In this document: positions 1 to 64,000 of the stretch, one piece after another | Layout: each line of letters opens with the position of its first letter | Numbering within the stretch: position 1 is the stretch's first letter | Origin: an uncultured Verrucomicrobiota bacterium | GTDB lineage: Bacteria > Verrucomicrobiota > Verrucomicrobiia > Limisphaerales > SXQI01 | DNA: 64,000 bases | Direction of reading: 5' to 3' | Assembly (NCBI GenBank): GCA_964478815.1 | Contig: CAYZKY010000002.1 | Span: forward strand, 1,980-65,979 | The notes under the pieces: model-generated | Databases searched by the model: none | Told to the model about the DNA's origin: nothing | The model's input: only the letters and a program-made list of their open reading frames with translations | Program-made: the position numbers and the translations under genes

Positions 1-1
1 G

Positions 2-244
2 CAGTTCGAAATCCCGGCCGGGGTTCGAGGCGCGGTCGTGGTCGAAGTCGATCCGAATTCACCCCCGGCCGAGGCCGGCCTGCGTCCGGGCGATGTGATC
101 CAGGAGATCGATCGCCAGCCGGTCAAGAACGCCGAAGAAGCCGTCGCCATGAGCGACCTGAAAGGCGCGAAATCGGTCCTGCTCCGCGTCTGGAGCCGGG
201 GCGGCAGCCGCTTCGTGATCGTGAAAGACCAAAAACTTGGGTAA
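2..244 (+). CDS. C-terminal fragment of an HtrA/DegP-type serine protease (PDZ domain); the 5' end lies outside the window
   Basis: The frame is open from the window edge. The translation QFEIPAGVRGAVVVEVDPNSPPAEAGLRPGDVIQEIDRQPVKNAEEA reads like an HtrA PDZ domain. Stop at 242-244. Confidence 0.6.
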   Translation, partial: QFEIPAGVRGAVVVEVDPNSPPAEAGLRPGDVIQEIDRQPVKNAEEAVAMSDLKGAKSVLLRVWSRGGSRFVIVKDQKLG

Positions 245-377
245 ACACGGGTTGGGCAGCGAGCCACCCGCGCTTGGGCGCGCGGGTGGCTCTTGTCTTG
301 TCCACCCGGCCGGGCGCGCCGGCTTGTGCCGCACCGGACAAGTTGCTTCACTCGGGCGCTGGCCGAACGAGGCCACG

Positions 378-854
378 ATGCTTATGCCCGCGATCCAAGG
401 TTACCATCTCATCAAGCCGGAAGACCTCTTCTGGCGGCCCTCCAATTTGATGCGCATCCCCAACGCCGATTACCTCGAGCGCACGGGCAGCGATAACATC
501 GGCGCGCGGCTCTGGCGGCTGCCTCCGAAAAGCGCCAACACGCTGCACAAGCACCTCCGCGCCGAGGAGTTTTACTTCGTCCTCGAAGGCACTGGCCGCC
601 TGCGCGTGGGGGACGAGACCTTGACGGTGCCGAAATACGGCGGCGTGCTGGTGGGGCCCGATCAGTTGCGGCAAGTGTTCAACGATACCGACACCGAGGT
701 GCTCTGGTTGATCCTTGGCGCGCCGGAGGAACTCGAACTCCTCCCGACCGCTAAGACCAAGCCCGATCTGTCGCTCATCTATCCCGTCGACCCGAAGCAA
801 CTGCCCAGGGAACTGGCCGGAGCGGAGTGGCCCCCCAAAGCGGACGATGCTTGA
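378..854 (+). CDS. Cupin-domain protein
   Basis: Cupin motifs are present: HKHLRAEEFYFVLEGTGRLRVGDE...VPKYGGVLVGPDQLRQVFN. The ATG at 378 (MLMPAIQGYH) is preferred over the upstream start listed at 237, whose N-terminus is low-complexity G/R/A. Confidence 0.6.
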   Translation: MLMPAIQGYHLIKPEDLFWRPSNLMRIPNADYLERTGSDNIGARLWRLPPKSANTLHKHLRAEEFYFVLEGTGRLRVGDETLTVPKYGGVLVGPDQLRQVFNDTDTEVLWLILGAPEELELLPTAKTKPDLSLIYPVDPKQLPRELAGAEWPPKADDA

Positions 855-933
855 CTCGAAGCGCAGGGCGCTGGCGGCATCGAGCTCGGTGGAGCAGCTT
901 GCCGCGCGCCGCAGAGGAGACTAGCGTGACGTC

Positions 934-2355
934 ATGCAGCGTCGAGGTTCAAGAGCGGGGATCTGGGTCGCCTGTCTGTTGGCGTGGTGCGTCGTGTGGG
1001 AGTCGGCGGCGGCGCTGGTCTACGTCGTCCCGGTGCGGGAGGATATCATGCCGCCGGTGACGTTCCTGATGCGCCGGGCCGTCAAGGAAGCCATGGAAGC
1101 GAAGGCCGACTGGCTCATCCTGGACATGGAAACAAACGGAGGCCGCGTCGACGTCACCGAGGAGATCATCCAGATTCTCAACCAGTTCAAAGGCCAAACC
1201 GCCACGTTCATCAATCGCAAGGCCTTTTCCGCCGGCGCTTTCATCGCGGTCTCGACCCAGAAGATTTACATGGCGCCGCAGAGCGTGGTCGGCGCGGCGG
1301 CGCCGATTATGATGGCCCCCGGCGGCGGGGCGGAACAAATGCCGGAAAGCACCGAGGCCAAGATCACCTCGGCCATTCGCGCGCTGGTGCGGACGAGCGC
1401 GGAGAAGAACGGGCATAATTACGCCGTGGTGGAGGCGATGATCGATCGCAGCCGGGAGCTGGTGATCGACGGCGAGGTGCTCAATGAAAAAGGCCAGATT
1501 CTGGCTCTGACGAATGTTCAGGCCGAGAAGAAATACGGGGAGCCGGCCAAGCCGCTCTTCTCGCTCGGAACGGTCGAGAACATCCAGGAGTTGATCCAGC
1601 GGCTGGGCGTGGAGGAACCCAAAGTGGTGCAGGTTCAGCCGACCGGGGCCGAACGGGTTGCCTCATTTCTGACCGAAATCGGCCCGTTGTTGCTGCTGGT
1701 CGGAATTATCGGGATTTACATCGAGATGAAGACGCCGGGATTCGGCCTGCCCGGAATGCTCGGATTGGTCGGTTTCGCCCTGTATTTTCTGGGAGGCTAC
1801 ATCGCCGGGCTTTCGGGGCTGGAATGGCTGGTGGTTTTCGTCCTGGGCCTGGCGCTCCTGCTCCTCGAGATTTTCGTTTTTCCCGGAACCCTGCTCGTCG
1901 GGCTCGCGGGCGGCGCGCTGATGCTCGTGGCCCTGGTGATGGCCATGGTCGATGTCTACCCAGGCGCGCCGACGCTGCCCAGCTTCAGCCAGGTGCAAGC
2001 GCCGCTCTTCGACGTCTTCCTGGCTTCGACCGCCGCGCTTGTCATTATTGCCCTGCTCAGCCGATTTCTGCTCAAGGCTCCGCTGTTCAATCGACTGGTC
2101 GCCACCGGCGTCAGCGGAGTGGAATCGGTGGCGCGCACCGCCGAAGCCCAACAGGGGCGGCTCGGCCGCGTCGGTGTGGCGCTTTCCCAGCTCCGCCCTG
2201 GCGGCAAGGCCGAGTTCGACGGCGAACCGATCGACGTAATGACGCAAGGCGAGCTGATCCAGCGCGGCACACGGGTGCGCATCATCGGCTTCAGCGGCCA
2301 CGAAGCGGTGGTCGAACCGCTCCCGAACACGCCGGGCGGCTCCGCTCAGGGATAA
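934..2355 (+). CDS. NfeD-family membrane-bound ClpP-class serine protease
   Basis: It has an N-terminal signal-like helix and a ClpP/S49-like core (LILDMETNGGRVD, FSAGAFIAVSTQKIYMAP). A block of hydrophobic helices follows. The C-terminal NfeD OB-fold reads GRVGVALSQLRPGGKAEFDGEPIDVMTQGELIQRGTRVRIIG. Confidence 0.7.
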   Translation: MQRRGSRAGIWVACLLAWCVVWESAAALVYVVPVREDIMPPVTFLMRRAVKEAMEAKADWLILDMETNGGRVDVTEEIIQILNQFKGQTATFINRKAFSAGAFIAVSTQKIYMAPQSVVGAAAPIMMAPGGGAEQMPESTEAKITSAIRALVRTSAEKNGHNYAVVEAMIDRSRELVIDGEVLNEKGQILALTNVQAEKKYGEPAKPLFSLGTVENIQELIQRLGVEEPKVVQVQPTGAERVASFLTEIGPLLLLVGIIGIYIEMKTPGFGLPGMLGLVGFALYFLGGYIAGLSGLEWLVVFVLGLALLLLEIFVFPGTLLVGLAGGALMLVALVMAMVDVYPGAPTLPSFSQVQAPLFDVFLASTAALVIIALLSRFLLKAPLFNRLVATGVSGVESVARTAEAQQGRLGRVGVALSQLRPGGKAEFDGEPIDVMTQGELIQRGTRVRIIGFSGHEAVVEPLPNTPGGSAQG

Positions 2356-2381
2356 GCGGCTCAGGAAACACTCAGGCCGCC

Positions 2382-3995
2382 TCAATTCGGGGCGAAAATC
2401 TGGATGAGATTGCCGCAGGTGTCCTTGAAGACCGCGATCAAGGCCGGGCCGGTATTCGTCGGTGCGGTCGTGAACTCGACCCCCAGCGCCCGCAGCCGAT
2501 CGCATGTGGCTTTCAGATTATCCACGCCGAACGCCGTGAGCGGCAGGCCCGCTTCCGCCAACGCTTTCTGATAGATTTCGGCGGGGGCGAAACCCATCGG
2601 TTCGAGCAACAATTCCGGGCCGTTCTGATCCTCCGGCGAGACGACCGTCAGCCAGCGCGCGCCACCCGCCGGCACATCGATCTTGCGCAAGAATCCCAGA
2701 ATGCCGGTGTAGAAGCGGAGGGCCTTCTCCTGATCGTCCACCATCACGCTGGCCAGCCGGATGCGGGGCGCCAGGGAGGGGGCCGCTTTCTCCAGGCCGG
2801 GCACCTGCACGAGCTGGATGCGGTTGCCGCAGGTGTCTTCCAGCACCGCCATCGTGGTGGGGCCCATGGCGGTGGGCGGCGTGGAGAATTTCGCGCCGCG
2901 CTGAGTCAATTGCTGAAAGGTGGCGCGCACGTCGTCCACCTGAAAGGCTGTCGCGGGAATCCCCGCCTCGAACAGCGCCTTCTGGTAGACCCGCGCCGGA
3001 GGGAAGCCCATCGGTTCGAGAACCAGCTCGGCGCCTTCCGGCTCTTCCGGCGAGACGACCGTCAGCCAGCGATGCTCGCCGACGGGAAAATCGCGCTTTT
3101 TCACGAAACCGAGCACCTCGGTGTAGAACCGCAAGGCTTTGGCCTGGTCGTCGACCATGACGCTATTGAGTTTGATCTTCATGATGGGTGTATTCGGTGT
3201 ATTTGGGGAAATCGCGGCTGAATTGCCGGTCCCGCCAGGCCGGAGGAGCAAGGTCCATCCGCCGGAAAGGAGGAGTGCGGCAGCGAGGGCAATTTTCATC
3301 TGGGTCGATGCGGTTAAGTTTAACAGCGTGAAGCCGAGCGAAGCGGCCGGCGCTTGTTGCATGGCGAGTGCGGCGAGCGTGGCAGGCAGAGCCGCGGGCG
3401 CCGCCGCCGCCGGCAATTGCGCCAAACCGGCGGCAATGGCGGCGGCCGTCATCGGCACGCCGCGCCGCAGCAAGAGGCCGCGCATCTTCTCCAAGGCACG
3501 AGTCACCCGTTTTTTCGCGGCGTCCTCGGAAACGCCGAGCGCCCCCGCGACATCCCGCAGGCTCATCTGCTTGAGGAAACGCAACACGATGGCATCGCGG
3601 TCCGGCTCCCGCAGTTCGGCCAGGGCGGCGTCGACCTGGGGCAGGGCGTGTTCGGGAAAAACTGGTTCGCCGTCCGAGGGTTCGTTCATGCGCGCAGCCT
3701 CCGATTCGCGGTCTTTGCGGCGGGTCTCGGCCCGTTGCAGGTTCAAGGCGGCGAAGTGCGCGGCACGATGCAGCCAGCCGGCCACGATGGCACCCGGCCG
3801 GAGCTGACGGGCCCGGCCGGCTAGGGCGATGAAGGCCGCCTGGGTGGCTTCCTGCGCCAGATGCGGATTCCGGAGCTGCCGCAGCGCCGCGGAATAGACC
3901 AAGTCCACATGCCGCTGGACCAGCTCCCGGAAGGCTTCTTCCGAGCGATGGCTCACATACTGGACGAGCAGCTCGCGGTCGCTCAATGCTTTCAT
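2382..3995 (-). CDS. ECF-type sigma-70 factor fused to a transmembrane segment and two tandem VOC (glyoxalase/bleomycin-resistance) domains
   Basis: Sigma region 2 reads FRELVQRHVDLVYSAALRQL and region 4 reads DRDAIVLRFLKQMSLRDVAGALGVSEDAAKKRVTRALEKMR. An Ala-rich linker and a hydrophobic helix (MKIALAAALLLSGGWTLLL) follow. Two VOC-like modules of about 125 aa then follow (SVMVDDQAKALRFYTEVLGF... and SVMVDDQEKALRFYTGILGF...). The ATG at 3995 (MKALSDREL) is preferred to the GTG at 4049. Confidence 0.7.
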   Translation of the reverse strand: MKALSDRELLVQYVSHRSEEAFRELVQRHVDLVYSAALRQLRNPHLAQEATQAAFIALAGRARQLRPGAIVAGWLHRAAHFAALNLQRAETRRKDRESEAARMNEPSDGEPVFPEHALPQVDAALAELREPDRDAIVLRFLKQMSLRDVAGALGVSEDAAKKRVTRALEKMRGLLLRRGVPMTAAAIAAGLAQLPAAAAPAALPATLAALAMQQAPAASLGFTLLNLTASTQMKIALAAALLLSGGWTLLLRPGGTGNSAAISPNTPNTPIMKIKLNSVMVDDQAKALRFYTEVLGFVKKRDFPVGEHRWLTVVSPEEPEGAELVLEPMGFPPARVYQKALFEAGIPATAFQVDDVRATFQQLTQRGAKFSTPPTAMGPTTMAVLEDTCGNRIQLVQVPGLEKAAPSLAPRIRLASVMVDDQEKALRFYTGILGFLRKIDVPAGGARWLTVVSPEDQNGPELLLEPMGFAPAEIYQKALAEAGLPLTAFGVDNLKATCDRLRALGVEFTTAPTNTGPALIAVFKDTCGNLIQIFAPN

Positions 3996-4090
3996 TCTAT
4001 CCGCAAGTAATACCCGCCCGCGGCCATAGGGGACAAAAATTCGCCGCACCGGAGCGGCCAGGGCCGGTTCGAATGAAATGCCCGAACGGT

Positions 4091-5857
4091 TCAGCTCCGG
4101 GCCGGCTGGCTGCGTTTGCGGCGGAGCACCTGCTGAAGTTTGGCGAAGGGCAGGGTGTTGATGACCTCCTGGGCGGAGAGCCAGCCTTTGCGGGCGATGC
4201 CGGCTCCGAGGCGGAGAAATCCCGCGTGCTCGTTCCGGTGCGCGTCGCAGTTAATGACGCACTTCACGCCCTTGCTCTTCGCATGAGCCCAGAGCCGCCA
4301 ATCCATGTCGAAGCGATACGGATTGGCGTTCAGCTCGATCCAGGTGCCGTTGGCGGCGCAGGCGTCGATCACGGCATGCTGGTCGACTTTCGAGGCGTCG
4401 CGTTCGAGGAGCAGACGGCCGGTCAGATGGCCCAGGATCTGCACGTTCGGATTCTCCACGGCGCGGATCAGCCGGCGGGTCATTTCGGGCTCGGGCTGGT
4501 TCAGGCTCTGGTGGACGCTGGCGACGACCACATCGAGTTCGGCCAGCAGATCGTCCTCGAAATCGAGCGTGCCATCGATGCGAATATCCACTTCGCTGCC
4601 GGAGAGCAGATGAAAATCGCTGCCGCGCGCCGCGAGCCGGGCATTGACGGCGCGCACTTCCTCGATCTGAGCGCGAAGGCGTTCCGGCGTGAGGCCGCGT
4701 GCCTGGAACGAGGACTGGGAATGATCGGTGATGGCCCAATACTCGAGGCCGAGGCCTTCCATGAAATCGGCGATTTCCTCAATGGTGCCGCGGCCGTCGC
4801 TCCAGTTCGAGTGATTATGCAGCGAGCCTCGCAGCTCCGTCCATTCGAGCAGGCGCGGCAGGCGTCCTGCTTCGGCGGCGGCGAATTCTCCCTGATCCTC
4901 GCGGAGTTCCGGCGGGATATATTCGAGCCCCAGTTGTTGAAAGAGTTCTTCCTCCGTGCGGCAAAGCACGAGCAGCGCCGGGTCGCGCGTTTCTTCCTTG
5001 GAACGAAACAAGCCGTATTCATTCAGGCGCAAGCCGCGCTGGATGGCGCGCTGGCGCATGACGATGTTGTGTTCCTTGCTCCCGGTGAAATAAGCGAGGG
5101 CGAACGGGTACTCCGCATCGGAAACCGCCCGGAGGTCGGCCTGCAAGCCGCCTTCGAGAATGATGCTCGCCTTCGTCTCGCCCCGGGCGCTGACGCTGAG
5201 AAGCCCGGGCACGCGGGTAAACAGTTCGATGATATCGGCGGGGTGCTTGGTCGACGCGACGAAATCGATGTCGCCGATCACTTCCTTCGAGCGGCGCAGG
5301 CTCCCGGCGGTGCTGCATCGGATGACTTCATCGTGCCCGCGCAGGCGCTCGAGGATGGGCTCCGCCGCCGTAAGCGCCGTGCTCAGGTGATGGCGGCTGG
5401 CGAACTGCGCCCGAAAGGCGATCCCTTCGAGAATCTTCGTTTGGGTCTTCTCCCCGAAACCGTCCAACTGCGCCACGCGCCCCTCGTGGCAGGCCTTTTC
5501 CAGATCGCTCACGCTGGCCACGCCGAGCTTTTCGTAGAGGGCTTTGACCTTCTTGGGGCCGACGCCCGGAATCTGCATCAGTTCCATGAGCCCGGGCGGA
5601 AAAGAGGCTTTCAGCTTCTCGTAATATTCGAGCCGGCCGGTGGTGACCAATTCGGTGATCTTTTGCTGAAGCGCATCGCCGACACCTTTGATCGAACCGA
5701 GCCGTTGCTCCGCGACGATCTTTTCGAGCGGTTCGCTCAAGCCCTCGAGGCTGCGCGCCGCGGCAGAGTAGGCGCGGGTCTTGAAGGGATTCTCCCCCTT
5801 GAGTTCGAGCAGCACTCCGATCTCGACGAGAATTTCGGCGACTTGATCGCGATCCAT
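4091..5857 (-). CDS. polX: DNA polymerase/3'-5' exonuclease PolX (family X polymerase core plus PHP domain)
   Basis: MDRDQVAEILVEIGVLLELKGENPFKTRAYSAAARSL is a typical PolX N-terminus. HhH motifs are present (IKGVGDALQQKI, IPGVGPKKVKALYEKLG). The C-terminal PHP histidines read GSLHNHSNWSDG and INCDAHR. The start was set at the internal ATG (offset 38 codons in the listed ORF). Confidence 0.85.
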   Translation of the reverse strand: MDRDQVAEILVEIGVLLELKGENPFKTRAYSAAARSLEGLSEPLEKIVAEQRLGSIKGVGDALQQKITELVTTGRLEYYEKLKASFPPGLMELMQIPGVGPKKVKALYEKLGVASVSDLEKACHEGRVAQLDGFGEKTQTKILEGIAFRAQFASRHHLSTALTAAEPILERLRGHDEVIRCSTAGSLRRSKEVIGDIDFVASTKHPADIIELFTRVPGLLSVSARGETKASIILEGGLQADLRAVSDAEYPFALAYFTGSKEHNIVMRQRAIQRGLRLNEYGLFRSKEETRDPALLVLCRTEEELFQQLGLEYIPPELREDQGEFAAAEAGRLPRLLEWTELRGSLHNHSNWSDGRGTIEEIADFMEGLGLEYWAITDHSQSSFQARGLTPERLRAQIEEVRAVNARLAARGSDFHLLSGSEVDIRIDGTLDFEDDLLAELDVVVASVHQSLNQPEPEMTRRLIRAVENPNVQILGHLTGRLLLERDASKVDQHAVIDACAANGTWIELNANPYRFDMDWRLWAHAKSKGVKCVINCDAHRNEHAGFLRLGAGIARKGWLSAQEVINTLPFAKLQQVLRRKRSQPARS

Positions 5858-6016
5858 GGCGGGAGAGCTTACGCGGGAAGGCCGCCGGGGGAAATACGCA
5901 ACACGCCGGCGGGGAGCAACCCAGAAAAGGGGGGCGGTGGCGAAGGAGCGATGACCGCCACGTCCGATCACACCCCACGCCGGTCCGGCGAATCGGGCAG
6001 GACGGGGCGAAAAATC

Positions 6017-8221
6017 ATGCTAGATTTCTCGCCGATGCAAACTTCGATGACGAAGGGCGCGAGTGGCCCGGGCACTCGTTCACGCCCCTGGCTGGCCGCG
6101 GCAGCGGGAAGATGGATGGCAGGGGCTTTGGTGGTCGTGCTTGGTTTGATTCAGGGCGCGCTCGGGCAATCTGTTCCAAAACTGGTTTCCGTGACACCCG
6201 CTGAAGGCGCGACCAACGCGAGCCCCAGAGGAGCTTTGGTGTTCGAATTCGATCAGGCCATGACGGCCAGTCCGTTGCAGTTCACCATTCAGGGCGTCGT
6301 CAGGGGCAATTATGAGTTCAGCCCGGCGCACCTGATTAATTCCTTCACCGGAAGCTGGAGCGCGGACCGCCGGACCCTAACCTTTCAGCCATCCCTTTCT
6401 ATTGCGCTCAAGACGGTGATTACCTGGACCTTGAATCCGGCCGGGGCCACCACGCCGTTGCGGAGCGTGCTCGGCCAGTTCCTTGAAACGACGACGGGCA
6501 GTTATTCCATCGCGCCCGATTCCGGAGGCAGCCCTTTGGAGACTTGCGTGCCCGTCACCCCGGCGCCTGGGGTGTATACCATCAGCAAGTTCCTGCAATC
6601 CTATCAGACAGGTCCGAATGTCGTGGATCCGTTGCCGGCCAATCCAGCCGTCCTGGCGATTTCCGTGCAAGGCCCGGCAGGAGGGCCGGCCGTCACCGGC
6701 GGCGGGCTGACCTTGCCCGATGGCTCGGCGAAACCGCTGCTGTTGCAGGTGGGGGCATACCGGCGCACCGAGCCCTTTGCCAACGAAGCCGCTCTCCAGG
6801 CTGCTTACCCGCCCGGCGCCTACACCCTGCGTTTCACCCGGACGGGAGAACCCGAGCAGGTGATTCCGCTCACCATGCCGGCCATGCCCACCGTGACGCC
6901 GAAGGTCTTGAACTTCGCCGAGGCCCAAGCCATCGATGCCAGCAAAGATTTTACGGTGCGCTGGGAAGCGTTCTCTCCGCAACCGGCCGGAGCCTTCGTG
7001 CGTCTGGTTATTTCGGACGAGTTTGCCAACCGCATATTTCTCGCGCCCAATGCCTGCGTTCCCCGGACGCTCGACCCGGCCGCGACCTCGATCGTCATTC
7101 CCGCGAATTACCTCCGGCCCGGCTTCAATTACACCGCGCAGCTCATCTTCGGCCTGAATTACTACAGCTCGACCACGGACGTCCCGCAAATGTCTGGCAA
7201 CGCCTTTGTGCAACGCATCACCACGCTGACGATCAAGACAGCGAACGATCCGGGCGCCCCGCCATTGGAAACCTGCGATCCGCCGATTCAGACGCGTGGT
7301 TATTACACCCTCGCCAAAACATTGTCCCACCGGCAACTCACCGCCGGAGAAGTGCTCCCGGGAGATGGGAATCCCGGCGTCTTCACCGCCTCGGTGCAAG
7401 GGCCTCCCACCGGCCCCGCCGTGACGGACGCTTCGCTTACCCTGCCCGGCGGCGCGCCGCGGAGCCTGACCTCGCAGGCCAGCGTCCTCTCGCTGGTCGG
7501 CGCGCATCCCACGGAACTCGCGCTCGAAGAAGCCTTTCCTATCGGGGGCTACACGCTGCGATTCAACCAGACCGGGCAGCCGGAACGAGTCGTCGCCATG
7601 GACATCCCCGCCGCGCCCTCCACCGTCCCGATGATTCTCAATTTCGCCGAAGCCCAAACGATCGATCCGGCCAGCGAGTTCACGCTGCGCTGGAATGCCT
7701 TTGAACCGGCGGGCCCGGGCGCATTCATCCGCATCGTCATCAGCGACGAACGCGGCAAACTAATCTTCATGGCTCCGAACATTTGCATCCCGCGCACGAT
7801 CGAGGCTTCGGCCACGTCGGTCGCGATTCCCGCCGATTATTTCAGTGAAGGCGTCAGCTACTACGGGTTGCTGGTCTTCGGATTCGAATTCTACAATTCG
7901 GACTCTGCGGTCCCGCAAATGAACGGGTACGGTCTCGTGCAACGCAGCACCTCGTTCATGCTGCGGGCGGGCGGATCGGACCCTGTTCCAGGGGCTCCGG
8001 CCAACTTCTCGAGCTACCGGCTGTTATCGAACGGCCATCCGGAATTCCGCCTGTCCGGCACGGCGGGCCGCGCCTACCAGGTGCAGCGCGCGGGCGCACT
8101 GGGCACACCGGGTTGGACCGATCTCGCCCCCGTCACCTTGGATGCCTCCGGCTCCGCGGTCTTCGAGGACGCCGATGTCACTTTAAAGTTCCCCGCTTTT
8201 TACCGGGCTGTTTCTAATTAG
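6017..8221 (+). CDS. Secreted repeat protein of unknown function (Ig-like N-terminal domain plus two homologous modules of about 243 aa)
   Basis: Only the 3' 2.2 kb of the listed 1411-aa ORF is credible, because upstream it is antisense to polX. It has a signal-like helix MAGALVVVLGLIQGALG and a Big_5/SbsA-like stretch KLVSVTPAEGATNASP. Two internally homologous modules each contain PLETC...LNFAEAQ.ID....F..RW.AF.P......F.R.VISDE. The start is uncertain (6017, 6035 or 6047). Confidence 0.6.
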   Translation: MLDFSPMQTSMTKGASGPGTRSRPWLAAAAGRWMAGALVVVLGLIQGALGQSVPKLVSVTPAEGATNASPRGALVFEFDQAMTASPLQFTIQGVVRGNYEFSPAHLINSFTGSWSADRRTLTFQPSLSIALKTVITWTLNPAGATTPLRSVLGQFLETTTGSYSIAPDSGGSPLETCVPVTPAPGVYTISKFLQSYQTGPNVVDPLPANPAVLAISVQGPAGGPAVTGGGLTLPDGSAKPLLLQVGAYRRTEPFANEAALQAAYPPGAYTLRFTRTGEPEQVIPLTMPAMPTVTPKVLNFAEAQAIDASKDFTVRWEAFSPQPAGAFVRLVISDEFANRIFLAPNACVPRTLDPAATSIVIPANYLRPGFNYTAQLIFGLNYYSSTTDVPQMSGNAFVQRITTLTIKTANDPGAPPLETCDPPIQTRGYYTLAKTLSHRQLTAGEVLPGDGNPGVFTASVQGPPTGPAVTDASLTLPGGAPRSLTSQASVLSLVGAHPTELALEEAFPIGGYTLRFNQTGQPERVVAMDIPAAPSTVPMILNFAEAQTIDPASEFTLRWNAFEPAGPGAFIRIVISDERGKLIFMAPNICIPRTIEASATSVAIPADYFSEGVSYYGLLVFGFEFYNSDSAVPQMNGYGLVQRSTSFMLRAGGSDPVPGAPANFSSYRLLSNGHPEFRLSGTAGRAYQVQRAGALGTPGWTDLAPVTLDASGSAVFEDADVTLKFPAFYRAVSN

Positions 8222-8361
8222 CGCTGCACTGTGGTGTAGGAGATGCGTGGGCCGCATTTCGGGATTGTCTCCCGAGAAGCCGGGCTCATGATGATGCCAT
8301 TCAACCGCGGAACACGTTCGGGCGCCCGGCGTGCCGCCGCGTTGGTCAAGAACGGAGAATT

Positions 8362-10845
8362 ATGAAACGCTGCCTGATTCTGAGCTTGTTGCTGCTCGCC
8401 ACTCTCTGCCCGGTTCGGGCCCACCTTGAAGCGTTCGAGATCGGGGAGGATCGCACGGACAACCTGCCGAAAGGAAAGGAAGCCGACGGCATCATCGGCG
8501 ATTTCGTCCTGCGCAACCACCAGATTCAGGCTTTGATTTCTGGGAACCTGCCGCTGCGCCGGGCGAACATGAGCACCTTCTACGGCACGAACGGCATCAC
8601 CCCCGGCTGCCTCTACGATCTCACGTTCACGGGGCAGCCGAACGACCAGATCACCATTTTCTCGCCTTGCGAACAGCGCGGGCCGGTCTCGTACGTCCGG
8701 GGCGTGGAGGACGACGAGGAGGCCGTCATCGAGACGGTGGTGACGGCCGCCAGCAACGGCGGACTTTTCCGGCGGCACGAATACCGCGTGGACGAGGAAT
8801 CCCAGGGCGTGCTTATCACCACCACGTTGCGCAACGACGCCAAAACCGTCCGCAAGGAGAAGGTCTCCGATCGCTGGACCGCTTTCACCCGCACCGGCAC
8901 CTTCGCCGGATACCGCTGGGCCGATGCCGTCGATCCCGCCGACCGCGCCGGTTACGCCTTCCGCCCATGGAAACCCGACGGCGCGGAAAAAGCTCCTGAG
9001 GAACTCGATATTCAGCCGGACGAAGAAATCGAGGTGGTCCGCTTCCTCGCGCTCGGACGCTCTCCGGCCGAAGCCGTGGGCGTAGCCGCGCGGCACACCG
9101 GCGGTGTAGGCACCATTACCGGACGCTGCCGCGATGCCGCCAACCGGCCCGCCGCGGGCGCGACGCTCTTGATTTACTCCGGCGATTCCTCGGTGCCGGC
9201 CTATGCCGATCACGATGGCCGGTTCGAATTCCCCTTCCCTCCGGGCCGGTATCGCGTCGCGGTGACGGATCTTGGCCGGGCCACCGTTGAGAAAGAAATC
9301 GAACTCGGCGAAGAGCAGACGGTCGAGCTGGATTTCGAACTCTCCCCGCGCTCCACCATCGCGTTCGAAATCACCGATGGCGAAGGCCGCGACATTCCGT
9401 GCAAGGCCCAGTTCATCGGCGTCGAAGGCACGCCCACGCCCAATCTCGGTCCGCCGAACCGCGCCCACGGCTGCAAGGATCAGTATCACTCCGCAACCGG
9501 TCGCTTCAGCGTCGCTCTCAACCCCGGCGCGTACCGCGTCGTCGTCACGCGCGGCATCGAGTACGGCCATCTCGCGCGCACCATCCGCCTGGAGGCCGGC
9601 GGCACCGTGACCTTCGCCGGCCAGCTCCAGCGCCTGGTCGACACGCGCGGCTGGGTCAGCGTCGATTACCACAACCATTCCACCGCCAGCGGCGACAACA
9701 CCTGCGGCACCGACGACCGCATCATCAACCTCGCCGCCGAGCATATCGAGTTCGCCCCCACCACCGAGCACAACCGACACTACGATTGGCGGCCCCACAT
9801 CCAGAAACTCGGCCTCGCCAGCCAGCTCAATACCGTCTCCGGCATCGAACTCACCGGCTCCGGCCCGCACTTCAACGCCTTCCCCTTCCATCCCCATCCG
9901 CATCGCCAGGATCACGGGGCCCCCGTCTGGAACCGCGATCCTCGCATCACGGCTGTCCTCCTCCGCAATCACCAGAGCCCCGACCCGGACCGCTGGATCC
10001 AGATCAATCATCCTGACCTCGTCGAGAACTTCATCGACAGCAATGGCGATGGCCTCGCCGACGGCGGTTACATGGGCCTCGGCCTGCTCATCGACGGCAT
10101 CGAGACCCAGAACTTCACCAATCCGTTCGACCTCCCGCGCGTCCCGGTCACTATTTACAACAATAAAGTCTACCCCAACCGCGAATTCGTCTGGCTCCAA
10201 CTCCTCAACCAAGGCCACCGCCTGATCGCGATGGCCGTCGCTGATGCTCACTCCGTCCACGGCAATGGGGTCGGCGGCTGGCGCATGTACCTCCCCAGCG
10301 CTTCCGATGCTCCCGCCCAGATCGACTGGCGCGAAAACAGCAAGCACGCCAAGGCCGGCCGCTCCTACCTCACGACTGGCCCATTCCTGCAAGTCACGAC
10401 CGCCGAAGGGGCTGGCCCCGGCTCCGATCTGCGTGCCTCCGGCGAAGTAAAACTCAACGTGAAAGTCCAATGCACCGACTGGATCGATATCGACCGCGTC
10501 CAGGTGCTCGTGAACGGCCGCCCTTTGCCCACGCTCAACTTCACCCGGCAGGCCAATCCCGAAATGTTCAGCAACGGTGTCGTGAAGTTCGATCGGCAGA
10601 TTCGCGTCCCGCTCGTCGCCGACGCCCACCTCATCGTCGTTGCCATGAGCGAACACTCCAATCTCTCCGTCGGCTACGGCACCAGCGACCAAGCCAAACT
10701 CCGCCCCTGCGCCTACCACAACCCCATCTACGTCGATATCGACGGCGGCGGCTTCAAGCCCAACCACGACACGCTCGGCCACCCCCTCGGCGTCCCTTAC
10801 GCCCTGGAGGCAGTGAAGGCCATGCTCGCTTCGCCTGTTCCTTGA
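8362..10845 (+). CDS. Secreted PHP-type metallohydrolase (CehA/McbA-like) with a carboxypeptidase-regulatory-like beta-sandwich
   Basis: The signal peptide reads MKRCLILSLLLLATLCPVRA. A CarboxypepD_reg-like segment is present (GATLLIYSGDSSVPAYADHDGRFEFPFPPGRYRVAV). A PHP-like metal motif reads VSVDYHNHSTASGDN...EFAPTTEHN...IQINHPD. Confidence 0.55.
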   Translation: MKRCLILSLLLLATLCPVRAHLEAFEIGEDRTDNLPKGKEADGIIGDFVLRNHQIQALISGNLPLRRANMSTFYGTNGITPGCLYDLTFTGQPNDQITIFSPCEQRGPVSYVRGVEDDEEAVIETVVTAASNGGLFRRHEYRVDEESQGVLITTTLRNDAKTVRKEKVSDRWTAFTRTGTFAGYRWADAVDPADRAGYAFRPWKPDGAEKAPEELDIQPDEEIEVVRFLALGRSPAEAVGVAARHTGGVGTITGRCRDAANRPAAGATLLIYSGDSSVPAYADHDGRFEFPFPPGRYRVAVTDLGRATVEKEIELGEEQTVELDFELSPRSTIAFEITDGEGRDIPCKAQFIGVEGTPTPNLGPPNRAHGCKDQYHSATGRFSVALNPGAYRVVVTRGIEYGHLARTIRLEAGGTVTFAGQLQRLVDTRGWVSVDYHNHSTASGDNTCGTDDRIINLAAEHIEFAPTTEHNRHYDWRPHIQKLGLASQLNTVSGIELTGSGPHFNAFPFHPHPHRQDHGAPVWNRDPRITAVLLRNHQSPDPDRWIQINHPDLVENFIDSNGDGLADGGYMGLGLLIDGIETQNFTNPFDLPRVPVTIYNNKVYPNREFVWLQLLNQGHRLIAMAVADAHSVHGNGVGGWRMYLPSASDAPAQIDWRENSKHAKAGRSYLTTGPFLQVTTAEGAGPGSDLRASGEVKLNVKVQCTDWIDIDRVQVLVNGRPLPTLNFTRQANPEMFSNGVVKFDRQIRVPLVADAHLIVVAMSEHSNLSVGYGTSDQAKLRPCAYHNPIYVDIDGGGFKPNHDTLGHPLGVPYALEAVKAMLASPVP

Positions 10846-10901
10846 TCCAGGTCTTCCGCCTTGCGACCTCGCGAACTGGCCTAAACTTGAGCTCGGGAGC
10901 C

Positions 10902-11287
10902 ATGGAAAAGATTGTCCGCACCTACGACAGTTTCGCGGCCGCCGACGCTGCAGATATGCAGCGTTACCGTCACATGAGCGGAGACGAGAAACTGGCCCTC
11001 CTGCTCGACCTGCTTATGCCGGAAAATCCCGATGAGGCCGTTATCCAGAGAATCGCCCGGGTGTATCCTCTCTCTGAATCGCGTTGACCTCCTCACCGCT
11101 TCACCGGCGTCGATTTCGCCCTGGCCTGAGTCCAATAGGTCGCTGGCTCGTTAAGCGGACTCCCGTCCATTTCATCAGCCGCGACCTCCTCCTCCGCAAC
11201 AAACGCGCTGCCCGCCGCGCCAAGGATCTGGGCGACATCGAAACTCTCGAGCGAACCCGCCCGGCCCCGCCCGAACCAACCGCTTGA
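10902..11287 (+). pseudogene. Possible decayed remnant of a small nucleotidyltransferase-like gene, split into 61-aa and 67-aa ORFs
   Basis: The first ORF (MEKIVRTYDSFAAADAADMQRYRHMSGDEKLALLLDLL...) stops at a TGA at 11085. Read-through in the same frame gives FTGVDFALA, followed by another stop. A second frame then carries VHFISRDLLLRNKRAARRAKDLGDIETLE. That C-terminal signature is one I associate with small nucleotidyltransferase / DUF-type proteins. The central domain appears to be missing. Confidence 0.3.
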
Positions 11288-11413
11288 GCGAAGGTTCTCC
11301 GACAGCTCTTCAAAAGTTACCCTCCACACTCTCGAACAAGCCAAGGCCCTGCTCACCTCCCCTTCCTGGTAATTCAGCGCCCACCGTCGTCCGGCACGAG
11401 GTTGGCGCCCAAA

Positions 11414-14400
11414 TCAAGGGCCGTGGCGGAGGAAGATTTCGTTCCAGCCCAGGTTGTTGTCTTCGTGGATTTCGTCGAGTTGATCGTCTGGATCGATCAC
11501 GCAGTAAATCGGGATGGAGACGGACGCGGCGGAGGCGGGGATGCGCCAGGGGAACTGGACGAGGCGCTTGCCGCGGGCGGGCACGCCGGCAGGCACGAGC
11601 ACATGGTCGAACCCCTCGCGGCTGACCAGCAACTGCCCCCCGTTCAGCGGGTCGCCCAGGTAAAACCGCACCCGGAAACTCGACGGCGTGGCGAGAAAGC
11701 TGAAATTCGAGATGCGCGCGACGAGTTCCACGTCGTCGCCGGGGCGCGGCTCGGGCGGCACGGTGGCGATCTCGCGCGTGAGCTGGAGTTGCGCGGCGTT
11801 GAGCACGGCGAGCCCCTTCTCCGGGTCGAGCCGCCACGGCAGGACAAAAGCGGGATCGGAGAGGGCGGTGTAATTCCGGCTCCAGAAGGTCGGCTGGCCC
11901 GCCGTGCCGGTGGGCAAATCCACGGCGTAATCCAGCACCAGGGCGCCGCTGCGGTCCCAGTAAAAGTACGGCGTGATGGAGTAACCCGTGCCGGCGATGC
12001 GCCCATCGAGCGCCCCCAGCGTGGCGATGAGCCCCTGCTGGTCGGTCAGTTCGGTGGTGCTGGCCGTCAGGGAGGTCGAGTCGTACCCGCCGGTCACGGT
12101 AACATCGGGAATCCACGGAAAGGGAATGTCGAAACTGGCCTTGGCCTGGATGCTGAAGTTGAAACTGCGGTTTTCGCGAGTCGTCGCGGTGCTGGTGCGG
12201 GTCAGCCGCCAGAGGTAGGCCGAGGAGGAATCCACCGTGAAGGTGTCCGCGCTTTCGATCGAGCGCACATACTCCGCGCCGGGATACGGCTCCCGGGCCG
12301 AACGGTAGGAGAGAAGGTTTCCGATTTCGTGGTACGGCCGGTAGTTCTGCGCGACGACCGATTTGCTCCCGAACCAGTTCTGGCGCGCGACCTCCGGCGC
12401 ATAGGCGATGATGTACGTGGCGATCCGTCCGTCCACGACGACCGGGTATTCCCACACGGTGTAGTCGATGGTGGCGGCGTAGACCCGGTCATCGGCCACG
12501 GCATCGACCTGCACCTCCACTTTCGTCGTCTCGCGGGTGGAGGCGAAGCTGTCGAATCGCTCGCTGAATTTCGTCTGAATCTCCGCCTTGAGTCCGATAT
12601 CCAGAGGCAGTTCCACTCCGCCTTTCACTTTCACCCCCACGTTCCAGCCTCGTTCCCATTCCGTCTCCACTTCGATGCTGGTCGTGCTGGCCACCGTATA
12701 CCGCGAGTAGAAGGGGCAGAGCGATACCGAGTTGATGCAGTCGAGCGTGGGGAACATGTTATTCACGTCGTAGGGAACGCCTTCGAGCACGTCGAAATGC
12801 ACCGGCGGCGCGTTCACGATCACCACCGGCTTTCCGCTCACTGTCCGCGTGTAACGCCGCGGAGTGCCGAGCCGGGGGCCATTCTTGCCGAAATCCGCCG
12901 TGCCGATGGCCGTGAAGCGCCGGGCCTGGCCGGCCACTTCGTCCAGCAGCCGGGCATCCTCCCGCATTCGGTAAAAGCTGCTGGCGTCTCCCGTCACGGT
13001 GAACGACTGCACCACGAAACGGCGCTGCGAACCGCCCTCGAACCGTTGATCGGTCACCGCCACAATCTCCGGCCGGGAGCCGTAGTTCGGATCCGTGCTG
13101 TTCAGATTCGCCAGCATGATGAACCGGCGGGCCGTGTCCTCGCTTTCCGAACCAAAACCATCCGAACTGGCCAGGCTGGACCAGCCAAAATCCGGGCGAA
13201 TGTCATACACTCGGATCTGCCTCCAGCCGATCACCAGCTCCGGCAGGGGATCGCCGTCGAACTCGCCGGTTTGCAAATCAAGGGGATAACCGTGGTTGCC
13301 CGAGGTCTGGTCGATCTGTTCCGGCTGCGCCGGCCGCCGGGCGAGCGATCCGAACGCGACATCCGGCTTGAGAAACTGCAAATACCACCGGCCGAAACTG
13401 CTGTTGTCGGCCGTTTCATAGACCACCGCCAATTCGTCGCGGCCATCTCCATCGAAATCGGCCGCATGCCCGGCCAGCCGGGAGAGCCAGATCGAAGTGC
13501 GTCCGTCCTTCAAGTACAAGCGGCGATCCGGCTCCGCGAGCGCATCGCCGCGGATCGCCGCCGGCGCGTCCGCCGAGTATTTGAAGAAGCGCACATACAG
13601 CTCCCAGTTGCTCAAGCCGTTGGGCACGGCGGCATTCCGGGTCGTCACCACCGCCAGCTCATCCGCCCCGTCCCCATCGAAATCGCCCGCCGCGATGTCG
13701 AACCAGCCGGAGCGTTCCTGCAAATCGCCCGCCTCGTACGCGACCCCGTCCGGCAGGGTGAAACCCGCCAGCGAAACCAATTCCGTGAGATTCGCCCGCA
13801 ATTCCAGCAGCTCGATCTGCACCTCGCGCGCGGTGTTCACCCAGGCCAGCCAAATGCGCGGATTCGTCACGCCCGGGAAATGCGCGCGTTGCACCCGCAC
13901 CAGCGGCGGTACGCTCCCCTCCGCGCGGACCACATGGTCCGCGACCGGGAAGGTCGCCCGCTGGGTGACCGTCAGGTTCGCCGGATCCACCTCCGCGATG
14001 CTGAGCACCATCCGGTTGTTCGCATCCGTCCACACCAGCAACGGCTCGACCCGTCCGTCTCCATCCAGGTCGGACATCAACGTGTCCTGTGCGGGCGATG
14101 CACTGCCGTTCGGAGACAATCGCCCGGTCGCGTTGGTGGAAAAAGTGCTGCTGACCGGCCCGCCCGCCGGCGCCTCCACATGAAACAACACCTTGCTGGA
14201 ATACTCCGTGGCCGAGCCCCCCTCGGGCTGCGGCACGGTCCGGGACCACAGCAGGAACAGTTCTTCCGGAGCCGGGTCCTCGATCGTCGCCGCGGCCGGA
14301 TCGTCCGCTTGAGACCGGGCATTCAGCACGCGGTAAAACCCGCTCGCGCCGCCGAAACGCGGCGCGGAGGCGCGGAACTCCCCGGGCGTTTCCTCCACCT

Positions 14401-14650
14401 CCTCGATCCGGGCGTCCGGCAGATCCATCCAGGCGGAACCCACGTTCCGTTGGAATTGCGGCTGGTACGACGTCCCAGCCGGCCAGGTGCTGGCAAACGT
14501 GAATTCGACCGTGTTCGGCCCTTCCGTGGCGCTCGTGATCGCAATCGCCCCTTCGTTCGCCGCCCCGCGGCTGAAAACGCACCCCAGGATCGAAACCGCC
14601 AACGCCAGGCCCGCCCGCACGGATTTTCCAGGAAAAAAGGAGTTCTTCAT
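11414..14650 (-). CDS. Large secreted FG-GAP/VCBS-repeat protein with a C-terminal CARDB-like domain
   Basis: A signal-like N-terminus follows the internal ATG (MKNSFFPGKSVRAGLALAVSILGCVFS). FG-GAP/VCBS Ca-binding repeats are present (DLDGDGRVEPLL, AGDFDGDGADELAVV, ADFDGDGRDELAVV, GEFDGDPLPELVI). The central region of about 400 aa is unassigned and beta-rich. The C-terminal CARDB signature reads PRPGDDVELVARISNFS...IDPDDQLDEIHEDNNLGW. Confidence 0.65.
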   Translation of the reverse strand: MKNSFFPGKSVRAGLALAVSILGCVFSRGAANEGAIAITSATEGPNTVEFTFASTWPAGTSYQPQFQRNVGSAWMDLPDARIEEVEETPGEFRASAPRFGGASGFYRVLNARSQADDPAAATIEDPAPEELFLLWSRTVPQPEGGSATEYSSKVLFHVEAPAGGPVSSTFSTNATGRLSPNGSASPAQDTLMSDLDGDGRVEPLLVWTDANNRMVLSIAEVDPANLTVTQRATFPVADHVVRAEGSVPPLVRVQRAHFPGVTNPRIWLAWVNTAREVQIELLELRANLTELVSLAGFTLPDGVAYEAGDLQERSGWFDIAAGDFDGDGADELAVVTTRNAAVPNGLSNWELYVRFFKYSADAPAAIRGDALAEPDRRLYLKDGRTSIWLSRLAGHAADFDGDGRDELAVVYETADNSSFGRWYLQFLKPDVAFGSLARRPAQPEQIDQTSGNHGYPLDLQTGEFDGDPLPELVIGWRQIRVYDIRPDFGWSSLASSDGFGSESEDTARRFIMLANLNSTDPNYGSRPEIVAVTDQRFEGGSQRRFVVQSFTVTGDASSFYRMREDARLLDEVAGQARRFTAIGTADFGKNGPRLGTPRRYTRTVSGKPVVIVNAPPVHFDVLEGVPYDVNNMFPTLDCINSVSLCPFYSRYTVASTTSIEVETEWERGWNVGVKVKGGVELPLDIGLKAEIQTKFSERFDSFASTRETTKVEVQVDAVADDRVYAATIDYTVWEYPVVVDGRIATYIIAYAPEVARQNWFGSKSVVAQNYRPYHEIGNLLSYRSAREPYPGAEYVRSIESADTFTVDSSSAYLWRLTRTSTATTRENRSFNFSIQAKASFDIPFPWIPDVTVTGGYDSTSLTASTTELTDQQGLIATLGALDGRIAGTGYSITPYFYWDRSGALVLDYAVDLPTGTAGQPTFWSRNYTALSDPAFVLPWRLDPEKGLAVLNAAQLQLTREIATVPPEPRPGDDVELVARISNFSFLATPSSFRVRFYLGDPLNGGQLLVSREGFDHVLVPAGVPARGKRLVQFPWRIPASAASVSIPIYCVIDPDDQLDEIHEDNNLGWNEIFLRHGP

Positions 14651-14870
14651 CTGTTGGATCAAGATTGATGGTCTTCTCCGCCCAAGCCACCGACGCGAGC
14701 AGGCTGTGCTCCCCACACCATCCCGTCCAACCTCGATAACCCGACCTTGGCGATAATCGATACCGAGCCAAAAGATGTCACGAACAAACGACCGTCCCGC
14801 GCCGGATTCATGCTTCGGCTGGCGAAATGCTGATTGAGAAAGCCTGGATTCGCGCTAGGATGGGCGGGAC

Positions 14871-15476
14871 GTGAAAGGAAAAGAAATCGGGCTGATGGCC
14901 TTGCTGGTGGCGGTCTTCGCTTTGAGCCGCTGGCCCGGGTTGATGCCTCCGAGCTTCAGCGCGGCGTATGCCTTTGCCTTCTGCGCCGGCGTCTACTTCC
15001 CGCCGCGCTGGCGCTGGATCGTGCCGCTCGGCGCTGCCTTGGTGGTCGATGTCCTCCTCAATGCCTTCTACTATCACGTCGCGCCCATCGATATTTACGT
15101 GCTGGTGAAGATCGGAGCCTTCGCCGGCCTGATTGCGCTGGGGCGGCTTTTCCGTCCCGGTCATTCGTGGCTGGCCCTCACCGGCGGCGGTGTGCTCGGC
15201 GCGCTGCTGTTCTACCTGGTCACAAACACGGTGTCATGGCTCTACGATCCCGCCTATGGCAAGACCTTGGCCGGGTGGATGCAAGCCCTCACCTTCGGCC
15301 GGCCGGAATTTCCGCCGACCTGGGAGTTCTTCCGCAATACGCTGCTGAGCGGCGGCCTCTTCGCCGGGCTGTTCGCCGGCGCCATGAAGTTCTCAGCCGC
15401 TCGGGAAAAGGCCGAGGAACCCGCCGAGGAACCGGCCGAGGAACCGCAACCCGCACCCGACGAGGCCCGCGCGTGA
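14871..15476 (+). CDS. Small polytopic membrane protein, DUF6580-like putative transporter component
   Basis: There are five or six hydrophobic helices. The N-terminus (LMALLVAVFALSRWPGLMPPSFSAAYAFAFCAGVYF) resembles DUF6580 proteins as I remember them. The tail is an acidic EEPA repeat. Confidence 0.5.
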   Translation: MKGKEIGLMALLVAVFALSRWPGLMPPSFSAAYAFAFCAGVYFPPRWRWIVPLGAALVVDVLLNAFYYHVAPIDIYVLVKIGAFAGLIALGRLFRPGHSWLALTGGGVLGALLFYLVTNTVSWLYDPAYGKTLAGWMQALTFGRPEFPPTWEFFRNTLLSGGLFAGLFAGAMKFSAAREKAEEPAEEPAEEPQPAPDEARA

Positions 15477-16000
15477 CCTCAGACCAAGCCTCCACTCCTG
15501 CCGTGCCCGAACAAACGTCTTACACCGTCGGCGTCATCTCCGATACGCACGGCTTTATGGACCCGCAGCTCGAAGAGATTTTTGCGGGCGTCGACCACAT
15601 CGTCCACGCCGGCGATATCGGCTGGGCCTCCGTCATTCTCGAACTCGAACATATCGCGCCCGTCACCGCCGTCACCGGCAACACGGACGAGTCGAATCCC
15701 CAGTTCAAAGACACGGAAATCGTCGAACTCGCCGGCCGCCGCTTCCTGATCCACCATCAGGTCGATCCCCGCAGCCCGAATAGCAAGATCAAGCAGCGGA
15801 TCATCCGCGAGGCCCCGGATGTCGTCATTTCCGGCCATACCCACAAACGTTCGTTGGAGATGATCGGCGACATCCTCTATCTCAACCCCGGCTACTCCGG
15901 CCAGCCCAAGCCCGGCGCCGCCCGCTCCGTCGCTCTCCTGCACTGCGACGATCAGGGCATCACCGTCGATTTCGTCGATCTCGACCCCGCCGCCGCGTAG
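15473..16000 (+). CDS. YfcE/MJ0936-type metallophosphoesterase
   Basis: Motifs present are VGVISDTHG, HAGDIG, GNTD and VISGHTH. The GTG at 15473 overlaps the upstream stop (GTGA). An alternative GTG start lies at 15503. Confidence 0.75.
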   Translation: MTSDQASTPAVPEQTSYTVGVISDTHGFMDPQLEEIFAGVDHIVHAGDIGWASVILELEHIAPVTAVTGNTDESNPQFKDTEIVELAGRRFLIHHQVDPRSPNSKIKQRIIREAPDVVISGHTHKRSLEMIGDILYLNPGYSGQPKPGAARSVALLHCDDQGITVDFVDLDPAAA

Positions 16001-16181
16001 TGGCTCTTCCCGAACGGGTAGCATGGCGTCCGGTCCAAAGCCTCCCGCGCAGCGGAGATGCCAGTTGCGGTATTCGCAAGCCCCGCTTGCTCTCGCGGTC
16101 TATCTGAAACTCCCTATCCGCCGATTTGGGCGTGCCGGGCTTCTTGACACTCCCCACCCCCTCGCGAAGACTCTCCCCTCT

Positions 16182-17792
16182 ATGGCCGAACCGAAACAGA
16201 CCGACCGGATGGAAAAGATCGTTTCCCTGTGCAAACGCCGGGGTTTCATCTTCCAGTCCTCCGAAATCTACGGCGGCATCAACGGGTTCTGGGATTACGG
16301 CCCCCTCGGCGCCGAACTCAAGCGCAACGTCAAGGAACGCTGGTGGCGCTCCATGACCCAGGAACGCGACGATATCTCGGGTCTGGAAGCCACCATTATC
16401 ATGCATCCCAAAATCTGGGAAGCCAGCGGCCATACCGCCACCTTCAGCGATCCGATGGTCGATTGCCTGCTGACCAAGAAGCGCTTCCGTGCCGACCAGA
16501 TCGATCCCCAGAGTGGCACCGCCTATTGGTATTCCGGCGCGAAGGATGCCGAGTCCGGCAAGGAGATTGCCGAACCCTACGCCGTCCTCCTGCCCAAAGG
16601 CGGCCATGATGAATCGGCCCGCAAGGTCGCCCGCAAGTTTTACGAACAGCGCGGCCTGACCAAGGTCGAACTCCACGGCGAACGGACCGAACCGGTCGAG
16701 AACAGCACCCGCTTCAATCCCGAGAACGGCAGCCTGGTCACCGAACCCCGCCCGTTCAACCTGATGTTCAAGACTTACGTCGGCCCGGTCGAAAGCGCCG
16801 ACAATGTTGCCTATCTCCGTCCCGAGACCGCCCAAGCCATCTTCGCGCAGTTCAAGAACGTGCTCGAAGTGTCCCGGCAGAAAGTCCCTTTCGGCATCTG
16901 CCAGATCGGCAAGGCGTTCCGCAACGAGATCAACCCGCGCAATTTCACCTTCCGCTCCCGCGAGTTCGAGCAGATGGAACTCGAATTCTTCATCCGCCCG
17001 AACGAAGTCGCCGCCAAACTCGCCGCCGACCCTCAGGCCGCCGCCGGCCAACCCCAGCCCAACTGGGGTTGGGATGAATGGCATAAGTACTGGGTGGAAG
17101 AGCGCATCCGCTGGTACGAGAGCATCGGCCTGAGCCGCGATACGCTCGAGCTCTACTGGCAGAAGAAAGAGGAACTCGCCCACTACGCCAAGGCCACGGT
17201 CGACATTCTTTACAAGTTTCCCTTCGGCACGCAGGAGCTGGAAGGCATTGCCGCCCGCGGCGATTTCGACCTGTCGCAACACCAGAAGTTCAGCGGCAAA
17301 TCGATGGAATACTTCGACGAGGAAACCAAGGCAAAGTACGTCCCCCACGTCATCGAGCCCAGCGCCGGTGTTGATCGGCTGATCCTCGCCCTCATCTGCA
17401 GCGCCTACGCCGAGGAAGAAGTCACGGACGAAAAGGGCAACAAGGAAGTCCGCACCGTCATGCGCTTCCATCCCCGCATCGCGCCGATCAAGGTCGGGGT
17501 GTTCCCGCTGCTCAAAAACCGCCCCGAACTAGTCAACAAAGCGCTGGCCGTCCGTGATTTATTGCGGCCGCACATGAGCGTCTTCTACGACGACGCCGGC
17601 GCGATTGGCCGCCGCTACCGCCGCCAGGACGAAGCCGGCACCCCGTACGGCGTTACCATCGATTTCGATACGCTCGGCGAAAAGGGCGAGGAATTGAAGG
17701 ATACCGTCACCCTGCGCGACCGCGATTCGATGAAACAGGAACGGGTCAAGATCGACGACCTGCTCCCGCTCCTCCTCGCGAAGATGCGTTAG
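16182..17792 (+). CDS. glyQS: Glycine--tRNA ligase (homodimeric class II type)
   Basis: The sequence MEKIVSLCKRRGFIFQSSEIYGGINGFWDYGPLGAELKRNVKERWW, plus FRNEINPRNFTFRSREFEQMELEFF, HVIEPSAGVDRL and a C-terminal anticodon-binding domain, identify it. The start was set at the ATG at 16182. Confidence 0.9.
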   Translation: MAEPKQTDRMEKIVSLCKRRGFIFQSSEIYGGINGFWDYGPLGAELKRNVKERWWRSMTQERDDISGLEATIIMHPKIWEASGHTATFSDPMVDCLLTKKRFRADQIDPQSGTAYWYSGAKDAESGKEIAEPYAVLLPKGGHDESARKVARKFYEQRGLTKVELHGERTEPVENSTRFNPENGSLVTEPRPFNLMFKTYVGPVESADNVAYLRPETAQAIFAQFKNVLEVSRQKVPFGICQIGKAFRNEINPRNFTFRSREFEQMELEFFIRPNEVAAKLAADPQAAAGQPQPNWGWDEWHKYWVEERIRWYESIGLSRDTLELYWQKKEELAHYAKATVDILYKFPFGTQELEGIAARGDFDLSQHQKFSGKSMEYFDEETKAKYVPHVIEPSAGVDRLILALICSAYAEEEVTDEKGNKEVRTVMRFHPRIAPIKVGVFPLLKNRPELVNKALAVRDLLRPHMSVFYDDAGAIGRRYRRQDEAGTPYGVTIDFDTLGEKGEELKDTVTLRDRDSMKQERVKIDDLLPLLLAKMR

Positions 17793-17813
17793 GAAGCGCG
17801 CGCGATTTGCGCG

Positions 17814-19118
17814 TCAGGTCTGCTCGGCCGTCTCGTCCCGCAGCTCCGGGAGCAGCAGCGCCACGAATGTGGCCGGGACAAAAATGAACGACACGTAGAG
17901 CAGCGCTTCCCGCATGTCCGCCACGGTCGAGAACACGCCGAAGACCACCGTGCCCACCGCGGCCACCACCCGGCCGATGTTGTAGCAAAAGCCCGATCCG
18001 GTCGTCCGCAGCAGGGTCGGGAAGAGCGGCGGCAGATACATCGTAAACAAGCCGAACACGCCCGAACAAAAACCGACGATCGGCAGGAGCACGATCATCG
18101 TCCCCGAGGAACGGGGCACGATGTACGAATAAAAGATCGAGACCGCGAACATCCCGCACATCAGCGCGATGGTCTTCGGATAGCCCAGCCGCCGCGCCAG
18201 CCACGCCGCCGCGAAATTTCCGAAAATCGACACGGCCATCACCAGGAAGAAAACCGTCGTGACGAGTTGCTGCACCTGAGGCGGCGTCCAGCCCTTCACG
18301 TCCGGCAATGTCCGCAAGTGTTGGGCATGCCAGAAGAGAAAGGCCCACCACCCCGTCAACGACAGCGCGCAAATCGCCAGCACCCGGAAGGTCGTCCCCC
18401 GAATCCCCTTGCGGAAAAGGTCCCGTATCCCCGGCTCCTTCCCCACCGCCGCTTTCTTGGCCGCATGCCATTCTTCCGGCTCCGGGACATGCCGCCGAAT
18501 CCAGAAAACCATCAGCGCCGGCAATATCCCTACCAGAAAGACCCATCGATCCTGATAGTTGGGAATGTAGGTGAGAATCGCCACCGCCGCGCACGCCAGC
18601 AACACCCCCAGATTCACCCCCGTCTGCAGCACCGCCGCGATCCATGCCCGCCATTTTTTCGGCCACGTCTCCGAAAGCAGGCTCGATCCGACCGCCCATT
18701 CGCCTCCCACCCCCAGCGCCGCCAGGAACCGGCAGATCAAGAGCTGCCACCATGTCTCCACGAAAAACGATAACCCGGTGAAGATCGCATAGGTCAGAAT
18801 GGTCAGGCTCAACGCCCGGCTCCGTCCTAGCTTGTCCCCAATCCGTCCGAAGAACGCTCCGCCCAGCGCCCACCCGACCAAAAACGCCGCCTGAATCCAT
18901 CCGCTGTAAATCTTCGCTTTCGGATCGCCGATCGGCGTCTGCACCAGCGTGGCCACGAAGCTCGCCGCCACCAGCGTATACAGATGCATGTCCAGCCCGT
19001 CGAAGAGCCACCCCAGCCACGCCGCGATGCCGGACTTCCACTGGCGCGGCGAAAGCTCGCGCAATGTCGTCGCTTCGCGCGCTGCGGCAGGTTCCGGGTT
19101 GAGCACGGGTTGGGACAT
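17814..19118 (-). CDS. MFS transporter
   Basis: It has about 12 predicted helices. The N-terminus is AAWLGWLFDGLDMHLY and the loop motif is GRIGDKLGRSRAL. It is a paralogue of the CDS at 50541-51785. Confidence 0.8.
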   Translation of the reverse strand: MSQPVLNPEPAAAREATTLRELSPRQWKSGIAAWLGWLFDGLDMHLYTLVAASFVATLVQTPIGDPKAKIYSGWIQAAFLVGWALGGAFFGRIGDKLGRSRALSLTILTYAIFTGLSFFVETWWQLLICRFLAALGVGGEWAVGSSLLSETWPKKWRAWIAAVLQTGVNLGVLLACAAVAILTYIPNYQDRWVFLVGILPALMVFWIRRHVPEPEEWHAAKKAAVGKEPGIRDLFRKGIRGTTFRVLAICALSLTGWWAFLFWHAQHLRTLPDVKGWTPPQVQQLVTTVFFLVMAVSIFGNFAAAWLARRLGYPKTIALMCGMFAVSIFYSYIVPRSSGTMIVLLPIVGFCSGVFGLFTMYLPPLFPTLLRTTGSGFCYNIGRVVAAVGTVVFGVFSTVADMREALLYVSFIFVPATFVALLLPELRDETAEQT

Positions 19119-19184
19119 GCGCGGACTCTAGCCGCGCCGGTTTTGCCGGCGCAATCTTCTTTCGGCCCCGCCGAAATTCACGGC

Positions 19185-20237
19185 TTAGGCCAGCGCCTGA
19201 GCCATCCGTTCGTAGGCCAGTTTCCGCAACTCCGGCGGGAAACGATGGCCGCCATCCGGATGATGCACCTCTGGCTGATCCGCCGCGCCCAGCAGCCGGT
19301 AGACCGGCCGCACCTTCTCCACCACCGCATCCACGCTCCGCCACTGGAAATTCGCATCCCCCAGCGGCGCGCTGATAAAACACGCCCTGGGCGCGATCGC
19401 CGCCAGCACGTCCGGAAAATCGAACGGCAACTCCTCCAGTTTATACTTGAGCAGGTTCGGCATGTACCGCGTGCTGGTCCAACCGCGAATATCCCCCTTC
19501 ATGTAATCCCGGAACGAATCGAACCCGCAGCTCGTCGCCGCGAATTTCAGCCGTGCATCGAACGCCGCCGTAAACAGCGAGTTATGCCCTCCCAGCGAAT
19601 GCCCCATCGTCGCGAAGCGCCCCCGCCGCACGAACGGCATCGATTCGAGCAAATCCAGTCCCCGCATGTTGTCCCAGATCGCCTTCATCGTGCCGCTCTC
19701 GTAACCCAGCTTCTTCAGATCCGGCGCGTAATTCGCCAGCAGCGGATACGCCGGGGCCAGGCACACATAACCGCGCTCCGCCAATTCCACCCCATACGCG
19801 TCGTCCGGGCTGTTGCCGAGCCCCACCACCACCTTCTGCCCGGCTTTGTGCGTTTGATGCAGGCAAAGCACCCCGTGCCGCCTCGCCCGCGCTTCCAGAC
19901 ACGCCTTCGGAATCAGCAGGTAAGCGGGCACCCGCGAACCGGGCTCCGACGAATACTCGATGAACCGCCGCACGTAACTGCCCATATCCTCTTCGGTCAG
20001 CGTCTTGACCTCGAATGGGCCACGCTTGTCGCGGCCGGGCAAACGCCCCATGACCACCTGCATGGATTCGAGAATTTCGCGGCGGCGTTTGGCCCACTCC
20101 CGCGCCGACCGCACCCGCCGCGGAGCCCCATTCGGCAACCGATACGAGAGCAGTTCCCGCCCGCCCGCCCGCACCGCCAGCGAAGCGAACGTTCCCACGA
20201 GCACCAAGCGGAAAAACGATCGTCGGTCCATGAGCAT
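19185..20237 (-). CDS. Secreted alpha/beta hydrolase (esterase-type)
   Basis: A Tat/Sec-like leader reads MDRRSFFRLVLVGTFASLAV. The nucleophile elbow reads GHSLGGH. The overall layout is dienelactone-hydrolase / acetyl-esterase-like. Confidence 0.65.
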   Translation of the reverse strand: MLMDRRSFFRLVLVGTFASLAVRAGGRELLSYRLPNGAPRRVRSAREWAKRRREILESMQVVMGRLPGRDKRGPFEVKTLTEEDMGSYVRRFIEYSSEPGSRVPAYLLIPKACLEARARRHGVLCLHQTHKAGQKVVVGLGNSPDDAYGVELAERGYVCLAPAYPLLANYAPDLKKLGYESGTMKAIWDNMRGLDLLESMPFVRRGRFATMGHSLGGHNSLFTAAFDARLKFAATSCGFDSFRDYMKGDIRGWTSTRYMPNLLKYKLEELPFDFPDVLAAIAPRACFISAPLGDANFQWRSVDAVVEKVRPVYRLLGAADQPEVHHPDGGHRFPPELRKLAYERMAQALA

Positions 20238-20460
20238 GCCTCTGAGTCTGCTCCAAGCCCGACCCGCAGAGCAATGGGGAGTTGCAGAAGCACCCATGTA
20301 TCAAGCGCTGGCCAGCCACCGTGAAGCACGCAGTATGACTTCGATCCCCACAGACAATGCCCCGCTAACTGGAAGGATTCGACCATCGCCGCCGCATTTT
20401 TCAAAAAAATGGACTGACCTTCGCTCAGATCAAAGCGGTGAGGGTTTTACCGCCCCGACT

Positions 20461-21438
20461 TCATTCGAAACGAAACCGGCTCGCCGCCAGGTACTCAGCC
20501 AGGTTCTCGCTCGCCAGCCAATGACGCTGCAGTCGCTCGGCGACAGCTCCCGTGGTGTTGGAACCGGCAAACGGATCATAGACAAGGTCGGATTCGTCTG
20601 TCAGGAGTTTGATGAAAAACTCCGGCAGCGCCGCTGGAAATCGCGCTGGATGAATCTTCATTCCGGCTTCCTTGCACCGTTTTGTATAGAGGTCGTTCGC
20701 AGCGTTGTTGCCGAACTTCAACATCGTTTCTCCATCGGCGTCTTCCACGACATTCGGCGGGATTGATCCTCCCGGTTCGATTTCGGTAAATCCAAGCCGG
20801 ATATTGTGTCCGGATGGGCGCACCGTTTCCCGGACTCCGCGTTTGTTCAAGCGCAACATGTCGGCGCTGTATGGGCGAAGCACACGGCGATTATTCGCTT
20901 TGGGCGAGGGTGTTTTTGAAAACCACCAGACATATTCGACCGCGTCTTTGACGCGGATACGCCGCACCGTGACCCATTCCGCAGGCATCGGCATTTTTGC
21001 CGGATTATACCAAAAGCATTCCTGCGCCAGGTGGAAGCCGATCTCTTCCACCAAAGCAATCATCAGCTTAAAGTGGTAAATCGACCGCGTTGGGGCTCCT
21101 GCGTTGTAGCTTCCGCCGATATTTAGGACGAAGCTCCCGTCCGGCTTGAGCACTCTAAAAAAATCCCGGGCAAATTCGAGGAACCATTGGACATACTCGG
21201 CTTTCGCCACATTCCCATACTCTTTTTTGAAGTGCAGCGCATATGGAGGCGAAGTAAAAATGAGATTCACCGAATTGTCCGGCAATTGCGCCAAAACTTT
21301 CTTCGAGTCGCTCAAGTAGGCCGCGCCTTGCTCCGTTCGATAGGACGGCTCCCAGCCCGGCAGCAACGACGTCGGATGCTTGCCGTTCCCGAATACGAAG
21401 CTCGCTTGCGCTCTGGATATTTTCACCTCTTTTTTCAT
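20461..21438 (-). CDS. Beta-class amino DNA methyltransferase (N4-cytosine/N6-adenine family; the SPPY motif favours m4C)
   Basis: Motif IV (IFTSPPY) precedes motif I ([15 protein letters not shown]), which is the beta-class order. The size of 325 aa is typical of type II methyltransferases. Confidence 0.85.
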
Positions 21439-21566
21439 GATCCTAGCATTCGACGAAATGGGTTTCCATCCAGAAACCGCCTTACTATCATGCGCTGCCC
21501 GAAGCCATCTGCCTCGATTTTGGGCAGACTGGCTTCCACGATGAAGTTTGCTGAAATAGGTTTACA

Positions 21567-21800
21567 TTGTCAACTAAATTCGAAACCACAATTTTGCCTG
21601 AAGATTGGATATCCTCAGCCGAGGCGGCTCGGCTCAGGGGCATCTCGCGCCAAGCGGTTGCCAAGCTCATTCGCACGGGCCGTATTTCCACGCTGAAAAT
21701 CGCCGGGCGGCATCTCGTAAAACGCTCGGATATCCTAAATTTCCAACCTCGCAAGCCCGGCCGCCGCCGGCAGCATTTGCCGAATGAGCAGGATCGATGA
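21567..21800 (+). CDS. Small helix-turn-helix DNA-binding protein (excisionase/MerR-like HTH); possible controller of the adjacent nuclease-like gene
   Basis: ISSAEAARLRGISRQAVAKLIRTGRISTLKIAGRHLVKRSDI is an HTH_17-like pattern. The only available start is TTG at 21567 (in-frame stop at 21552). Its 3' end overlaps the next ORF by 17 nt. Confidence 0.5.
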   Translation: MSTKFETTILPEDWISSAEAARLRGISRQAVAKLIRTGRISTLKIAGRHLVKRSDILNFQPRKPGRRRQHLPNEQDR

Positions 21801-22491
21801 GGTCAAGACGCTGCTGGCTCGGTGCACGCTGGAGGAACGCCAGCAGGTTTTTCGATTTTTGCGGCAGGAGTTCAGAATCCATCCGATCGAAGACAAGCTT
21901 CATACGAAAGCGGAAGTTATTCTCGAAGCTTTCGGCCGAGCCAACGACCTGACCTTGCGGGGAATTCGGGGAATCATCGCCGAAGCGGCCTTCACCGTCG
22001 ATGTCGTCGGAACCTTGCCAGGATGGAAAGACGTCACGCCGCCCGGCGATCACGCGTTTGACTGCGCGCTCGAAGATCAGTTCGGTCGCGTTACCATTCA
22101 GGTGAAATTGCAGCGTCTGAAAGACCATAAACCCATGAGCGCCAAGCAAGGATACCGTTTCCTGCCGGCCGATCAGTTTGTTGTGGAGACCCAACGCACC
22201 CGAGGCGGGCTCGACACTCGAGGCGGCAAGACTCGGCCTTATCGATTTGGAGAATTCGAAATTCTGGCGGTTTCCCTCCATCCTTCGACAAATGACTGGG
22301 CAAATTTCATGTACACTGTGGCTGACTGGCTCCTTCCGGACCCGAACTACCCGCAGTGCCTCCTGAAATTTCAGCCCGTTTCGCCAACCGAGAATGCCGA
22401 CTGGACTCCTGATTTTCGAACAGCCGTTTCGTGGTTGCGAAGCGGCCGCAAAAAGCAAATTTGCGCGGATTTCGTTAACTCTGCTAAGTAA
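21784..22491 (+). CDS. Uncharacterised 235-aa protein; candidate restriction endonuclease partner of the methyltransferase
   Basis: The call rests mainly on position: it is divergent from the methyltransferase, overlaps the HTH gene and lies in the same low-GC islet. There is one weak nuclease-like pattern: E in IIAEAAF, then D in AFDCALED, then IQVK (D-x12-Q-x-K). I recognised no family. Confidence 0.4.
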   Translation: MSRIDEVKTLLARCTLEERQQVFRFLRQEFRIHPIEDKLHTKAEVILEAFGRANDLTLRGIRGIIAEAAFTVDVVGTLPGWKDVTPPGDHAFDCALEDQFGRVTIQVKLQRLKDHKPMSAKQGYRFLPADQFVVETQRTRGGLDTRGGKTRPYRFGEFEILAVSLHPSTNDWANFMYTVADWLLPDPNYPQCLLKFQPVSPTENADWTPDFRTAVSWLRSGRKKQICADFVNSAK

Positions 22492-22701
22492 ACTGGGGAA
22501 TTTCGATCGCGATCGCGATTCGCTGCCGGAAAGGCATCTCGCGATAGCGGGCGATCTCCATGGCGGTGGCTGGTTCAGGTGTGACCCGCGCAAGGCAACG
22601 AATGCGCCCGCGCCTTTCACCGAATTCCTTTGAGCCGTTTTGCCATTCGCGCGGGCCTCCATTCTCGGTTAGGTTGTGACTTCGTTCGGGAGTGAAAATT
22701 C

Positions 22702-25700
22702 ATGGGTAAAGAGTTCATCCGAATCGGAGGAGCGCGGGAGCACAATCTCAAAAACCTCACGCTGACCATCCCTCGGGACAAACTGGTGGTCATCACCGGC
22801 TTGAGCGGGTCGGGCAAAAGCTCGCTCGCCTTCGACACGATCTACGCCGAGGGCCAGCGCAAGTACGTCGAATCTCTCTCGGCCTATGCGCGCCAGTTCC
22901 TCGACCAGATGCAGAAGCCCGATGTCGATTACATCGAGGGCCTCTCGCCCTCCATTGCCATCGAGCAGCGCGGCTCCGGCTCGAATCCGCGCTCCATCAT
23001 CGCCACCACCACCGAGATTTACGATTACCTTCGCCTGCTCTTTGCCAATGTCGGCCATCCCCATTGCCCGATCAGCGGCCAGCCCATCCGCCACCAGACG
23101 ACGAGCGACATCGTCGACAAGGTCATCGCCCTGCCCCCGCGCACCCGCATCATGCTGCTGGCGCCCGTGGTCTGGGACGAGAAGGGCGAATTCCGCGATG
23201 TCATCGAGCGGCTCGCTCGCGAAGGGTTCGTCCGCGCCCGCGTCGATAACGAGTTCGTCGAACTCGCCGCGAACGTTCGGGTGAAGCTCGATCCCAAGGC
23301 GAAACACACCATCGAGGTCGTGGTGGATCGCCTGGTCATCGATGAGAAGATTCGCACGCGGCTGAGCGATTCGATGGAGACGGCTCTCAAGTGGGGCGAA
23401 GGCACCGTGCGCGTGTTGCACCAACTGGCCGCAGATGCCTCGGCCGGCGCGGCGGCCTGGGTCGAGAACATGCACTCGAACCGCATGTACAGCCCGGCCA
23501 CCGGCCTCAGCTACGAGAAGCCGTTGCCGAAGCATTTCTCCTTCAACTCCCCCTTCGGCGCGTGCCCGGTCTGCCACGGTTTGGGCCAAAAGCTGGTCTT
23601 CGATGTCAATTTGATCGTTCCGGATTCGCAGAAATCGCTGGAACAGGGAGCCCTCCTTCCCTGGCGGCGCGGAGGCAAGCGGATGATCACGTACTATCAA
23701 AGTGTGCTCCGCACCGTCGCGGCCCATTACAACGCGCCGCTGAATGTCCCGTTTTCCAAGCTGCCGGAGTCCTTTCGCCAGAAACTGCTCCACGGGACCG
23801 GCGACGAGGAGATCGAGTTCAGCTTTTCCCGTGGTGGAAAATTAAGCAGCGTGAAGCGCCCCTTCGAAGGCGTGCTGCCGAACCTCGAACGCCTCTACAC
23901 CGAAAGCGAAAGCGAATTCACCCGCAACCGCCTCAAGGGCTTCATGAGCCCCGAGCATTGCGATGCCTGCGGCGGGCAGCGGCTCAAGCCGGAGATTCTG
24001 TCGGTGACTCTCGGCGACAAAGTCACGAGCGCGACGCTGAATCCCGCGTTGCTGCCGCCGGGCGCTAAGCCGCGCTCGAATCGCCCGGCTCCCACCGAAC
24101 CGATTCCGGGCCTTTCGATCATGGACGCGTGCGGCCTCTCGGTCGATGCTGCCGACGAATTCTTCGCTAATCTGACTCTCACTCCGTTCGAGCAGAAAGT
24201 CGCCGCGGAAGCGATCAAGGAAGTCCGCGCCCGCCTCGGTTTCCTCAAGAATGTGGGCCTCGGTTACCTCACGCTCGACCGTGAGAGCGGCACCCTGAGC
24301 GGCGGCGAAGCCCAGCGCATCCGCCTCGCCACGCAGATTGGCGCGGGCCTCGTCGGCGTGCTCTACATCCTGGACGAGCCCAGCATCGGCCTCCACCAGC
24401 GCGACAACGAGCGCCTGCTCTCCACGCTCGAAGGCTTGCGCGACATCGGCAATACCGTCCTCGTCGTCGAGCATGACGAGGACACCATTCGCCGCGCGGA
24501 TTACATTCTCGACCTCGGCCCTGGAGCGGGGGTTCACGGCGGCCATCTGGTTGCGGCCGGCCCTTTGCCGGAGATTGTCGCCAATCCCCAGTCCCTCACG
24601 GGCCGGTACCTCAAGGGCGAACTGAACATCGCCGTTCCCAAAACCCGCACCAAACCTTCCGGCGTCCGCGGTTGGATCGACATTCGCGGCGCTCGCGAAA
24701 ACAATCTCAAAAACATCACCGCCAGCATCCCGCTCGGCACGCTCACCTGCGTCACCGGCGTCAGCGGTTCCGGCAAAAGCACCTTGGTCGATGACGTCTT
24801 TCGCCGTGCGCTCTTCCGCCAGTGGTACGGATCGAAAGAACGCCCGGGCGAACACGATTCCATCGAGGGCGCGGAGAACCTCAGCAAGATTATCGTCGTC
24901 GACCAAACCCCCATCGGCCGCACGCCGCGCAGCAATCCGGCCACGTATACGGGCATCTTCAATCAAATCCGCGACCTCTTCGCCAAACTGCCCTCCGCCA
25001 AAGTCCGCGGCTACGGCCCCAGCCGTTTCAGCTTCAATGTCAAAGGCGGCCGCTGCGAGAAATGCCAGGGGGACGGCCTCATCAAGATCGAGATGCACTT
25101 CCTCCCGCCGGTCTACGTGACTTGCGAGGCGTGCAATGGCCGCCGCTACAATCGCGAGACGCTCGAGATCACCTACAAAGGCATGAACATCGCCGACGTC
25201 CTCAACATGACCGTGGATGAGGCGGTGAACTTTTTCCGCGCGGTTCCCAAGATTCACGAGATTTGCCTCACGCTCGCTGAAGTCGGCCTCGGCTACATCG
25301 GCCTCGGCCAATCCGGCACCACCCTCAGCGGCGGCGAAGCCCAGCGCATCAAGCTTGCCTCGGAACTGAGCCGCAAATCCACCGGCAAGGCCCTCTACAT
25401 CCTCGACGAGCCCACCACCGGCCTTCACTTTCACGATGTCGCCAAACTCCTCGACGTCTTTTACAAACTCCGCGCCCCCGGCAACACCCTTCTCGTCATC
25501 GAGCACAATCTTGACATCATCAAGGCCGCCGATTGGGTCATCGACCTCGGCCCCGAAGGAGGCAGCGCCGGCGGCTCCATCATCGCTTACGGCCCCCCGG
25601 AAGCCATCGCGGCCAACCCCCGCAGCCACACCGGCCGCTTCCTCCGCCCCATCCTCGGCCTGCCCACGGTTCTGCCGGAACCCGCGCCACGCGACTCAAC

Positions 25701-25710
25701 CGCCTCGTGA
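22702..25710 (+). CDS. uvrA: Excinuclease ABC subunit A
   Basis: The N-terminus reads [50 protein letters not shown]. There are two ABC modules ([12 protein letters not shown] and [12 protein letters not shown]) and Zn-finger cysteines ([14 protein letters not shown]...CEACNG). Confidence 0.95.
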
Positions 25711-26063
25711 GGCAAAGGTCTCGCCCTTCCCCGCCTTGCGGTTGGCCGGAGTTTTCCGGCAGGCTCTGAGGGTTGAAGCCCTCTCAAACCCACGCCGTCT
25801 TAAAAAACTGTAATATTGTTTTACACAAAATCGAACTGCCGAACGCTTACCCTCCTTTGGCCTTGTGTTGGATTCTATTCTAAATACATCATCATGAATG
25901 ACTTATGAGCAGCCGCTCGTTTCCGGAGCTTTTGCGGCCTCATTCTTGCTTTTATCGTCCGACGACCACCCGGGCCAGCAGCCGTCATCGGCTGCCGATT
26001 CGAGCCGCTGACCCGGTTGAAAATCGAAACACGAACTGAGTTCAACCGACATTGCCCACGCTT

Positions 26064-26729
26064 ATGAACCGACTACAATTCCCTTCCGGCCTTCTCGCCC
26101 TTCTGCTCGCCGGAGCTTCCACCAGCCTCACCGCCTCCGCCGCGGTCACCGCCTACACCAGCTCCGCCGACTTCCTCGCGGCCCTGAGCGGAGTTCCCAC
26201 CGTGACCGAAGACTACGAGTCTTACCCCCTCGATTCCACCATTGCTCCGGGCGCCACTCTGAACGGCGTGGTCTACCTTTCCTTTCCCGGAGCCGAAATC
26301 GGCCGGATCGACGACAATTACAACCGGATCGGCGATCAAAGCCTCGCGTCGACGCCCGCTCTTGGGTTCTTTCCTTCCGATTCGTTCCTGGAAGTCGGGT
26401 TCACTTCTCCCATTTACGCATTGGGAATCTTCTTCAATATCGGCGTTTCGGACCCCGATACCATGGGGATCATCACCCCCGTCGGGGTTGCAGGCACGGG
26501 AGGGGCCTATGACCAAAGCACGCTCTACTTTGCCGGCCTGATTTCCGACACCCCCTTCGACATCGCCCGGATTGGGACAGGACCGGACGTCACCTCCGGC
26601 TTCAATCTGGACAATCTCACCTACGCCGTCGCCAGCCCCGTCCCGGATCAAACCGGTCTGGCTGGAACGATCGCATTGGCCGGCCTCGTGCTTGCCGGAC
26701 ATTTCCGCAAGCGCCTCGGCCTCGCCTGA
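26064..26729 (+). CDS. Secreted protein with a PEP-CTERM-like C-terminal sorting tail
   Basis: The signal peptide reads MNRLQFPSGLLALLLAGASTSLTASA. The C-terminus ASPVPDQTGLAGTIALAGLVLAGHFRKRLGLA has the layout VP(D/E)-helix-basic cluster. Confidence 0.5.
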   Translation: MNRLQFPSGLLALLLAGASTSLTASAAVTAYTSSADFLAALSGVPTVTEDYESYPLDSTIAPGATLNGVVYLSFPGAEIGRIDDNYNRIGDQSLASTPALGFFPSDSFLEVGFTSPIYALGIFFNIGVSDPDTMGIITPVGVAGTGGAYDQSTLYFAGLISDTPFDIARIGTGPDVTSGFNLDNLTYAVASPVPDQTGLAGTIALAGLVLAGHFRKRLGLA

Positions 26730-26760
26730 TCGTCCCCCAGCGCTTTTAACTAAACGTCTC

Positions 26761-26797
26761 AATGGCCCGCGCGCCTTCGCGTCGGGCCATTTTTTTT
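26761..26797 (+). terminator. Rho-independent terminator after the PEP-CTERM-like gene
   Basis: A 9-bp stem AATGGCCCG (26761-26769) pairs with CGGGCCATT (26783-26791) around a 13-nt GC loop. A run of T follows to 26797, 32 nt after the stop codon. Confidence 0.7.
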
Positions 26798-26838
26798 GCA
26801 AGAATACGAATAGCACCTGCGCCACGCCGTCCCAACGC

Positions 26839-28185
26839 TCAGGCCGGGCACTGGGCGATGAAGCGGTCGAGGCGGGCGAGAACGCGGTCGCGGCCGAGCA
26901 CTTCCATGAGGTGGTACAAGCTGGGGCCGACGGTGCGGCCGGTGCAGGCAAGGCGGAGGGGATGGACGACCTGGCCGATCTTGAGGGCGCGGTCTGCAGC
27001 GAATTGCTTGAGCGAGACGCTGAGCGGGTCCGCCGTGAAATTGGGAGCAGCCGCCAGCGCTGGCCGGAGCCACTCGAGGACCCGGCGGTTGTCGGCGGTC
27101 AGGTCTTTCTGGGAGGCGGGTTCGATAACGACTTCCGGGATAAAGTAAAAATCGGCGATGGCCGGAGCGTCGGTGAAGAGTTTGAGTTTTTCCTTCACGG
27201 TGAGCAGAGCGGCCCGGCGGTACTCGGGGCTGAATCCGTCGGTCGAAATGCCGGCCCGGGTCAGCGCGCGCGTGGCGTTCTCCTCGAAACGGTCTGCGGC
27301 CAGGTGCTTGATGTACTCCCAGTTCATCCAGGAGAGCTTCTTCATGTCGAAACGGGCATTGTGGCGAAGCACCTGCGGCAGATCGAAGCGGCGGATGATC
27401 TCGTCCAGCGGCATGATCTCGCTGTCGTCCTTGGGCGACCAGCCAAGGAGGCAGAGGTAATTGACCACTGCGTCGGGCACGAAACCGCTGTCGATATACG
27501 TGGAGAGCGAGGCGCCCTGGTCGCGTTTGCTCATTTTGGTGCCGTCAAGATTCAGGATCAGCGGAATGTGGGCGTAGCGCGGAGGTTCGACGCCGAACGC
27601 GCGAAACAGCGCGAGATGCTTCGCGGTGTTGGCCAGGTGATCTTCACCGCGGATGACGTGGGTGATGGCCATGTCGAGATCGTCGATGACATTGACCAGG
27701 TGAAAGACCGGCTGCCCATCGGAGCGGACGATGACGAAGTCCGGGTCCTGCGCCTCGCGATCGGTCAGTTCACGGCGGACTTCGCCGACGATGAGATCGG
27801 AGATGACGATGGGCTCGCGCGGCATGCGGAAGCGGACGGCCCCCTGGTCGTCGTAGGCAAAGCCGCGATCACGAAGTTCGTCGACCCGCCGGCGGTAACG
27901 ATCATGCCGTTGCGATTGAAAGTACGGTCCGTGCGGGCCCCGGCTGGGGCCGGTGGGATCGCCGCTGACGGGGCCTTCGTCCCAATCGAGGCCGAGCCAG
28001 CGGAGGCCATCGAGGATGATATCGACGGCGGCCTGGGTGTTACGCGCGGCATCGGTATCCTCGATGCGGAGGACGAACGTGCCGCCGGTGTGGCGGGCGT
28101 AAAGCCAGTTAAAAAGGGCGGTGCGGGCGCCTCCGATATGGAGGTAGCCGGTCGGGCTTGGCGCAAAACGAACGCGGACACTCAT
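26839..28185 (-). CDS. gltX: Glutamate--tRNA ligase
   Basis: VRVRFAPSPTGYLHIGGARTALFNWLYARHTGGTFVLRIEDTD carries the HIGH motif. KMSKRD is the KMSKS motif. Confidence 0.9.
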   Translation of the reverse strand: MSVRVRFAPSPTGYLHIGGARTALFNWLYARHTGGTFVLRIEDTDAARNTQAAVDIILDGLRWLGLDWDEGPVSGDPTGPSRGPHGPYFQSQRHDRYRRRVDELRDRGFAYDDQGAVRFRMPREPIVISDLIVGEVRRELTDREAQDPDFVIVRSDGQPVFHLVNVIDDLDMAITHVIRGEDHLANTAKHLALFRAFGVEPPRYAHIPLILNLDGTKMSKRDQGASLSTYIDSGFVPDAVVNYLCLLGWSPKDDSEIMPLDEIIRRFDLPQVLRHNARFDMKKLSWMNWEYIKHLAADRFEENATRALTRAGISTDGFSPEYRRAALLTVKEKLKLFTDAPAIADFYFIPEVVIEPASQKDLTADNRRVLEWLRPALAAAPNFTADPLSVSLKQFAADRALKIGQVVHPLRLACTGRTVGPSLYHLMEVLGRDRVLARLDRFIAQCPA

Positions 28186-28222
28186 GATGCGATAGGAATC
28201 TCGCGGGTCGACGATACGAACC

Positions 28223-29218
28223 TTAGCGAAGAATTAGCAACGCGAAAGCGGCGGCGGCGGCGTTCCAAAGCCAGATGAGGAGGACGGCGTGGGATTTGGA
28301 ATAGCCACGGCGCACCAGCCGGTGAGAGAGATGGTTTGTATCGCCAACATAGACTGGCTTTCCGGCGCGCCAGCGGATCCACATGACGCACACCATATCG
28401 AAGAGCGGCAGGGCGAGGATGAAGAGCGGGCTCAACACCGCCCAGACATGCGGGCTTTCGCGCGAGTAAAAGTTCGGCAGGATGGCGAGGATGGCGCAGA
28501 GATAACCGATCAGATGACTTCCCGCATCCCCAAGGAACGCCTGAGCTTTTGGGAAATTAAAGGGAAGAAAGCCGAGGAGCGCGCCGCAGAATTGGAAGGA
28601 GAAGAGGGCGACCAGGTACTGCCCTTGCACGGCGGCGCTCCAGGCGCAACCCCACGCGGCGATCAGGCCAAGCCCGGCGCAGAGGCCGTTCATGTTGTCC
28701 ATGAAATTGAAGGCGTTGATCAGCGTGAGAATCCACAACACGGTCAGCGCATAGTTCACCAGCGCGTTGTCGATGAAGAGCGTGATCCGAATACCCGAGA
28801 ACGCCACCAGCGCGGCGACGGCGGCCTGCCCGAGGAATTTCGCGCCGGGGTTGAGTTCGTAGCGGTCGTCCAGCCATCCCAGGAGCACCATGCCGAGGGC
28901 GCCGCCGAGGATCGCGGCAATCTGCGCGCCCCGGCGGCTCAAGCCGTAGGAGAGCAGCTCGCGCAAGGTTCCGTCGAAGAGCGGAAGCCCGGCGAACTGG
29001 AGCGCCAGCGCTCCCAGCACGATCGGGAGGAAAAGCCCGGTCACGACGCTCAGCCCCCCCGCCAGCGGGATCGGAGTGTGATGGATCTTGCGATGGCCGG
29101 GATCGTCGACGTGGCCGGTGCGTTCGCAGTAACGACGCCAGAGCGGGAATGTGCCGGCGGCTGCGGCCAGCCCGCCGAGCAACGCCACCAGGTAGAGGTT
29201 GAAAGGGAACCCGATCAT
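28223..29218 (-). CDS. MraY/WecA-family polyprenyl-phosphate sugar-1-phosphate transferase (glycosyltransferase family 4)
   Basis: It has about 10 helices. Motifs present are GWLDDRYELNPGAKF, NAFNFMDNMNGL and FLGDAGSHLIGY. The ATG at 29218 overlaps the upstream stop codon (ATGA). Confidence 0.8.
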   Translation of the reverse strand: MIGFPFNLYLVALLGGLAAAAGTFPLWRRYCERTGHVDDPGHRKIHHTPIPLAGGLSVVTGLFLPIVLGALALQFAGLPLFDGTLRELLSYGLSRRGAQIAAILGGALGMVLLGWLDDRYELNPGAKFLGQAAVAALVAFSGIRITLFIDNALVNYALTVLWILTLINAFNFMDNMNGLCAGLGLIAAWGCAWSAAVQGQYLVALFSFQFCGALLGFLPFNFPKAQAFLGDAGSHLIGYLCAILAILPNFYSRESPHVWAVLSPLFILALPLFDMVCVMWIRWRAGKPVYVGDTNHLSHRLVRRGYSKSHAVLLIWLWNAAAAAFALLILR

Positions 29219-30408
29219 GGCGGCGGGATGGGCAACCCCCGTTGCCGAAGCAGCCTTTCGTAGACCCGCCGTATGTCCTCCACCATGCGCTGGACGGGAA
29301 AGCGCGCCGAGACGAAAGCCCGGCCACGTTCCCCGCACTGGCGGCGGAAGCCCTCTTCCGAGGCCAGCCGCACGATGGCGGCTTCGAGTTGCGCCAGGTC
29401 GCCCGGCGGCACAAGCACGCCGGTCTCGCCCGTCCGGCACACCTCCCCCGCGCCGTCGCAATCGAAGGCCACGACCGGCTTGCCGGCGGCTAGGGCTTGC
29501 GGCAAGGCGCGGGGCAGGCCCTCGCGGCGGGAGAGATGGACGAGGAGATCCATGATGCCGACCAGCGCCGGAATCTCCGTGGGAGGAACGAGGCCGGTGA
29601 AGACGAAGCGATCCGCGAGCCCCAGGCCGGCGGCCATCTCCTTGAAGCGCGTCTCCCACGGACCGCCGCCGACCAGCAGGAACTTGATCTTCGGACAGGC
29701 TTGCACCAGGCGGGGCGCCACGGCAAAGAGATCGTCGTGGCCCTTGAGTTCGAACAGGCGCGCGATCTTGCCGATGACGAGGTCGCCGGGCGCGAGGCCA
29801 TAGTGGCGGCGGAGTTCCGGATCGTTCTTCGCTTCGAGAAACCGCCCGAGGTCGAACCCGCTAAACACCCGCGTGTAGTCGGCGGGCTGGCCGATGCCCG
29901 CCTCGAGGTACTGGCGAGTCATCGCTTCGGCCACGACGATGAAATGGTCGGTGGCCCTTCCTGCGATCCGCTCCGCCGCGCGGAAAATAAAATTCGAAAG
30001 GACCCCTTGCCAGGGGCCGAACGAAGGCCCGTGGATGGTATGCACAACCAGCGGCACCCCGGCATGACGTGCCGCCAGGCGCCCGACGATCCCGGCTTTG
30101 CCGCTGTGCGTATGGACGATGACGGGGTTGGTCTGGGCGAATCGCTTTCTCAGCGCCCGGTAGGCTTGCCAGTCCTGCCACGGCCGGACCGGCCGGACCA
30201 GATCCGGCTCGATCGCCAAGACGCCGGGCCATTTTTGAAAGAGCGGTTCGAGAGTGCCTTCCGGACCGGTCGTGGGGCCGCTGACCAGATCGACTTCCCA
30301 ACCGGGCCAGCCTTGAAAACCGATAACCGACGCGATGGTATTTTCCTGGGCTCCGCCGACGATGAGACGCGTGATGATGTGGGTGACGCGCATCGCCCCG
30401 CCCGTCAC
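29215..30408 (-). CDS. GT-B glycosyltransferase (CAZy GT4-like, glycosyl transferase group 1)
   Basis: RVTHIITRLIVGGAQ is the N-terminal Gly-rich loop. HTHSGKAGIVGR is also present, and the C-terminal segment EGLPRALPQALAAGKPVVAFDCDGAGEV is an E-x7-E type region. The start is either the GTG at 30408 (GTGA overlap with the upstream stop) or the ATG at 30393. Confidence 0.8.
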   Translation of the reverse strand: MTGGAMRVTHIITRLIVGGAQENTIASVIGFQGWPGWEVDLVSGPTTGPEGTLEPLFQKWPGVLAIEPDLVRPVRPWQDWQAYRALRKRFAQTNPVIVHTHSGKAGIVGRLAARHAGVPLVVHTIHGPSFGPWQGVLSNFIFRAAERIAGRATDHFIVVAEAMTRQYLEAGIGQPADYTRVFSGFDLGRFLEAKNDPELRRHYGLAPGDLVIGKIARLFELKGHDDLFAVAPRLVQACPKIKFLLVGGGPWETRFKEMAAGLGLADRFVFTGLVPPTEIPALVGIMDLLVHLSRREGLPRALPQALAAGKPVVAFDCDGAGEVCRTGETGVLVPPGDLAQLEAAIVRLASEEGFRRQCGERGRAFVSARFPVQRMVEDIRRVYERLLRQRGLPIPPP

Positions 30409-33400
30409 TTCAGCTTGGCCTGCATCTCCTCCAGGCGCGCCTGCACCTGCTTCTTTTCCTGTTCGAGCTCGGGAGTGGCCTGGGCGGGCACGTAAGTGAG
30501 ATATTTGCGATAATACCCGACGGCCGCTTCCGCATCCTTTTCCTGGTAGGCGATGTCGCCCAGCCCGTAATAGATGGCGTAGGCCATGGGCATGATCTCT
30601 TGGAGGCGGAGGTAGTCTTCGCGCGCTTCCTTCAGCCGCCCTGCTCGCAAAAAGAGCAACGCTCGATTGCGCAGCGCCGCCAGTTGATCGTCGTCGGCCT
30701 TGAGGACGCGGTCGAAATCGATTTCGGCGCGTTCGTAGTCCTTGAGTTCCATCCGCATGATGCCCCGGTAGGTCAGGGCCTGGGCGTTATCCAGATCGTA
30801 CTGGAGGATGCGGTCGGCGATGGCCACGCCGGCGTCATACTGCTTTTGCTGGAGCGCGATGAACGCTTTGTAAAGGAGCGCGGCCGTCTCGCGCGGCGAG
30901 GCGGTGAGCAGCAGATCCAGCGTTTCGGAGGCCTTGGGCAGGTTGTCCATCGCCATCAACGTCTCGGCCTTCTGCAGGAGCGCGAGGCGGTTGGTGGGAT
31001 TGCGCGACAACTGAGCCTCGATCAGATCGAGAACATTCGTCCAGCGGGCCGACGCCCGGTACAGCTCATAGAGCGATTGATTGACCGAGGGCACCTCAGG
31101 AAACGCGGCTCTGGCCGCGAGCAACGTCTTCTCCGCGTTTCCGAAATCGTCCTTGGCGTAATGCGCGGCGGCCTCGAGGTTGATGAGATCGAGCTGGTTC
31201 GTGACCGGAAGGTGGCCCAGCTCGGCTCGAATTTTGCGAATTTCCTCAAATCCGCGGTCGACCCAGTTGCCGTAAACATAGCCTTTGGCGATCCCGAGCC
31301 GGGCCACGAAATTGGTCGGCTCGAACCGGGTCACCTGCGTGAATTGCTGAATCGCCTGACGGAAGAGGGACTGGGTAATGAAAAGATTGCCCAGCCATTC
31401 GCAGAATTGGGGCTGGTCGAACGGGCCGTGCGCGGAGAGCAGCGAATCGATCGAGCCAAGCTGGCCGAACTGATCTTCCAGTTCCTTCGGGCCGATCTGC
31501 TGGCGCGGCCGGCCCGCCTGAAGATCGGCGTTGAACTTCCCGTTCAGATAGGCGGGCGCGTTGTTGGTGTTGAATTCGAACGCCCGCTGGAATAACTCCG
31601 CGGCCCCCTTCAGATTGCCCTGCTGCTGGACCTGCACGCCCCAGGTGTTGAAGGCGCGCGCGAAGTAATTGGCCACGTAGGTCCCGTCGATCACGCCGCG
31701 CCGGCCCGCCGCCCGGGCTTGATGGGCGTAATCGGGTGCGGCCGCCCATTTGGCCGTGTTGGCTTGAATCTGCTCCGGCGTCAGCGGCGGCGGGAGCACC
31801 TGATTCGTCGCATACAGATTGAGCGAGTAGATGTTCCCCTGCGGCACGGCATACATTTTTTCGAAGAAGTAGCCGAAGCTCGGCTGCAGGTAATACACGG
31901 AGTTGGAGGCGGCGAGGTTTGCCACCATCTGTTGCAGGATGACCTGCTCGACGCGCGTATTGCCTTGATCCTCGCTGATGACCACCGGCCAGCGCGTGCC
32001 GTAGTGCTGCGAGAGTTGCTGGTGGTAGCCGGGCAATTCCAGGGAACGGGTATTGACGAGCACGTACTCGTGCTTTTGCCCGGCGGTGCGGTGATACCCT
32101 TCGAGCAGGAGAATCTGCACGGGATCTTCGCTCAGAAGGTAGGCCGAGCGGGCCGGCAATTCCTTCGCGATATCCGCCGCCAGCGATTTGAGCAGATGGC
32201 CGTTCTGCGCGCGGATGGTTCCAAAATTCTGATAAGCCAGAGCCGCCGGCACGGCGGCCAAGGCCAGCAAGACGACGCCGCGCACGAGCGGATTGACCAG
32301 CCGCATCACATCGGCCTGGCGGCGGTAAGATTTTTTGGGTGGATCGGTGAAGGTGAGCAGCGCGTACCCGCTGTAGTAGCCGATGGCCAGCGCCCCCAGG
32401 TAGTAGAAGCTCAAGAACGGCAGGCCAAAGCCCAGCGCCCGCGGGCTGAACTTGGGATCGAAAACGACGAACAAACAGGCCGCGAGGAAGAAGAGATGCA
32501 CCACCCGGAACATGATGATGGTGATGTTCGCGCCGGCGGCGCTGGTATCGCCGAAGCTCGAAGGCCACCGTATCCCGATCAGCAGGATCGGCAGCAACGA
32601 GGTGATCGAGAGAATCGCCGCGCGATTGCGCAGGGGCGGAGTATCGAGCAGGAATTGCTTTTGCGCCGCCAGGTTGGCCCGGAGCACTTCGATAATCCCA
32701 AACTCCGCCTGGCCGGAAAGCACCCACCAGATCGGCAGGAAAAGGTAAAGCAGCAAACCCGCCACGCCCGCGCCGAGCATTCGGCCGATAAAGCCGAGGT
32801 GGAAAAACGCGCGCCCCCGCACCCAGACCAGGGCGATCAGCATCGCGGGGAAAAACCCGATGAAGCACCAGTCGTTGGTGACGGCGAGGCCGTAGACGAA
32901 CGCCATCCGCGTGAGCCAGGATTCGCGCTGCGAGACGCGGAATTCGAGCAGACAGCGAATCACGTAGGCAAAGAGCAGAATGTTAAGGCTCTCGCCCGTC
33001 AGCGCCGTGGCATGTTCCCAAAAAGTTAATTGAAGCCCGCAAACAAGCACCGCCAGGGCGGGAGGCACCCAGGCCAGCGGGATGGACAGGAGCGAGAATT
33101 CGCTCCGTTCGCGGATGCGCTGTTCATGAGTGCGGTCGTGCGGCAGGAGCATGACCGACCGCGCGAGCAATCCGAGAGCCACGGCTCCGCAAGCCGCGCT
33201 GAAAAGATTGAAGGCGATCGGCTGCAGGCCGGATGGGAGCAGCCGCAGCGGAGCCGTCACCAGGAAGAACAGCGGCCATTGCACCGGCAAGGCCCAGTCC
33301 CAGCCCGCCACCTTCGACACGACCAGCAGGCTGCGCAGGTTCACCCACTGGTTCAGCGAAATGGCGAATAGCGCCAGCATTACCCCGGCCAGAACCCAAG

Positions 33401-33446
33401 GCAGTTTCGAACGGACAAAACCCCGTGGGGTTCCTGCAGTCTCCAT
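30405..33446 (-). CDS. DUF2723/TMEM260-like polytopic membrane protein (GT-C-like) with a long C-terminal TPR region
   Basis: The N-terminal 430 aa or so contain about 11 helices, with the pattern I associate with DUF2723 (LNILLFAYVIRCLLEF, FVYGLAVTNDW). The C-terminal 450 aa or so carry repeated TPR-like 34-mers (e.g. AIYYGLGDIAYQEKDAEAAVGYYRKYL). Confidence 0.7.
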   Translation of the reverse strand: METAGTPRGFVRSKLPWVLAGVMLALFAISLNQWVNLRSLLVVSKVAGWDWALPVQWPLFFLVTAPLRLLPSGLQPIAFNLFSAACGAVALGLLARSVMLLPHDRTHEQRIRERSEFSLLSIPLAWVPPALAVLVCGLQLTFWEHATALTGESLNILLFAYVIRCLLEFRVSQRESWLTRMAFVYGLAVTNDWCFIGFFPAMLIALVWVRGRAFFHLGFIGRMLGAGVAGLLLYLFLPIWWVLSGQAEFGIIEVLRANLAAQKQFLLDTPPLRNRAAILSITSLLPILLIGIRWPSSFGDTSAAGANITIIMFRVVHLFFLAACLFVVFDPKFSPRALGFGLPFLSFYYLGALAIGYYSGYALLTFTDPPKKSYRRQADVMRLVNPLVRGVVLLALAAVPAALAYQNFGTIRAQNGHLLKSLAADIAKELPARSAYLLSEDPVQILLLEGYHRTAGQKHEYVLVNTRSLELPGYHQQLSQHYGTRWPVVISEDQGNTRVEQVILQQMVANLAASNSVYYLQPSFGYFFEKMYAVPQGNIYSLNLYATNQVLPPPLTPEQIQANTAKWAAAPDYAHQARAAGRRGVIDGTYVANYFARAFNTWGVQVQQQGNLKGAAELFQRAFEFNTNNAPAYLNGKFNADLQAGRPRQQIGPKELEDQFGQLGSIDSLLSAHGPFDQPQFCEWLGNLFITQSLFRQAIQQFTQVTRFEPTNFVARLGIAKGYVYGNWVDRGFEEIRKIRAELGHLPVTNQLDLINLEAAAHYAKDDFGNAEKTLLAARAAFPEVPSVNQSLYELYRASARWTNVLDLIEAQLSRNPTNRLALLQKAETLMAMDNLPKASETLDLLLTASPRETAALLYKAFIALQQKQYDAGVAIADRILQYDLDNAQALTYRGIMRMELKDYERAEIDFDRVLKADDDQLAALRNRALLFLRAGRLKEAREDYLRLQEIMPMAYAIYYGLGDIAYQEKDAEAAVGYYRKYLTYVPAQATPELEQEKKQVQARLEEMQAKLK

Positions 33447-33936
33447 AATTAGATGGAATCAGTTGAAACCATCGCCCCTGCTCTTGGCAAGCTCTTTGGC
33501 CGCGCCGATGCGCCCCTGCTGCCTGTGCGCCCGAATTTCCTCGGTGTGATTAAACGTGCCGGTCAGCCCCCGCGTGCCGGTCGGTGCCCTGGCCGGACGA
33601 CCCCGCCTGCCTGCCACTCCCTCGTCTGCCGACCGGCAGTGATAACCACCGCTCTCCGCCCGCATCCTGCTTGCGCAAAGGCACATCGCATGCGACCTTA
33701 CTTACATGACTGCGAACCTGTTTTCGTGGTCACCCGGTCCGTGCCGTAACATCAGCCTCGATGCCTTCGAGCTTCATGTTCCGCCTCGCCCACCGGGTGC
33801 CACGCTCCTCTCCACTGTACCCTCACTCTGCCCGCCCATCGCCGGCGCTTTCCGCTGCCCCCTCTCGGCTTTTCCCACCCCGTTTCCTCTCCACGACCGC
33901 CAGTTTGCTCGAGTCGGAGCCGCCTGGGAGACGCTG

Positions 33937-34023
33937 ATTTACACAGCACTTACACAGCACTTACACAGCGATTTACACAGTGCTTGCCCCCGATTTACAC
34001 AGCAAAATGTTGCATTTACACAG
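33937..34023 (+). repeat. Array of six direct A(T/C)TTACACAG repeats phased at 11-12 bp
   Basis: TTACACAG starts at 33939, 33950, 33961, 33973, 33995 and 34016, giving spacings of 11, 11, 12, 22 and 21 bp. The array lies in the 793-bp divergent intergenic region between the starts at 33446 (-) and 34240 (+). Confidence 0.85.
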
Positions 34024-34239
34024 TGGTTTTCCGTCTGCTTTCTCGCTTAAATCCCTCCCCATCAACTCGATGCGCGCTTTTGGCCTCCCACCCCGCTTTT
34101 TTCTCAACCTTAACGCGCCCTCCGGCCGCTCCCGCGCTGGCCTGGACGGCCCGCCAAGGCCGCGATTCTGACCGGCAGTTTCCATCGCGCCCGAATTTCC
34201 CTTGCCGTTCGCCGCGAGATCAGGGCATCTTCGAGCATC

Positions 34240-34986
34240 ATGAAAACCCGATCCAGCGGCGGCCGCGTCATGGTTGGAAGACAGGCCGGCCGGGCCTTCC
34301 GTTCGAAAGCAGGGGGCTTTACGCTCATCGAATTGTTGGTGGTGATCGCGATCATCGCCATCCTGGCGGGGATGCTGGTGCCGGCGCTCGTGGGCGGGAA
34401 AGTGGCGGTGCGGAAGAGTTTGTGCCTGAGCAACCAGCGGCAAATCGCCCTGGCCACGCAAATGTATGCCGACGATTTCAACGGCAACTTTCCGAAAGCG
34501 ACCAACGAAGACCACACCATGTGGATTACGCGCATGCTCAAAACCCGCCATTTCTCGACGTTGAAGATTTTCGAGGATCCCGCCGAGAAGGAGGGCGGCA
34601 CGGATTTCACCAAGCTGCGCACCTTCCCGATCACTATCGACGGGCGGCGCACGAACTTCATCGGATCGTACGGCATCAATGAACGGCTGGCGGGCCCGAA
34701 CGGAATTCTGATGCCGACCTACCAGTCCGTAAAAGAGCCGGTCACGCTCTATTACTTCGGGTGCGCCACCTATTTCATCGTCCCGGACTGGGATCACGAA
34801 CGCGTTTACAATGCCGGCGGACCGCAGCCCATCGGCGCGACCGCCAACCCTCCCCGCCGCAAATATGCACGGCACGGCTCGGGGGCCGGATCGAAGCCAG
34901 GCAGCGTCATAGCCTACGTGGACGGCCACGCAAAATTCGAGGATCAAGTCTTCATCCAAAAGCGGTTGCGCTGGACTCAAGATTAA
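34240..34986 (+). CDS. Type II secretion/type IV pilin-like pseudopilin (prepilin N-terminal methylation motif, DUF1559-like body)
   Basis: The cleavage/methylation motif is GGFTLIELLVVIAIIAILAGMLVPAL. The C-terminal segment RHGSGAGSKPGSVIAYVDGHAKF resembles the H-Xn-DG motif of DUF1559 proteins. Confidence 0.8.
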   Translation: MKTRSSGGRVMVGRQAGRAFRSKAGGFTLIELLVVIAIIAILAGMLVPALVGGKVAVRKSLCLSNQRQIALATQMYADDFNGNFPKATNEDHTMWITRMLKTRHFSTLKIFEDPAEKEGGTDFTKLRTFPITIDGRRTNFIGSYGINERLAGPNGILMPTYQSVKEPVTLYYFGCATYFIVPDWDHERVYNAGGPQPIGATANPPRRKYARHGSGAGSKPGSVIAYVDGHAKFEDQVFIQKRLRWTQD

Positions 34987-35011
34987 AGCACACCGCGACG
35001 GATCTCACCCG

Positions 35012-38000
35012 CTACGGCGCCATTGATTCCGGGTGCCGCACGACCAATTCCCGAGCCCCGTCGGGCACCGGCGTTTCAGTGGTTTGGCCACCCGGCCACT
35101 TCACCGCAACGGAAGCGGGCGTTTCGGGAGAGGCCAGCACCACGACCGCGCTGTCTTGAGACATGAACCCGGAACCGGCCGCGGTCGCGCGCGCCGGGCC
35201 GATTCCCTGGCCCGAACGAAGCCGCACGACGGCGCCGAGGCCAGCGGCATTCCAGGGAGGTCCGGCGAGGCGAACGCGCAAACCCGGCCGGGCCGTCCGA
35301 TTCTGATAAAGCTTCGTTTCGGCGCCGTTCTGCCCCACGGCCAGATCCGTCCGGCCATCGCCATCGAAATCGGCCGCCGCCGAGCCGCGCTGTTCGCCGT
35401 AGACCGCGAGGCCGCTGAGCGCGCCGTCGACCGGCTCGAAATCGCCGGTTCCCTTCCCTCGCAAGAGCAGGCCACGGCCCGCATCGAGCCGCGGCAAGTC
35501 CGGCCGCGTCGCCGAAAAATTCTGGGCCAGAAAAATGTCCTCTCGGCTATCGCCGTCGAAATCTGCCACGGTCACGCCAAACACCGGCGCCATCTGCGCC
35601 GCGGCGGGAAGCGGACGGGGCTCGAAATTTCCGCTACGGTTGAGAAAAACCGTCGCCGCGAGCGTGGTGCAACGGACTTCGCGAAATTCGGCCATCCGCG
35701 CGCCGAACACGTCCTGTAAGGGCTTCTCGGAAAGCGCGCGGTAACCGGCGAAATTCTGCGCCAGGAAAGGGAAGGAATTGACGAGCGAGTCCATCATCCG
35801 CGCGGGGTAAAGCCGGTGGTTCTGCCAGACGGTTTCGACCAGATCGAGAGCCGCGACCCCCGCCTCCCCGCGATAAAGCAGCAGCAAAGGTTCCTCCGCC
35901 GTGGCCCGCCACGGGCTGTTCCATCCCCAGTTTCCAGCCACCAGATCGAGCCGGCCATCGCCGTCGAAATCCCCCGCGGCGATTCCGCTCCACAGGCCAC
36001 GATGCGGACCGAAGCCCAGCGCTTCCGTGATTTCCTCCGCCCGCCCGCCCGCCAGACGAAAGACCCGAATGGGACTCCATTCGGAGGAAACCACCAGTTC
36101 AGGCCGACCATCGCCATCGAGATCCGCCCAGATCGCGCCCGCCACGTTGCCGAGCGAACGCCAGAGATCCGCGCCGGTGGGATCGGGTTCGAATCGGCTG
36201 CCGTTCCAGTGGAAGAGCCGGGACGATCCGGCCCGCGGATATTGAGCCGGAAGATAGCCGCCACCCACAAAAAGGAGCAACCGGCGCGGCTCGACTTCGG
36301 CCAGAGCGAGCGCGCCGAGGCTCGTCTCCGTGGCAGGCACGGCGTCCTCGATTTTCTCGCGCTTCAAATCGAGCAGCCGCACCGCCGCGCCGCGCGCCTG
36401 CGCATCTTCGTAATTGGACAGCCCCGCTAGAAGCAGCGTGCGATTCTGCATCGGCCAGGCCAGCAAGCCGCCCGAGTCGCGGGTGAGGTTCGTCGCAAGA
36501 ATCCCGTTGGTGGCCGGACGGAAAGCTCGACCGCTCCCTTCATTCAGCAGCAGCGCCCATCGGCCTCCCTTGCCCGATCCAATCGCCAGATCGTCGTCGC
36601 CATCGGCATTGAAATCGCCCCACGTCACGCCCGGGCCCTGCTGGCTCAAGCGCCGCGGCAAATGCGCCTGGCGGGCGAAATCGTCGAACGCCGTTTCGAA
36701 ATGGCGATGGGCGAGACGCGACGAAACATCCTCGAACCACGGCGCCGGTACCGGCAGAACCGGGCGCGGGCTGGCCAACGGCGCGGACGATTCATCGATG
36801 GTGTAAAGGCGATTGGCCAACAGGCCTTCCACCCGGGTCAACCCTCCGCTGCGCCAGCGTATTTCCAGAACCATCGGTTGCGCCGAAGCGGCAAAGACGG
36901 CCAGCGGATCGCTCCCCGAGAGATACCGGCCTCCGCTGGAGATTTCGTGCGATTGCACCGAGGCCGGGCCGCCCCGCAAGGTCAACCGCGCCCCGATGGC
37001 CTGGGTGTTGAAAGCCCGTCCGCGAAGCCGGATCGCGAGGCGTGGCCGGTCGCTGTCATTGCGATAGATTCCGGCCGCATCGTTCAAATTGTTGGCCACG
37101 AGATCCAAATCTCCGTCGCCATCCAGGTCCGCCGCGGCCAGGCCGTGATGGACGCCATTCTGCGCGGTGCCCCAACGCGCGGTGACGTCCTCGAAGGTGA
37201 GATCGCCGCGATTGCGAAAGGCTACGATGGGCGAGCGGCCTTCGGGATAGAGTCGCAAGTTTTCCATCAGTTGCTGGGTGAAGGCTTTCTGGCGTTCGGC
37301 AACCGAAGCAAATCCATCGAGCGAACGCTGGCGCGTGCGCACCAGCCCCTGCGTATCGAGATCCTGCACATCCTTGAAATGTCCCGAACTGATCAGGAGG
37401 TCCAAGTGACCATCCAGGTCCACATCGAGAAAGACGGGCGACCAGGACCATTCCGAAGCCGCCAGCCCGGCGAAATTCGCCAGCTCGGCGAACGTGCCAT
37501 CGCCCCGATTGTGGTACAGCGTATTCCGCATGATCTGGAGCCGCGTCTCCACCGCCCCGGGTGGCTGCTCCATCGGCTTTTGGGCCAGCACCTGGCGATT
37601 GCGGAGCCGCACATCGCGGCTCAGCATGTCCAGCACCACGATCTCGTCGCGGCCGTCTTGATCCAAATCGGCGAAATCGACCCCCATCGAACTCGCGCTG
37701 ATCGAACGGAACTCCAGGTTCGAGGCGGCTCGAAACCGGCCCTTCCCGTCGTTGAACCAGATGCGGTCGGGCGTCCAGTAGTCGTTGCACACGTAGAGGT
37801 CCGGCGCGCCATCGCCGTTCAGATCCCGAAACGCGGCGGATAAAGCCCAATCGAGCGGCGGCCCCGGCAGCGGCTGGCCGCGCTCGTCGAGAAACGTCCC
37901 GCGCTGCCACGGCTGCGGGACGAATCGGCCGGGCCCCTGGTTCAGATAGAGGACATCCGGTTCGCCGAATTCGAGCAGGCCACCGTTGTCCGTCAGCAGC

Positions 38001-38674
38001 AGCCGGTTCCGCAAGGCGGGCGGCACGACCTTGCGGCCGTTCACCAGGCTGAGATCGACCCGCCCGCGGTCGCGAATGTCGTCCGTGCGATTGTTTCCGA
38101 CATACAAATCGAGCGTCGAATTGCCATCGACATCCGCCAGAGTGAGCGCCGACGCGCCGAAATGGCTCAAAGCCCCGGCCGCCACACTATCGTCCTGGAA
38201 GCGGCCCGTGCCGGTATTCGTGAAGCAGAGCACCCCGCGCCCGACGGTGGCCACGAGCAGATCCAGCAGCGCATCGCCATTGATATCCGCAAACACCGCG
38301 CCTCGCCCGCGTTGATTGAGACACTGCACCCCGGCGGCGGCGGCCCGATCTTCGAATTGCCACGCGCCGAGATTCCGATAGAGCGCATTCGGACCTTCCA
38401 GCCGGCACAGGTAGATGTCCACCCGGCCGTCCCCGTCATAATCGCCCAGCGCCACGCCTGCGCCGTTGTAGAGCACGCGATTCGAGGCGCCGCTCCATTC
38501 GCTCAAGGTGTTCGTGAAGAGAATGCGGGTTTGCGCTGGCGGCAGCAGGGTGAAACCGGCCTTTCCTCCCGCCACGGTCAACGGCTCGACGCGCATGAAG
38601 TTCGTCTCCGCGCCGGGAGCCGCGGCGGCGAACATCATTATCCAAAGACAGCAGAAAAAAGCGCGCACGCTCAT
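35012..38674 (-). CDS. CRTAC1-family FG-GAP repeat protein with two ASPIC/UnbV domains
   Basis: The signal peptide reads MSVRAFFCCLWIMMFAAAAPGA. There are many FG-GAP repeats (GDYDGDGRVDIYL, ADINGDALLDLLV, RDLNGDGAPDLYV, and others). Two UnbV_ASPIC-like segments are present (ARLTLRGGPASVQSHEISSGGRYLSGSD and AVVRLRSGQGIGPARATAAGSGFMSQDS). Confidence 0.8.
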   Translation of the reverse strand: MSVRAFFCCLWIMMFAAAAPGAETNFMRVEPLTVAGGKAGFTLLPPAQTRILFTNTLSEWSGASNRVLYNGAGVALGDYDGDGRVDIYLCRLEGPNALYRNLGAWQFEDRAAAAGVQCLNQRGRGAVFADINGDALLDLLVATVGRGVLCFTNTGTGRFQDDSVAAGALSHFGASALTLADVDGNSTLDLYVGNNRTDDIRDRGRVDLSLVNGRKVVPPALRNRLLLTDNGGLLEFGEPDVLYLNQGPGRFVPQPWQRGTFLDERGQPLPGPPLDWALSAAFRDLNGDGAPDLYVCNDYWTPDRIWFNDGKGRFRAASNLEFRSISASSMGVDFADLDQDGRDEIVVLDMLSRDVRLRNRQVLAQKPMEQPPGAVETRLQIMRNTLYHNRGDGTFAELANFAGLAASEWSWSPVFLDVDLDGHLDLLISSGHFKDVQDLDTQGLVRTRQRSLDGFASVAERQKAFTQQLMENLRLYPEGRSPIVAFRNRGDLTFEDVTARWGTAQNGVHHGLAAADLDGDGDLDLVANNLNDAAGIYRNDSDRPRLAIRLRGRAFNTQAIGARLTLRGGPASVQSHEISSGGRYLSGSDPLAVFAASAQPMVLEIRWRSGGLTRVEGLLANRLYTIDESSAPLASPRPVLPVPAPWFEDVSSRLAHRHFETAFDDFARQAHLPRRLSQQGPGVTWGDFNADGDDDLAIGSGKGGRWALLLNEGSGRAFRPATNGILATNLTRDSGGLLAWPMQNRTLLLAGLSNYEDAQARGAAVRLLDLKREKIEDAVPATETSLGALALAEVEPRRLLLFVGGGYLPAQYPRAGSSRLFHWNGSRFEPDPTGADLWRSLGNVAGAIWADLDGDGRPELVVSSEWSPIRVFRLAGGRAEEITEALGFGPHRGLWSGIAAGDFDGDGRLDLVAGNWGWNSPWRATAEEPLLLLYRGEAGVAALDLVETVWQNHRLYPARMMDSLVNSFPFLAQNFAGYRALSEKPLQDVFGARMAEFREVRCTTLAATVFLNRSGNFEPRPLPAAAQMAPVFGVTVADFDGDSREDIFLAQNFSATRPDLPRLDAGRGLLLRGKGTGDFEPVDGALSGLAVYGEQRGSAAADFDGDGRTDLAVGQNGAETKLYQNRTARPGLRVRLAGPPWNAAGLGAVVRLRSGQGIGPARATAAGSGFMSQDSAVVVLASPETPASVAVKWPGGQTTETPVPDGARELVVRHPESMAP

Positions 38675-38715
38675 GTTCCGATGCGTTCAGAGTAAGCTCC
38701 CGCCGCGGCCGGGCC

Positions 38716-38748
38716 AAAGAAAAAGACCGGAGCTTGCGCCCCGGTCTT
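38716..38748 (-). terminator. Rho-independent terminator after the 1451-aa repeat-protein gene
   Basis: The minus strand reads AAGACCGG-GGCGCAAGCT-CCGGTCTT, followed by TTTCTTT. This is an 8-bp stem (38741-38748 pairing with 38723-38730), 68 nt after the stop codon at 38816. Confidence 0.6.
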
Positions 38749-38815
38749 CGCGTTGCATTCGAAACTCCGAATTGCTATGAGACTATTCCATCTAATTGAC
38801 TCAGCCTAAGCTGCG

Positions 38816-41800
38816 TCAGAAGGTCACACAGCCGTTAGGCCCACCCCAACTTTTGCCTCCAGCCGCCCTGCATGCAGATTCCTCGTGGAGGCTGTTTGTT
38901 ATTGTTCCTCCAGTGCATCCTGGCCCGTCATAGCAAGGCCCCATCGGCGTAGACGGTAGTGTTCCGCCGGCAATGACGGAATAGAACCGCATGGCTTGAT
39001 CCGTAGTTACTCGGTAAGGCGTGGTCGCATTTGTGACCTCGAACCACGGACCGTCGACATCATGGGAGGTGATGAGTCTTCCACCTGTATACGTGAGCAC
39101 CAATACATTGCCATCCCGGGCCGCCGAGAGTTCGGGTGTCGCGGATTGTTCGCCATCCGGCAGCGGCGAAGCGACCGCCGCGGCGTTCTGGCCGCCCTGG
39201 CCGCCGGTGTAGATGGCCTGAACTTCCGAGCCGTCGAGCGCGCGCGCCCAGACGGCCACGTCGTCGATCAGGCCGCCCCAGACGGCACCGTTGTCAGCAT
39301 CGACGATCGGCGGGTCGATCGGCACCGTCACCGGCGGATCCTGGGTATCGTCGAGCTGGTTGTCGCGGAGCGTGGCACCCACCGACAGCCATTTGATGGC
39401 GTCGAGGTTGTTCAAGTTGCCGGTGTAGTCGCTCGTGGCGCGGAGCACCCCGTTGACATAAAGGCGGAGGGCCAGGCCATCCGCCGTCAATACCAGGTGG
39501 TGCCAGGTGTTGGCCGGCGAGGGCACATCGAGCACCGTCGAGGGTTCGTTCGGTCCGACGGCGATGACGCCAGCGAGGTTGGCGATCGGATTGCCTTCGG
39601 CATCCGTATTGGGGGCCGCGCGCAGGAAGAAGGCGCCCTTATTGCCGATCACCCGGCTGGGCACCCAATTGTTCACGATGGAACCGCCCGCCGAGGAGCC
39701 GTTCACCCAGGCGGAAACGGTCATGGCCGACCCGGGCTTGGTGTATTGCGGCACGAAGACGAAGGTGCTGGCTCCATCGAAGGAAAGCGCCCCGCCAACG
39801 CGGCCGGCCTTCCATTGCGAACCCGCCGTCGCTTCAAACCCTTTGAGCTGGCCCGCGGTTCCTCCCGCCGCCGAGTTCGCGGCCGAAAGGCCGGAGGTTT
39901 CGTCGAACTTGAGATGCACCACGAGGTCCTCGGCGATGTTCTTCGAGGTCAGCACGTCGGAGAGCACCGCCACGCTCTCGACCGATCCGGCCGAGTTGCT
40001 CGCGCGGAGCTGATAACGGCCGATGTCGCCGGCGCTGGCCTGGCCAATCACGAGCGTCGCGGAGGTCGCGCCGGCGATCGGCACGCCATCCTTGAGCCAT
40101 TGCAACTGCGCATTGGCGGGAACGACCGTGGCGCTCAGTTCGAGCTTGCCGCCCACGAAGGCATTGCGTGCCACCGGGCCGGTGACGACCGGCAGTTCGT
40201 CATAGGTCTTGTTCAAGACCAATTGGAGACCATTGAGGGCCGGCCCGCGGCGCGGTTCAGCTCCCGCCGGCTGGAACCAATCCGGCGAACGCCAGGTCAG
40301 TTCGACAATGCCGTCCGTGCCCACGACGATGCGATTGAACCGCACCACGTTGCCGACGCCCCGCGCGTCGGCGGTCTTGCCGGCGCCGAGCTTCCAGCCC
40401 GGGTCGGCATTGTACTCATCCGCGTTCAGCGGACGCATATACTGGCTTTGCGTGATCGTGTTGCCGCCGGCATCCGTCGAGGTCACGGTGTAATCCACCT
40501 GGAAGAATTCCAGGGGCACCTGCACCGAGTAGGCGATGAGCGAGTGCTCGCCGGCCGGGACTCCGTAGAAGGTCACCCGTCCGAAGTTATCCACGCTGGG
40601 CGCGCCGGTGTTTACCGCAGTGCCGTTGAGCATGCGGCGGTTCGCGTCGTCCGTGCCGGTGCCGACACCCCATTGACCGGACGCGGCGAAATCCACCGAA
40701 ATCGCCGCATGGGGCGTGCCTTTGCTGGTATTGAGGACTCCCGGATCGACGGTGGCCGTTTGCGTTTCCAGGTTGTTCCAATGCGCGGCCAGTTCCAGAC
40801 CGGCGACGTCATCGTCGTTCATGGCCGTCGGCGCGCCGTTCGCCCCGCCGCCGTTCCAGTTCAGGCTGATGATATCGAGCGTCGGCGTGTGAATAACCGC
40901 CTTCACCGGATCGCTGACCGAGCAGCCGACAATCTCGACGGTATACTCGTCGTTCGCGTTCGCGGCCGTGATCGCTGGAGTCGTGTAGGTCAGCGCAGTC
41001 GCTCCCGAGATGGGCTGGCCGTTCCGGCGCCATTGGAGCTGCCACGGGCCATTGACCTTCGTATAGAACGTCGCCGTCGAGCCACTGAGCACGTAGGTAT
41101 CGGCCGGAGGCGTGACAAAGCCGGGCGGCGGATTGGCGTTACAGTCGTTGCCCGTCACCGCCAGCAATTCGACTTCGGCCACCTGCATGCAGCAGCCGTT
41201 CGGCGTCGTGGTCGTTTGATGAACGATCCAGCGGTAGTGCTTGTACGTCTTGGTGTTGGCAAAGTAGAACTCCTTGCGTTCGAACCGCGCGGCAAACGGA
41301 GGAATATTCTCGATCCGGACGATCTGTTCCCACGTTCCGGAATTGAACGCCGTGAGGGCATCGTCGTTCGAGCCTTCGAGCGTCACGATCGTCGGATCGC
41401 GCTCGGGGCCATCATTGGCCGACTGAATGGTCATGCCGGTGACGACGGCCGGAGGCACTCGCGGAGAAACCGCGAAGCCGGAGGGAGAGAACCCGCTCAC
41501 CGCGCCGTCGCGGCCGCTGTCGAAGTTCAGATACTTCGTCGGCTGGTCGTCGATGATATTGGCCACGCCCTCGGACCCCGGGCTGTTGGAGGAGGACGGA
41601 ATGATCGGATCGCCCGGCTGGGTGATATCGCGCGGAGCGGCCGTGCCGTGCAATTCGACTTCGGCGATCTGCATGCAGCAGCCGTTCGGAGTGGTCGCCG
41701 CTTCGGTCAGCGTCCAGCGATAATGTTTGAAGGGCTTGTAGTTATCGAAGAGGAACGTCTGCTTCTGGAACCGGGCCGCGAACGCCGGAATGTCCGTCAA

Positions 41801-43171
41801 GGTGGCGATCGGTTCCCAGTTGCCGGCGTTGAAGGCGGTGACGGTGTCGTCGTTCGAGCCTTCCAGCGTGATCGCTTTCGGATCGCGTTCGATCGCGTCG
41901 TTGGCCGATTGCATGGTAATCGCGCTCACGACCGTTCTGCCAACGGCAGGGGTGACCACAAAGCCGGACGGCGAGAAGCCGCTCACGGCGCCATCGCGGC
42001 CGCTGTCGAAGTTCAGATACTTCGTCGGCTGGTTATCGATGACGTTCGCCACGCCTTCGGAGCCGGGGCTGTTCGAGGACGAAGGAATGATGGCATCGCC
42101 AGGCTGGGTCACGTCGGAAGGCAGCACCGTGCCCAATAGCTCGACCTCCGCGATCTGCATGCAGCAGCCGTTCGGAGTGGTGGCCGCTTCGGTCAATGTC
42201 CAGCGGTAATGGCGGTAATACTTCGCGTTGGCGAAGGTGAAGGTCTGGTTCTGGAAACGGCCCGCGAACACCGGAATATCCGCGATGTCGACGATTTGCT
42301 CCCAGGTGCCGGACGCGAAATCCGTAATCGCGCCATCGTTCGATCCTTCGAGCTTGATCCGTTTGGGATCGCGCTCCGGGCCGTCGTTGGCGGATTTCAT
42401 CGAAACGCCCGTCACCTTGGTCAGTCCGACCTGCGGCGTGACGATGAAGCCGGACGGCGAGAAGCCGCTCACGGCGCCATCGCGGCCGCTGTCGAAGTTC
42501 AAATATTTGGTCGGCTGGTTGTCGATCACATTCGCCACGCCTTCCGAGCCGGGGCTGTTCGAGGAGGAGGGAATGATCGCATCCGTGGGCTGGGTAATGT
42601 CGCCCGGCACCACCGTGCCGAGCAGCTCCACTTCCGCGATCTGCATGCAGCAGCCGTTCGGGGTGGTGGCCGCTTCGGTCAACGTCCAGCGGTAATGGCG
42701 GTAAGCCCGCGTATTGGCGAACGAGAAGCTTTTCTTCTCGAACCGCGCCTCGAACGCCGGGATGTCGGTAATGGTCGCGATGGTCTGCCAGTTGCCCGCC
42801 GAAAACGATGTGACGGCGTCGTCATCGGAGCCTTCGACGGTCACCGCTTTCGGATCGCGTTCGGGGCCGTCGTTGGCCGAAGTCATCGTCAGGCCCGTAA
42901 TCACCGTGCGTCCCACCGATGGGCTGACGACGAAGCCGGACGGCGAGAAGCCGTTCACGGCGCCGTCGCGGCCGCTATCGAAGTTGAGATACTTGGTGGG
43001 CTGGTTGTCGATGACGTTCGCCACTCCTTCCGAGCCGGGGCTGTTGGATGACGATGGAATGATCGGATCTCCCGGTTGCGTCACGTCGACCTGCCCCAGG
43101 GCTTTCGGAGAAAGCCCCAAGGCGGCGAACAACGCCAGGGAGAACACGGTCGTACGTTTTACGATACTCAT
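38816..43171 (-). CDS. Giant secreted multidomain protein: 4 tandem discoidin/galactose-binding-like modules, Ig-like domains and a LamG (concanavalin-like) domain
   Basis: A signal peptide follows the internal ATG (MSIVKRTTVFSLALFAALGLSPKALG). Four 162-aa modules each read QPGD.IIPSSSNSPGSEGVANVIDNQPTKYLNFDSGRDGAV.GFSPSGF...SANDGPERDPK...YRHYRWTLTEAATTPNGCCMQIAEVELLGT. Ig-like segments are present (QLQWRRNGQPISGAT, LQWLKDGVPIAGAT). The LamG signature reads LVVHLKFDETSG...GGALSFDG...MTVSAWV...HHLVLTADGLALRLYVNG...IDDVAVWARAL. Confidence 0.75.
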   Translation of the reverse strand: MSIVKRTTVFSLALFAALGLSPKALGQVDVTQPGDPIIPSSSNSPGSEGVANVIDNQPTKYLNFDSGRDGAVNGFSPSGFVVSPSVGRTVITGLTMTSANDGPERDPKAVTVEGSDDDAVTSFSAGNWQTIATITDIPAFEARFEKKSFSFANTRAYRHYRWTLTEAATTPNGCCMQIAEVELLGTVVPGDITQPTDAIIPSSSNSPGSEGVANVIDNQPTKYLNFDSGRDGAVSGFSPSGFIVTPQVGLTKVTGVSMKSANDGPERDPKRIKLEGSNDGAITDFASGTWEQIVDIADIPVFAGRFQNQTFTFANAKYYRHYRWTLTEAATTPNGCCMQIAEVELLGTVLPSDVTQPGDAIIPSSSNSPGSEGVANVIDNQPTKYLNFDSGRDGAVSGFSPSGFVVTPAVGRTVVSAITMQSANDAIERDPKAITLEGSNDDTVTAFNAGNWEPIATLTDIPAFAARFQKQTFLFDNYKPFKHYRWTLTEAATTPNGCCMQIAEVELHGTAAPRDITQPGDPIIPSSSNSPGSEGVANIIDDQPTKYLNFDSGRDGAVSGFSPSGFAVSPRVPPAVVTGMTIQSANDGPERDPTIVTLEGSNDDALTAFNSGTWEQIVRIENIPPFAARFERKEFYFANTKTYKHYRWIVHQTTTTPNGCCMQVAEVELLAVTGNDCNANPPPGFVTPPADTYVLSGSTATFYTKVNGPWQLQWRRNGQPISGATALTYTTPAITAANANDEYTVEIVGCSVSDPVKAVIHTPTLDIISLNWNGGGANGAPTAMNDDDVAGLELAAHWNNLETQTATVDPGVLNTSKGTPHAAISVDFAASGQWGVGTGTDDANRRMLNGTAVNTGAPSVDNFGRVTFYGVPAGEHSLIAYSVQVPLEFFQVDYTVTSTDAGGNTITQSQYMRPLNADEYNADPGWKLGAGKTADARGVGNVVRFNRIVVGTDGIVELTWRSPDWFQPAGAEPRRGPALNGLQLVLNKTYDELPVVTGPVARNAFVGGKLELSATVVPANAQLQWLKDGVPIAGATSATLVIGQASAGDIGRYQLRASNSAGSVESVAVLSDVLTSKNIAEDLVVHLKFDETSGLSAANSAAGGTAGQLKGFEATAGSQWKAGRVGGALSFDGASTFVFVPQYTKPGSAMTVSAWVNGSSAGGSIVNNWVPSRVIGNKGAFFLRAAPNTDAEGNPIANLAGVIAVGPNEPSTVLDVPSPANTWHHLVLTADGLALRLYVNGVLRATSDYTGNLNNLDAIKWLSVGATLRDNQLDDTQDPPVTVPIDPPIVDADNGAVWGGLIDDVAVWARALDGSEVQAIYTGGQGGQNAAAVASPLPDGEQSATPELSAARDGNVLVLTYTGGRLITSHDVDGPWFEVTNATTPYRVTTDQAMRFYSVIAGGTLPSTPMGPCYDGPGCTGGTITNSLHEESACRAAGGKSWGGPNGCVTF
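41150..43090 (-). repeat. Four intragenic tandem repeats with an exact 486-bp period
   Basis: The marker CTGCATGCAGCAGCCGTTCGG (plus strand) starts at 41183, 41669, 42155 and 42641. All three spacings are exactly 486 bp. Confidence 0.85.
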
Positions 43172-43405
43172 GTGTTCAATAATGTTCGGTTGTTTTTTCC
43201 GCAGGGTTCGAGATTGAGCATGAGGAGAGCGCTTTGGCTCTGTCAAACTCTATTCGCGCCCAGCCGATCTGTTCCTTTGAAGGCACACCCTGGGAAGGCG
43301 CCATTGCAGTTCACGTTTTCTTCGGTCCGGCCGGCATCCCGGAGGCGGCCTGCTTTTTTGAGGGAATGAGGAGATCCCCCGGCATTCTTGATCTTCTCTA
43401 ATAGC

Positions 43406-43434
43406 TTGACTGTTCGTTGGTTTCGGCCTTACAA
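43406..43434 (+). promoter_or_regulatory. Possible sigma-70-type promoter of the HU/IHF gene
   Basis: TTGACT (43406-43411), a 17-nt spacer, then TTACAA (43429-43434), about 50 nt upstream of the ATG at 43484. The -10 element is weak. Confidence 0.3.
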
Positions 43435-43483
43435 CCTCTGCTACCGGAGCGCGTAGGTCAGTTGCGGGAACACTACAGATTCT

Positions 43484-43858
43484 ATGACAAAGCGTGACTT
43501 GGTGGTGAAGATCAGCGAGGAAACCGGCATGATTCAACACGATGTGTTGAACGTCGTGCAGCGGACGCTCGAGCACATTTCCGATGCCGTCACCACCGGC
43601 GAGAAGGTCGAGCTCCGCAACTTCGGCGTCTTCGAGGTCCGCATCCGCAAAGCCCGGGTGGGCCGCAACCCCAACGCTCCCTCCGCCGACGTCACCATCC
43701 CGCCCCGCGCCGTCGTCAAATTCAAACCGGGCAAGGACATGCGCCAGGCCGTCCTCAAGCTCACCGATCAGCAATTGGCCGCGGCAGCCGCCCGCGCGGC
43801 GGTCTATCCGGAAGAATCGTCCGAGTCCGAATCGGACCACGAGCCCGATAAACAATAG
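43484..43858 (+). CDS. HU/IHF-family DNA-binding protein with an acidic C-terminal tail
   Basis: MTKRDLVVKISEETGMIQHDVLNVVQRTLEHISDAVTTGEKVELRNFGVFEVRIRKARVGRNPNAP...VVKFKPGKDM shows the canonical HU/IHF fold signature. Confidence 0.85.
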   Translation: MTKRDLVVKISEETGMIQHDVLNVVQRTLEHISDAVTTGEKVELRNFGVFEVRIRKARVGRNPNAPSADVTIPPRAVVKFKPGKDMRQAVLKLTDQQLAAAAARAAVYPEESSESESDHEPDKQ

Positions 43859-43919
43859 GTTCCCGGCATTTTCAGACTTCCCAGCGGTGCTTGGACCAAG
43901 CACCCTCCCCGGCCTAGGA

Positions 43920-45188
43920 ATGGAACGACTACCCGGTTTCCGCGATTTTTACCCCGAGCCGCTGCCCTCGAAGGACGCGTGGAGCATCGATCTCCGCCGC
44001 CACATCTTCGACCATTGGCGCGAGACCGCCCGCCGCTACGCCTTCCGGGAGTACGATGGCCCCCCGCTCGAACCCCTCGCGCTCTACACCGCCAAGAGCG
44101 GCGCCGAGATCGTCAAGCAGCTCTACAACTTCCAGGACAAGGGCGGCGAAGAGATTTCGCTGCGGCCGGAAATGACGCCCACGCTCGCCCGCATGGTCGC
44201 CGCGGCCGAGCGCCACTACAAGAAACCGATCAAGTGGTTCTCCACCCCCCAGCTTTTCCGGTACGAACGCCAGCAGCGCGGCCGCCTGCGCGAGCATTTC
44301 CAGCTCAATGCCGACATCTTCGGCGAGAAGGACCCGGCGGCGGATGCCGAATTGATCGCCTTGCTCATCGATACGCTGCGCGCCTTCGGCCTCACGCACG
44401 AGCATTTCGCCGTCCGGCTCAGCAGCCGCGAAGCCTGGCAATCTTTCTACCGCGAACGCAATGGCGACCCCGCCCGCGAGTACGAGTTTTATCAGACCAT
44501 CGACAAGCTCGAGCGCGACACGCCGGACGCTTCGTCCGAAAAACTGCGTTCTCTCGGCCTATCCCTCGACGCCGTCCAGGGCTTTATCGCTCAAGCCCAG
44601 CCCACCGCTCAACTGGAGAGCATTCTCGCCAATTTGCGCCAGCGGAACCTGCACGAGTTTGTCCGCATCGATTACGGCATCATCCGCGGCCTGGCCTATT
44701 ACACGGGGCCGGTCTTCGAAGCCTTCGCCAAGGCGGGCGACCTGCGCGCCATCGCCGGCGGCGGGCGTTACGACCACCTCGTCAAACTGATTTCGCAAGG
44801 CAAGGTCGATCTCCCGGCGCTCGGCTTCGGCATGGGGGATGTCGTGCTCAAGGAATTGCTGCACGAGACGGGCCTCGTTCCCGCCGCCGCGAGCCGCGTC
44901 GATGCCTTCTGTCTGATCGAAGACGAAGCCCAGCGCCCCGCCGCGCTCGGCCTGGTGCAAACGCTGCGCGACTGGGGCTTCGCCGTCGAGTACGCCCTCA
45001 CCGCCACCAAACCCGACAAGCAATTCAAGCGCGCCCAGGAACTCGGCGCCGCGTTCACCCTGCGTTGTCCGGGCGAACCCGCTGGTTCCGTCGCGTGGAA
45101 ATCGCTGCGCACCGCCGAGCAGGGCACTTGTGCGGCGGAGGAACTGCGCGCCCGCCTCGCTGCCAGCCGGCCAACCGCCGGGCTGTGA
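43920..45188 (+). CDS. hisS: Histidine--tRNA ligase
   Basis: Motifs present are LPGFRDFYP, RPEMTPTLARMV, FRYERQQRGRLREHFQ, RGLAYYTGPVFEAF and GGGRYD. An anticodon-binding domain follows. The start was set at the ATG at 43920; the listed ORF begins upstream and overlaps the HU/IHF gene out of frame. Confidence 0.9.
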   Translation: MERLPGFRDFYPEPLPSKDAWSIDLRRHIFDHWRETARRYAFREYDGPPLEPLALYTAKSGAEIVKQLYNFQDKGGEEISLRPEMTPTLARMVAAAERHYKKPIKWFSTPQLFRYERQQRGRLREHFQLNADIFGEKDPAADAELIALLIDTLRAFGLTHEHFAVRLSSREAWQSFYRERNGDPAREYEFYQTIDKLERDTPDASSEKLRSLGLSLDAVQGFIAQAQPTAQLESILANLRQRNLHEFVRIDYGIIRGLAYYTGPVFEAFAKAGDLRAIAGGGRYDHLVKLISQGKVDLPALGFGMGDVVLKELLHETGLVPAAASRVDAFCLIEDEAQRPAALGLVQTLRDWGFAVEYALTATKPDKQFKRAQELGAAFTLRCPGEPAGSVAWKSLRTAEQGTCAAEELRARLAASRPTAGL

Positions 45189-45191
45189 ACC

Positions 45192-46754
45192 ATGGAACCG
45201 ACCCGCGCCGCTCACTCGCACTCGGGCTCATCGAGCCGGTCCTCCGCTCGCGAGGACCGCACCCGCACCCCTGCGGCCTATCGCGTGCTGGACGAAGGCT
45301 CCGGCATCCTCGTGCTGGTCATGGCCGTTGCCGCCCCGTGGCTGTTCGGGACGACCGAGGCCTGGTCCGTCTGGGCCATGAATATCGCGTCCTACCTCTT
45401 GGGCGCGGCCTTGATCGCGAAGCATGTGCTCCGCCGCGTCCTCGATTTTTCCCCGCCGCGCGTCACGGTCGATACCGCCGCGCATCGCGTCCTGCGCTGG
45501 AGTTTCCTCGCCGCGAACATTCTGGTGCTGGCCTACTGCCTCACTGCGGCCCTGAATGCCCGCGCGACGTTCCTCCCCCAGGACCAAACCTTTGACTACC
45601 GCGAATCGATCGCCTGGCTTCCCTCCTCCTACGATGCCCGGCTCACCTGGTTCGCCTTTTGGCAATATCTCGGCCTTTTCTGCTTCTTCTGGAGCGTGCG
45701 CGACTGGCTGATCGGCCGGCCGAAATCCGCCCAACGCAAAAAGCGACGTTCCCAGGATGCGGAAGAACTCCTGGAAGAGAAACTCTCCTCGACGACGTTC
45801 GACCTGCCGAAGCGCCTCAAGCTGCTCCTGTGGGTGCTCTGCCTCAACGGCATGGCCCTGGCGCTTCAGGGCATCCTCCAGCGCCTCGATGGCAGCGGCA
45901 AGCTCCTCTGGATTCGCCCCTCCTGGTGGGGCACTCCGGAAAGTTGCTTCGGCCCCTACTCGTATCGCAGTAACGCCGCCTCCTACATCAATTTGATCTG
46001 GCCGGTGGCCTTCGGTTTCTGGTGGATTCTCCATCAGGCCCATCGCGCGTCCGCCGGGCTGCTCGCCAAGTTCGGCCAGGGCGCGCAGACCGTCCTGCTG
46101 CCCGCCACCGTCGTCATGGCCGCCGCGCCGTTCATCTCCGCCAGCCGCGGCGGCGCGATCATCGCGGTGTTTTGCTTCGTGCTCATCATGGGCACGCTGC
46201 TCTTTCACCGCGGGACCGGCCGCGCCACCCGCCTCAGCCTCGGCCTTCTTGCCGCCGTCATCGCCATCGCCGCCCTGCTGCTCGGCTGGGAACAGCTCGC
46301 GCCGCGCCTCCGCCATCTCGAAACCGATAAATGGAGCAATCGCGGCGAAATTTACGAAAACTCCGAGCGCATCGCCGCCGATTTTCTCGCCTTCGGCGCC
46401 GGACCGGGCGCGTTCCGCTCCGTTTACCATCTCTATCGCACCAATCCTCGGCAGGACTGGTTCGCCTTCGTCCACGACGATTGGCTGGAAACGCAGGTCA
46501 CCTTCGGGGCCGTCGGCACCGCGTTTGTCCTGCTGAACCTCGTCCTCCTGGCGGCTTACTGGATCGGGGCCGGTCGCACCTCCGCTCCACCCGTCCTCCC
46601 CGCCGCGCTCTGGATCGCGCTCGGCGGCTGCCTCCTGCACGCCCGTTTCGATTTCCCGTTCCAGATCTATTCCATCTTGATGCTCTTCGTCCTGCTCTGC
46701 GCCATCCTCTTCAGTTTCTCCCGCAAGCCCACTCCCGAGAGCCGCGCCGCCTGA
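45192..46754 (+). CDS. O-antigen ligase/polymerase-like (Wzy_C-type) polytopic membrane protein
   Basis: It has about 11 helices. A large loop with SASRGGAIIAVFCF and FVHDDWLETQVTFG resembles Wzy_C family proteins. Confidence 0.55.
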   Translation: MEPTRAAHSHSGSSSRSSAREDRTRTPAAYRVLDEGSGILVLVMAVAAPWLFGTTEAWSVWAMNIASYLLGAALIAKHVLRRVLDFSPPRVTVDTAAHRVLRWSFLAANILVLAYCLTAALNARATFLPQDQTFDYRESIAWLPSSYDARLTWFAFWQYLGLFCFFWSVRDWLIGRPKSAQRKKRRSQDAEELLEEKLSSTTFDLPKRLKLLLWVLCLNGMALALQGILQRLDGSGKLLWIRPSWWGTPESCFGPYSYRSNAASYINLIWPVAFGFWWILHQAHRASAGLLAKFGQGAQTVLLPATVVMAAAPFISASRGGAIIAVFCFVLIMGTLLFHRGTGRATRLSLGLLAAVIAIAALLLGWEQLAPRLRHLETDKWSNRGEIYENSERIAADFLAFGAGPGAFRSVYHLYRTNPRQDWFAFVHDDWLETQVTFGAVGTAFVLLNLVLLAAYWIGAGRTSAPPVLPAALWIALGGCLLHARFDFPFQIYSILMLFVLLCAILFSFSRKPTPESRAA

Positions 46755-46827
46755 TCCGGCATCCCAACGGCCACGGAGTTCGGAACCCTGGCCACGTCCC
46801 AGGCCAATGCGCTGTCCCGTCGTCGCC

Positions 46828-48393
46828 TCACGGCGGAATGTGCGACCGGTGAATCGGCGTGGAGAGGCTCATCGGCAAGACGCGCTCTCCCAGAGGGCGC
46901 GAGAAGGTCACGCCGGCGAACCAGTCGGCCACCGTCACGCGGGCGGGCAGTGTCAGGATCAGCCCCTCCGGCGTTCGTTCCAGGGGAGCCTTGCGCCAGA
47001 TTCGGTTCCACCAGCGCTCGTCGACATTCGTCGACACATAAGCCCACAGTTCTCCGCCCTGCGGCATCGCCACGGCTTCTAACCGGAGCGACCGCCTGGA
47101 TTGACTGACGCGTGTCAGCCTCGGCACGGGTGTCCACCCCCACGCTAAATTCTCTGTATGAAAGAGCAATTCGCCGCTGGCCCACGCCGCCCCTCCGCTA
47201 TCTTGAGGGCCCCCAGGCAGCGTGAAGTCATGATTCACGCCGGGTGCGATGCACAAGCACTTCTCGCTCAGGATGGCGTCCAGTGTCTGCTGCGCCGCGG
47301 ACTGGTAAAAATAAGTGTCGTTCGAAGCGGCATACAACAGAATGCTTGCTCGCACGCGTTTCAGCCGGGGTGCTGGATCGAAATGAGCCAGCCATCTCCG
47401 GCGTTCCTCCTCCGTCTTCCCGAGGAGATACTCTCGCCAGACGGTTTCCATGAAAAAAGCGGTCCCGAACAATGAAAAGGCGCTGCGCACTCGCTCGTCG
47501 AGCAACGCACACAGCATGATCGAGACATATCCACCCAAACTCGAACCGCTGACGGCGACCCGCTTCGGGTCCACGTCCGGATGCTCCGACACCAGGTTGA
47601 AGGCCCCCAGAGCGGCGAGGATCGCATCGAACAGCATCGAAGCCCGCGCGTTCGGGATCGCGTCCCACGCGCGGACGTCCAGCGTCCGGTGCCGCGAGAG
47701 GCTCTGTTGCGTTTCGGGATTGGACAGCCCCGGCAGCTCCACGGCGATCGCCACGAATCCCAGCTTTGCCCACCACAACGCCATGAAATCCTGCGCCACG
47801 CCGTTGCCGCCGTGGCAGATCAGGATGCCCGGATGCGCCCGGGGCAGCCGCACCACCGGCTCCGCCAGCACGGCATAGACCTCGTTCGGCTGGATGCCGC
47901 CTTCGGCGGTGCCTTCGAAATTTGCGAAGCGAAACTTCCGCAGGCGGACGCCGTCCGTCGTTTCGTCTGAAAAAACGGTCGTCCACGGCGGCACCCGGCG
48001 CAGGTACGGGTAGAACAAATCGTCTTCCGGAATCGGTTCGGGCGGGGGGAGGGCGGCAGCCGAGGCGGTGCGAAAGAATCCGGTGCCGTTCCCCGTCGGC
48101 AACCGCAGTCCTTCGCCTGGCTGCACAGGTCGGGAGCCCCAGGTTACATCGTGCCAAAACCGAAAGTCGCGCGATTCTTGCAGCCGCCAGGCCCCCGCCG
48201 AACCAGGCTCTCCCTGCACCTTGAAGTCGATAAACCCTGGATTCGGCGGGTAGTTGGGTTGAACCAGCACTTGAGCCCGTCCCCCCGCGGTCAACGCCTG
48301 GACCAGGAGCAAACCCATCCCGCAAGCAGCCGCTAATCTCGAGATGAAATCGCGCCGCGGTATATCAATGCCGACATCCGTGGATCGCCTCAC
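46828..48393 (-). CDS. Secreted alpha/beta hydrolase (S9 peptidase / esterase-like)
   Basis: A Tat-like leader reads RRDFISRLAAACGMGLLLVQALTA. A hydrolase core is present (ILICHGGNG), with the nucleophile elbow VSGSSLGGY. Confidence 0.6.
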   Translation of the reverse strand: MRRSTDVGIDIPRRDFISRLAAACGMGLLLVQALTAGGRAQVLVQPNYPPNPGFIDFKVQGEPGSAGAWRLQESRDFRFWHDVTWGSRPVQPGEGLRLPTGNGTGFFRTASAAALPPPEPIPEDDLFYPYLRRVPPWTTVFSDETTDGVRLRKFRFANFEGTAEGGIQPNEVYAVLAEPVVRLPRAHPGILICHGGNGVAQDFMALWWAKLGFVAIAVELPGLSNPETQQSLSRHRTLDVRAWDAIPNARASMLFDAILAALGAFNLVSEHPDVDPKRVAVSGSSLGGYVSIMLCALLDERVRSAFSLFGTAFFMETVWREYLLGKTEEERRRWLAHFDPAPRLKRVRASILLYAASNDTYFYQSAAQQTLDAILSEKCLCIAPGVNHDFTLPGGPQDSGGAAWASGELLFHTENLAWGWTPVPRLTRVSQSRRSLRLEAVAMPQGGELWAYVSTNVDERWWNRIWRKAPLERTPEGLILTLPARVTVADWFAGVTFSRPLGERVLPMSLSTPIHRSHIPP

Positions 48394-48494
48394 GCACCTC
48401 TCCTATCTCGAATGAACCGCCGAAGCAAGCCCCCGACACGGATCGGGCGCGACTGGGCGCATCTCGGTATGCCCCCCGAGCGGCGCCGGCTTTT

Positions 48495-48522
48495 GGTTTG
48501 GAGTTCCGCGTTTACGCGGTCC
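48495..48522. repeat. Small GC hairpin element, intergenic copy
   Basis: The sequence is GGTTTGGAGTTCCGCGTTTACGCGGTCC. The hairpin is CCGCG-TTTA-CGCGG at 48506-48519. Confidence 0.6.
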
Positions 48523-48763
48523 GGGGGCAGGAAAAAATCGCGCACGGCGGCACTCTTCAACCTTGATTCATCCCATCCCCTGTCGCATACTAACGGTATG
48601 ACGACTCAATATGAGGCGTCATTGCGAAACAGGGACGTTCTGACTCAAACCTCTCCGTTTCCCAATGACCCGCTAACCGTTCGGACCTTTCCCGTACTTG
48701 GCATTTCCATGTCCTCCTTGGGAGCACGCTTGCTCCCAAGCATTCCCGCCTCCTGCTTGGAGT

Positions 48764-48895
48764 ATTTACACGCCGAGGCGGGCGTATTGACAGGCATTTA
48801 CACAGCGATTTACACACCTTTACACGCCGATTTACACGCATTTACACACCCATTTACACAGATTTACACACTATTTACACACTCCGTTTTTCACG
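48764..48895 (+). repeat. Array of 9-10 direct (A/C)TTTACAC(A/G) repeats phased at 10-12 bp
   Basis: TTACAC starts at 48766, 48798, 48810, 48820, 48832, 48842, 48854, 48864 and 48875, with a degenerate TTCACG at about 48890. The spacings are 32, 12, 10, 12, 10, 12, 10 and 11 bp. The array lies in the 625-bp gap between two minus-strand genes. Confidence 0.85.
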
Positions 48896-49018
48896 CAACC
48901 GTTTCTGGTTCAATGATTTGCGTAAAAAAACCTGTCCCTGAACGTCCCCCCCTCCCCCTCCCCCCGATTGACACACTCAACCCCAGCACGGACTGCCAGA
49001 AACTCACCGGATCGGACG

Positions 49019-50404
49019 TTAGCGTTGGCCCGGCGTGCGCGGTGGAGCGTGGATATCAAAGCGTTGCAAGATGGCATTCGCGGCCTGTTGCGGAGCGAGC
49101 CCCTGCGCGGCCAGGGCGGCGGCCTGACCGCTGATGAACGCCGTGGCGGTGCTGGTGCCGGTCGAGACGTAGGTCTGCCCTTGATAGCGCACCAGGCTGT
49201 TGCCCGGAGCCTTGACCTCCACGAAGTCCCCTCGGTTCGCGTAGGGGGCGAGATTTCCGTTCCAATCGGCGGCCGTCACGGCAATGACATTCGGGCTGGC
49301 GGCCGGATAAACCGGATCGGTGGTCGGCGTGTTTCCAGCCGAAGCAAAGACCAGGATGTCCTTCTGCCGCGCCGATTGCAGGAGGTACTCCACCAGCGGG
49401 CTGTCGCCGGTTCCGCCCAGGCTCAGATTGATCACGCTCGGGTTGGCCTGGATGGCCCGGTACAAACCTTGCGCCACCTCGAAGGTGGTGGTGGTTGCCT
49501 TGCTGCCGTAGATGTCGACCGGCAGCACCCGGACTTTGCCGGCATCGTCCGCCGACGCGGTGCGGGCCAGACTGTTGAGGAGGGTTTGCGCCATCGAGGT
49601 GGCGTGCGTCGGCGCGTCTGTTCCGACCGCGGCCTCGCCCCCCGCGACCTGGATGGTCGGCAGCACGAAGTCCTTCATCTTGCCCTCCAGCGGCTGGATG
49701 GCCGTATCCACCAGAGCCACCGTCACCTGCTCCGAAGCGGAGACCGGTTTCGGATCAATGGGAAACAAACTCGAGAGCGGCGCGGAACTGGATGCCTGGT
49801 TGACCGGCCTCTGATACGCGTAATTGTCGCTCGTTTCGAGATCGGTGCGGGCTTCGAGCTGGGTGCGGGCTTTATCGGCCGCCGCGTCGGTCTCGAACTC
49901 CAGGCGGTAAGAACGCAGCTCGTCGGAGCGCCCCGTTATCTTTGCGCCGAGTTCCGCCGCCAGGGTTTCGATATCCGTCTTCGCATTCGGGCCGAGCGTG
50001 ACGATGATCTCGTTCCGCAGCCAGTTTGCGGGTTTCGGTTCGCCGGGGACGCGTTCGGTCGCACCGGAAATGGAGCTGCGATAGACGTAAAGCCTGGACA
50101 GCCCGCGCGATTGCGGCAGCAAGGCGTAGTTTACCCGATCCAGCAATTGCCGCAGCGCCTCCCCTTGCGACAGATTCTGAAACGAGGCGGACACCCGCTG
50201 GTCGAGCCCCGGCTCGACATAGATCTTCCAGCCGCTGGCGGTGGCGAGGCGATTCAGCAGTTGCCAAAGAGGCCAATCCGAAACGGCGGCATCGACCGTT
50301 TTGTCGCGCTTCCAGCGCAGGACTTGCTCGGCCCGCGCGACATCCGAGCCCAGAAAGACCCATCCTACCAACCATAAGGCAACCAGGCACCGCACGCGCT
50401 TCAT
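49019..50404 (-). CDS. Subtilisin-like S8 serine peptidase with an N-terminal STN-like domain
   Basis: The signal peptide reads MKRVRCLVALWLVGWVFLGSDVARA. An STN-like segment follows (LWQLLNRLATASGWKIYVEPGLDQRVSASFQNLSQGEALRQLLDRVNYAL). The catalytic triad contexts are VALVDTA (D), THATSMA (H) and GTSTATAF (S). Confidence 0.8.
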   Translation of the reverse strand: MKRVRCLVALWLVGWVFLGSDVARAEQVLRWKRDKTVDAAVSDWPLWQLLNRLATASGWKIYVEPGLDQRVSASFQNLSQGEALRQLLDRVNYALLPQSRGLSRLYVYRSSISGATERVPGEPKPANWLRNEIIVTLGPNAKTDIETLAAELGAKITGRSDELRSYRLEFETDAAADKARTQLEARTDLETSDNYAYQRPVNQASSSAPLSSLFPIDPKPVSASEQVTVALVDTAIQPLEGKMKDFVLPTIQVAGGEAAVGTDAPTHATSMAQTLLNSLARTASADDAGKVRVLPVDIYGSKATTTTFEVAQGLYRAIQANPSVINLSLGGTGDSPLVEYLLQSARQKDILVFASAGNTPTTDPVYPAASPNVIAVTAADWNGNLAPYANRGDFVEVKAPGNSLVRYQGQTYVSTGTSTATAFISGQAAALAAQGLAPQQAANAILQRFDIHAPPRTPGQR

Positions 50405-50540
50405 GCTTTTCGCAAACTAGTTCAGTGGTAACCCCGGCACCAGCGAAACGTTGCGTTCCGCGGCCCTGCGCGGCCGGCCAACTCCCACATTTCAAACCGA
50501 ACCTTGCCCGGCCGTCGGAATTCGGGTCAACTGACCGAAC

Positions 50541-51785
50541 ATGCAACACGGGAAGATCACGCGCGCGCAGTGGCTTGTCCTTGCGGCGGCTTTTCTGGGC
50601 TGGCTGTTCGATGGATTCGAGATGGGCCTGTTCCCGGTGGTGGCCCGTCCCGCGCTGTCGAATCTGCTGGCCGGGAGCGTCGAGGGCTCGCTCGACAGCG
50701 TGGTTGGACAATGGATCGGCTATATCAATGCCGCCTTTCTGCTGGGCGCCGCCGCTGGTGGTTTGATCTTCGGATGGCTCGGAGACCGGATCGGGCGCGT
50801 CAAAGCCATGTCGCTGAGCATCGCGGTTTACTCGGTCTTCACGGCGTTCGGTTACTTCGCTCAATCTCCCTTTCAACTGGGCGGCCTCCGCTTTATCGCG
50901 GCTTTGGGCATGGGAGGCGAATGGTCGCTGGGGGTGGCCCTGGTCATGGAATGCTGGCCGGAACGATGGCGGCCGCTGCTGGCAGGCTGCATCGGCGCGG
51001 CGGCGAATTGCGGCTTTCTGCTCGTGGGATGGGTCGCCCGCCTCTATCCCGTGACGCCCGATTCGTGGCGCTGGATGTTCGTCGTGGGCGCGGCCCCGGC
51101 CGTGCTGGTGCTGCTCATCCGCTTGTTCGTGCCGGAATCCGAGCGCTGGCAGGCGGCCAAAGTAGAAAATGCCAGCCCCCTCGCGGAGGTGTTCCGCGCG
51201 CCACTGCTTCGCCACACGTTGCTGGGCATCACCTTCGCCTCGGTGGCGCTGATCGGCACCTGGGGCTCGGTCCAGAATATCCCGAGCTGGGTGGATCAAT
51301 TGACGGAAGGTAAAATTCCCGGCGCGAAAGCCTCCGCGCAAATGTGCTCCGCCTGGGGGGCGATTGTCGGGAGCCTCGCCGGACCGCTGATTGGCGGACG
51401 CTGGGGGCGCCGCCCGGCGTATTTTGGGCTCTGCCTGGCCTCGCTCGCCGTCACGCAAATTCTCTTCCGCACGTTCGATAGCTACAGCACCAGCCTGCTG
51501 GCCATAATCTTTCTGACTGGCCTTTGCACCGCAGCCTTTTATGGATGGTTCCCGCTCTACTTTCCCGAGCTCTTTCCCACTCGCGCCCGGGCAACCGGCC
51601 AGGGGGTCAGCTACAATACCGGCCGGGTTTTCGCTGCGGCCGGGGCCATCCTTGGCGGTCAACTGGTCGCCTCGTTCGACGGCAGCTTCGCCCGCGCCGC
51701 CGCCGTGATTACCTTGGTTTATATCATCGGGCTCGCTGTCATCTGGATCGCTCCAGAAACGCGAGGCAAAGGGCTGCCGGCGTAG
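50541..51785 (+). CDS. MFS transporter (paralogue of the CDS at 17814-19118)
   Basis: It has 12 helices. The N-terminus AAAFLGWLFDGFEMGLF and the loop GWLGDRIGRVKAM parallel the other MFS protein in the window. Confidence 0.8.
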   Translation: MQHGKITRAQWLVLAAAFLGWLFDGFEMGLFPVVARPALSNLLAGSVEGSLDSVVGQWIGYINAAFLLGAAAGGLIFGWLGDRIGRVKAMSLSIAVYSVFTAFGYFAQSPFQLGGLRFIAALGMGGEWSLGVALVMECWPERWRPLLAGCIGAAANCGFLLVGWVARLYPVTPDSWRWMFVVGAAPAVLVLLIRLFVPESERWQAAKVENASPLAEVFRAPLLRHTLLGITFASVALIGTWGSVQNIPSWVDQLTEGKIPGAKASAQMCSAWGAIVGSLAGPLIGGRWGRRPAYFGLCLASLAVTQILFRTFDSYSTSLLAIIFLTGLCTAAFYGWFPLYFPELFPTRARATGQGVSYNTGRVFAAAGAILGGQLVASFDGSFARAAAVITLVYIIGLAVIWIAPETRGKGLPA

Positions 51786-51821
51786 CTGGTGCCAGGCCGA
51801 GCTGTTGCGAGCCTCCGTCTT

Positions 51822-52787
<966 letters not shown>

Positions 52788-52917
52788 GGGTTAGCGGCGT
52801 GTGGTCAGATCCGCGGGAACATGAACGGGACTTCGTTCTGGGATGCGACAACCGGCGTGCGGCGGGCGAACCCGGCCTGACATCGAAGCATCCTGTCCAT
52901 CGTTGTCCGGCATGCTA

Positions 52918-53685
52918 CTACTGAAGGGTTCCGCGGGCAACAGTCCAAACATCGACCGGACCGGCGCCGTTCTGCCGCAACACTTTGGCGCAGGCGCTGG
53001 CCGTGGCGCCGGTGGTCAGCACGTCGTCCACGAGCACGATCCGCTCCCCCTGGAGCGCCGTCCGCCCCTTGAACTCGAAGGCGCGCAGCACATTCTCGGC
53101 GCGTTGCGAACGAGTCAGGCGGGTTTGGGTGGGCGTGTTGAGCCGCCGCCGCAGCCAATCGGTTCGCACCGGCAGGCCGGTGGCGCGGCTGAGGGCCTTC
53201 GCCAGACTCTTGGCCTGATTGAAGCCGCGCAGCCGGCGTTTCGACCAATGCAGCGGGATCGGCACGATGGCATCCCAGCTTGCCGAGGCCAGGCGCGGGG
53301 CGGCCTGTTCGATGAGAAGGCCGGCGAGAAATGGTTCGAAATAGGACCCGTGATCGTACTTGAAACGGTGGATGACCTGTTGCAGGAGAGGCGTCAATCG
53401 AGCGGCGGCACGCGCCGAGCGAAAGTGATGGCCCGACTCGCGGCACTCCGAACATTCGAAGGGCGAAAAGGCCTCCCCGTCGATAGGCGTGCCGCAGGTC
53501 CGGCAGAGCGGCTCTTCGATCCACCGGAGGCCATCGGGCGGGGCGGCGCAGGACCGGCACACATAACCTTCGGCGTGGGTCGCACGCTCGCCGTGGCACA
53601 CCTGGCAGACATTCGGATAGATCAACCCGAGGAACGCGTCCGCGAATTGCTCAAGCCGGTTCCGAATGGCGGAGATCTGAATCAT
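52918..53685 (-). CDS. comF: ComF-family phosphoribosyltransferase-like protein
   Basis: N-terminal Cys pairs are present (CQVCHG...CRSC, CRTCG...CSEC). The PRTase loop reads IVLVDDVLTTGATA. The start was set at the ATG at 53685. Confidence 0.8.
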   Translation of the reverse strand: MIQISAIRNRLEQFADAFLGLIYPNVCQVCHGERATHAEGYVCRSCAAPPDGLRWIEEPLCRTCGTPIDGEAFSPFECSECRESGHHFRSARAAARLTPLLQQVIHRFKYDHGSYFEPFLAGLLIEQAAPRLASASWDAIVPIPLHWSKRRLRGFNQAKSLAKALSRATGLPVRTDWLRRRLNTPTQTRLTRSQRAENVLRAFEFKGRTALQGERIVLVDDVLTTGATASACAKVLRQNGAGPVDVWTVARGTLQ

Positions 53686-54592
53686 GGTCGCACAGTTGAC
53701 GGCCAGGGGAGGCACGACGGAACCACCAGACGGAAACGGCGGCCAGGGTCAGGAGGATCATCGTGGCCATCCAGCCGTCCGACACGCGATTCGATCCCCA
53801 CACTTTGGGGGCGAATCCCGCCTGGGGTTGGGTGATGAATCCGTACATTTTCATGCCGAACACCATCGAGGCATGGAGCCCGGCCGGACCAGCCACCGAA
53901 CCGGTGCGCTCGAACAGCCAGGCGAAGATCCAGCCGAGAATGGTCAGGTTGAGCAACCCGGGCATGAGCGAGAGCGGATCGGCCCAGCCGGCGAGCGCCT
54001 GGCCGAGCGCCGGCAAACCGGTGTGCCAGTGCATCTCGGTTGGATTATCCGGACGGGCGAAGTAATGGGTGATGGAGTACAAGCCCCCGCTGACCAGGGC
54101 CGCCCAGGCAAAGGAGTTGGTTCGGCGCAAGGCGGCGAAAATCCCGCCGCGGAAGAGGGCTTCCTCCAGGATGCCCACGACCAGCCCGGCGGCGAGGGCA
54201 CCGGTCAGCCGACGGAACCAGGCGCGCCCGGTGTGATCAAAATGCCATTCGCGGGCTCCGGCGAGGACGGCGATGAGGAGGATCGCCGCCACGGTGAGCA
54301 GGCCCAGCCCTGCGCCCGCCAGCCATTGCCGCCGCAGCCGTGGCCAGGGAGTGGGTTGAACCACGAGACGGAACCGGCTGCCCAGGATGCTCAGCAAGGG
54401 CCACAGACCGGCCAAGGCCAGCAGGATCATGCAGCGGTTCAGGTAGCGATGGAACGGCTGGTCGGCAAATCCGGCGAAGGCCGGAGAAAGGCGGTCCAGC
54501 GCTTGGGCTCCCCACCACACCCAGGGTGCGAGGAGCGCCGCACCCACCAACACCATCGCCAGGTAACCTGCCACCAGCAGGATCGCACGCAT
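53651..54592 (-). CDS. CPBP-family intramembrane glutamic endopeptidase (CAAX protease-like)
   Basis: Motifs present are ILEEALFRGGIF (EExxxR), LYSITHYF (FxxxH) and GLHASMVF. The start was set at the ATG at 54592 (MRAILLVAGYL). Confidence 0.75.
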   Translation of the reverse strand: MRAILLVAGYLAMVLVGAALLAPWVWWGAQALDRLSPAFAGFADQPFHRYLNRCMILLALAGLWPLLSILGSRFRLVVQPTPWPRLRRQWLAGAGLGLLTVAAILLIAVLAGAREWHFDHTGRAWFRRLTGALAAGLVVGILEEALFRGGIFAALRRTNSFAWAALVSGGLYSITHYFARPDNPTEMHWHTGLPALGQALAGWADPLSLMPGLLNLTILGWIFAWLFERTGSVAGPAGLHASMVFGMKMYGFITQPQAGFAPKVWGSNRVSDGWMATMILLTLAAVSVWWFRRASPGRQLCDHDSDLRHSEPA

Positions 54593-54795
54593 CGCCGCAG
54601 GGTAGGGATTCCGCTCCCGAAAGGCCAGACGCGATGTAGCGGTCAAGCGGATCAATCACGAGGCGTGAGTGGTGGAGAGAAAAGAATTGGAAGTGGTGAA
54701 TTGTGGAGAATCGAGCGGGTTCAGCCTCTTTGACTATAGCGCAATATATTGATAGAAAATGAGTTATGATTATCGAAGGTGGGAAAAACAGGTGT

Positions 54796-54853
54796 GGTGA
54801 ATGAGTGGCGAATTCTGGTGAATTGTGGTGGTTTCTGGTGAATCGCGGTGATT
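54796..54853 (+). repeat. Array of five direct TGG(T/C)GA(A/T)T repeats phased at 10-11 bp, with an outlier copy at 54695
   Basis: GG(T/C)GA(A/T)T starts at 54796, 54807, 54817, 54837 and 54847, giving spacings of 11, 10, 20 and 10 bp. The array lies next to an AT-rich stretch (54725-54780) in the 286-bp gap between the UbiA-like gene's stop codon and the CPBP gene's start codon. Confidence 0.75.
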
Positions 54854-54878
54854 CGCGGAGGATCTGAACCTGGCGGAT

Positions 54879-55754
54879 TCAGGTCGCGGGGACATGGCGC
54901 TGAAAGAGGAGGGCGGCGGCGAAGAGGAGGAGCATGGCGAACGCGAGGGCGGCGGGAGAGCCGCCGATGGCGAGGAGGTCCACGACGACGATGCCGGCCA
55001 GGAGACCGGAGACGGTGCGTCCGACGTTTTTGGGCGAAGACCAGAAGGTAAAGGTGAGGCACCGGGCCACCCAGAAGAGCAAGGCAAACCAGGCGACGGG
55101 CACCACCAGCTTATACGGGGCCGGGGCTTCGTTGTTGACGATCCAGGCCAGGAGGAGTGGCGCTCCGAGAAACAGGCAGGGCCAGTACTTCAACGCGCCG
55201 CGGGTGCTCTCGCTTTTGGCGACGTAGCTCAGCCCCACAATGTAACTGCCGAGGGCAAATGCGCTCCAGAGGGCGATGCCGGTCACGCCTTCGTCGCCGG
55301 TGGCGGAGGCCATCAGGAAGAGGAAAAAGCGGCAGACCGCCATCAGAACCGGGGAGAAAGCCACCAGCTTGTGCACCGCATCATAGAGGAGAATCGCGAA
55401 GACCAGGAACATGGCGAGCCCGGTGACGGGGCTCGGCAGCAGCAAGGTCAGCGCGAGACCCGCCATGAGCCAGCCGAGGCCGAAGGCCCAGACCGTCCCG
55501 AGCCCGATGGCTCCCGAGGGGATGGGACGCTCCTTGCGGTGCTGGCGGTCGAATTCGATGTCGAAGGCGTCGTTGAGATACATCCCGCCCGTGTAGAGGC
55601 AGCTCGCGGCCAGGCAGAGCCAGAAGGCCGCGCTCCATGAACCGCCCCCGCCGAGCCACCAGCCGGCCAGACAGTTCGACCAGACGGTGGGAAGATTCGA
55701 GGCCCGTCCGAGAACCAGCAGCGTGCGCAGGTAGGGGTAATGCCAATTCGCCAT
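54879..55754 (-). CDS. UbiA-family prenyltransferase (EboC-like)
   Basis: It has about 8 helices. The first Asp-rich motif is YLNDAFDIEFD (NDxxDxxxD). It sits immediately downstream of an EboE-like gene. Confidence 0.75.
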   Translation of the reverse strand: MANWHYPYLRTLLVLGRASNLPTVWSNCLAGWWLGGGGSWSAAFWLCLAASCLYTGGMYLNDAFDIEFDRQHRKERPIPSGAIGLGTVWAFGLGWLMAGLALTLLLPSPVTGLAMFLVFAILLYDAVHKLVAFSPVLMAVCRFFLFLMASATGDEGVTGIALWSAFALGSYIVGLSYVAKSESTRGALKYWPCLFLGAPLLLAWIVNNEAPAPYKLVVPVAWFALLFWVARCLTFTFWSSPKNVGRTVSGLLAGIVVVDLLAIGGSPAALAFAMLLLFAAALLFQRHVPAT

Positions 55755-55770
55755 GCGGAAGCCGGGTCGG

Positions 55771-56925
55771 TCACGCGAGCCCGCGGGCGCGCAGATGCCC
55801 CAAGGTCCAATCGTACTCCGCGGCTAGTTGATCGACGACGTCGCGCTTTTTCAATTCGCCGGGCAGGACCTCCCAGGTGTAGGTCTCCATCTCGATATGC
55901 GAACACAGTTTGGGGTTCGCGGCGAGCTGGTCCATCACGCCGAGCAAATGGCTGGTGGTGGGCTGGAAGAGCGTCGTCGGAGCCGCGTGGAGCGGAATAT
56001 GGAAATGAATGCGCCATTCCTCGGCCGGGTCGGGGCGGGCCAGGGCTTCATCGAGATCGAGATAGCGGTGGAGCGTTCCGTCGGCCCGGCGGGCGACGAC
56101 CTGGTGGAAGTACACCGGGTCGATGAAGTTCTGAAGCGCGGCGCGCGCCTCCGGCGTGGGGATGACGCGCAGCGCGGAGCTGAAATGGAGCTTGCTGATC
56201 CGGAGGCCCGCGCTCCGCAGGCGGCCGAGGGCTTCGGCCGGTTCCTCATATTCTACCGCGAGATGGCAGGTGTCGTAATTCACGCCGAGATATCTCAGCA
56301 AACGGTCGTCGCCCGGGCGGTCGCGCTGGAGTGCTTCGAAAAAGCGAACCGTTTCCTCGGTGGTCTCGATATAGCAGAGCGGCTCCGGTTCGACGCCCAG
56401 GTGCAGCGTCTTGCCGCTGCGTTCGCAGAGCCGGGCGAGGTGATCCACCGTCCGCCAGAGGTTGTCCCGCATGGCGCGCTCCTGGCCGGGCTCGCGGATG
56501 AGCGGCTTGAACGAGCCGGGCACCGTGCTGACGCTGCCTTCGACGCCTTCCGGCACCAGCGTGGCCAGCAGATCGAACAGCAGATTCGTGTAAGCGACTC
56601 GTTCGGGCGTGGTCCAGTCGGGGATGTAGGCCAGTTCCTTGACGCGGCCGCCGTGGAACATGCCGTAGGGAAATCCATTGATCGTGAAGACGTAGCAATT
56701 CTCCCGGTCGAGCCAGCGCCGGAAATCGGCCAGCACATCCGGCCGGGCGAGTTGGCGGGCCGCCGGTTCGCTCAGGCGGAGGCCGATGGCGTACGGCTGT
56801 CCCGGCGCGACGCGGTCGCGGACCCGCAGAGTATGTTGCCGGAGCGTTTCGAATGTTTCCGGCCAATCCTGGCCACGATGAATATTCGTGCAGTAGGCCA
56901 GGTGAATATGGTGTTTGAGGCGCAC
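55771..56925 (-). CDS. Xylose-isomerase-like TIM-barrel protein of the EboE (metabolite traffic protein) type
   Basis: The N-terminus HLAYCTNIHRGQDW and the segments FTINGFPYGMFHGGRVKELAYIPDW and GSVSTVPGSFK match my recollection of EboE proteins. The start codon is GTG. Confidence 0.65.
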   Translation of the reverse strand: MRLKHHIHLAYCTNIHRGQDWPETFETLRQHTLRVRDRVAPGQPYAIGLRLSEPAARQLARPDVLADFRRWLDRENCYVFTINGFPYGMFHGGRVKELAYIPDWTTPERVAYTNLLFDLLATLVPEGVEGSVSTVPGSFKPLIREPGQERAMRDNLWRTVDHLARLCERSGKTLHLGVEPEPLCYIETTEETVRFFEALQRDRPGDDRLLRYLGVNYDTCHLAVEYEEPAEALGRLRSAGLRISKLHFSSALRVIPTPEARAALQNFIDPVYFHQVVARRADGTLHRYLDLDEALARPDPAEEWRIHFHIPLHAAPTTLFQPTTSHLLGVMDQLAANPKLCSHIEMETYTWEVLPGELKKRDVVDQLAAEYDWTLGHLRARGLA

Positions 56926-56986
56926 TCAGCGTCCTTTCCTGTCATGACGCGGTCCGCCCGGCACTTCAAGCTCGTTCACGCTTCGT

Positions 56987-57793
56987 TCACGCTTTCAGCC
57001 GGAATTTCGGCGACTGGCTCATGAAACGGATCGGGTTCTGATAAATGACCCGGTCGATCCAGTCGTCCGGGTGCCCCCGTTTCCGCATTTCCAGCGCCGT
57101 GCGCGGGACCGCGAGAGGAATACTGACGCCCCAATCGCACGCGCTGTTCATCCAAAGACGTTCGGTGCCGTACATTTCCAGAATGTCGATGGCGCGGGCC
57201 GGGGTGCATTTGGATTCCGGATAGAGCGTCATGCCGGCCCAGAAGCCGGCGTCGAGCACGAGGCGGACGGTGTGCTCCTCGACATGGTCGATGATGACCC
57301 GCTCCGGCTTGATCCGGCGCTCGTTCTTCAGCACGTCCATGATCAGGCGGGTGCCCTTCAGTTTGTCTTCGAGGTGCGGCGTATGGACGAGCACGAGCTG
57401 GTCGTGCCGGGCGGCGAGATCGACATGTTTCTCGAGCACCGCCATTTCGTTCCGGCTGTTTTTGTTCAATCCGATTTCGCCAATCCCCAGCACGCTCGGC
57501 TGGTGGAGAAACTCCGGGATGATCGACAACACTTCGTCGGCCAGCTTCAGATCCTCCGATTCCTTCGGGTTCAGGCAGAGCCAGGTGTAGTGTTGAAGGC
57601 CGAACTTGGCGGCGCGTTTCGGCTCGAAATCGGTAAGCTGGCGGAAGTAGTCGTAAAAGCCCTGCACCGAGCTGCGATCGAAGCCGGCCCAGAAAGCCGG
57701 TTCGCTGACGGCCACGCATCCGGCGGTGGCCATGTCCAAATAGTCATCCGTGGTGCGGCTGACCATGTGGCCATGTGGTTCGATATAGCGCAT
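56987..57793 (-). CDS. TatD-related metal-dependent hydrolase of the EboB type
   Basis: [40 protein letters not shown] matches the EboB-type TatD N-terminus (HxHMxSRTTDDY). The start was set at the ATG at 57793, 2 nt after the upstream stop codon. Confidence 0.65.
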
Positions 57794-57795
57794 GA

Positions 57796-58077
57796 TCAGT
57801 GATCGGCGGAGGAAACCGAAGGAGCATAGGCACCGCACGCGGCTTTCGTAGTGGCCGCTGGGATGGGCTGTTCGGTCGGGTCGCTCAGGGCCAGAAGGAC
57901 TTGCTCCGCCCGGCCCGCCTCATTCCTGGACAAGACGCCGAGGGCCTGGCGGAACGCCGCGTAACGAAAGTCGGCGGCCCCATCGCCGCGATCGATGCGG
58001 TCCATGAAGGCGGCCAGCTCGATCAGCTTGCACCGGGCATCCATGAAGTACAAGTCCAGCAGTTGTTGGCGCGTCAT
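57796..58077 (-). CDS. Small hypothetical protein (93 aa), first gene of the ebo-like operon
   Basis: The ORF abuts the EboB-like start tightly and begins [31 protein letters not shown] recognised no family. Confidence 0.4.
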
Positions 58078-58215
58078 AAAGAGAACACTCCGGAGTGGTT
58101 CCCCGATTTGCGGAATCGCGGCAATGGCATCATGAGAGCGATGCTCCAAGAGAGGCGAAATCGATCTTTCATCGCAAGAAGAAAGTGCAGCCGCGTCCGC
58201 ACCGCCGGCCGGTCG

Positions 58216-58590
58216 CTACGCCGGCGGCCTCAGGACCGCATCGATAACATCGAGCAATTCCTCGCCGGAGAACGGTTTGGCCAGGGTGCGCGAGGCGCCG
58301 AGCATGCGCGCCGCCGACAGATAATCGCGGGCTCCCAGCCGGCCGCCGCCGGAGACGGCGATGATTTTCATGGCGGGGACCATTTTGCGGATGACGGCGA
58401 TGGTTTCGAGGCCCTCCCGTTCGGGCATGATGATGTCGGTAATGAGCAGATCGTAGGCCGCCTTGCCGGCCTCGCGGAGGGCTTCGTTGCCGTCCGCGGC
58501 GGTGCTGACCTGATGCCCGGCCCGCCCCAGGAATTCCGTTTGGGCAGCCAGGTAGTCCGCGTTGTCGTCTACCAACAGTATTTTGGCCAT
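58216..58590 (-). CDS. Single-domain response regulator (CheY-like receiver)
   Basis: The sequence reads MAKILLVDDNADYL...YDLLITDIIMPEREGLETI...KIIAVSGG...LAKPF. The start was set at the ATG at 58590. Confidence 0.85.
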   Translation of the reverse strand: MAKILLVDDNADYLAAQTEFLGRAGHQVSTAADGNEALREAGKAAYDLLITDIIMPEREGLETIAVIRKMVPAMKIIAVSGGGRLGARDYLSAARMLGASRTLAKPFSGEELLDVIDAVLRPPA

Positions 58591-58647
58591 ACCGAGCCGT
58601 GCGTCAGGGTGGGACACGCGGCCGACCGCTGCCTTGCTTCCAACCCT

Positions 58648-61600
58648 CTAAACACGGGGAGTAACCGCGACATGTAACGCCTGTTGCAATATGCGCATCA
58701 GGGTGCTCCGTGCGAACGGTTTGTCAAGCGTCAGATGCACGCCGAGGCGCTGCAATTCGGCCCATTGCGCGGGTTCGATCCGCCCGCTGGCGACGACGAC
58801 CGGAACTTTCGAGCCGCTGCTGCGCAAAGCCCGGATCAAGCCCAGGCCATCCAGCCCCGGCATGTGCAGATCGGTGATGACGACCTTCACCTCCCCGGCG
58901 TATTCGGTGGCCAGCCGGAGGCCATCGACCCCGCCGCCGGCGATCAGCGGCCGGAAGTTCAAGCTGCCGAGGATGACCCGCACCATTTCGCACACGGCAT
59001 GTTCGTCGTCGACGAAGAGCACGAACTCGCCCTGGCCACGCGGCTCGACGAACACCCCGGCTCCGTCGGTCTCCGGCAGGCCCGGCTGGGCGGGGTCCCG
59101 GGCGAGCGGGAGGTAGAAGCTGAATTCCGAGCCTTCGCCCACGCCGCTCCGCACGCGGAGAAAGCCGCCGTGCGCGCGCGCGATGCCCAGCGCGGTGGAA
59201 AGGCCGAGGCCCGTCCCTCCCGACGCGCTCTTGGTGCTGAAGAACGGCTCGAAAATGCGATCCAGGGTGGCGCGCGGCATGCCCAGGCCGGTGTCGGTGA
59301 CGCGGAAGACGGCATGCCGGCCCGGCCGGAATTCGCCCTTTTCGCAAACGCCCTCGGGCACGGGGCCGACCTCTTCGAGATCCGCTTCGAGGATAATGGT
59401 TCCGCCCTCCGGCATGGCGTCGCGCGCGTTCAGGCAAAGGTTGAGCAACACTTGGTGCAGCTCGGTCGCATCGCCTTCGACACTGCCGAGCTGGGTGCCC
59501 AGGCGTTTCTGCACGCGAATGTTTTTGGGGAAGGTGCTGTGGAGGAGGGTTTCGATTTCGGAGAGGACCCAGGCGGGGCGGAGCGAGGTTTTGCGCCCCT
59601 CGGTTCCCCGGGCGAAAGCCAGCAACTGGCGCACCATCGCCGCGGCGCGGGTGGTGCTGGTGCTGGCCAGCTCCAGCAGGCCGGCGTTGTCTTCCGGAAA
59701 ATGCCGCAAGTGATCGAGCGAGAGCAGGACGGGCGCGAGGGCGTTGTTCAGATCGTGCGCGATGCCCCCGGCCAGCGAGCCGATGCCCTGCAGCCGCTGC
59801 GTGCGGTTCGCTTGTTGTTCCAGCTCCTTCCGGAGCGTGATATCCTGATAGGCTCCCCACAATTGAACCACGCGGCCGGCCTCGGTGCGGGCCTCGCCCA
59901 TCACCCGCACCCAGATCGACCGGCCCCGGGCCGTGACGAGCGGCAGCTCAAGGTCGAAACTGGTCCCGCGTTCGATGGCCTCGCTCAACGCGCGCTCGAA
60001 GGACTTGCGTTCCTCCGCCGGGAAAAAGGCCTTCGCCTGGTCCGGATCGGGACGATAATCGGCGGACACCTCATGAATCCGGCGCAACTGTTGCGACCAG
60101 CGCAAACTTTGCGAGGCCAGGTCCAGCTCCCAGCCGCCCACGCCGGCGATCTGCTCCGTCCGTTCCAACAAGGCTTCGCTGGCGCGCAGGATCGATTCCG
60201 CCTTTTTGCGGTCGGTCACATCGCGGCCGATGCTTTCGATGAGGGGCAGGCGGGGATCCGCCGTCAGCGGGCGGGTGCTGAGTTCGATCCAGACCCGGCG
60301 GGTGCCGTCCGCGGTGCGCAGTTCGAACTCCTTCGGCACGGTGGACTCCTCGCCCTGGACTTTGCGCCACCAGGCGTCGTAGGAAAGCTCCTGGCCGGGG
60401 GCCAGCAGGTCGGACAACCGCATGGTTCGCAGCTTCTGCGGGGAGTGACCGGCGGCACGCTGCCAGGCCGGATTCGCCGAGACGAACCGGCCGTCTGCGC
60501 CGTGGACGCTGATGAGGTCGCGGGCATTTTCGACCACGCGCCGGTACCGCTCCGCGAGATTGCCCTCCCGGCGCAGGCCGAAGTAGCGCCAGCCGATCAG
60601 CGCCGCCGCCACGACCGCGCCAAGGGCCAGGGCGCGCGGCGTGTTCCACCAGGGCGGCCGGGCCAGCACCGCGACATCAGCCGGCCCGCGCAGGAGGATC
60701 TCCATCCCGGTGCCCCGCTGGTTTTCGTCCACCGACAGTTCGGCCACGCCGGTCACAGCGATGCGGCTGGCATCGCCGATGGCGCGCAGGGAGTCCGCGG
60801 CGTTGGTGCCATGCAGCCAGGCGGTGACCACTTCCGAGCCCGCGCGGACGACCAGCGCCGCCGCCGCCGGCTTCTGAAGGTGATCCACGACCGTGGCCTC
60901 GAACCGCACCAGCCGGGCGTCCCAGGCAGGCTTCAGTCCTCCGGCCAGATCGATCGCGAGCGGAGCGGGAGCCTGGCCGGCCTCGCGCCGAACGATCGTC
61001 GCCTCGACGAGTGCCGGACTCGCGGCGCCCAGCTCGACGAACCCCGCCACTTCGACGCGGTCGCCCGGGGAAAGAGCGACGGGATCGCGGGTCGTGGCCC
61101 GCATGCCGGCGGTTTGATCCTGGAGAAAGAATTCGCCCGGGGCCGATTGGGCGGTGACGACGCCGGCGAGGCGCATGCGGCGGCCGAACGCGCGGGTGTG
61201 AGGGAAGCGCAGCGCTTCCGCCACGGGCCGGAGTTCCAAGGTTTCCAGCCCGGCCGGAGGCGGCTCGATGACCGCGACGTCGTCCAGGCTTTGCACGAAG
61301 ATTTTGTAGCCCGCCATCTGGCCGCGGCTGTTGAACTGCGTGCCCCACACGCCGCGCACGCGGACGCGCGCATCGACGAGATGAAGAGGGGGCGAGCCGA
61401 TGGCCGGCCCCGCGATGAAGGCCGGGAAGGGCCGCGCCGCGCCTAATTCGAGGCGGAGATGGCCTTCGTGGATGTAGGCCGCGCGGACGATCGCTTCGGT
61501 CTCGACGCGCTGGCTGTCCAACCGGCCGCTGGCGAGTTCCTCGAAACTGGCGGGGCGCGCCGCCGGCAGCTCCGCGCGACCGCGGATCGTCACCCGCGTG

Positions 61601-61947
61601 AGAGCAACGACCGGCGCGAACCCGCCCGGGATGGTGACGCCTTCGAGATCGACTTCCTGGCCATAATCGAGGGGCGGGGTGGCGTTGGTGCGATAAATGA
61701 AAATGCCGTCGGTGGCATCTTGCAGAAACCAGTTGGACCAAGCGGGATCGGAATAGGTGATGACGCCGCGCAACCGAACCGGATGCTGGCGCTCGGCGGC
61801 CCACCGGTCCAACCCGCGCACCGCGGCGGCCTCCGTGAGAGCGGGGGTCGCGCTGGCGGGGCCGGCGGGCTGAGCCTGCGCGGCGGCCACCGTGGCGAGC
61901 AGCAGCCCCGCAGTCCCAACCCATCGCTGGAATCGCGCTCTCACCAC
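58648..61947 (-). CDS. Hybrid sensor histidine kinase: large periplasmic sensor region, TM helix, 2 PAS domains, HisKA, HATPase_c and a receiver domain
   Basis: A signal/TM segment is followed by a periplasmic region of about 430 aa and a second TM helix (ALALGAVVAAALIGW). PAS-like segments are present. The H-box reads GGIAHDLNNALAPV. The ATPase G-boxes read DTGLGM and GGTGLGLS. The C-terminal receiver reads VLFVDDEHAV...VVITDLHMPGLDG. Confidence 0.85.
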   Translation of the reverse strand: MVRARFQRWVGTAGLLLATVAAAQAQPAGPASATPALTEAAAVRGLDRWAAERQHPVRLRGVITYSDPAWSNWFLQDATDGIFIYRTNATPPLDYGQEVDLEGVTIPGGFAPVVALTRVTIRGRAELPAARPASFEELASGRLDSQRVETEAIVRAAYIHEGHLRLELGAARPFPAFIAGPAIGSPPLHLVDARVRVRGVWGTQFNSRGQMAGYKIFVQSLDDVAVIEPPPAGLETLELRPVAEALRFPHTRAFGRRMRLAGVVTAQSAPGEFFLQDQTAGMRATTRDPVALSPGDRVEVAGFVELGAASPALVEATIVRREAGQAPAPLAIDLAGGLKPAWDARLVRFEATVVDHLQKPAAAALVVRAGSEVVTAWLHGTNAADSLRAIGDASRIAVTGVAELSVDENQRGTGMEILLRGPADVAVLARPPWWNTPRALALGAVVAAALIGWRYFGLRREGNLAERYRRVVENARDLISVHGADGRFVSANPAWQRAAGHSPQKLRTMRLSDLLAPGQELSYDAWWRKVQGEESTVPKEFELRTADGTRRVWIELSTRPLTADPRLPLIESIGRDVTDRKKAESILRASEALLERTEQIAGVGGWELDLASQSLRWSQQLRRIHEVSADYRPDPDQAKAFFPAEERKSFERALSEAIERGTSFDLELPLVTARGRSIWVRVMGEARTEAGRVVQLWGAYQDITLRKELEQQANRTQRLQGIGSLAGGIAHDLNNALAPVLLSLDHLRHFPEDNAGLLELASTSTTRAAAMVRQLLAFARGTEGRKTSLRPAWVLSEIETLLHSTFPKNIRVQKRLGTQLGSVEGDATELHQVLLNLCLNARDAMPEGGTIILEADLEEVGPVPEGVCEKGEFRPGRHAVFRVTDTGLGMPRATLDRIFEPFFSTKSASGGTGLGLSTALGIARAHGGFLRVRSGVGEGSEFSFYLPLARDPAQPGLPETDGAGVFVEPRGQGEFVLFVDDEHAVCEMVRVILGSLNFRPLIAGGGVDGLRLATEYAGEVKVVITDLHMPGLDGLGLIRALRSSGSKVPVVVASGRIEPAQWAELQRLGVHLTLDKPFARSTLMRILQQALHVAVTPRV

Positions 61948-62287
61948 GGCGGCTGCCCTAGCCGGAAAAGTTGGCCGCTCCCTGAGATTGAATTCGTGAT
62001 CCCCGCCGCCGCCCCTTCGGCCAGCAGCATCATCGGCAGCACCCGCTGAATCGGGATGGGCATTGCGCGCGAGCTTAAGAAGCCGCCGTGCGCCGTCAAG
62101 CGCTCCCGCGACGAGTGTGATTATTTGTGGCGGGCCGTGGGGGTGATGGCGAAGCCGACAGCCAGAGGTGGCCGTCGAACCGATATTACGGGCACCCCCC
62201 CCTATTTTTTGAATGAGGAGGACGGGGGAGGCGGGCGAGGTTTCAAGCTGGATGTGGCTGGAGGCTGGCGTGATTCGGGCGATGGAA

Positions 62288-62431
62288 ATGTAGACTTCCG
62301 GGGCGACGGGAGGGAGTTGGGAATGGTGAAGGGCGGGTCATTTTGCGCGCAGGAAGTCCTATTTACGCGGGTTTCGTGAGGGTGGGCGCGATGGATTGGC
62401 GGTGGCAGGATGGGGCGCGCCGGGAGGGGGA
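62288..62431. repeat. Copy 1 of a 144-bp direct repeat
   Basis: It aligns without gaps to 62531-62674, with 17 mismatches in 144 by hand alignment. The 59-nt core GAAGGGCGGGTCATTTTG(C/G)GCGCAGGAAGTCCTATTTACGCGGGTTTCGTGAGGGTGGG has 1 mismatch. The 34-nt tail GGCGGTGGCAGGATGGGGCGCGCCGGGAGGGGGA is identical in both copies. Confidence 0.85.
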
Positions 62432-62443
62432 CGCTGAGTTTAA

Positions 62444-62479
62444 CACAGAGATCACCGAGGACACGGAGAACACCGAGAG
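62444..62479. repeat. 9-bp microsatellite (CACNGAGRN x4) between the two 144-bp repeats
   Basis: The sequence is CACAGAGAT CACCGAGGA CACGGAGAA CACCGAGAG, with CAC starting at 62444, 62453, 62462 and 62471. Confidence 0.8.
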
Positions 62480-62530
62480 GAGGCCGGACGGGAAGGGATG
62501 GGTTTGGGCACTCCGGGGCTTCCCAGCGGA

Positions 62531-62674
62531 ATGTAGACTTTCTGGGGGACGGGAGGGGGGTAAGAGCGGTGAAGGGCGGGTCATTTTGGGCGCAGGAAGT
62601 CCTATTTACGCGGGTTTCGTGAGGGTGGGGGCACGGGCCAGGCGGTGGCAGGATGGGGCGCGCCGGGAGGGGGA
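62531..62674. repeat. Copy 2 of the 144-bp direct repeat
   Basis: See copy 1. The offset between copies is 243 bp. Confidence 0.85.
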
Positions 62675-63029
62675 GGATTGGGACGATTGTGGCATGGGAC
62701 CACCCTTCGAGCCTCTTCCCGGAGGAAGGGACACGGCGAGGCGGCGGGGTCGCGCGGCGGAGAATCGGAACAGGAGGCGCGAGGGTTTCGCACCTGTTGT
62801 TCGGAATCGATCCGGGCGACCGCGAGTTGGGGTTCGCGATCATGGATATAAGTATGCCGCCGGGGAGGCGGATCCGCAAGAGGCCGCTTTGCTTTTTGGC
62901 CGAGCGATCGGAGAGGCCAGACGACCGCGTGAAATAATCGCAACCGCCGCGAAACTTGGCCCGCGACTTGCCTTGTGGCACCCGCCGCCCCCGGTTACAT
63001 TTCCGAAAACCACCGCCGAAGGACCAGGG

Positions 63030-64000
63030 ATGAACCCAGCCCCCCGCATCTTCGTCAGCTACAGCCACCGCGGCCAAGGCCCGGCTTGGAAGGCCAAACT
63101 CCTCTCCGCCCTCAAAGTCTTCGCCGATCAGCACCTTCTCGATTTCTGGGACGACGAACGCATCCGCGCCAGTCAGAACTGGCATCGCGAGATCGCCGCG
63201 GCCATGACCTCCGCCGACGCGGCCATCATCCTCCTCACCCCCGAAGCCCTCACCTCCGACTACATCCTCCAGACCGAACTCCCCTTCCTTCGCCAGCGTT
63301 GGGAGGCGGATAAAGACTCTTTCCCCATCTTCCCTGTCATCTGCGAACCCTGCGACTGGAAAGAAAACCTTCATTCGCGCTGGCTCCACGCCATCCAATC
63401 CCCCGCCGGTGCCGAACCCCTCTCCACTTTTCCGGACGCCATTGCCGGGCGCCACCTCCGCCGCCTCGCCACCACTCTCGCCCAGGAATTCAGCCGCCTC
63501 GCCCTCTCGTTCGGAGCCCCGCCTTCAGGCGGTCCCAGCTCCACCCGCACCTATCTCGACAAATTCCCCCTCACCCGCGCCCCCGGCCTGCGCGAAGAAA
63601 AACTCATCGGCCGCGAACAAGAACTCGCCCTGCTCGATCTCGCCCTCGCTTCTTCGTTCGGAGTAGTTCCGCCTTCAGGCGGTCCCGCTTCCTCGCCCCT
63701 GCGAGGGGAGGGGAGTCCTACCGCCATCGTCTCGCTCGTCGCCTGGGGCGGCGTCGGCAAAACCATGCTCGTCCAGCACTGGCTCCGCCGCCTCGAACGC
63801 CAAGACTGGTTCGGCGCGCGCCGCGTCTACGCCTGGAGCTTCTACAGCCAGGGCACCAAGGAAGACCGCCAAGCCTCCGAAGACCTCTTCCTCGCCGAAG
63901 CCCTCCAGTGGTTCGGCGTCCAATGCGAGCCCACTTTCTCCCCTTGGGACAAAGGCCGCCTCCTCGCGGACGCCGCCTCCCGCGAACGCACCCTCCTCAT
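63030..64000 (+). CDS. TIR-domain STAND NTPase (TIR plus NB-ARC/AAA_16-like P-loop); the 3' end lies outside the window
   Basis: This ORF is absent from the supplied track because it has no stop codon in the window. My translation from the ATG at 63030 is MNPAPRIFVSYSHRGQGPAWKAKLLSALKVFADQHLLDFWDDERIRASQNWHREIAAAMTSADAAIILLTPEALTSDYILQTELPFL (TIR_2-like). It continues KLIGREQELALLDLAL...IVSLVAWGGVGKTMLVQHWL (STAND Walker A). AAGGA lies about 9-13 nt upstream of the ATG. Confidence 0.75.
   Translation, partial: MNPAPRIFVSYSHRGQGPAWKAKLLSALKVFADQHLLDFWDDERIRASQNWHREIAAAMTSADAAIILLTPEALTSDYILQTELPFLRQRWEADKDSFPIFPVICEPCDWKENLHSRWLHAIQSPAGAEPLSTFPDAIAGRHLRRLATTLAQEFSRLALSFGAPPSGGPSSTRTYLDKFPLTRAPGLREEKLIGREQELALLDLALASSFGVVPPSGGPASSPLRGEGSPTAIVSLVAWGGVGKTMLVQHWLRRLERQDWFGARRVYAWSFYSQGTKEDRQASEDLFLAEALQWFGVQCEPTFSPWDKGRLLADAASRERTLL
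63508..63535. repeat. Small GC hairpin element, in-frame copy 1 inside the TIR-STAND CDS
   Basis: The sequence is CGTTCGGAGCCCCGCCTTCAGGCGGTCC. The hairpin is CCGCC-TTCA-GGCGG at 63519-63532. It encodes SFGAPPSGGP. Confidence 0.6.
63655..63708. repeat. Small GC hairpin element, in-frame copy 2 inside the TIR-STAND CDS, followed by a second hairpin
   Basis: The sequence is CGTTCGGAGTAGTTCCGCCTTCAGGCGGTCC. The first hairpin lies at 63669-63682 and a second, CCCCT-GCG-AGGGG, at 63696-63708. It encodes SFGVVPPSGGPASSPLRGEG, just before the Walker A motif. Confidence 0.6.

Follow-up and report, generated by a model that had tools for sequence, protein, structure and literature searches.

Two intergenic arrays of one short word, repeated in the same direction at about one unit per helical turn and differing in copy number between co-occurring strains, were found in the window, by which we mean the whole 64,000-nt stretch of DNA analysed from an uncultured Verrucomicrobiota bacterium. 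We tentatively favour the view that these arrays act as operator platforms for a protein that binds DNA in head-to-tail fashion, most likely an OmpR/PhoB-family response regulator with a winged helix, on the basis of the sequence and geometry of the units. To our knowledge, next to nothing is known of how uncultivated Verrucomicrobiota control transcription. Between closely related strains the arrays differ in copy number and, at one locus, in the word as well.

Two arrays of a single phased word

The initial annotation had described six same-direction repeats at 33937–34023, the first four separated by gaps of 2, 2 and 3 bp and the last two at distances of 22 and 21 bp, together with a sister array at 48.8 kb. 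Direct reading and pattern searches confirmed all of these elements, and Tandem Repeats Finder (TRF) recovered both arrays independently. The repeat features are as follows:

33937 to 34023, plus strand: array 1, six AYTTACACAG units starting at 33937, 33948, 33959, 33971, 33993 and 34014 (direct reading and pattern search)
48764 to 48882, plus strand: array 2, about ten ATTTACAC units starting at 48764, 48786 (ATTGACAG), 48796, 48808, 48818 (CTTTACAC), 48830, 48840, 48852, 48862 and 48873 (pattern search and TRF)
48898 to 48930, strand not given: short element CCGTTTCTGGTTCAATGATTTGCGTAAA, adjoining array 2
48967 to 48976, plus strand: outlying unit-like word ATTGACACAC, separated from array 2 by an element of about 35 bp

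Array 1 is made up of ATTTACACAG in four of its six units and ACTTACACAG in the other two, with start-to-start distances of 11, 11, 12, 22 and 21 bp. If it is framed as four 22-bp boxes, two of them carry two good half-sites each, and in the remaining two a consensus half comes after a degenerate one (GCTTGCCCCCG, CAAAATGTTGC). The distances in array 2 are 22, 10, 12, 10, 12, 10, 12, 10 and 11 bp, the alternation of 10 and 12 bp generating a higher-order unit of 22 bp, which is also the period reported by TRF (4.0 copies, score 120). All 16 units of the two arrays lie on the same strand, at about one per helical turn, and share the consensus ATTTACACRS. Positions 1–9 (ATTTACACR) are near-invariant, at 1.3–2.4 bits each, whereas the linkers between units (1–4 nt) are constant neither in sequence nor in length; it is the word, rather than the repeat unit, that is constrained. 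The 16 units provide at least two head-to-tail repeats of 6–8 conserved bp, as expected of half-sites, and are spaced by 10, 11 or 12 bp with further sites at 21 or 22 bp.

An excess over shuffled sequence, proposed as a check when the array was first described, is clear: TTACACAG occurs eight times in the 64-kb window versus 0.22 expected and a maximum of two in shuffles, and all eight copies are confined to arrays 1 and 2. The two arrays also contain 13 of the 15 window copies of TTTACAC, and outside them the word is at chance level (no ATTTACAC seen versus 0.3–0.6 expected). No flank homology was found between arrays 1 and 2, whose units are their only common sequence, and the parts of the spacers outside the arrays share only a borderline 15-mer at differing relative positions. 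With no common flanks, a shared recognising factor explains the two loci better than a duplicated segment does.

ORFs that overlap the arrays have GC3 values of 0.50–0.64 versus 0.76–0.84 for real genes, and these low values, together with the implausible products of the ORFs, rule out a coding repeat. Mobile element ends or a MITE were likewise dismissed, given that the arrays have the same orientation, lack flank homology and bracket the housekeeping gene hisS. Two scans found no sigma-70 consensus promoter in or beside the arrays, and a sigma-54 promoter beside them was retained as no more than a minor rival, as the TGG-N9-TGCW matches that exist there have weighted scores at background level.

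Flanking genes and strain variation

The genes and spacer segments that surround the arrays are as follows:

30405 to 33446, minus strand: TMEM260-like (DUF2723) and TPR protein, recorded as a 991-aa product with its start at 33380
33502 to 34239: lineage-specific C-rich non-coding segment that holds array 1 (plus strand 40% C, 23% G)
34240 to 34986, plus strand: prepilin-type N-methylation/DUF1559 pseudopilin, closest of the genes with a 5' end towards array 1
46828 to 48393, minus strand: AXE1/DLH-type hydrolase, 371 bp from array 2, to which no other gene presents its 5' end
49019 to 50404, minus strand: S8 subtilase gene with its 3' end nearest array 2, 137 bp beyond the right edge of the array

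The arrays are flanked by pseudopilin, glycosyltransferase-like protein, hydrolase and subtilase genes, with hisS between them. The region of array 1 is divergent and intergenic, as originally described, but it is probably distinct from the promoter of the TMEM260-like gene: homology to a relative with 83% identity (L122) stops at 33501, which places array 1 on the pseudopilin side of the synteny break. Since the conserved upstream region of the TMEM260-like gene reaches only this position, array 1 is probably outside its promoter. The distance of 224 bp initially given to the pseudopilin ATG has to be corrected, as the distance from the end of the last unit is 216 nt to the ATG at 34240 (longest ORF), or 246 nt to an alternative start at 34270 that is implied by a 238-aa NCBI member (P0171; 90% cluster; 111,522-bp contig). 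The value of about 490 bp to the DUF2723 gene is right for the longest ORF (491 bp, start at 33446) but not for the recorded 991-aa product, which starts 557 bp from the array.

The hydrolase that faces array 2 is lineage-restricted, with only three database matches at E<1e-60. Units point in opposite directions relative to the nearest gene at the two loci. None of the window ORFs scanned was a Trans_reg_C (OmpR-family) gene, the only related genes in the window being a stand-alone receiver and a hybrid kinase at 58–62 kb.

Comparison of co-occurring strains revealed that both arrays vary in length. Array 1 has five units in L234 versus six in the window, a difference of 11 bp; 44 bp of array 2 are missing in L237 and L238, and assemblies from five samples end inside array 2. 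Unit number is polymorphic among closely related strains, in the manner of a promoter VNTR. In L305, the array-2 locus carries a different 11-bp array, built on the word AACTTGAAACG, and the whole spacer is replaced; extra units follow past the short element, and CCGTTTCTGGTTCAATGATTTGCGTAAA is the sole part of the variable spacer that can still be aligned to this alternative allele (CCGTTTATCAACGACTTACGTAAA). The arrays are absent from the orthologous spacers compared at six loci of relatives (L122, L235, L236, L300, L301 and L305). The array-less orthologues include a TMEM260-like gene with 83% identity and pseudopilins with 82%, 79%, 76% and 67% identity; for P0123 the comparison covers only 98 bp upstream, from a gene table. 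Conservation in related genomes, another check put forward initially, hence does not extend to identities of 83% or less, and the arrays are young and unstable, being conserved no further than strain level.

A putative response-regulator operator and competing readings

Among the three readings offered by the initial annotation, the OmpR/PhoB-type array is the best supported: geometry and motif resemblance speak for it, and the absence of conservation beyond strain level speaks against it. A binder of this type is favoured because the core TTTACA/TGTAAA matches the half-sites of KdpE, RpaB and WalR. The KdpE site consists of TTTATA/TTTACA, 5 bp apart (PMC3264566), the RpaB HLR1 element of (G/T)TTACA(T/A)(T/A), 2 nt apart (PMC6525291), and the WalR consensus is TGTWAH-N5-TGTWAH (PMC4168254). 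TTTACA is identical to the KdpE S2 half-site and TGTAAA fits TGTWAH, which is a resemblance and not a proof; the WalR consensus has a single exact match in the window, at 48863–48879 inside array 2, and HLR1 is matched with two mismatches. Like the KdpE, RpaB HLR1 and WalR/PhoP-Bsu half-sites, the arrays combine this core with a direct-repeat spacing of 10–11 bp. Unlike those sites, which occur as single pairs and belong to Proteobacteria, Cyanobacteria and Firmicutes, the array word extends to ATTTACACRS, with A at position 1 (15/16) and CAC at positions 6–8. The 22-bp superperiod of array 2 is dimer-like, and by analogy the strong and weak box halves of array 1 fit the dimer arrangement of OmpR/PhoB proteins.

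The operators closest in layout are those of PhoP and ArcA. Streptomyces PhoP binds 11-nt DRus, up to 6–8 per operator, arranged as core and extension units (PMC2275107), and ArcA sites comprise 2–5 DRs at centre-to-centre distances of 11 or 22 bp, with site quality decreasing as the number of sites increases (PMC3798270). PHO boxes and ArcA multi-DR sites thus resemble the arrays in having direct repeats on a single helix face, with centres 11 or 22 bp apart. These operators have a strong core and weaker extension units that are bound cooperatively head-to-tail, as would be predicted for the arrays. In contrast to PhoP and ArcA sites, the arrays contain 6 and 10 units, nearly all of consensus quality, are separated from the nearest start codon by 216–371 bp, vary in number between strains and are absent in close relatives.

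If the operator reading is correct, one protein molecule would bind per helical turn, head-to-tail on a single DNA face, with its recognition helix reading GTGTAAAT on the minus strand, which corresponds to TTTACAC on the plus strand. Pairs of half-sites (22-bp boxes) would probably be the functional unit, and cooperative oligomerisation along the array would govern the output of neighbouring promoters, the predicted targets being the pseudopilin gene for array 1 and the AXE1/DLH hydrolase gene for array 2. Slippage or unequal recombination could make the arrays grow or shrink by 11 or 22 bp with helical phase kept, and such phase-keeping steps would create a fast-evolving, strain-specific regulatory dial. 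Several observations run against an operator. No Trans_reg_C gene was found among the window ORFs scanned, no promoter or transcription start could be placed, and the units of the two arrays face opposite ways relative to their nearest genes. Distances of 216 and 371 bp to the nearest start codons are far for a class I/II activator, ten near-perfect sites exceed the usual range, and, as all units are near consensus, the pattern also fits recent amplification. The regulators that are resembled come from other phyla, and the shared word is short and AT-rich. Neither does the array recur as an operator should, since only two loci are visible, orthologous promoters lack it and the word is swapped in L305.

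The same evidence for protein binding would also serve another protein that stacks on direct repeats, such as a ribbon-helix-helix protein of the ParR/omega type, an AraC- or LytTR-type regulator, or a PilR-like sigma-54 enhancer-binding protein for which the array would be an upstream activating sequence; we regard this as rather unlikely. An enhancer-type site would accept opposite orientations and long gene distances, and TGG-N9-TGCW elements lie directly beside both arrays, at 34024 (+) and at 48719 (+)/48738 (-). In P. aeruginosa, tandem (C/G)TGTC repeats that precede a pilin gene are bound by PilR, and array 1 faces a prepilin-type gene, with a minus-strand unit that starts with CTGTG. 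However, these sigma-54-like matches are at background level, as 153 window sites score at least 8/12 and the site at 34024 only 7/12, and no Sigma54_activat, ParR/ParM or AraC gene is nearby. Ribbon-helix-helix centromeres adjoin partition genes, which are not present here. In parC of plasmid R1, the parMR promoter is flanked by two blocks of 11-bp repeats, five in each. The arrays are similar to parC-type sites and promoter-flanking iterons in carrying some ten direct repeats of 11 bp along a single helix face, and at array 2 and at the 54.7-kb array a short conserved element has units to its left and right; in contrast to parC, they lie among chromosomal housekeeping genes, with no adjacent partition or replication genes and no match in the plasmid database. 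An iteron origin or parC-type centromere was rejected for want of adjacent rep or partition (parMR/parAB) genes. The cluster of DnaA boxes suggested initially, which would act as an origin or as a datA/DARS-like titration site with low-affinity 9-mers 2 bp apart, is highly improbable. As in the low-affinity arrays of E. coli oriC, same-direction 9-mers lie about 11 bp apart and match the relaxed box at 8/9 positions: 12 of the 16 units agree to this extent with TTWTNCACA, the gaps between 9-mers in array 1 are 2–3 bp, and cumulative GC skew across the window reaches a weak minimum near 48–50 kb. Yet none of the 16 units meets TTWTNCACA, because position 1 is A (15/16) or C (one unit) and never T; the window holds two matches, neither of them in an array, and canonical DnaA boxes are unclustered throughout. 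Further differences from oriC are that no dnaA or dnaN was found in the window, that there is no separate AT-rich unwinding element (DUE), the arrays themselves being the lowest-GC 40-mers of their spacers, and that spacing alternates between 10 and 12 bp instead of keeping the fixed 2-bp gap of DnaA arrays. To the right of 51.8 kb every gene runs on the minus strand, the reverse of what an origin at 48.8 kb predicts, and the number of boxes is not conserved, with strain differences of 11 and 44 bp and another word in one strain.

The arrays could also be functionless VNTRs, selfish or neutral, produced when an 11/22-bp unit slips within rapidly evolving spacers. The copy-number differences of 11 bp (L234) and 44 bp (L237/L238), the contig breaks in array 2, the absence from all relatives with identities of 83% or less and the replaced spacer of L305 are all consistent with such an origin, and simple tandem repeats that contain TTACAC are common in public data. 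We nevertheless consider it unlikely, as neutral decay does not predict a near-invariant core with varying linkers, one 9-bp word occurs at two loci that lack common flanks (for an arbitrary word, a prior of about 1 in 10^5), and the four intergenic tandem arrays of the window all have periods of 10–11 (or 20–22) bp and not arbitrary ones. Tandem repeats in promoters form contingency loci in host-adapted bacteria, as with the 7-bp repeats of Haemophilus hmw and the TAAA repeats of Neisseria nadA. The present arrays are similar in being intergenic, in lying by genes for surface or secreted proteins and in varying in unit number among co-occurring strains; in contrast, their 11-bp units imply changes that keep helical phase rather than shift it, and the organism is environmental and uncultivated. 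A purely structural role, in which 10–11 bp phasing bends DNA whatever the word, and thereby stimulates or insulates a promoter or attracts a nucleoid-associated protein, appears quite unlikely. In a wedge model, arrays 1 and 2 are predicted to rank by curvature within the top 1.5% and 0.3%, respectively, of 101-bp window segments, with end-to-end/contour ratios of 0.93 and 0.90 versus a window mean of 0.98. The arrays are also the most AT-rich portions of their spacers, and differing words occur with one period at the same locus across strains and elsewhere in the window, which makes the period the shared feature. The predicted curvature is nonetheless far below that of a phased A6 control (ratio 0.46), each unit has only a single 4-bp tract (ATTT), and bending leaves unexplained both the near-invariance of all nine positions, CACR included, and the identity of the word at two loci. 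The bent DNA of the initial annotation is probably a side-effect, the modelled intrinsic curvature being modest and probably a by-product. Action at the RNA level is very improbable; it would involve a leader or small RNA whose GUGUAAAU (minus) or C-rich, G-poor AUUUACAC (plus) units bind an RNA-binding protein, or a Rho loading site on the plus strand. The plus strand of both arrays is 14% G and 29% C, the whole spacer around array 1 is C-rich, and, relative to a minus-strand gene 370–560 bp away, the two arrays are oriented alike, but the arrays match no RNA family in Rfam, no promoter or terminator was found bracketing them, and a hairpin near array 2 (48717–48740) is not kept in a sister strain.

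Further phased arrays and population-level variation

Searches of public data for the array returned mainly unrelated repeats. A stricter metagenome scan gave 111 loci, nearly all of them low-GC simple tandem repeats, and missed one contig known to carry the array, which indicates that the collection is without this lineage. The viral scan gave 61 loci, mostly a 12-bp coding repeat, and BLAST against a plasmid database yielded no match to the arrays. Literature searches on the word itself and on direct-repeat promoters of Verrucomicrobia found nothing specific.

Within the window, two other intergenic repeats have a similar design. About nine STGGTGAAT units are arranged around an AT-rich core at 54693–54863, and TCGTTCACGCT occurs twice as a direct repeat at 56972–56994. 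These two, and the AACTTGAAACG array of L305, have TTNAC-like cores and a period of 10–11 bp, which fits a set of paralogous regulators. With little confidence, we put forward a wider view in which helically phased 10–11-bp repeats form interchangeable cassettes beside genes for accessory envelope or secreted proteins. Words (ATTTACACRS, AACTTGAAACG, STGGTGAAT) and copy number that differ between co-occurring strains would then amount to rewiring and tuning at the population level, the strain choosing the regulator and the number of sites setting the gain; or the arrays would recruit an undescribed filament-forming DNA-binding protein specific to PVC bacteria (Planctomycetota-Verrucomicrobiota-Chlamydiota).

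Were the operator reading true, ATTTACACRS would offer a clean, high-information word with which to trace the regulon and fish for its regulator. Steps of one helical turn, together with replacement of the word at one locus, suggest rapid population-level rewiring, in an environmental bacterium, of genes for accessory surface and secreted proteins, a phenomenon usually discussed only for host-adapted pathogens. Even if they are neutral, the arrays break short-read assemblies at exactly these sites, which is a practical warning.

Phased repeat units at two intergenic loci

The initial annotation had described six same-direction repeats in 11-bp phasing, all on one face of the helix, and a sister array at 48.8 kb; each of these claims was borne out. 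By sequence reading, with which a pattern search agrees, array 1 (33937-34023) consists of six AYTTACACAG units on a common strand, with starts at 33937, 33948, 33959, 33971, 33993 and 34014 and start-to-start distances of 11, 11, 12, 22 and 21 bp. Array 2 (48764-48882) holds ten units (eight perfect ATTTACAC, one ATTGACAG and one CTTTACAC) spaced by 22, 10, 12, 10, 12, 10, 12, 10 and 11 bp, spacings that keep the units on one helix face; an isolated ATTGACACAC lies outside it, at 48967. Both arrays were detected by Tandem Repeats Finder (TRF), whose best description of array 2 has a 22-bp period, 4.0 copies and a score of 120. Their flanking genes are as follows.

Start 33446 or 33380, minus strand: TMEM260-like/TPR gene, on one flank of array 1
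ATG 34240, or 34270 as implied by P0171 (a 238-aa NCBI pseudopilin cluster member), plus strand: prepilin-type/DUF1559 pseudopilin gene, on the other flank of array 1
Flanks of array 2, both minus strand: a subtilase gene (3' end facing the array) and an AXE1/DLH-type hydrolase gene (5' end facing the array)

When compared with shuffled sequence, the array word stands out clearly: TTACACAG occurs eight times in the 64-kb window versus 0.22 expected (largest shuffle value 2), and all eight copies fall within array 1 or array 2, as do 13 of the 15 copies of TTTACAC. Elsewhere in the window the word is no commoner than chance predicts, with no copy of ATTTACAC versus 0.3-0.6 expected. The pair is a real and statistically unambiguous set of helically phased direct repeats.

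Alignment of the 16 units gave the consensus ATTTACACRS, in which positions 1-9 carry 1.3-2.4 bits apiece, while the bases preceding the word and those at position 11 and later are all but unconstrained and the linkers between words vary from 0 to 3 nt, indicating that the constraint is on the word and not on the whole repeat unit. The alternation of 10 and 12 bp implies that array 2 is built of 22-bp units with two words apiece. Array 1 can also be framed in 22-bp boxes: the first two have two good words each, and the last two have a degenerate first half (GCTTGCCCCCG, CAAAATGTTGC) and a consensus second half. Similarity between the two loci is limited to the units. ORFs drawn across the arrays have GC3 values of 0.50-0.64 versus 0.76-0.84 in real genes, and their products are implausible; no Rfam family matched the arrays, and neither a sigma-70-like promoter nor a convincing terminator was found at them.

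The window, which belongs to a Verrucomicrobiota MAG, is ordinary chromosome (proS-like, gltX, hisS, uvrA, accD) and also encodes glycosyltransferases, FG-GAP/ASPIC proteins and MFS transporters; the flanking protein's named homologues belong to Verrucomicrobiae and Verrucomicrobiota. A scan of window ORFs revealed no dnaA, dnaN, partition, replication, integrase or OmpR-family genes, and signalling was represented only by a hybrid histidine kinase and a stand-alone receiver (58-62 kb).

Variation among strains and relatives

Array length differs between close strains. In L234, an IMG contig whose pseudopilin is 98% identical, array 1 has five units versus six in the window; one ACTTACACAGC unit, exactly 11 bp, is absent, and the flanks show scattered point differences. 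In L237 and L238, two Logan contigs with a 96% identical hydrolase, array 2 is shorter by 44 bp, that is, four units or two 22-bp boxes. Contigs of five different runs end within array 2, at one common 30-mer, and one contig ends in the last unit of array 1 (L121, L237, L238, L302, L303 and L304; Logan, six sequencing runs in all). Since contig ends recur inside them, the arrays are systematic assembly breakpoints. De Bruijn assemblers stop where two array-length variants co-occur, and the contig ends are consistent with such co-occurring variants.

The initial annotation had suggested looking for conservation in related genomes; the arrays are present at strain level and missing at 83% identity and below (pseudopilin and L122 loci). 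The 83% relative L122 has a 294-bp spacer, another upstream neighbour and no array, and its homology to the window stops at 33501, which places array 1 on the pseudopilin side of a synteny break, beyond the conserved upstream region of the TMEM260-like gene. The array was likewise absent upstream of pseudopilin orthologues at 82%, 79%, 76% and 67% identity.

A different form of change is seen in L305 (IMG 3300015615, Ga0183872_11462180), which comes from the same sample as L234 and covers the orthologous hydrolase-subtilase spacer. Here window positions ~48440-48890 are replaced by unrelated sequence, and another 11-bp direct-repeat array occupies the position of array 2 (L305 1414-1527; AACTTGAAACG three times, an inverted copy, then more copies; TRF period 11, 100% matches). 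Only a short array-adjoining element (CCGTTT..TCAAYGAYTTRCGTAAA) is still alignable between the two spacers. The L305 spacer also has a strongly AT-rich, promoter-like block that is absent from the window.

Evidently, array evolution proceeds through slippage or unequal exchange that adds or removes one or two helical turns at a time; such steps would change the number of sites and keep their helical phase. What is unusual is how many units there are and how perfect they are, that they turn over by whole helical turns among co-occurring strains, and the allelic replacement with a different word.

Candidate binding proteins and competing explanations

An identical 9-bp word at two unrelated loci, drifting linkers, a single helix face and a 22-bp superperiod suggestive of dimers are, taken together, signs of a sequence-specific protein that would bind head-to-tail, and we consider it rather probable that these are protein-binding arrays, whatever the family. 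Of the documented systems, the operators of OmpR/PhoB-family response regulators come closest. In Streptomyces, PhoP recognises direct repeat units of 11 nt, of which at least two are required and up to six to eight occur per operator, with conserved core units nucleating cooperative binding on weaker extension units (PMC2275107), and in ArcA sites two to five repeats follow one another with their centres 11 or 22 bp apart (PMC3798270). The core of the array word equals known half-sites of KdpE (TTTATA/TTTACA, 5 bp between; PMC3264566), RpaB HLR1 ((G/T)TTACA(T/A)(T/A), 2 nt between; PMC6525291) and WalR (TGTWAH-N5-TGTWAH; PMC4168254), although such family assignments liken a short AT-rich word to sites of other phyla. 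The sole exact match to the WalR consensus in the window falls within array 2.

On the strength of this geometry and half-site match, operator arrays for an OmpR/PhoB-type (winged-helix response) regulator, as first proposed in the initial annotation, are the most likely mechanism, which we advance tentatively; the likely targets would be the genes of the pseudopilin (array 1) and the hydrolase (array 2), each of them lineage-restricted or variably placed. Against it, the scan of window ORFs turned up no cognate regulator, no promoter was located, the nearest start codons are 216 bp (array 1) and 371 bp (array 2) away, the units of array 1, viewed from their nearest gene, run the opposite way to those of array 2, and the arrays are missing from relatives. 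Ten near-consensus units also exceed the usual operator architecture, which recent amplification could explain.

The proposal of a DnaA-box-like array, and with it an origin, was rejected on consensus failure, gene context and strain variation, and we regard it as very improbable. None of the 16 units fits TTWTNCACA, since 15 of them begin with A, and canonical boxes are unclustered. A weak cumulative skew minimum at ~48-50 kb is outweighed by the lack of a separate AT-rich unwinding element and of dnaA or dnaN in the ORFs scanned, and by gene orientation right of 51.8 kb, which contradicts an origin at 48.8 kb; nor would 44-bp variation and a word swap between strains be expected of an origin. 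Bent DNA, also proposed at the outset, fares better: in a Bolshoy-Trifonov wedge model, whose values are only indicative, the arrays are more curved than all but 0.3-1.5% of window segments, yet remain well short of a phased A6 control. That the period, and not the word, is common to all the phased arrays fits curvature, the invariant word does not, and curvature is plausibly a secondary matter, either a by-product or a contributing property.

A neutral VNTR fits in part, as it accommodates the polymorphism and non-conservation, but not the conservation of word versus linker, the presence of one word at both loci or the helical periods. A binder from a different protein family, such as a sigma-54 enhancer-binding protein, is a less likely alternative: an enhancer-binding protein would be compatible with the distances and orientations, and TGG-N9-TGCW elements adjoin both arrays but score at background level. 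For RNA-level roles we see no support beyond the strand composition of the arrays.

Other phased arrays and repeats

A third array, of STGGTGAAT units with a 10-11 bp period, lies between a UbiA-family gene and an Rce1-like gene, with two units at 54693-54711 and about seven at 54794-54863 (TRF). Between its two blocks lies the 60-bp stretch with the highest AT content in the window (54725-54788, with TTGACT...TATATT), and all four exact window copies of its word are in that array. A perfect 11-bp doublet (TCGTTCACGCT twice, 56972-56994) lies 47-70 bp upstream of the start, at 56925, of a xylose-isomerase-like TIM-barrel gene, and looks like a putative single-dimer site of the same general class. 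According to TRF, intergenic tandem arrays in the window all have 10-11 or 20-22 bp periods, and coding ones mostly multiples of three. From their sequence, we read the intergenic words (ATTTACAC, ATTCACCAS for the third array on the reverse strand, CGTTCAC and CTTGAAAC) as possible variations on a TTNAC theme.

Outside the window, the Lentisphaeria MAG JAPXLT01 has at least five loci (L008, L024, L039, L060, L062) at which exact 11-bp GACTTTACACG units are repeated 4-6 times in tandem, in some cases interleaved with GACGGGACACG; one array directly follows the 3' end of a prepilin-type gene. A dispersed family of 11-bp TTTACAC arrays thus exists in another Planctomycetota-Verrucomicrobiota-Chlamydiota (PVC) member. 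A metagenome scan with a stricter pattern returned 111 loci, nearly all low-GC simple repeats, and missed a known array-bearing IMG contig, so that absence there is uninformative. BLAST of the arrays against a plasmid database gave no match, and a literature search on the word and on Verrucomicrobial repeat operators found no report.

The 61 loci of a viral scan were mostly a 12-bp tandem repeat, CATTTACACC(N)3, also seen in Bacteroidota, Clostridia, Treponema, archaea and many phage contigs (genome loci L014-L118, viral loci L244-L298). It was rejected as a relative of the non-coding arrays: it is a protein repeat, coding in 36 of 43 arrays (genome and viral loci; open frame of at least 150 codons), and its encoding of (x-G-V-N)n explains its recurrence across phyla.

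A perfect hairpin at 48717-48740 (10-bp stem, CTTGGGAGCA-CGCT-TGCTCCCAAG), 24 bp left of array 2, has the form of a TGG-N9-TGCW (sigma-54-like) element whichever strand is read; a stem-breaking A-to-C change in a sister strain makes a structural role doubtful. A 486-bp tandem repeat at 41345-43075 (3.6 copies, 76% matches) is a coding domain repeat in the gene of a 1476-aa Laminin_G_3/Ig-domain surface protein (38816-43246, minus strand), and accounts for the near-matches to ACTTCGACAG at 41517, 42003 and 42489. Two copies of a ~155-bp direct repeat (62283-62440 and 62529-62680), each with CCTATTTACGCGGGTTTCGTGAGGGTGGG, lie in a G-rich region inside a 417-aa ORF without Pfam match (62202-63455, minus strand). 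Finally, a low-GC island at 20000-22700 (GC 0.56-0.60 versus 0.63-0.65 in neighbouring windows) carries an N6/N4 DNA methylase gene (20461-21438, minus strand, GC3 0.64) and a 331-aa ORF without Pfam match, and is probably an acquired restriction-modification module.

Follow-up and report, generated by a model that had tools for sequence, protein, structure and literature searches.

What is the function of a run of ten copies of the same 9-base word, all in the same direction and one helix turn apart, in the DNA between two genes? This run, which we call array 2, lies in a 64-kb stretch of DNA (the window, by which we mean the whole of the stretch that was analyzed). A second array of the same word, array 1, lies 15 kb away. 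We recounted the copies of array 2 and mapped them relative to the two flanking genes:

Positions 48764 to 48883, plus strand: array 2, nine exact copies of (A/C)TTTACAC(A/G) and one variant copy, ATTGACAGG, at 48786-48794.
Positions 48887 to 48895, plus strand: degenerate eleventh copy of array 2, TTTTTCACG, 14 bp past the last full copy.
Positions 48967 to 48975, plus strand: isolated variant copy, ATTGACACA, 94 bp beyond array 2.
Positions 46828 to 48393, minus strand: gene for an AXE1/DLH-type alpha/beta hydrolase, the nearest gene start facing array 2, 370 to 490 bp away.
Positions 49019 to 50404, minus strand: gene for an S8 subtilase (peptidase), with its stop codon 136 bp to the right of array 2.

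The recount agreed with a preliminary description of this DNA, which had reported nine same-orientation copies at 48764-48883 followed by a degenerate one; we place the degenerate copy at 48887. Gene annotation likewise bore out its placement of the array between two minus-strand genes, for the hydrolase and the S8 peptidase. A TTGACA that it had noted at 48787-48792 is present and is part of the variant copy ATTGACAGG. The units of array 2 start at 48764, 48786, 48796, 48808, 48818, 48830, 48840, 48852, 48862, and 48873, and the copy at 48818 reads CTTTACACG. With the degenerate copy included, the spacings are 22, 10, 12, 10, 12, 10, 12, 10, 11, and 14 bp; the eight spacings between full copies from 48786 onward (10, 12, 10, 12, 10, 12, 10, and 11) have a mean of 10.9 bp. 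Array 2 thereby comprises about five paired units of 22 bp: the two copies of a pair are 10 bp apart, and successive pairs are 12 bp apart. The alternating spacing and the 22-bp unit had been recognized before, but the unit had been given as repeated four times, and there are five repeats when the TTGACA variant is counted. The phasing supports the earlier proposal of a 22-bp dimeric periodicity on one face of the helix. A period of 22 bp is not divisible by 3, and array 2 is therefore not a coding repeat.

Could array 2 have been produced by the assembly? Contigs from four sequencing runs, assembled independently, match the window exactly at 46572-48869 and 48842-52020, and array 2 is therefore not an assembly artifact. 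Short-read contigs end inside array 2. In practice, short-read assemblies of this organism are interrupted at the arrays, which is worth knowing for binning.

We then asked what the two arrays have in common. Array 1 and its flanks are as follows:

Positions 33937 to 34022, plus strand: array 1, six A(T/C)TTACACAG copies.
Positions 30405 to 33446, minus strand: gene for a TPR/TMEM260-like glycosyltransferase, on one flank of array 1.
Positions 34240 to 34986, plus strand: prepilin-type/DUF1559 gene (pseudopilin-like protein), on the other flank of array 1.

The genes on either side of array 1 are divergent. Its copies start at 33937, 33948, 33959, 33971, 33993, and 34014 (spacings of 11, 11, 12, 22, and 21 bp) and have the same orientation as those of array 2. 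When the 16 copies from both arrays were aligned and the information of each column was computed, the conserved core consisted of exactly 9 columns, ATTTACACR, with 16.1 bits in total, and the flanking columns held 0.1 to 0.55 bits. The spacers between the 9-bp cores are random; in array 2 (GCC..., GC, GCG, C, GCCG, GC, CCC, G, and CT) they are unlike in nearly every unit. A register of 21 to 22 bp is preserved at the places where a copy is missing. Outside the word the two arrays share nothing and their flanks are unrelated, which rules out a longer element common to both loci. A conserved word, free spacers, and a helical register together are what one expects of selection acting on a protein-binding site and not of a recent satellite.

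The word is confined to these two loci. The exact 9-mer ATTTACACA occurs 10 times in the window, six times at 48796-48881 and four times at 33937-34022, as had been counted previously; the expectation is 0.06, and none of 100 shuffles reached 10. TTTACAC occurs 15 times against 1.36 expected, with nine occurrences at 48765-48880 and four at 33938-34021, and the copies of both arrays are all on the plus strand. Allowing up to one mismatch gave 24 matches to the word in the window, 16 of them in or beside the arrays and 8 elsewhere, compared to 6.7 expected, and thus the word is not enriched in the window outside the two arrays. A comparison of the word count with compositional expectation had been proposed in the preliminary description. 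Run within the 64 kb, it revealed strong overrepresentation, but solely through the two arrays. A scan for clustered 7-mers in the noncoding DNA of the 64 kb returned only both arrays and a TGGTGAA triplet at 54.8 kb. The same scan found two further short repeats, at 15.4 and 22.5 kb, within predicted open reading frames (ORFs).

How stable are the arrays among relatives? In one close relative (L123; hydrolase 96% identical), array 2 is shorter by exactly 44 bp, that is, by four units or two 22-bp pairs. In another (L249; DUF1559 protein 98% identical), array 1 has five copies instead of six and is 11 bp shorter, with every remaining core intact. No array was found beside the DUF1559 orthologues with 76%, 68%, and 67% identity (L250, L252, and L251, respectively), and a relative with an 84% identical HisRS has neither the hydrolase gene nor an array downstream of its Wzy-like gene. 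Conservation at orthologous loci was rejected, with the arrays absent in L248, L250, L251, and L252. Because they are absent in distant relatives and vary by unit in close ones, the arrays are young and lineage specific and change by whole units. Such unit-number polymorphism between strains is an unusual trait of these arrays.

One potential explanation is that the arrays are minisatellites without a dedicated function, made by slippage of a short AT-rich unit, in which case the similarity of the two loci would be coincidental or due to an old duplication. The whole-unit differences between near-identical strains and the lack of arrays in more distant relatives are both consistent with slippage. 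Arrays of AT-rich 7-mers at 10 to 12 bp are also common: in a viral collection, TTTACAC formed arrays at at least 120 loci compared to 78 for the composition-matched control CACATTT. However, slippage duplicates the spacer together with the core, and decay would strike both equally, which disfavors a satellite here. The core is nearly invariant over 16 copies at two loci with unrelated flanks and the spacers differ almost everywhere; the 21- to 22-bp register is held across missing copies, and the word is not otherwise enriched in the window. We consider a minisatellite origin unlikely.

Are arrays of TTTACAC found in other taxa, and do they point to a shared factor? We carried out pattern scans of genome, metagenome, and viral collections. 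Among the matches listed were a coding VGVN-type repeat in genes of Kiritimatiellia and Verrucomicrobia, a dispersed element in a Lentisphaeria metagenome-assembled genome, and eukaryotic CA microsatellites. In one further listed match (L024), a TTTACAC triplet separates a tRNA end from an integrase gene whose product has an arm-binding domain; in another (L203), two triplets in opposite orientation lie next to perfect DnaA boxes, upstream of a gene for a small terminase; and in a third (L008), an array precedes an AhpC gene in Cohnella. The genes flanking ten further arrays had no common theme. The breadth of the matches is no evidence for a shared factor, because the control word is comparably frequent and the contexts are heterogeneous; a factor conserved across phyla was rejected on these grounds. 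All that the breadth shows is that placing short AT-rich words in helical register is a widespread arrangement, and TTTACAC arrays elsewhere serve unrelated systems.

We next considered the genes of the window. Apart from the flanking genes, it contains uvrA, gltX, hisS, accD, glycosyltransferase genes, a hybrid kinase gene, and a restriction-modification island. The region is chromosomal, as judged from the housekeeping genes hisS, gltX, uvrA, and accD. The best named matches to the HisRS encoded in the window are from Verrucomicrobiae and Limisphaerales, and the prepilin-type/DUF1559 gene next to array 1 is likewise consistent with the PVC group. BLAST against plasmid and phage records gave no match. 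No integrase, excisionase, transposase, terminase, partition, or replication initiator gene was found among the scanned ORFs of the window, and no tRNA gene was found in the 64 kb. Transposon ends were rejected: the two arrays point the same way, the scanned ORFs include no transposase gene, and hisS lies between the arrays.

This inventory bears on the possibility that the arrays are a different architectural or segregation site, such as a centromere bound by a ParR-type ribbon-helix-helix protein, a set of iterons, arm or excisionase sites of a recombinase, or sites for BldC/Xis-like multimers. The parC site of plasmid R1 has about ten tandem repeats of about 11 bp, a layout like that of array 2, and a 22-bp periodicity is typical of iterons. 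BldC offers a precedent in its variable numbers of direct repeats, which are described as bound head to tail (PMC5859096). The TTTACAC triplets beside the integrase and small terminase genes would also fit an architectural role. Plasmid centromeres and iterons have an adjacent parM/parR, parA/parB, or rep gene on a mobile replicon, and recombinase arm sites have an attachment site beside an integrase gene, often with a tRNA gene next to it. Neither arrangement was found: the context of the arrays is chromosomal and housekeeping, the scanned ORFs lack partition, initiator, integrase, excisionase, and terminase genes, the window lacks tRNA genes, plasmid and phage records have no similarity, and the common orientation of the arrays does not suit two transposon ends. 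We regard a site of this kind as improbable.

Could array 2 be a chromosomal replication origin? The following features next to the array bear on this question:

Positions 48884 to 48930: AT-rich segment directly 3' of array 2, 64% AT over 45 bp.
Positions 48940 to 48965, plus strand: C-rich tract, CCCCCCCTCCCCCTCCCCCC, which contributes to the exact place of the local GC-skew minimum at 49008.

In this case, array 2 would be the origin itself or a nearby DnaA-titrating locus with ten weak, one-directional boxes, array 1 would be a second cluster, and a DnaA filament would grow from array 2 toward the AT-rich segment. The low-affinity DnaA sites of Escherichia coli oriC are same-orientation 9-mers at about 11 bp, and the layout of the arrays matches them. 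The conserved unit of 9 bp has the length of a DnaA box, and ATTTACACA fits 8 of the 9 positions of the consensus TT(A/T)TNCACA, as given in the sources consulted (10.1101/866236; PMC7561715). The cumulative GC skew of the window, which falls by about 1,800 over 43 kb on the leftward side and rises by about 330 over 15 kb on the rightward side, has its global minimum at 49008, and the longest intergenic region near this turn holds array 2. The AT-rich segment is on the side predicted from the orientation of the boxes, and the 100 bp that it forms with array 2 rank second in the window by AT content. The orientation of the genes is no argument against an origin, because gene strand bias in Verrucomicrobia is put at about 50% (PMC11040001).

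Other evidence argues against DnaA. Position 1 is A in 14 of the 16 copies and A or C throughout, never T, and position 5, at which the consensus allows any base, is an invariant A. Every copy has at least one mismatch to the consensus, and neither intergenic region contains a zero-mismatch or strong box. DnaA-trios ([T/A]A[G/A]) do not form a run of three or more on either strand. A tblastn search of the window for dnaA with an approximate query (E. coli DnaA) was negative, and Pfam scans of nearly all ORFs of the window did not reveal dnaN, gidA, or parAB. Methylacidiphilum, the one verrucomicrobium cited with a mapped origin, is described as having it 250 nucleotides from dnaA (PMC2474590); no dnaA was found in the 64 kb around array 2. 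An origin would not usually have a copy number that varies between strains with 96 to 98% identity. Over 49 to 52.5 kb the skew minimum is flat, its exact point is set by the local poly-C tract, and a 64-kb window cannot establish a chromosome-wide switch in skew. At other loci, DnaA boxes were about 2.7-fold enriched near arrays (0.31 versus 0.12 per kb), a value to which 17 loci contribute. This link was rejected given the small number of contributing loci and the location of the arrays in AT-rich intergenic DNA. With the same approximate query, dnaA was not found near any of about 240 other array loci. On balance, an origin or titrating locus at array 2 seems to us rather unlikely. Slightly less likely again is the particular form in which array 2 would be an origin far from dnaA, with noncanonical ATTTACACR boxes in strain-variable number and array 1 as a titrating cluster. 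Such an arrangement would amount to an unusual origin architecture in Verrucomicrobia.

The side of array 2 that faces the hydrolase gene has features of its own:

Positions 48717 to 48740: perfect palindrome of 10 + 4 + 10 bp, CTTGGGAGCA-CGCT-TGCTCCCAAG.
Positions 48394 to 48763, minus strand: noncoding stretch of about 370 bp that separates array 2 from the start codon of the hydrolase gene.
Positions 48618 to 48669, minus strand: stem-loop of 22 bp within this stretch.

The palindrome exists and is perfect, as the preliminary description had it, but no special role for it is evident: in L123 one arm carries an uncompensated T-to-G change, with a 21-bp insertion alongside, there is no T-run, and array 1 has no counterpart. 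An intrinsic terminator was rejected, because the T-run is absent after the palindrome on either strand and no terminator-like site is predicted in 48300-49100. A consensus scan of both intergenic regions returned no sigma-70-type promoter and no intrinsic terminator, under scan rules that do not cover this phylum. Two sigma-54-like sites were discarded, one over the palindrome and one, TGGCAC, about 130 bp from array 1; each has 8 of 11 consensus positions, which is chance level at this G+C content.

The hydrolase gene possibly has a long structured leader, as the stretch at 48394-48763 is slightly better conserved than synonymous sites and folds better than its shuffles. It is 95.9% identical in L123 compared to 91 to 93% at third codon positions, and its folding z scores are −2.67 (minus strand) and −2.49 (plus strand). 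In the stem-loop, two substitutions in one arm in L123 improve the pairing, replacing a G.U by G-C and an A.C by A-U. A 21-codon leader ORF after an AAGGAGG was rejected as a conserved peptide, with three nonsynonymous changes and one synonymous change in L123. Rfam covariance models gave no match at gathering scores, and the only match at E ≤ 1 was a spurious microRNA hairpin on the stem-loop (48617-48670).

Might the arrays act as RNA instead? A transcribed array, for example the minus-strand (UGUGUAAAU)n between the S8 peptidase and hydrolase genes, could serve as a sponge or platform for a protein. Both genes flanking array 2 are on the minus strand with no terminator predicted between them, the adjacent leader has excess structure, and sponge RNAs with many short repeats are known, CsrB and CrcZ being precedents. 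However, a strict register of 10 to 12 bp (21 to 22 bp) is natural in duplex DNA and has no reason in RNA, the spacers are too short for display of the motif in hairpin loops, array 1 lies between divergent genes, and Rfam is without a match. We therefore hold an RNA-level element to be very improbable.

What, then, would use the arrays? Most likely they are a docking platform for a putative DNA-binding regulator, a real but not unprecedented kind of feature. The form of this reading that we prefer, tentatively and at a probability of roughly 0.4, is a phased operator of about five tandem 22-bp dimer sites for a dedicated protein, most plausibly a winged-helix regulator of the OmpR/PhoB type. 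Proteins of this family bind head to tail to direct repeats at 10 to 11 bp, which form abutting dimer sites of 20 to 22 bp; their half-sites are often TTTACA/GTAAA-like, and the regulated promoter is usually 3' of the TTTACA, with the repeats overlapping its −35 region or lying just before it. The CpxR box is GTAAA-N5-GTAAA, Bacillus PhoP recognizes TT(A/T/C)ACA at 11 bp, and Streptomyces PhoP recognizes runs of 11-nucleotide units. As described in the literature, OmpR occupies ompF at six tandem 10-bp sites (Harlocker et al. 1995, via PMC3586657), KdpE has two AT-rich 6-bp direct repeats (PMC3264566), and ArcA has at least three direct repeats with 11-bp spacing (PMC4173790). The direct repeats at 10 to 11 bp, paired into dimer sites, that characterize an OmpR/PhoB operator were found in the arrays.

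Under this proposal, the ten or eleven head-to-tail copies of the recognition word ATTTACACR in array 2 would form about five abutting 22-bp units with paired copies 10 bp apart, so that, over about 120 bp of DNA, every site would face the same side of the helix. Tandem dimers of a dedicated sequence-specific protein, most plausibly a response regulator with a winged helix, would bind there cooperatively, and the coated DNA would set the activity of a neighboring promoter. The candidate target at array 2 is the hydrolase gene, possibly via its long structured leader, and the candidates at array 1 are the divergent glycosyltransferase and DUF1559 genes. That a protein binds the arrays, that it belongs to the OmpR/PhoB class, and that a promoter responds are steps that we infer. 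The preliminary description had likewise argued for a dedicated factor with both loci as targets, and such a factor would fit the sharp core, the random spacers, the unrelated flanks, and the 11- and 44-bp differences between strains; its existence is proposed on the strength of these patterns. The link to phosphate that was also suggested there did not survive. The flanking genes encode an esterase-type hydrolase, an S8 peptidase, a TPR glycosyltransferase, and a DUF1559 protein, and with no phosphate-related gene beside either array the Pho regulon was rejected.

Several observations weaken the case for an OmpR/PhoB operator. No winged-helix effector domain (Trans_reg_C) was found among the scanned ORFs of the 64 kb, in which receiver domains occur only as a separate protein (58216-58617) and as part of the hybrid kinase. 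No sigma-70-type promoter is predicted beside either array, the gene starts that face the arrays are 370 to 490 bp off, and the 3' side of array 2 holds only the 3' end of the convergent gene. The spacers are G+C rich, and the 9-bp core is longer than the typical half-site of the family. The absence of arrays beside the 67 to 76% identical orthologues and in the relative with the 84% identical HisRS means that a conserved regulon has no comparative support, and the differences in copy number between strains point to loose constraint.

Should a regulator indeed coat the arrays, they would provide a clean, high-information word, ATTTACACR, and two natural targets for a transcription factor in Verrucomicrobiota, a phylum with hardly any known regulatory sites. 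The changes by whole units between strains would then be a simple example of operator strength tuned by repeat number.

How do the arrays compare to known systems? The low-affinity arrays of E. coli oriC (R5M-tau2-I1-I2 and C3-C2-I3-C1) likewise consist of 9-bp sites that all point one way and recur about every 11 bp. As in DnaA-box arrays and datA-type clusters, the word agrees with TTWTNCACA at 8 of 9 positions and an AT-rich stretch lies at one end. Array 2 also coincides with the local minimum of GC skew in the 64-kb window. Unlike oriC and datA, the arrays have no strong anchoring box, A and not T at position 1, and no DnaA-trios. They also differ from oriC in the lack of dnaA or an origin-linked gene within 64 kb, in the second array 15 kb off, and in a copy number that is polymorphic between strains.

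The centromeres of plasmids R1 (parC, with ten 11-bp ParR sites) and pSK41 (tandem 20-bp repeats) resemble the arrays in having about ten direct repeats with a period of 11 or 20 to 22 bp, and their cooperative binding on one face is what we propose here. In contrast to these centromeres, the arrays are two, are separate, and lie in a chromosomal housekeeping context without parM/parR or other partition genes. The operators of Streptomyces BldC, a small MerR/Xis-like protein, also consist of direct repeats in numbers that vary between sites, and BldC binds them as cooperative head-to-tail multimers, with a repeat number that differs between targets. The word is different, however, no BldC-like protein was identified here, and BldC sites are at known promoters of developmental genes.

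The tandem operators of the OmpR/PhoB family are the remaining comparison. In copy number, array 2, at ten or eleven, equals or exceeds the largest of the described cases, and the arrays differ from these operators in their 9-bp core, G+C-rich spacers, and strain-variable copy number, in the lack of a nearby cognate regulator gene or recognizable promoter, and in a facing gene start that is 370 to 490 bp away. In common with OmpR F1-F2-F3 at ompF and with the Streptomyces and Bacillus PhoP operators, they have same-orientation repeats at 10 to 11 bp in abutting pairs of 20 to 22 bp, and their word resembles the TTTACA/GTAAA-like half-sites of the family. In those operators, 60 to 100 bp are coated cooperatively on one face of the DNA, and the same may apply to the arrays. 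The arrays add another example of an established type of element, from a phylum that has been little studied.

The second array of the window (array 2, 48764-48883, plus strand), a phased series of TTTACAC-type 9-bp words, is an assembly breakpoint for the source genome. Four sequencing runs yielded Logan short-read contigs of this organism that stop within the array, at window positions 48842 and 48869.

Other features of the window are given below by position.

Additional features of the window
2382-4049, minus strand, 555-aa protein with ECF-type sigma-70 regions 2 and 4 and two glyoxalase/bleomycin-resistance domains
20461-21438, minus strand, N6/N4 DNA methylase gene
21667-22662, minus strand, 331-aa ORF with no assigned family
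43484-43858, plus strand, HU-family DNA-binding protein gene (Bac_DNA_binding/HU-HIG), directly upstream of hisS
~54693, ~54797, ~54815 and ~54835, short direct repeat TGGTGAA(T), 20-21 bp spacing

Besides the TTTACAC-type words, the window has another type of short direct repeat, TGGTGAA(T), with copies in intergenic DNA between an Rce1-like gene and a UbiA-family gene. Over 45-60 bp, the AT content of the window peaks at 54729-54790, between copies of this repeat; over 30 bp, it peaks at 25800-25900, after uvrA. There, a single copy of TTTTACACA (25819) is the sole 9-mer near any intergenic region of the window that fits the DnaA-box consensus, TT(A/T)TNCACA, with zero mismatches. The methylase gene and the 331-aa ORF are contained in an island of low G+C content (20400-22700; 0.56 versus 0.63), which is probably a restriction-modification cassette. 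The joining of sigma-70 regions and glyoxalase/bleomycin-resistance domains in one protein is an unusual fusion. The pairing of the HU-family gene with hisS is kept in two relatives (L247 and L248).

TTTACAC-type repeats were also found at a phage-like locus and beside tRNA genes. On a phage-like contig (L203, 200-420), perfect DnaA boxes form an inverted pair (TTATCCACAGGTTGTGGATAA), followed by three TTACAC copies at 11 bp and, 130 bp further on, by three copies in the opposite orientation. Because the boxes and both triplets lie upstream of a small terminase gene, this region is a candidate site for packaging or replication. At two other loci (L024, 1500-2640; L056, 7570-7700), TTTACAC/GTGTAAA triplets immediately follow tRNA genes. 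Those of L024 adjoin an integrase with an arm-DNA-binding domain and are therefore likely to be arm-type sites of the recombinase.

Similar words recur in repeat elements elsewhere. A dispersed element of the Lentisphaeria MAG JAPXLT01 has at least nine copies (L003, L012, L020, L035, L037, L085, L100, L102, and L116), in which a conserved head of ~60 bp with a small hairpin is followed by (TTTACACGGAC)n, where n is 3 to 7, and then by GATCGG-rich repeats. Among the matches listed, 12 metagenome contigs (L134, L139, L145, L154, L181, L192, L202, L216, L221, L230, L231, and L245; 51-58% G+C, several of soil origin) have in common a non-coding element of ~200 bp with unrelated flanks. This element carries AATTACACG-CATTTACACG-CATTTACACG-CTTTTACACA at a spacing of strictly 10 bp, preceded in most of the contigs by a GCCGGGCCGGAGGCCGGC hairpin. 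At one locus, L202, a 6S RNA lies ~340 nt from the element. In a Chitinophagales MAG (L002), a hairpin-plus-repeat module occurs twice (3460-3560 and 3830-3930) within one 1-kb intergenic region. Each module, in which a GTAG-footed perfect hairpin (GTAGAGACGC-N8-GCGTCTCTAC) is followed after 11 nt by two or three copies of CTTTACAC at 10 bp, resembles the layout in the window, where a palindrome (48717-48740) precedes array 2.
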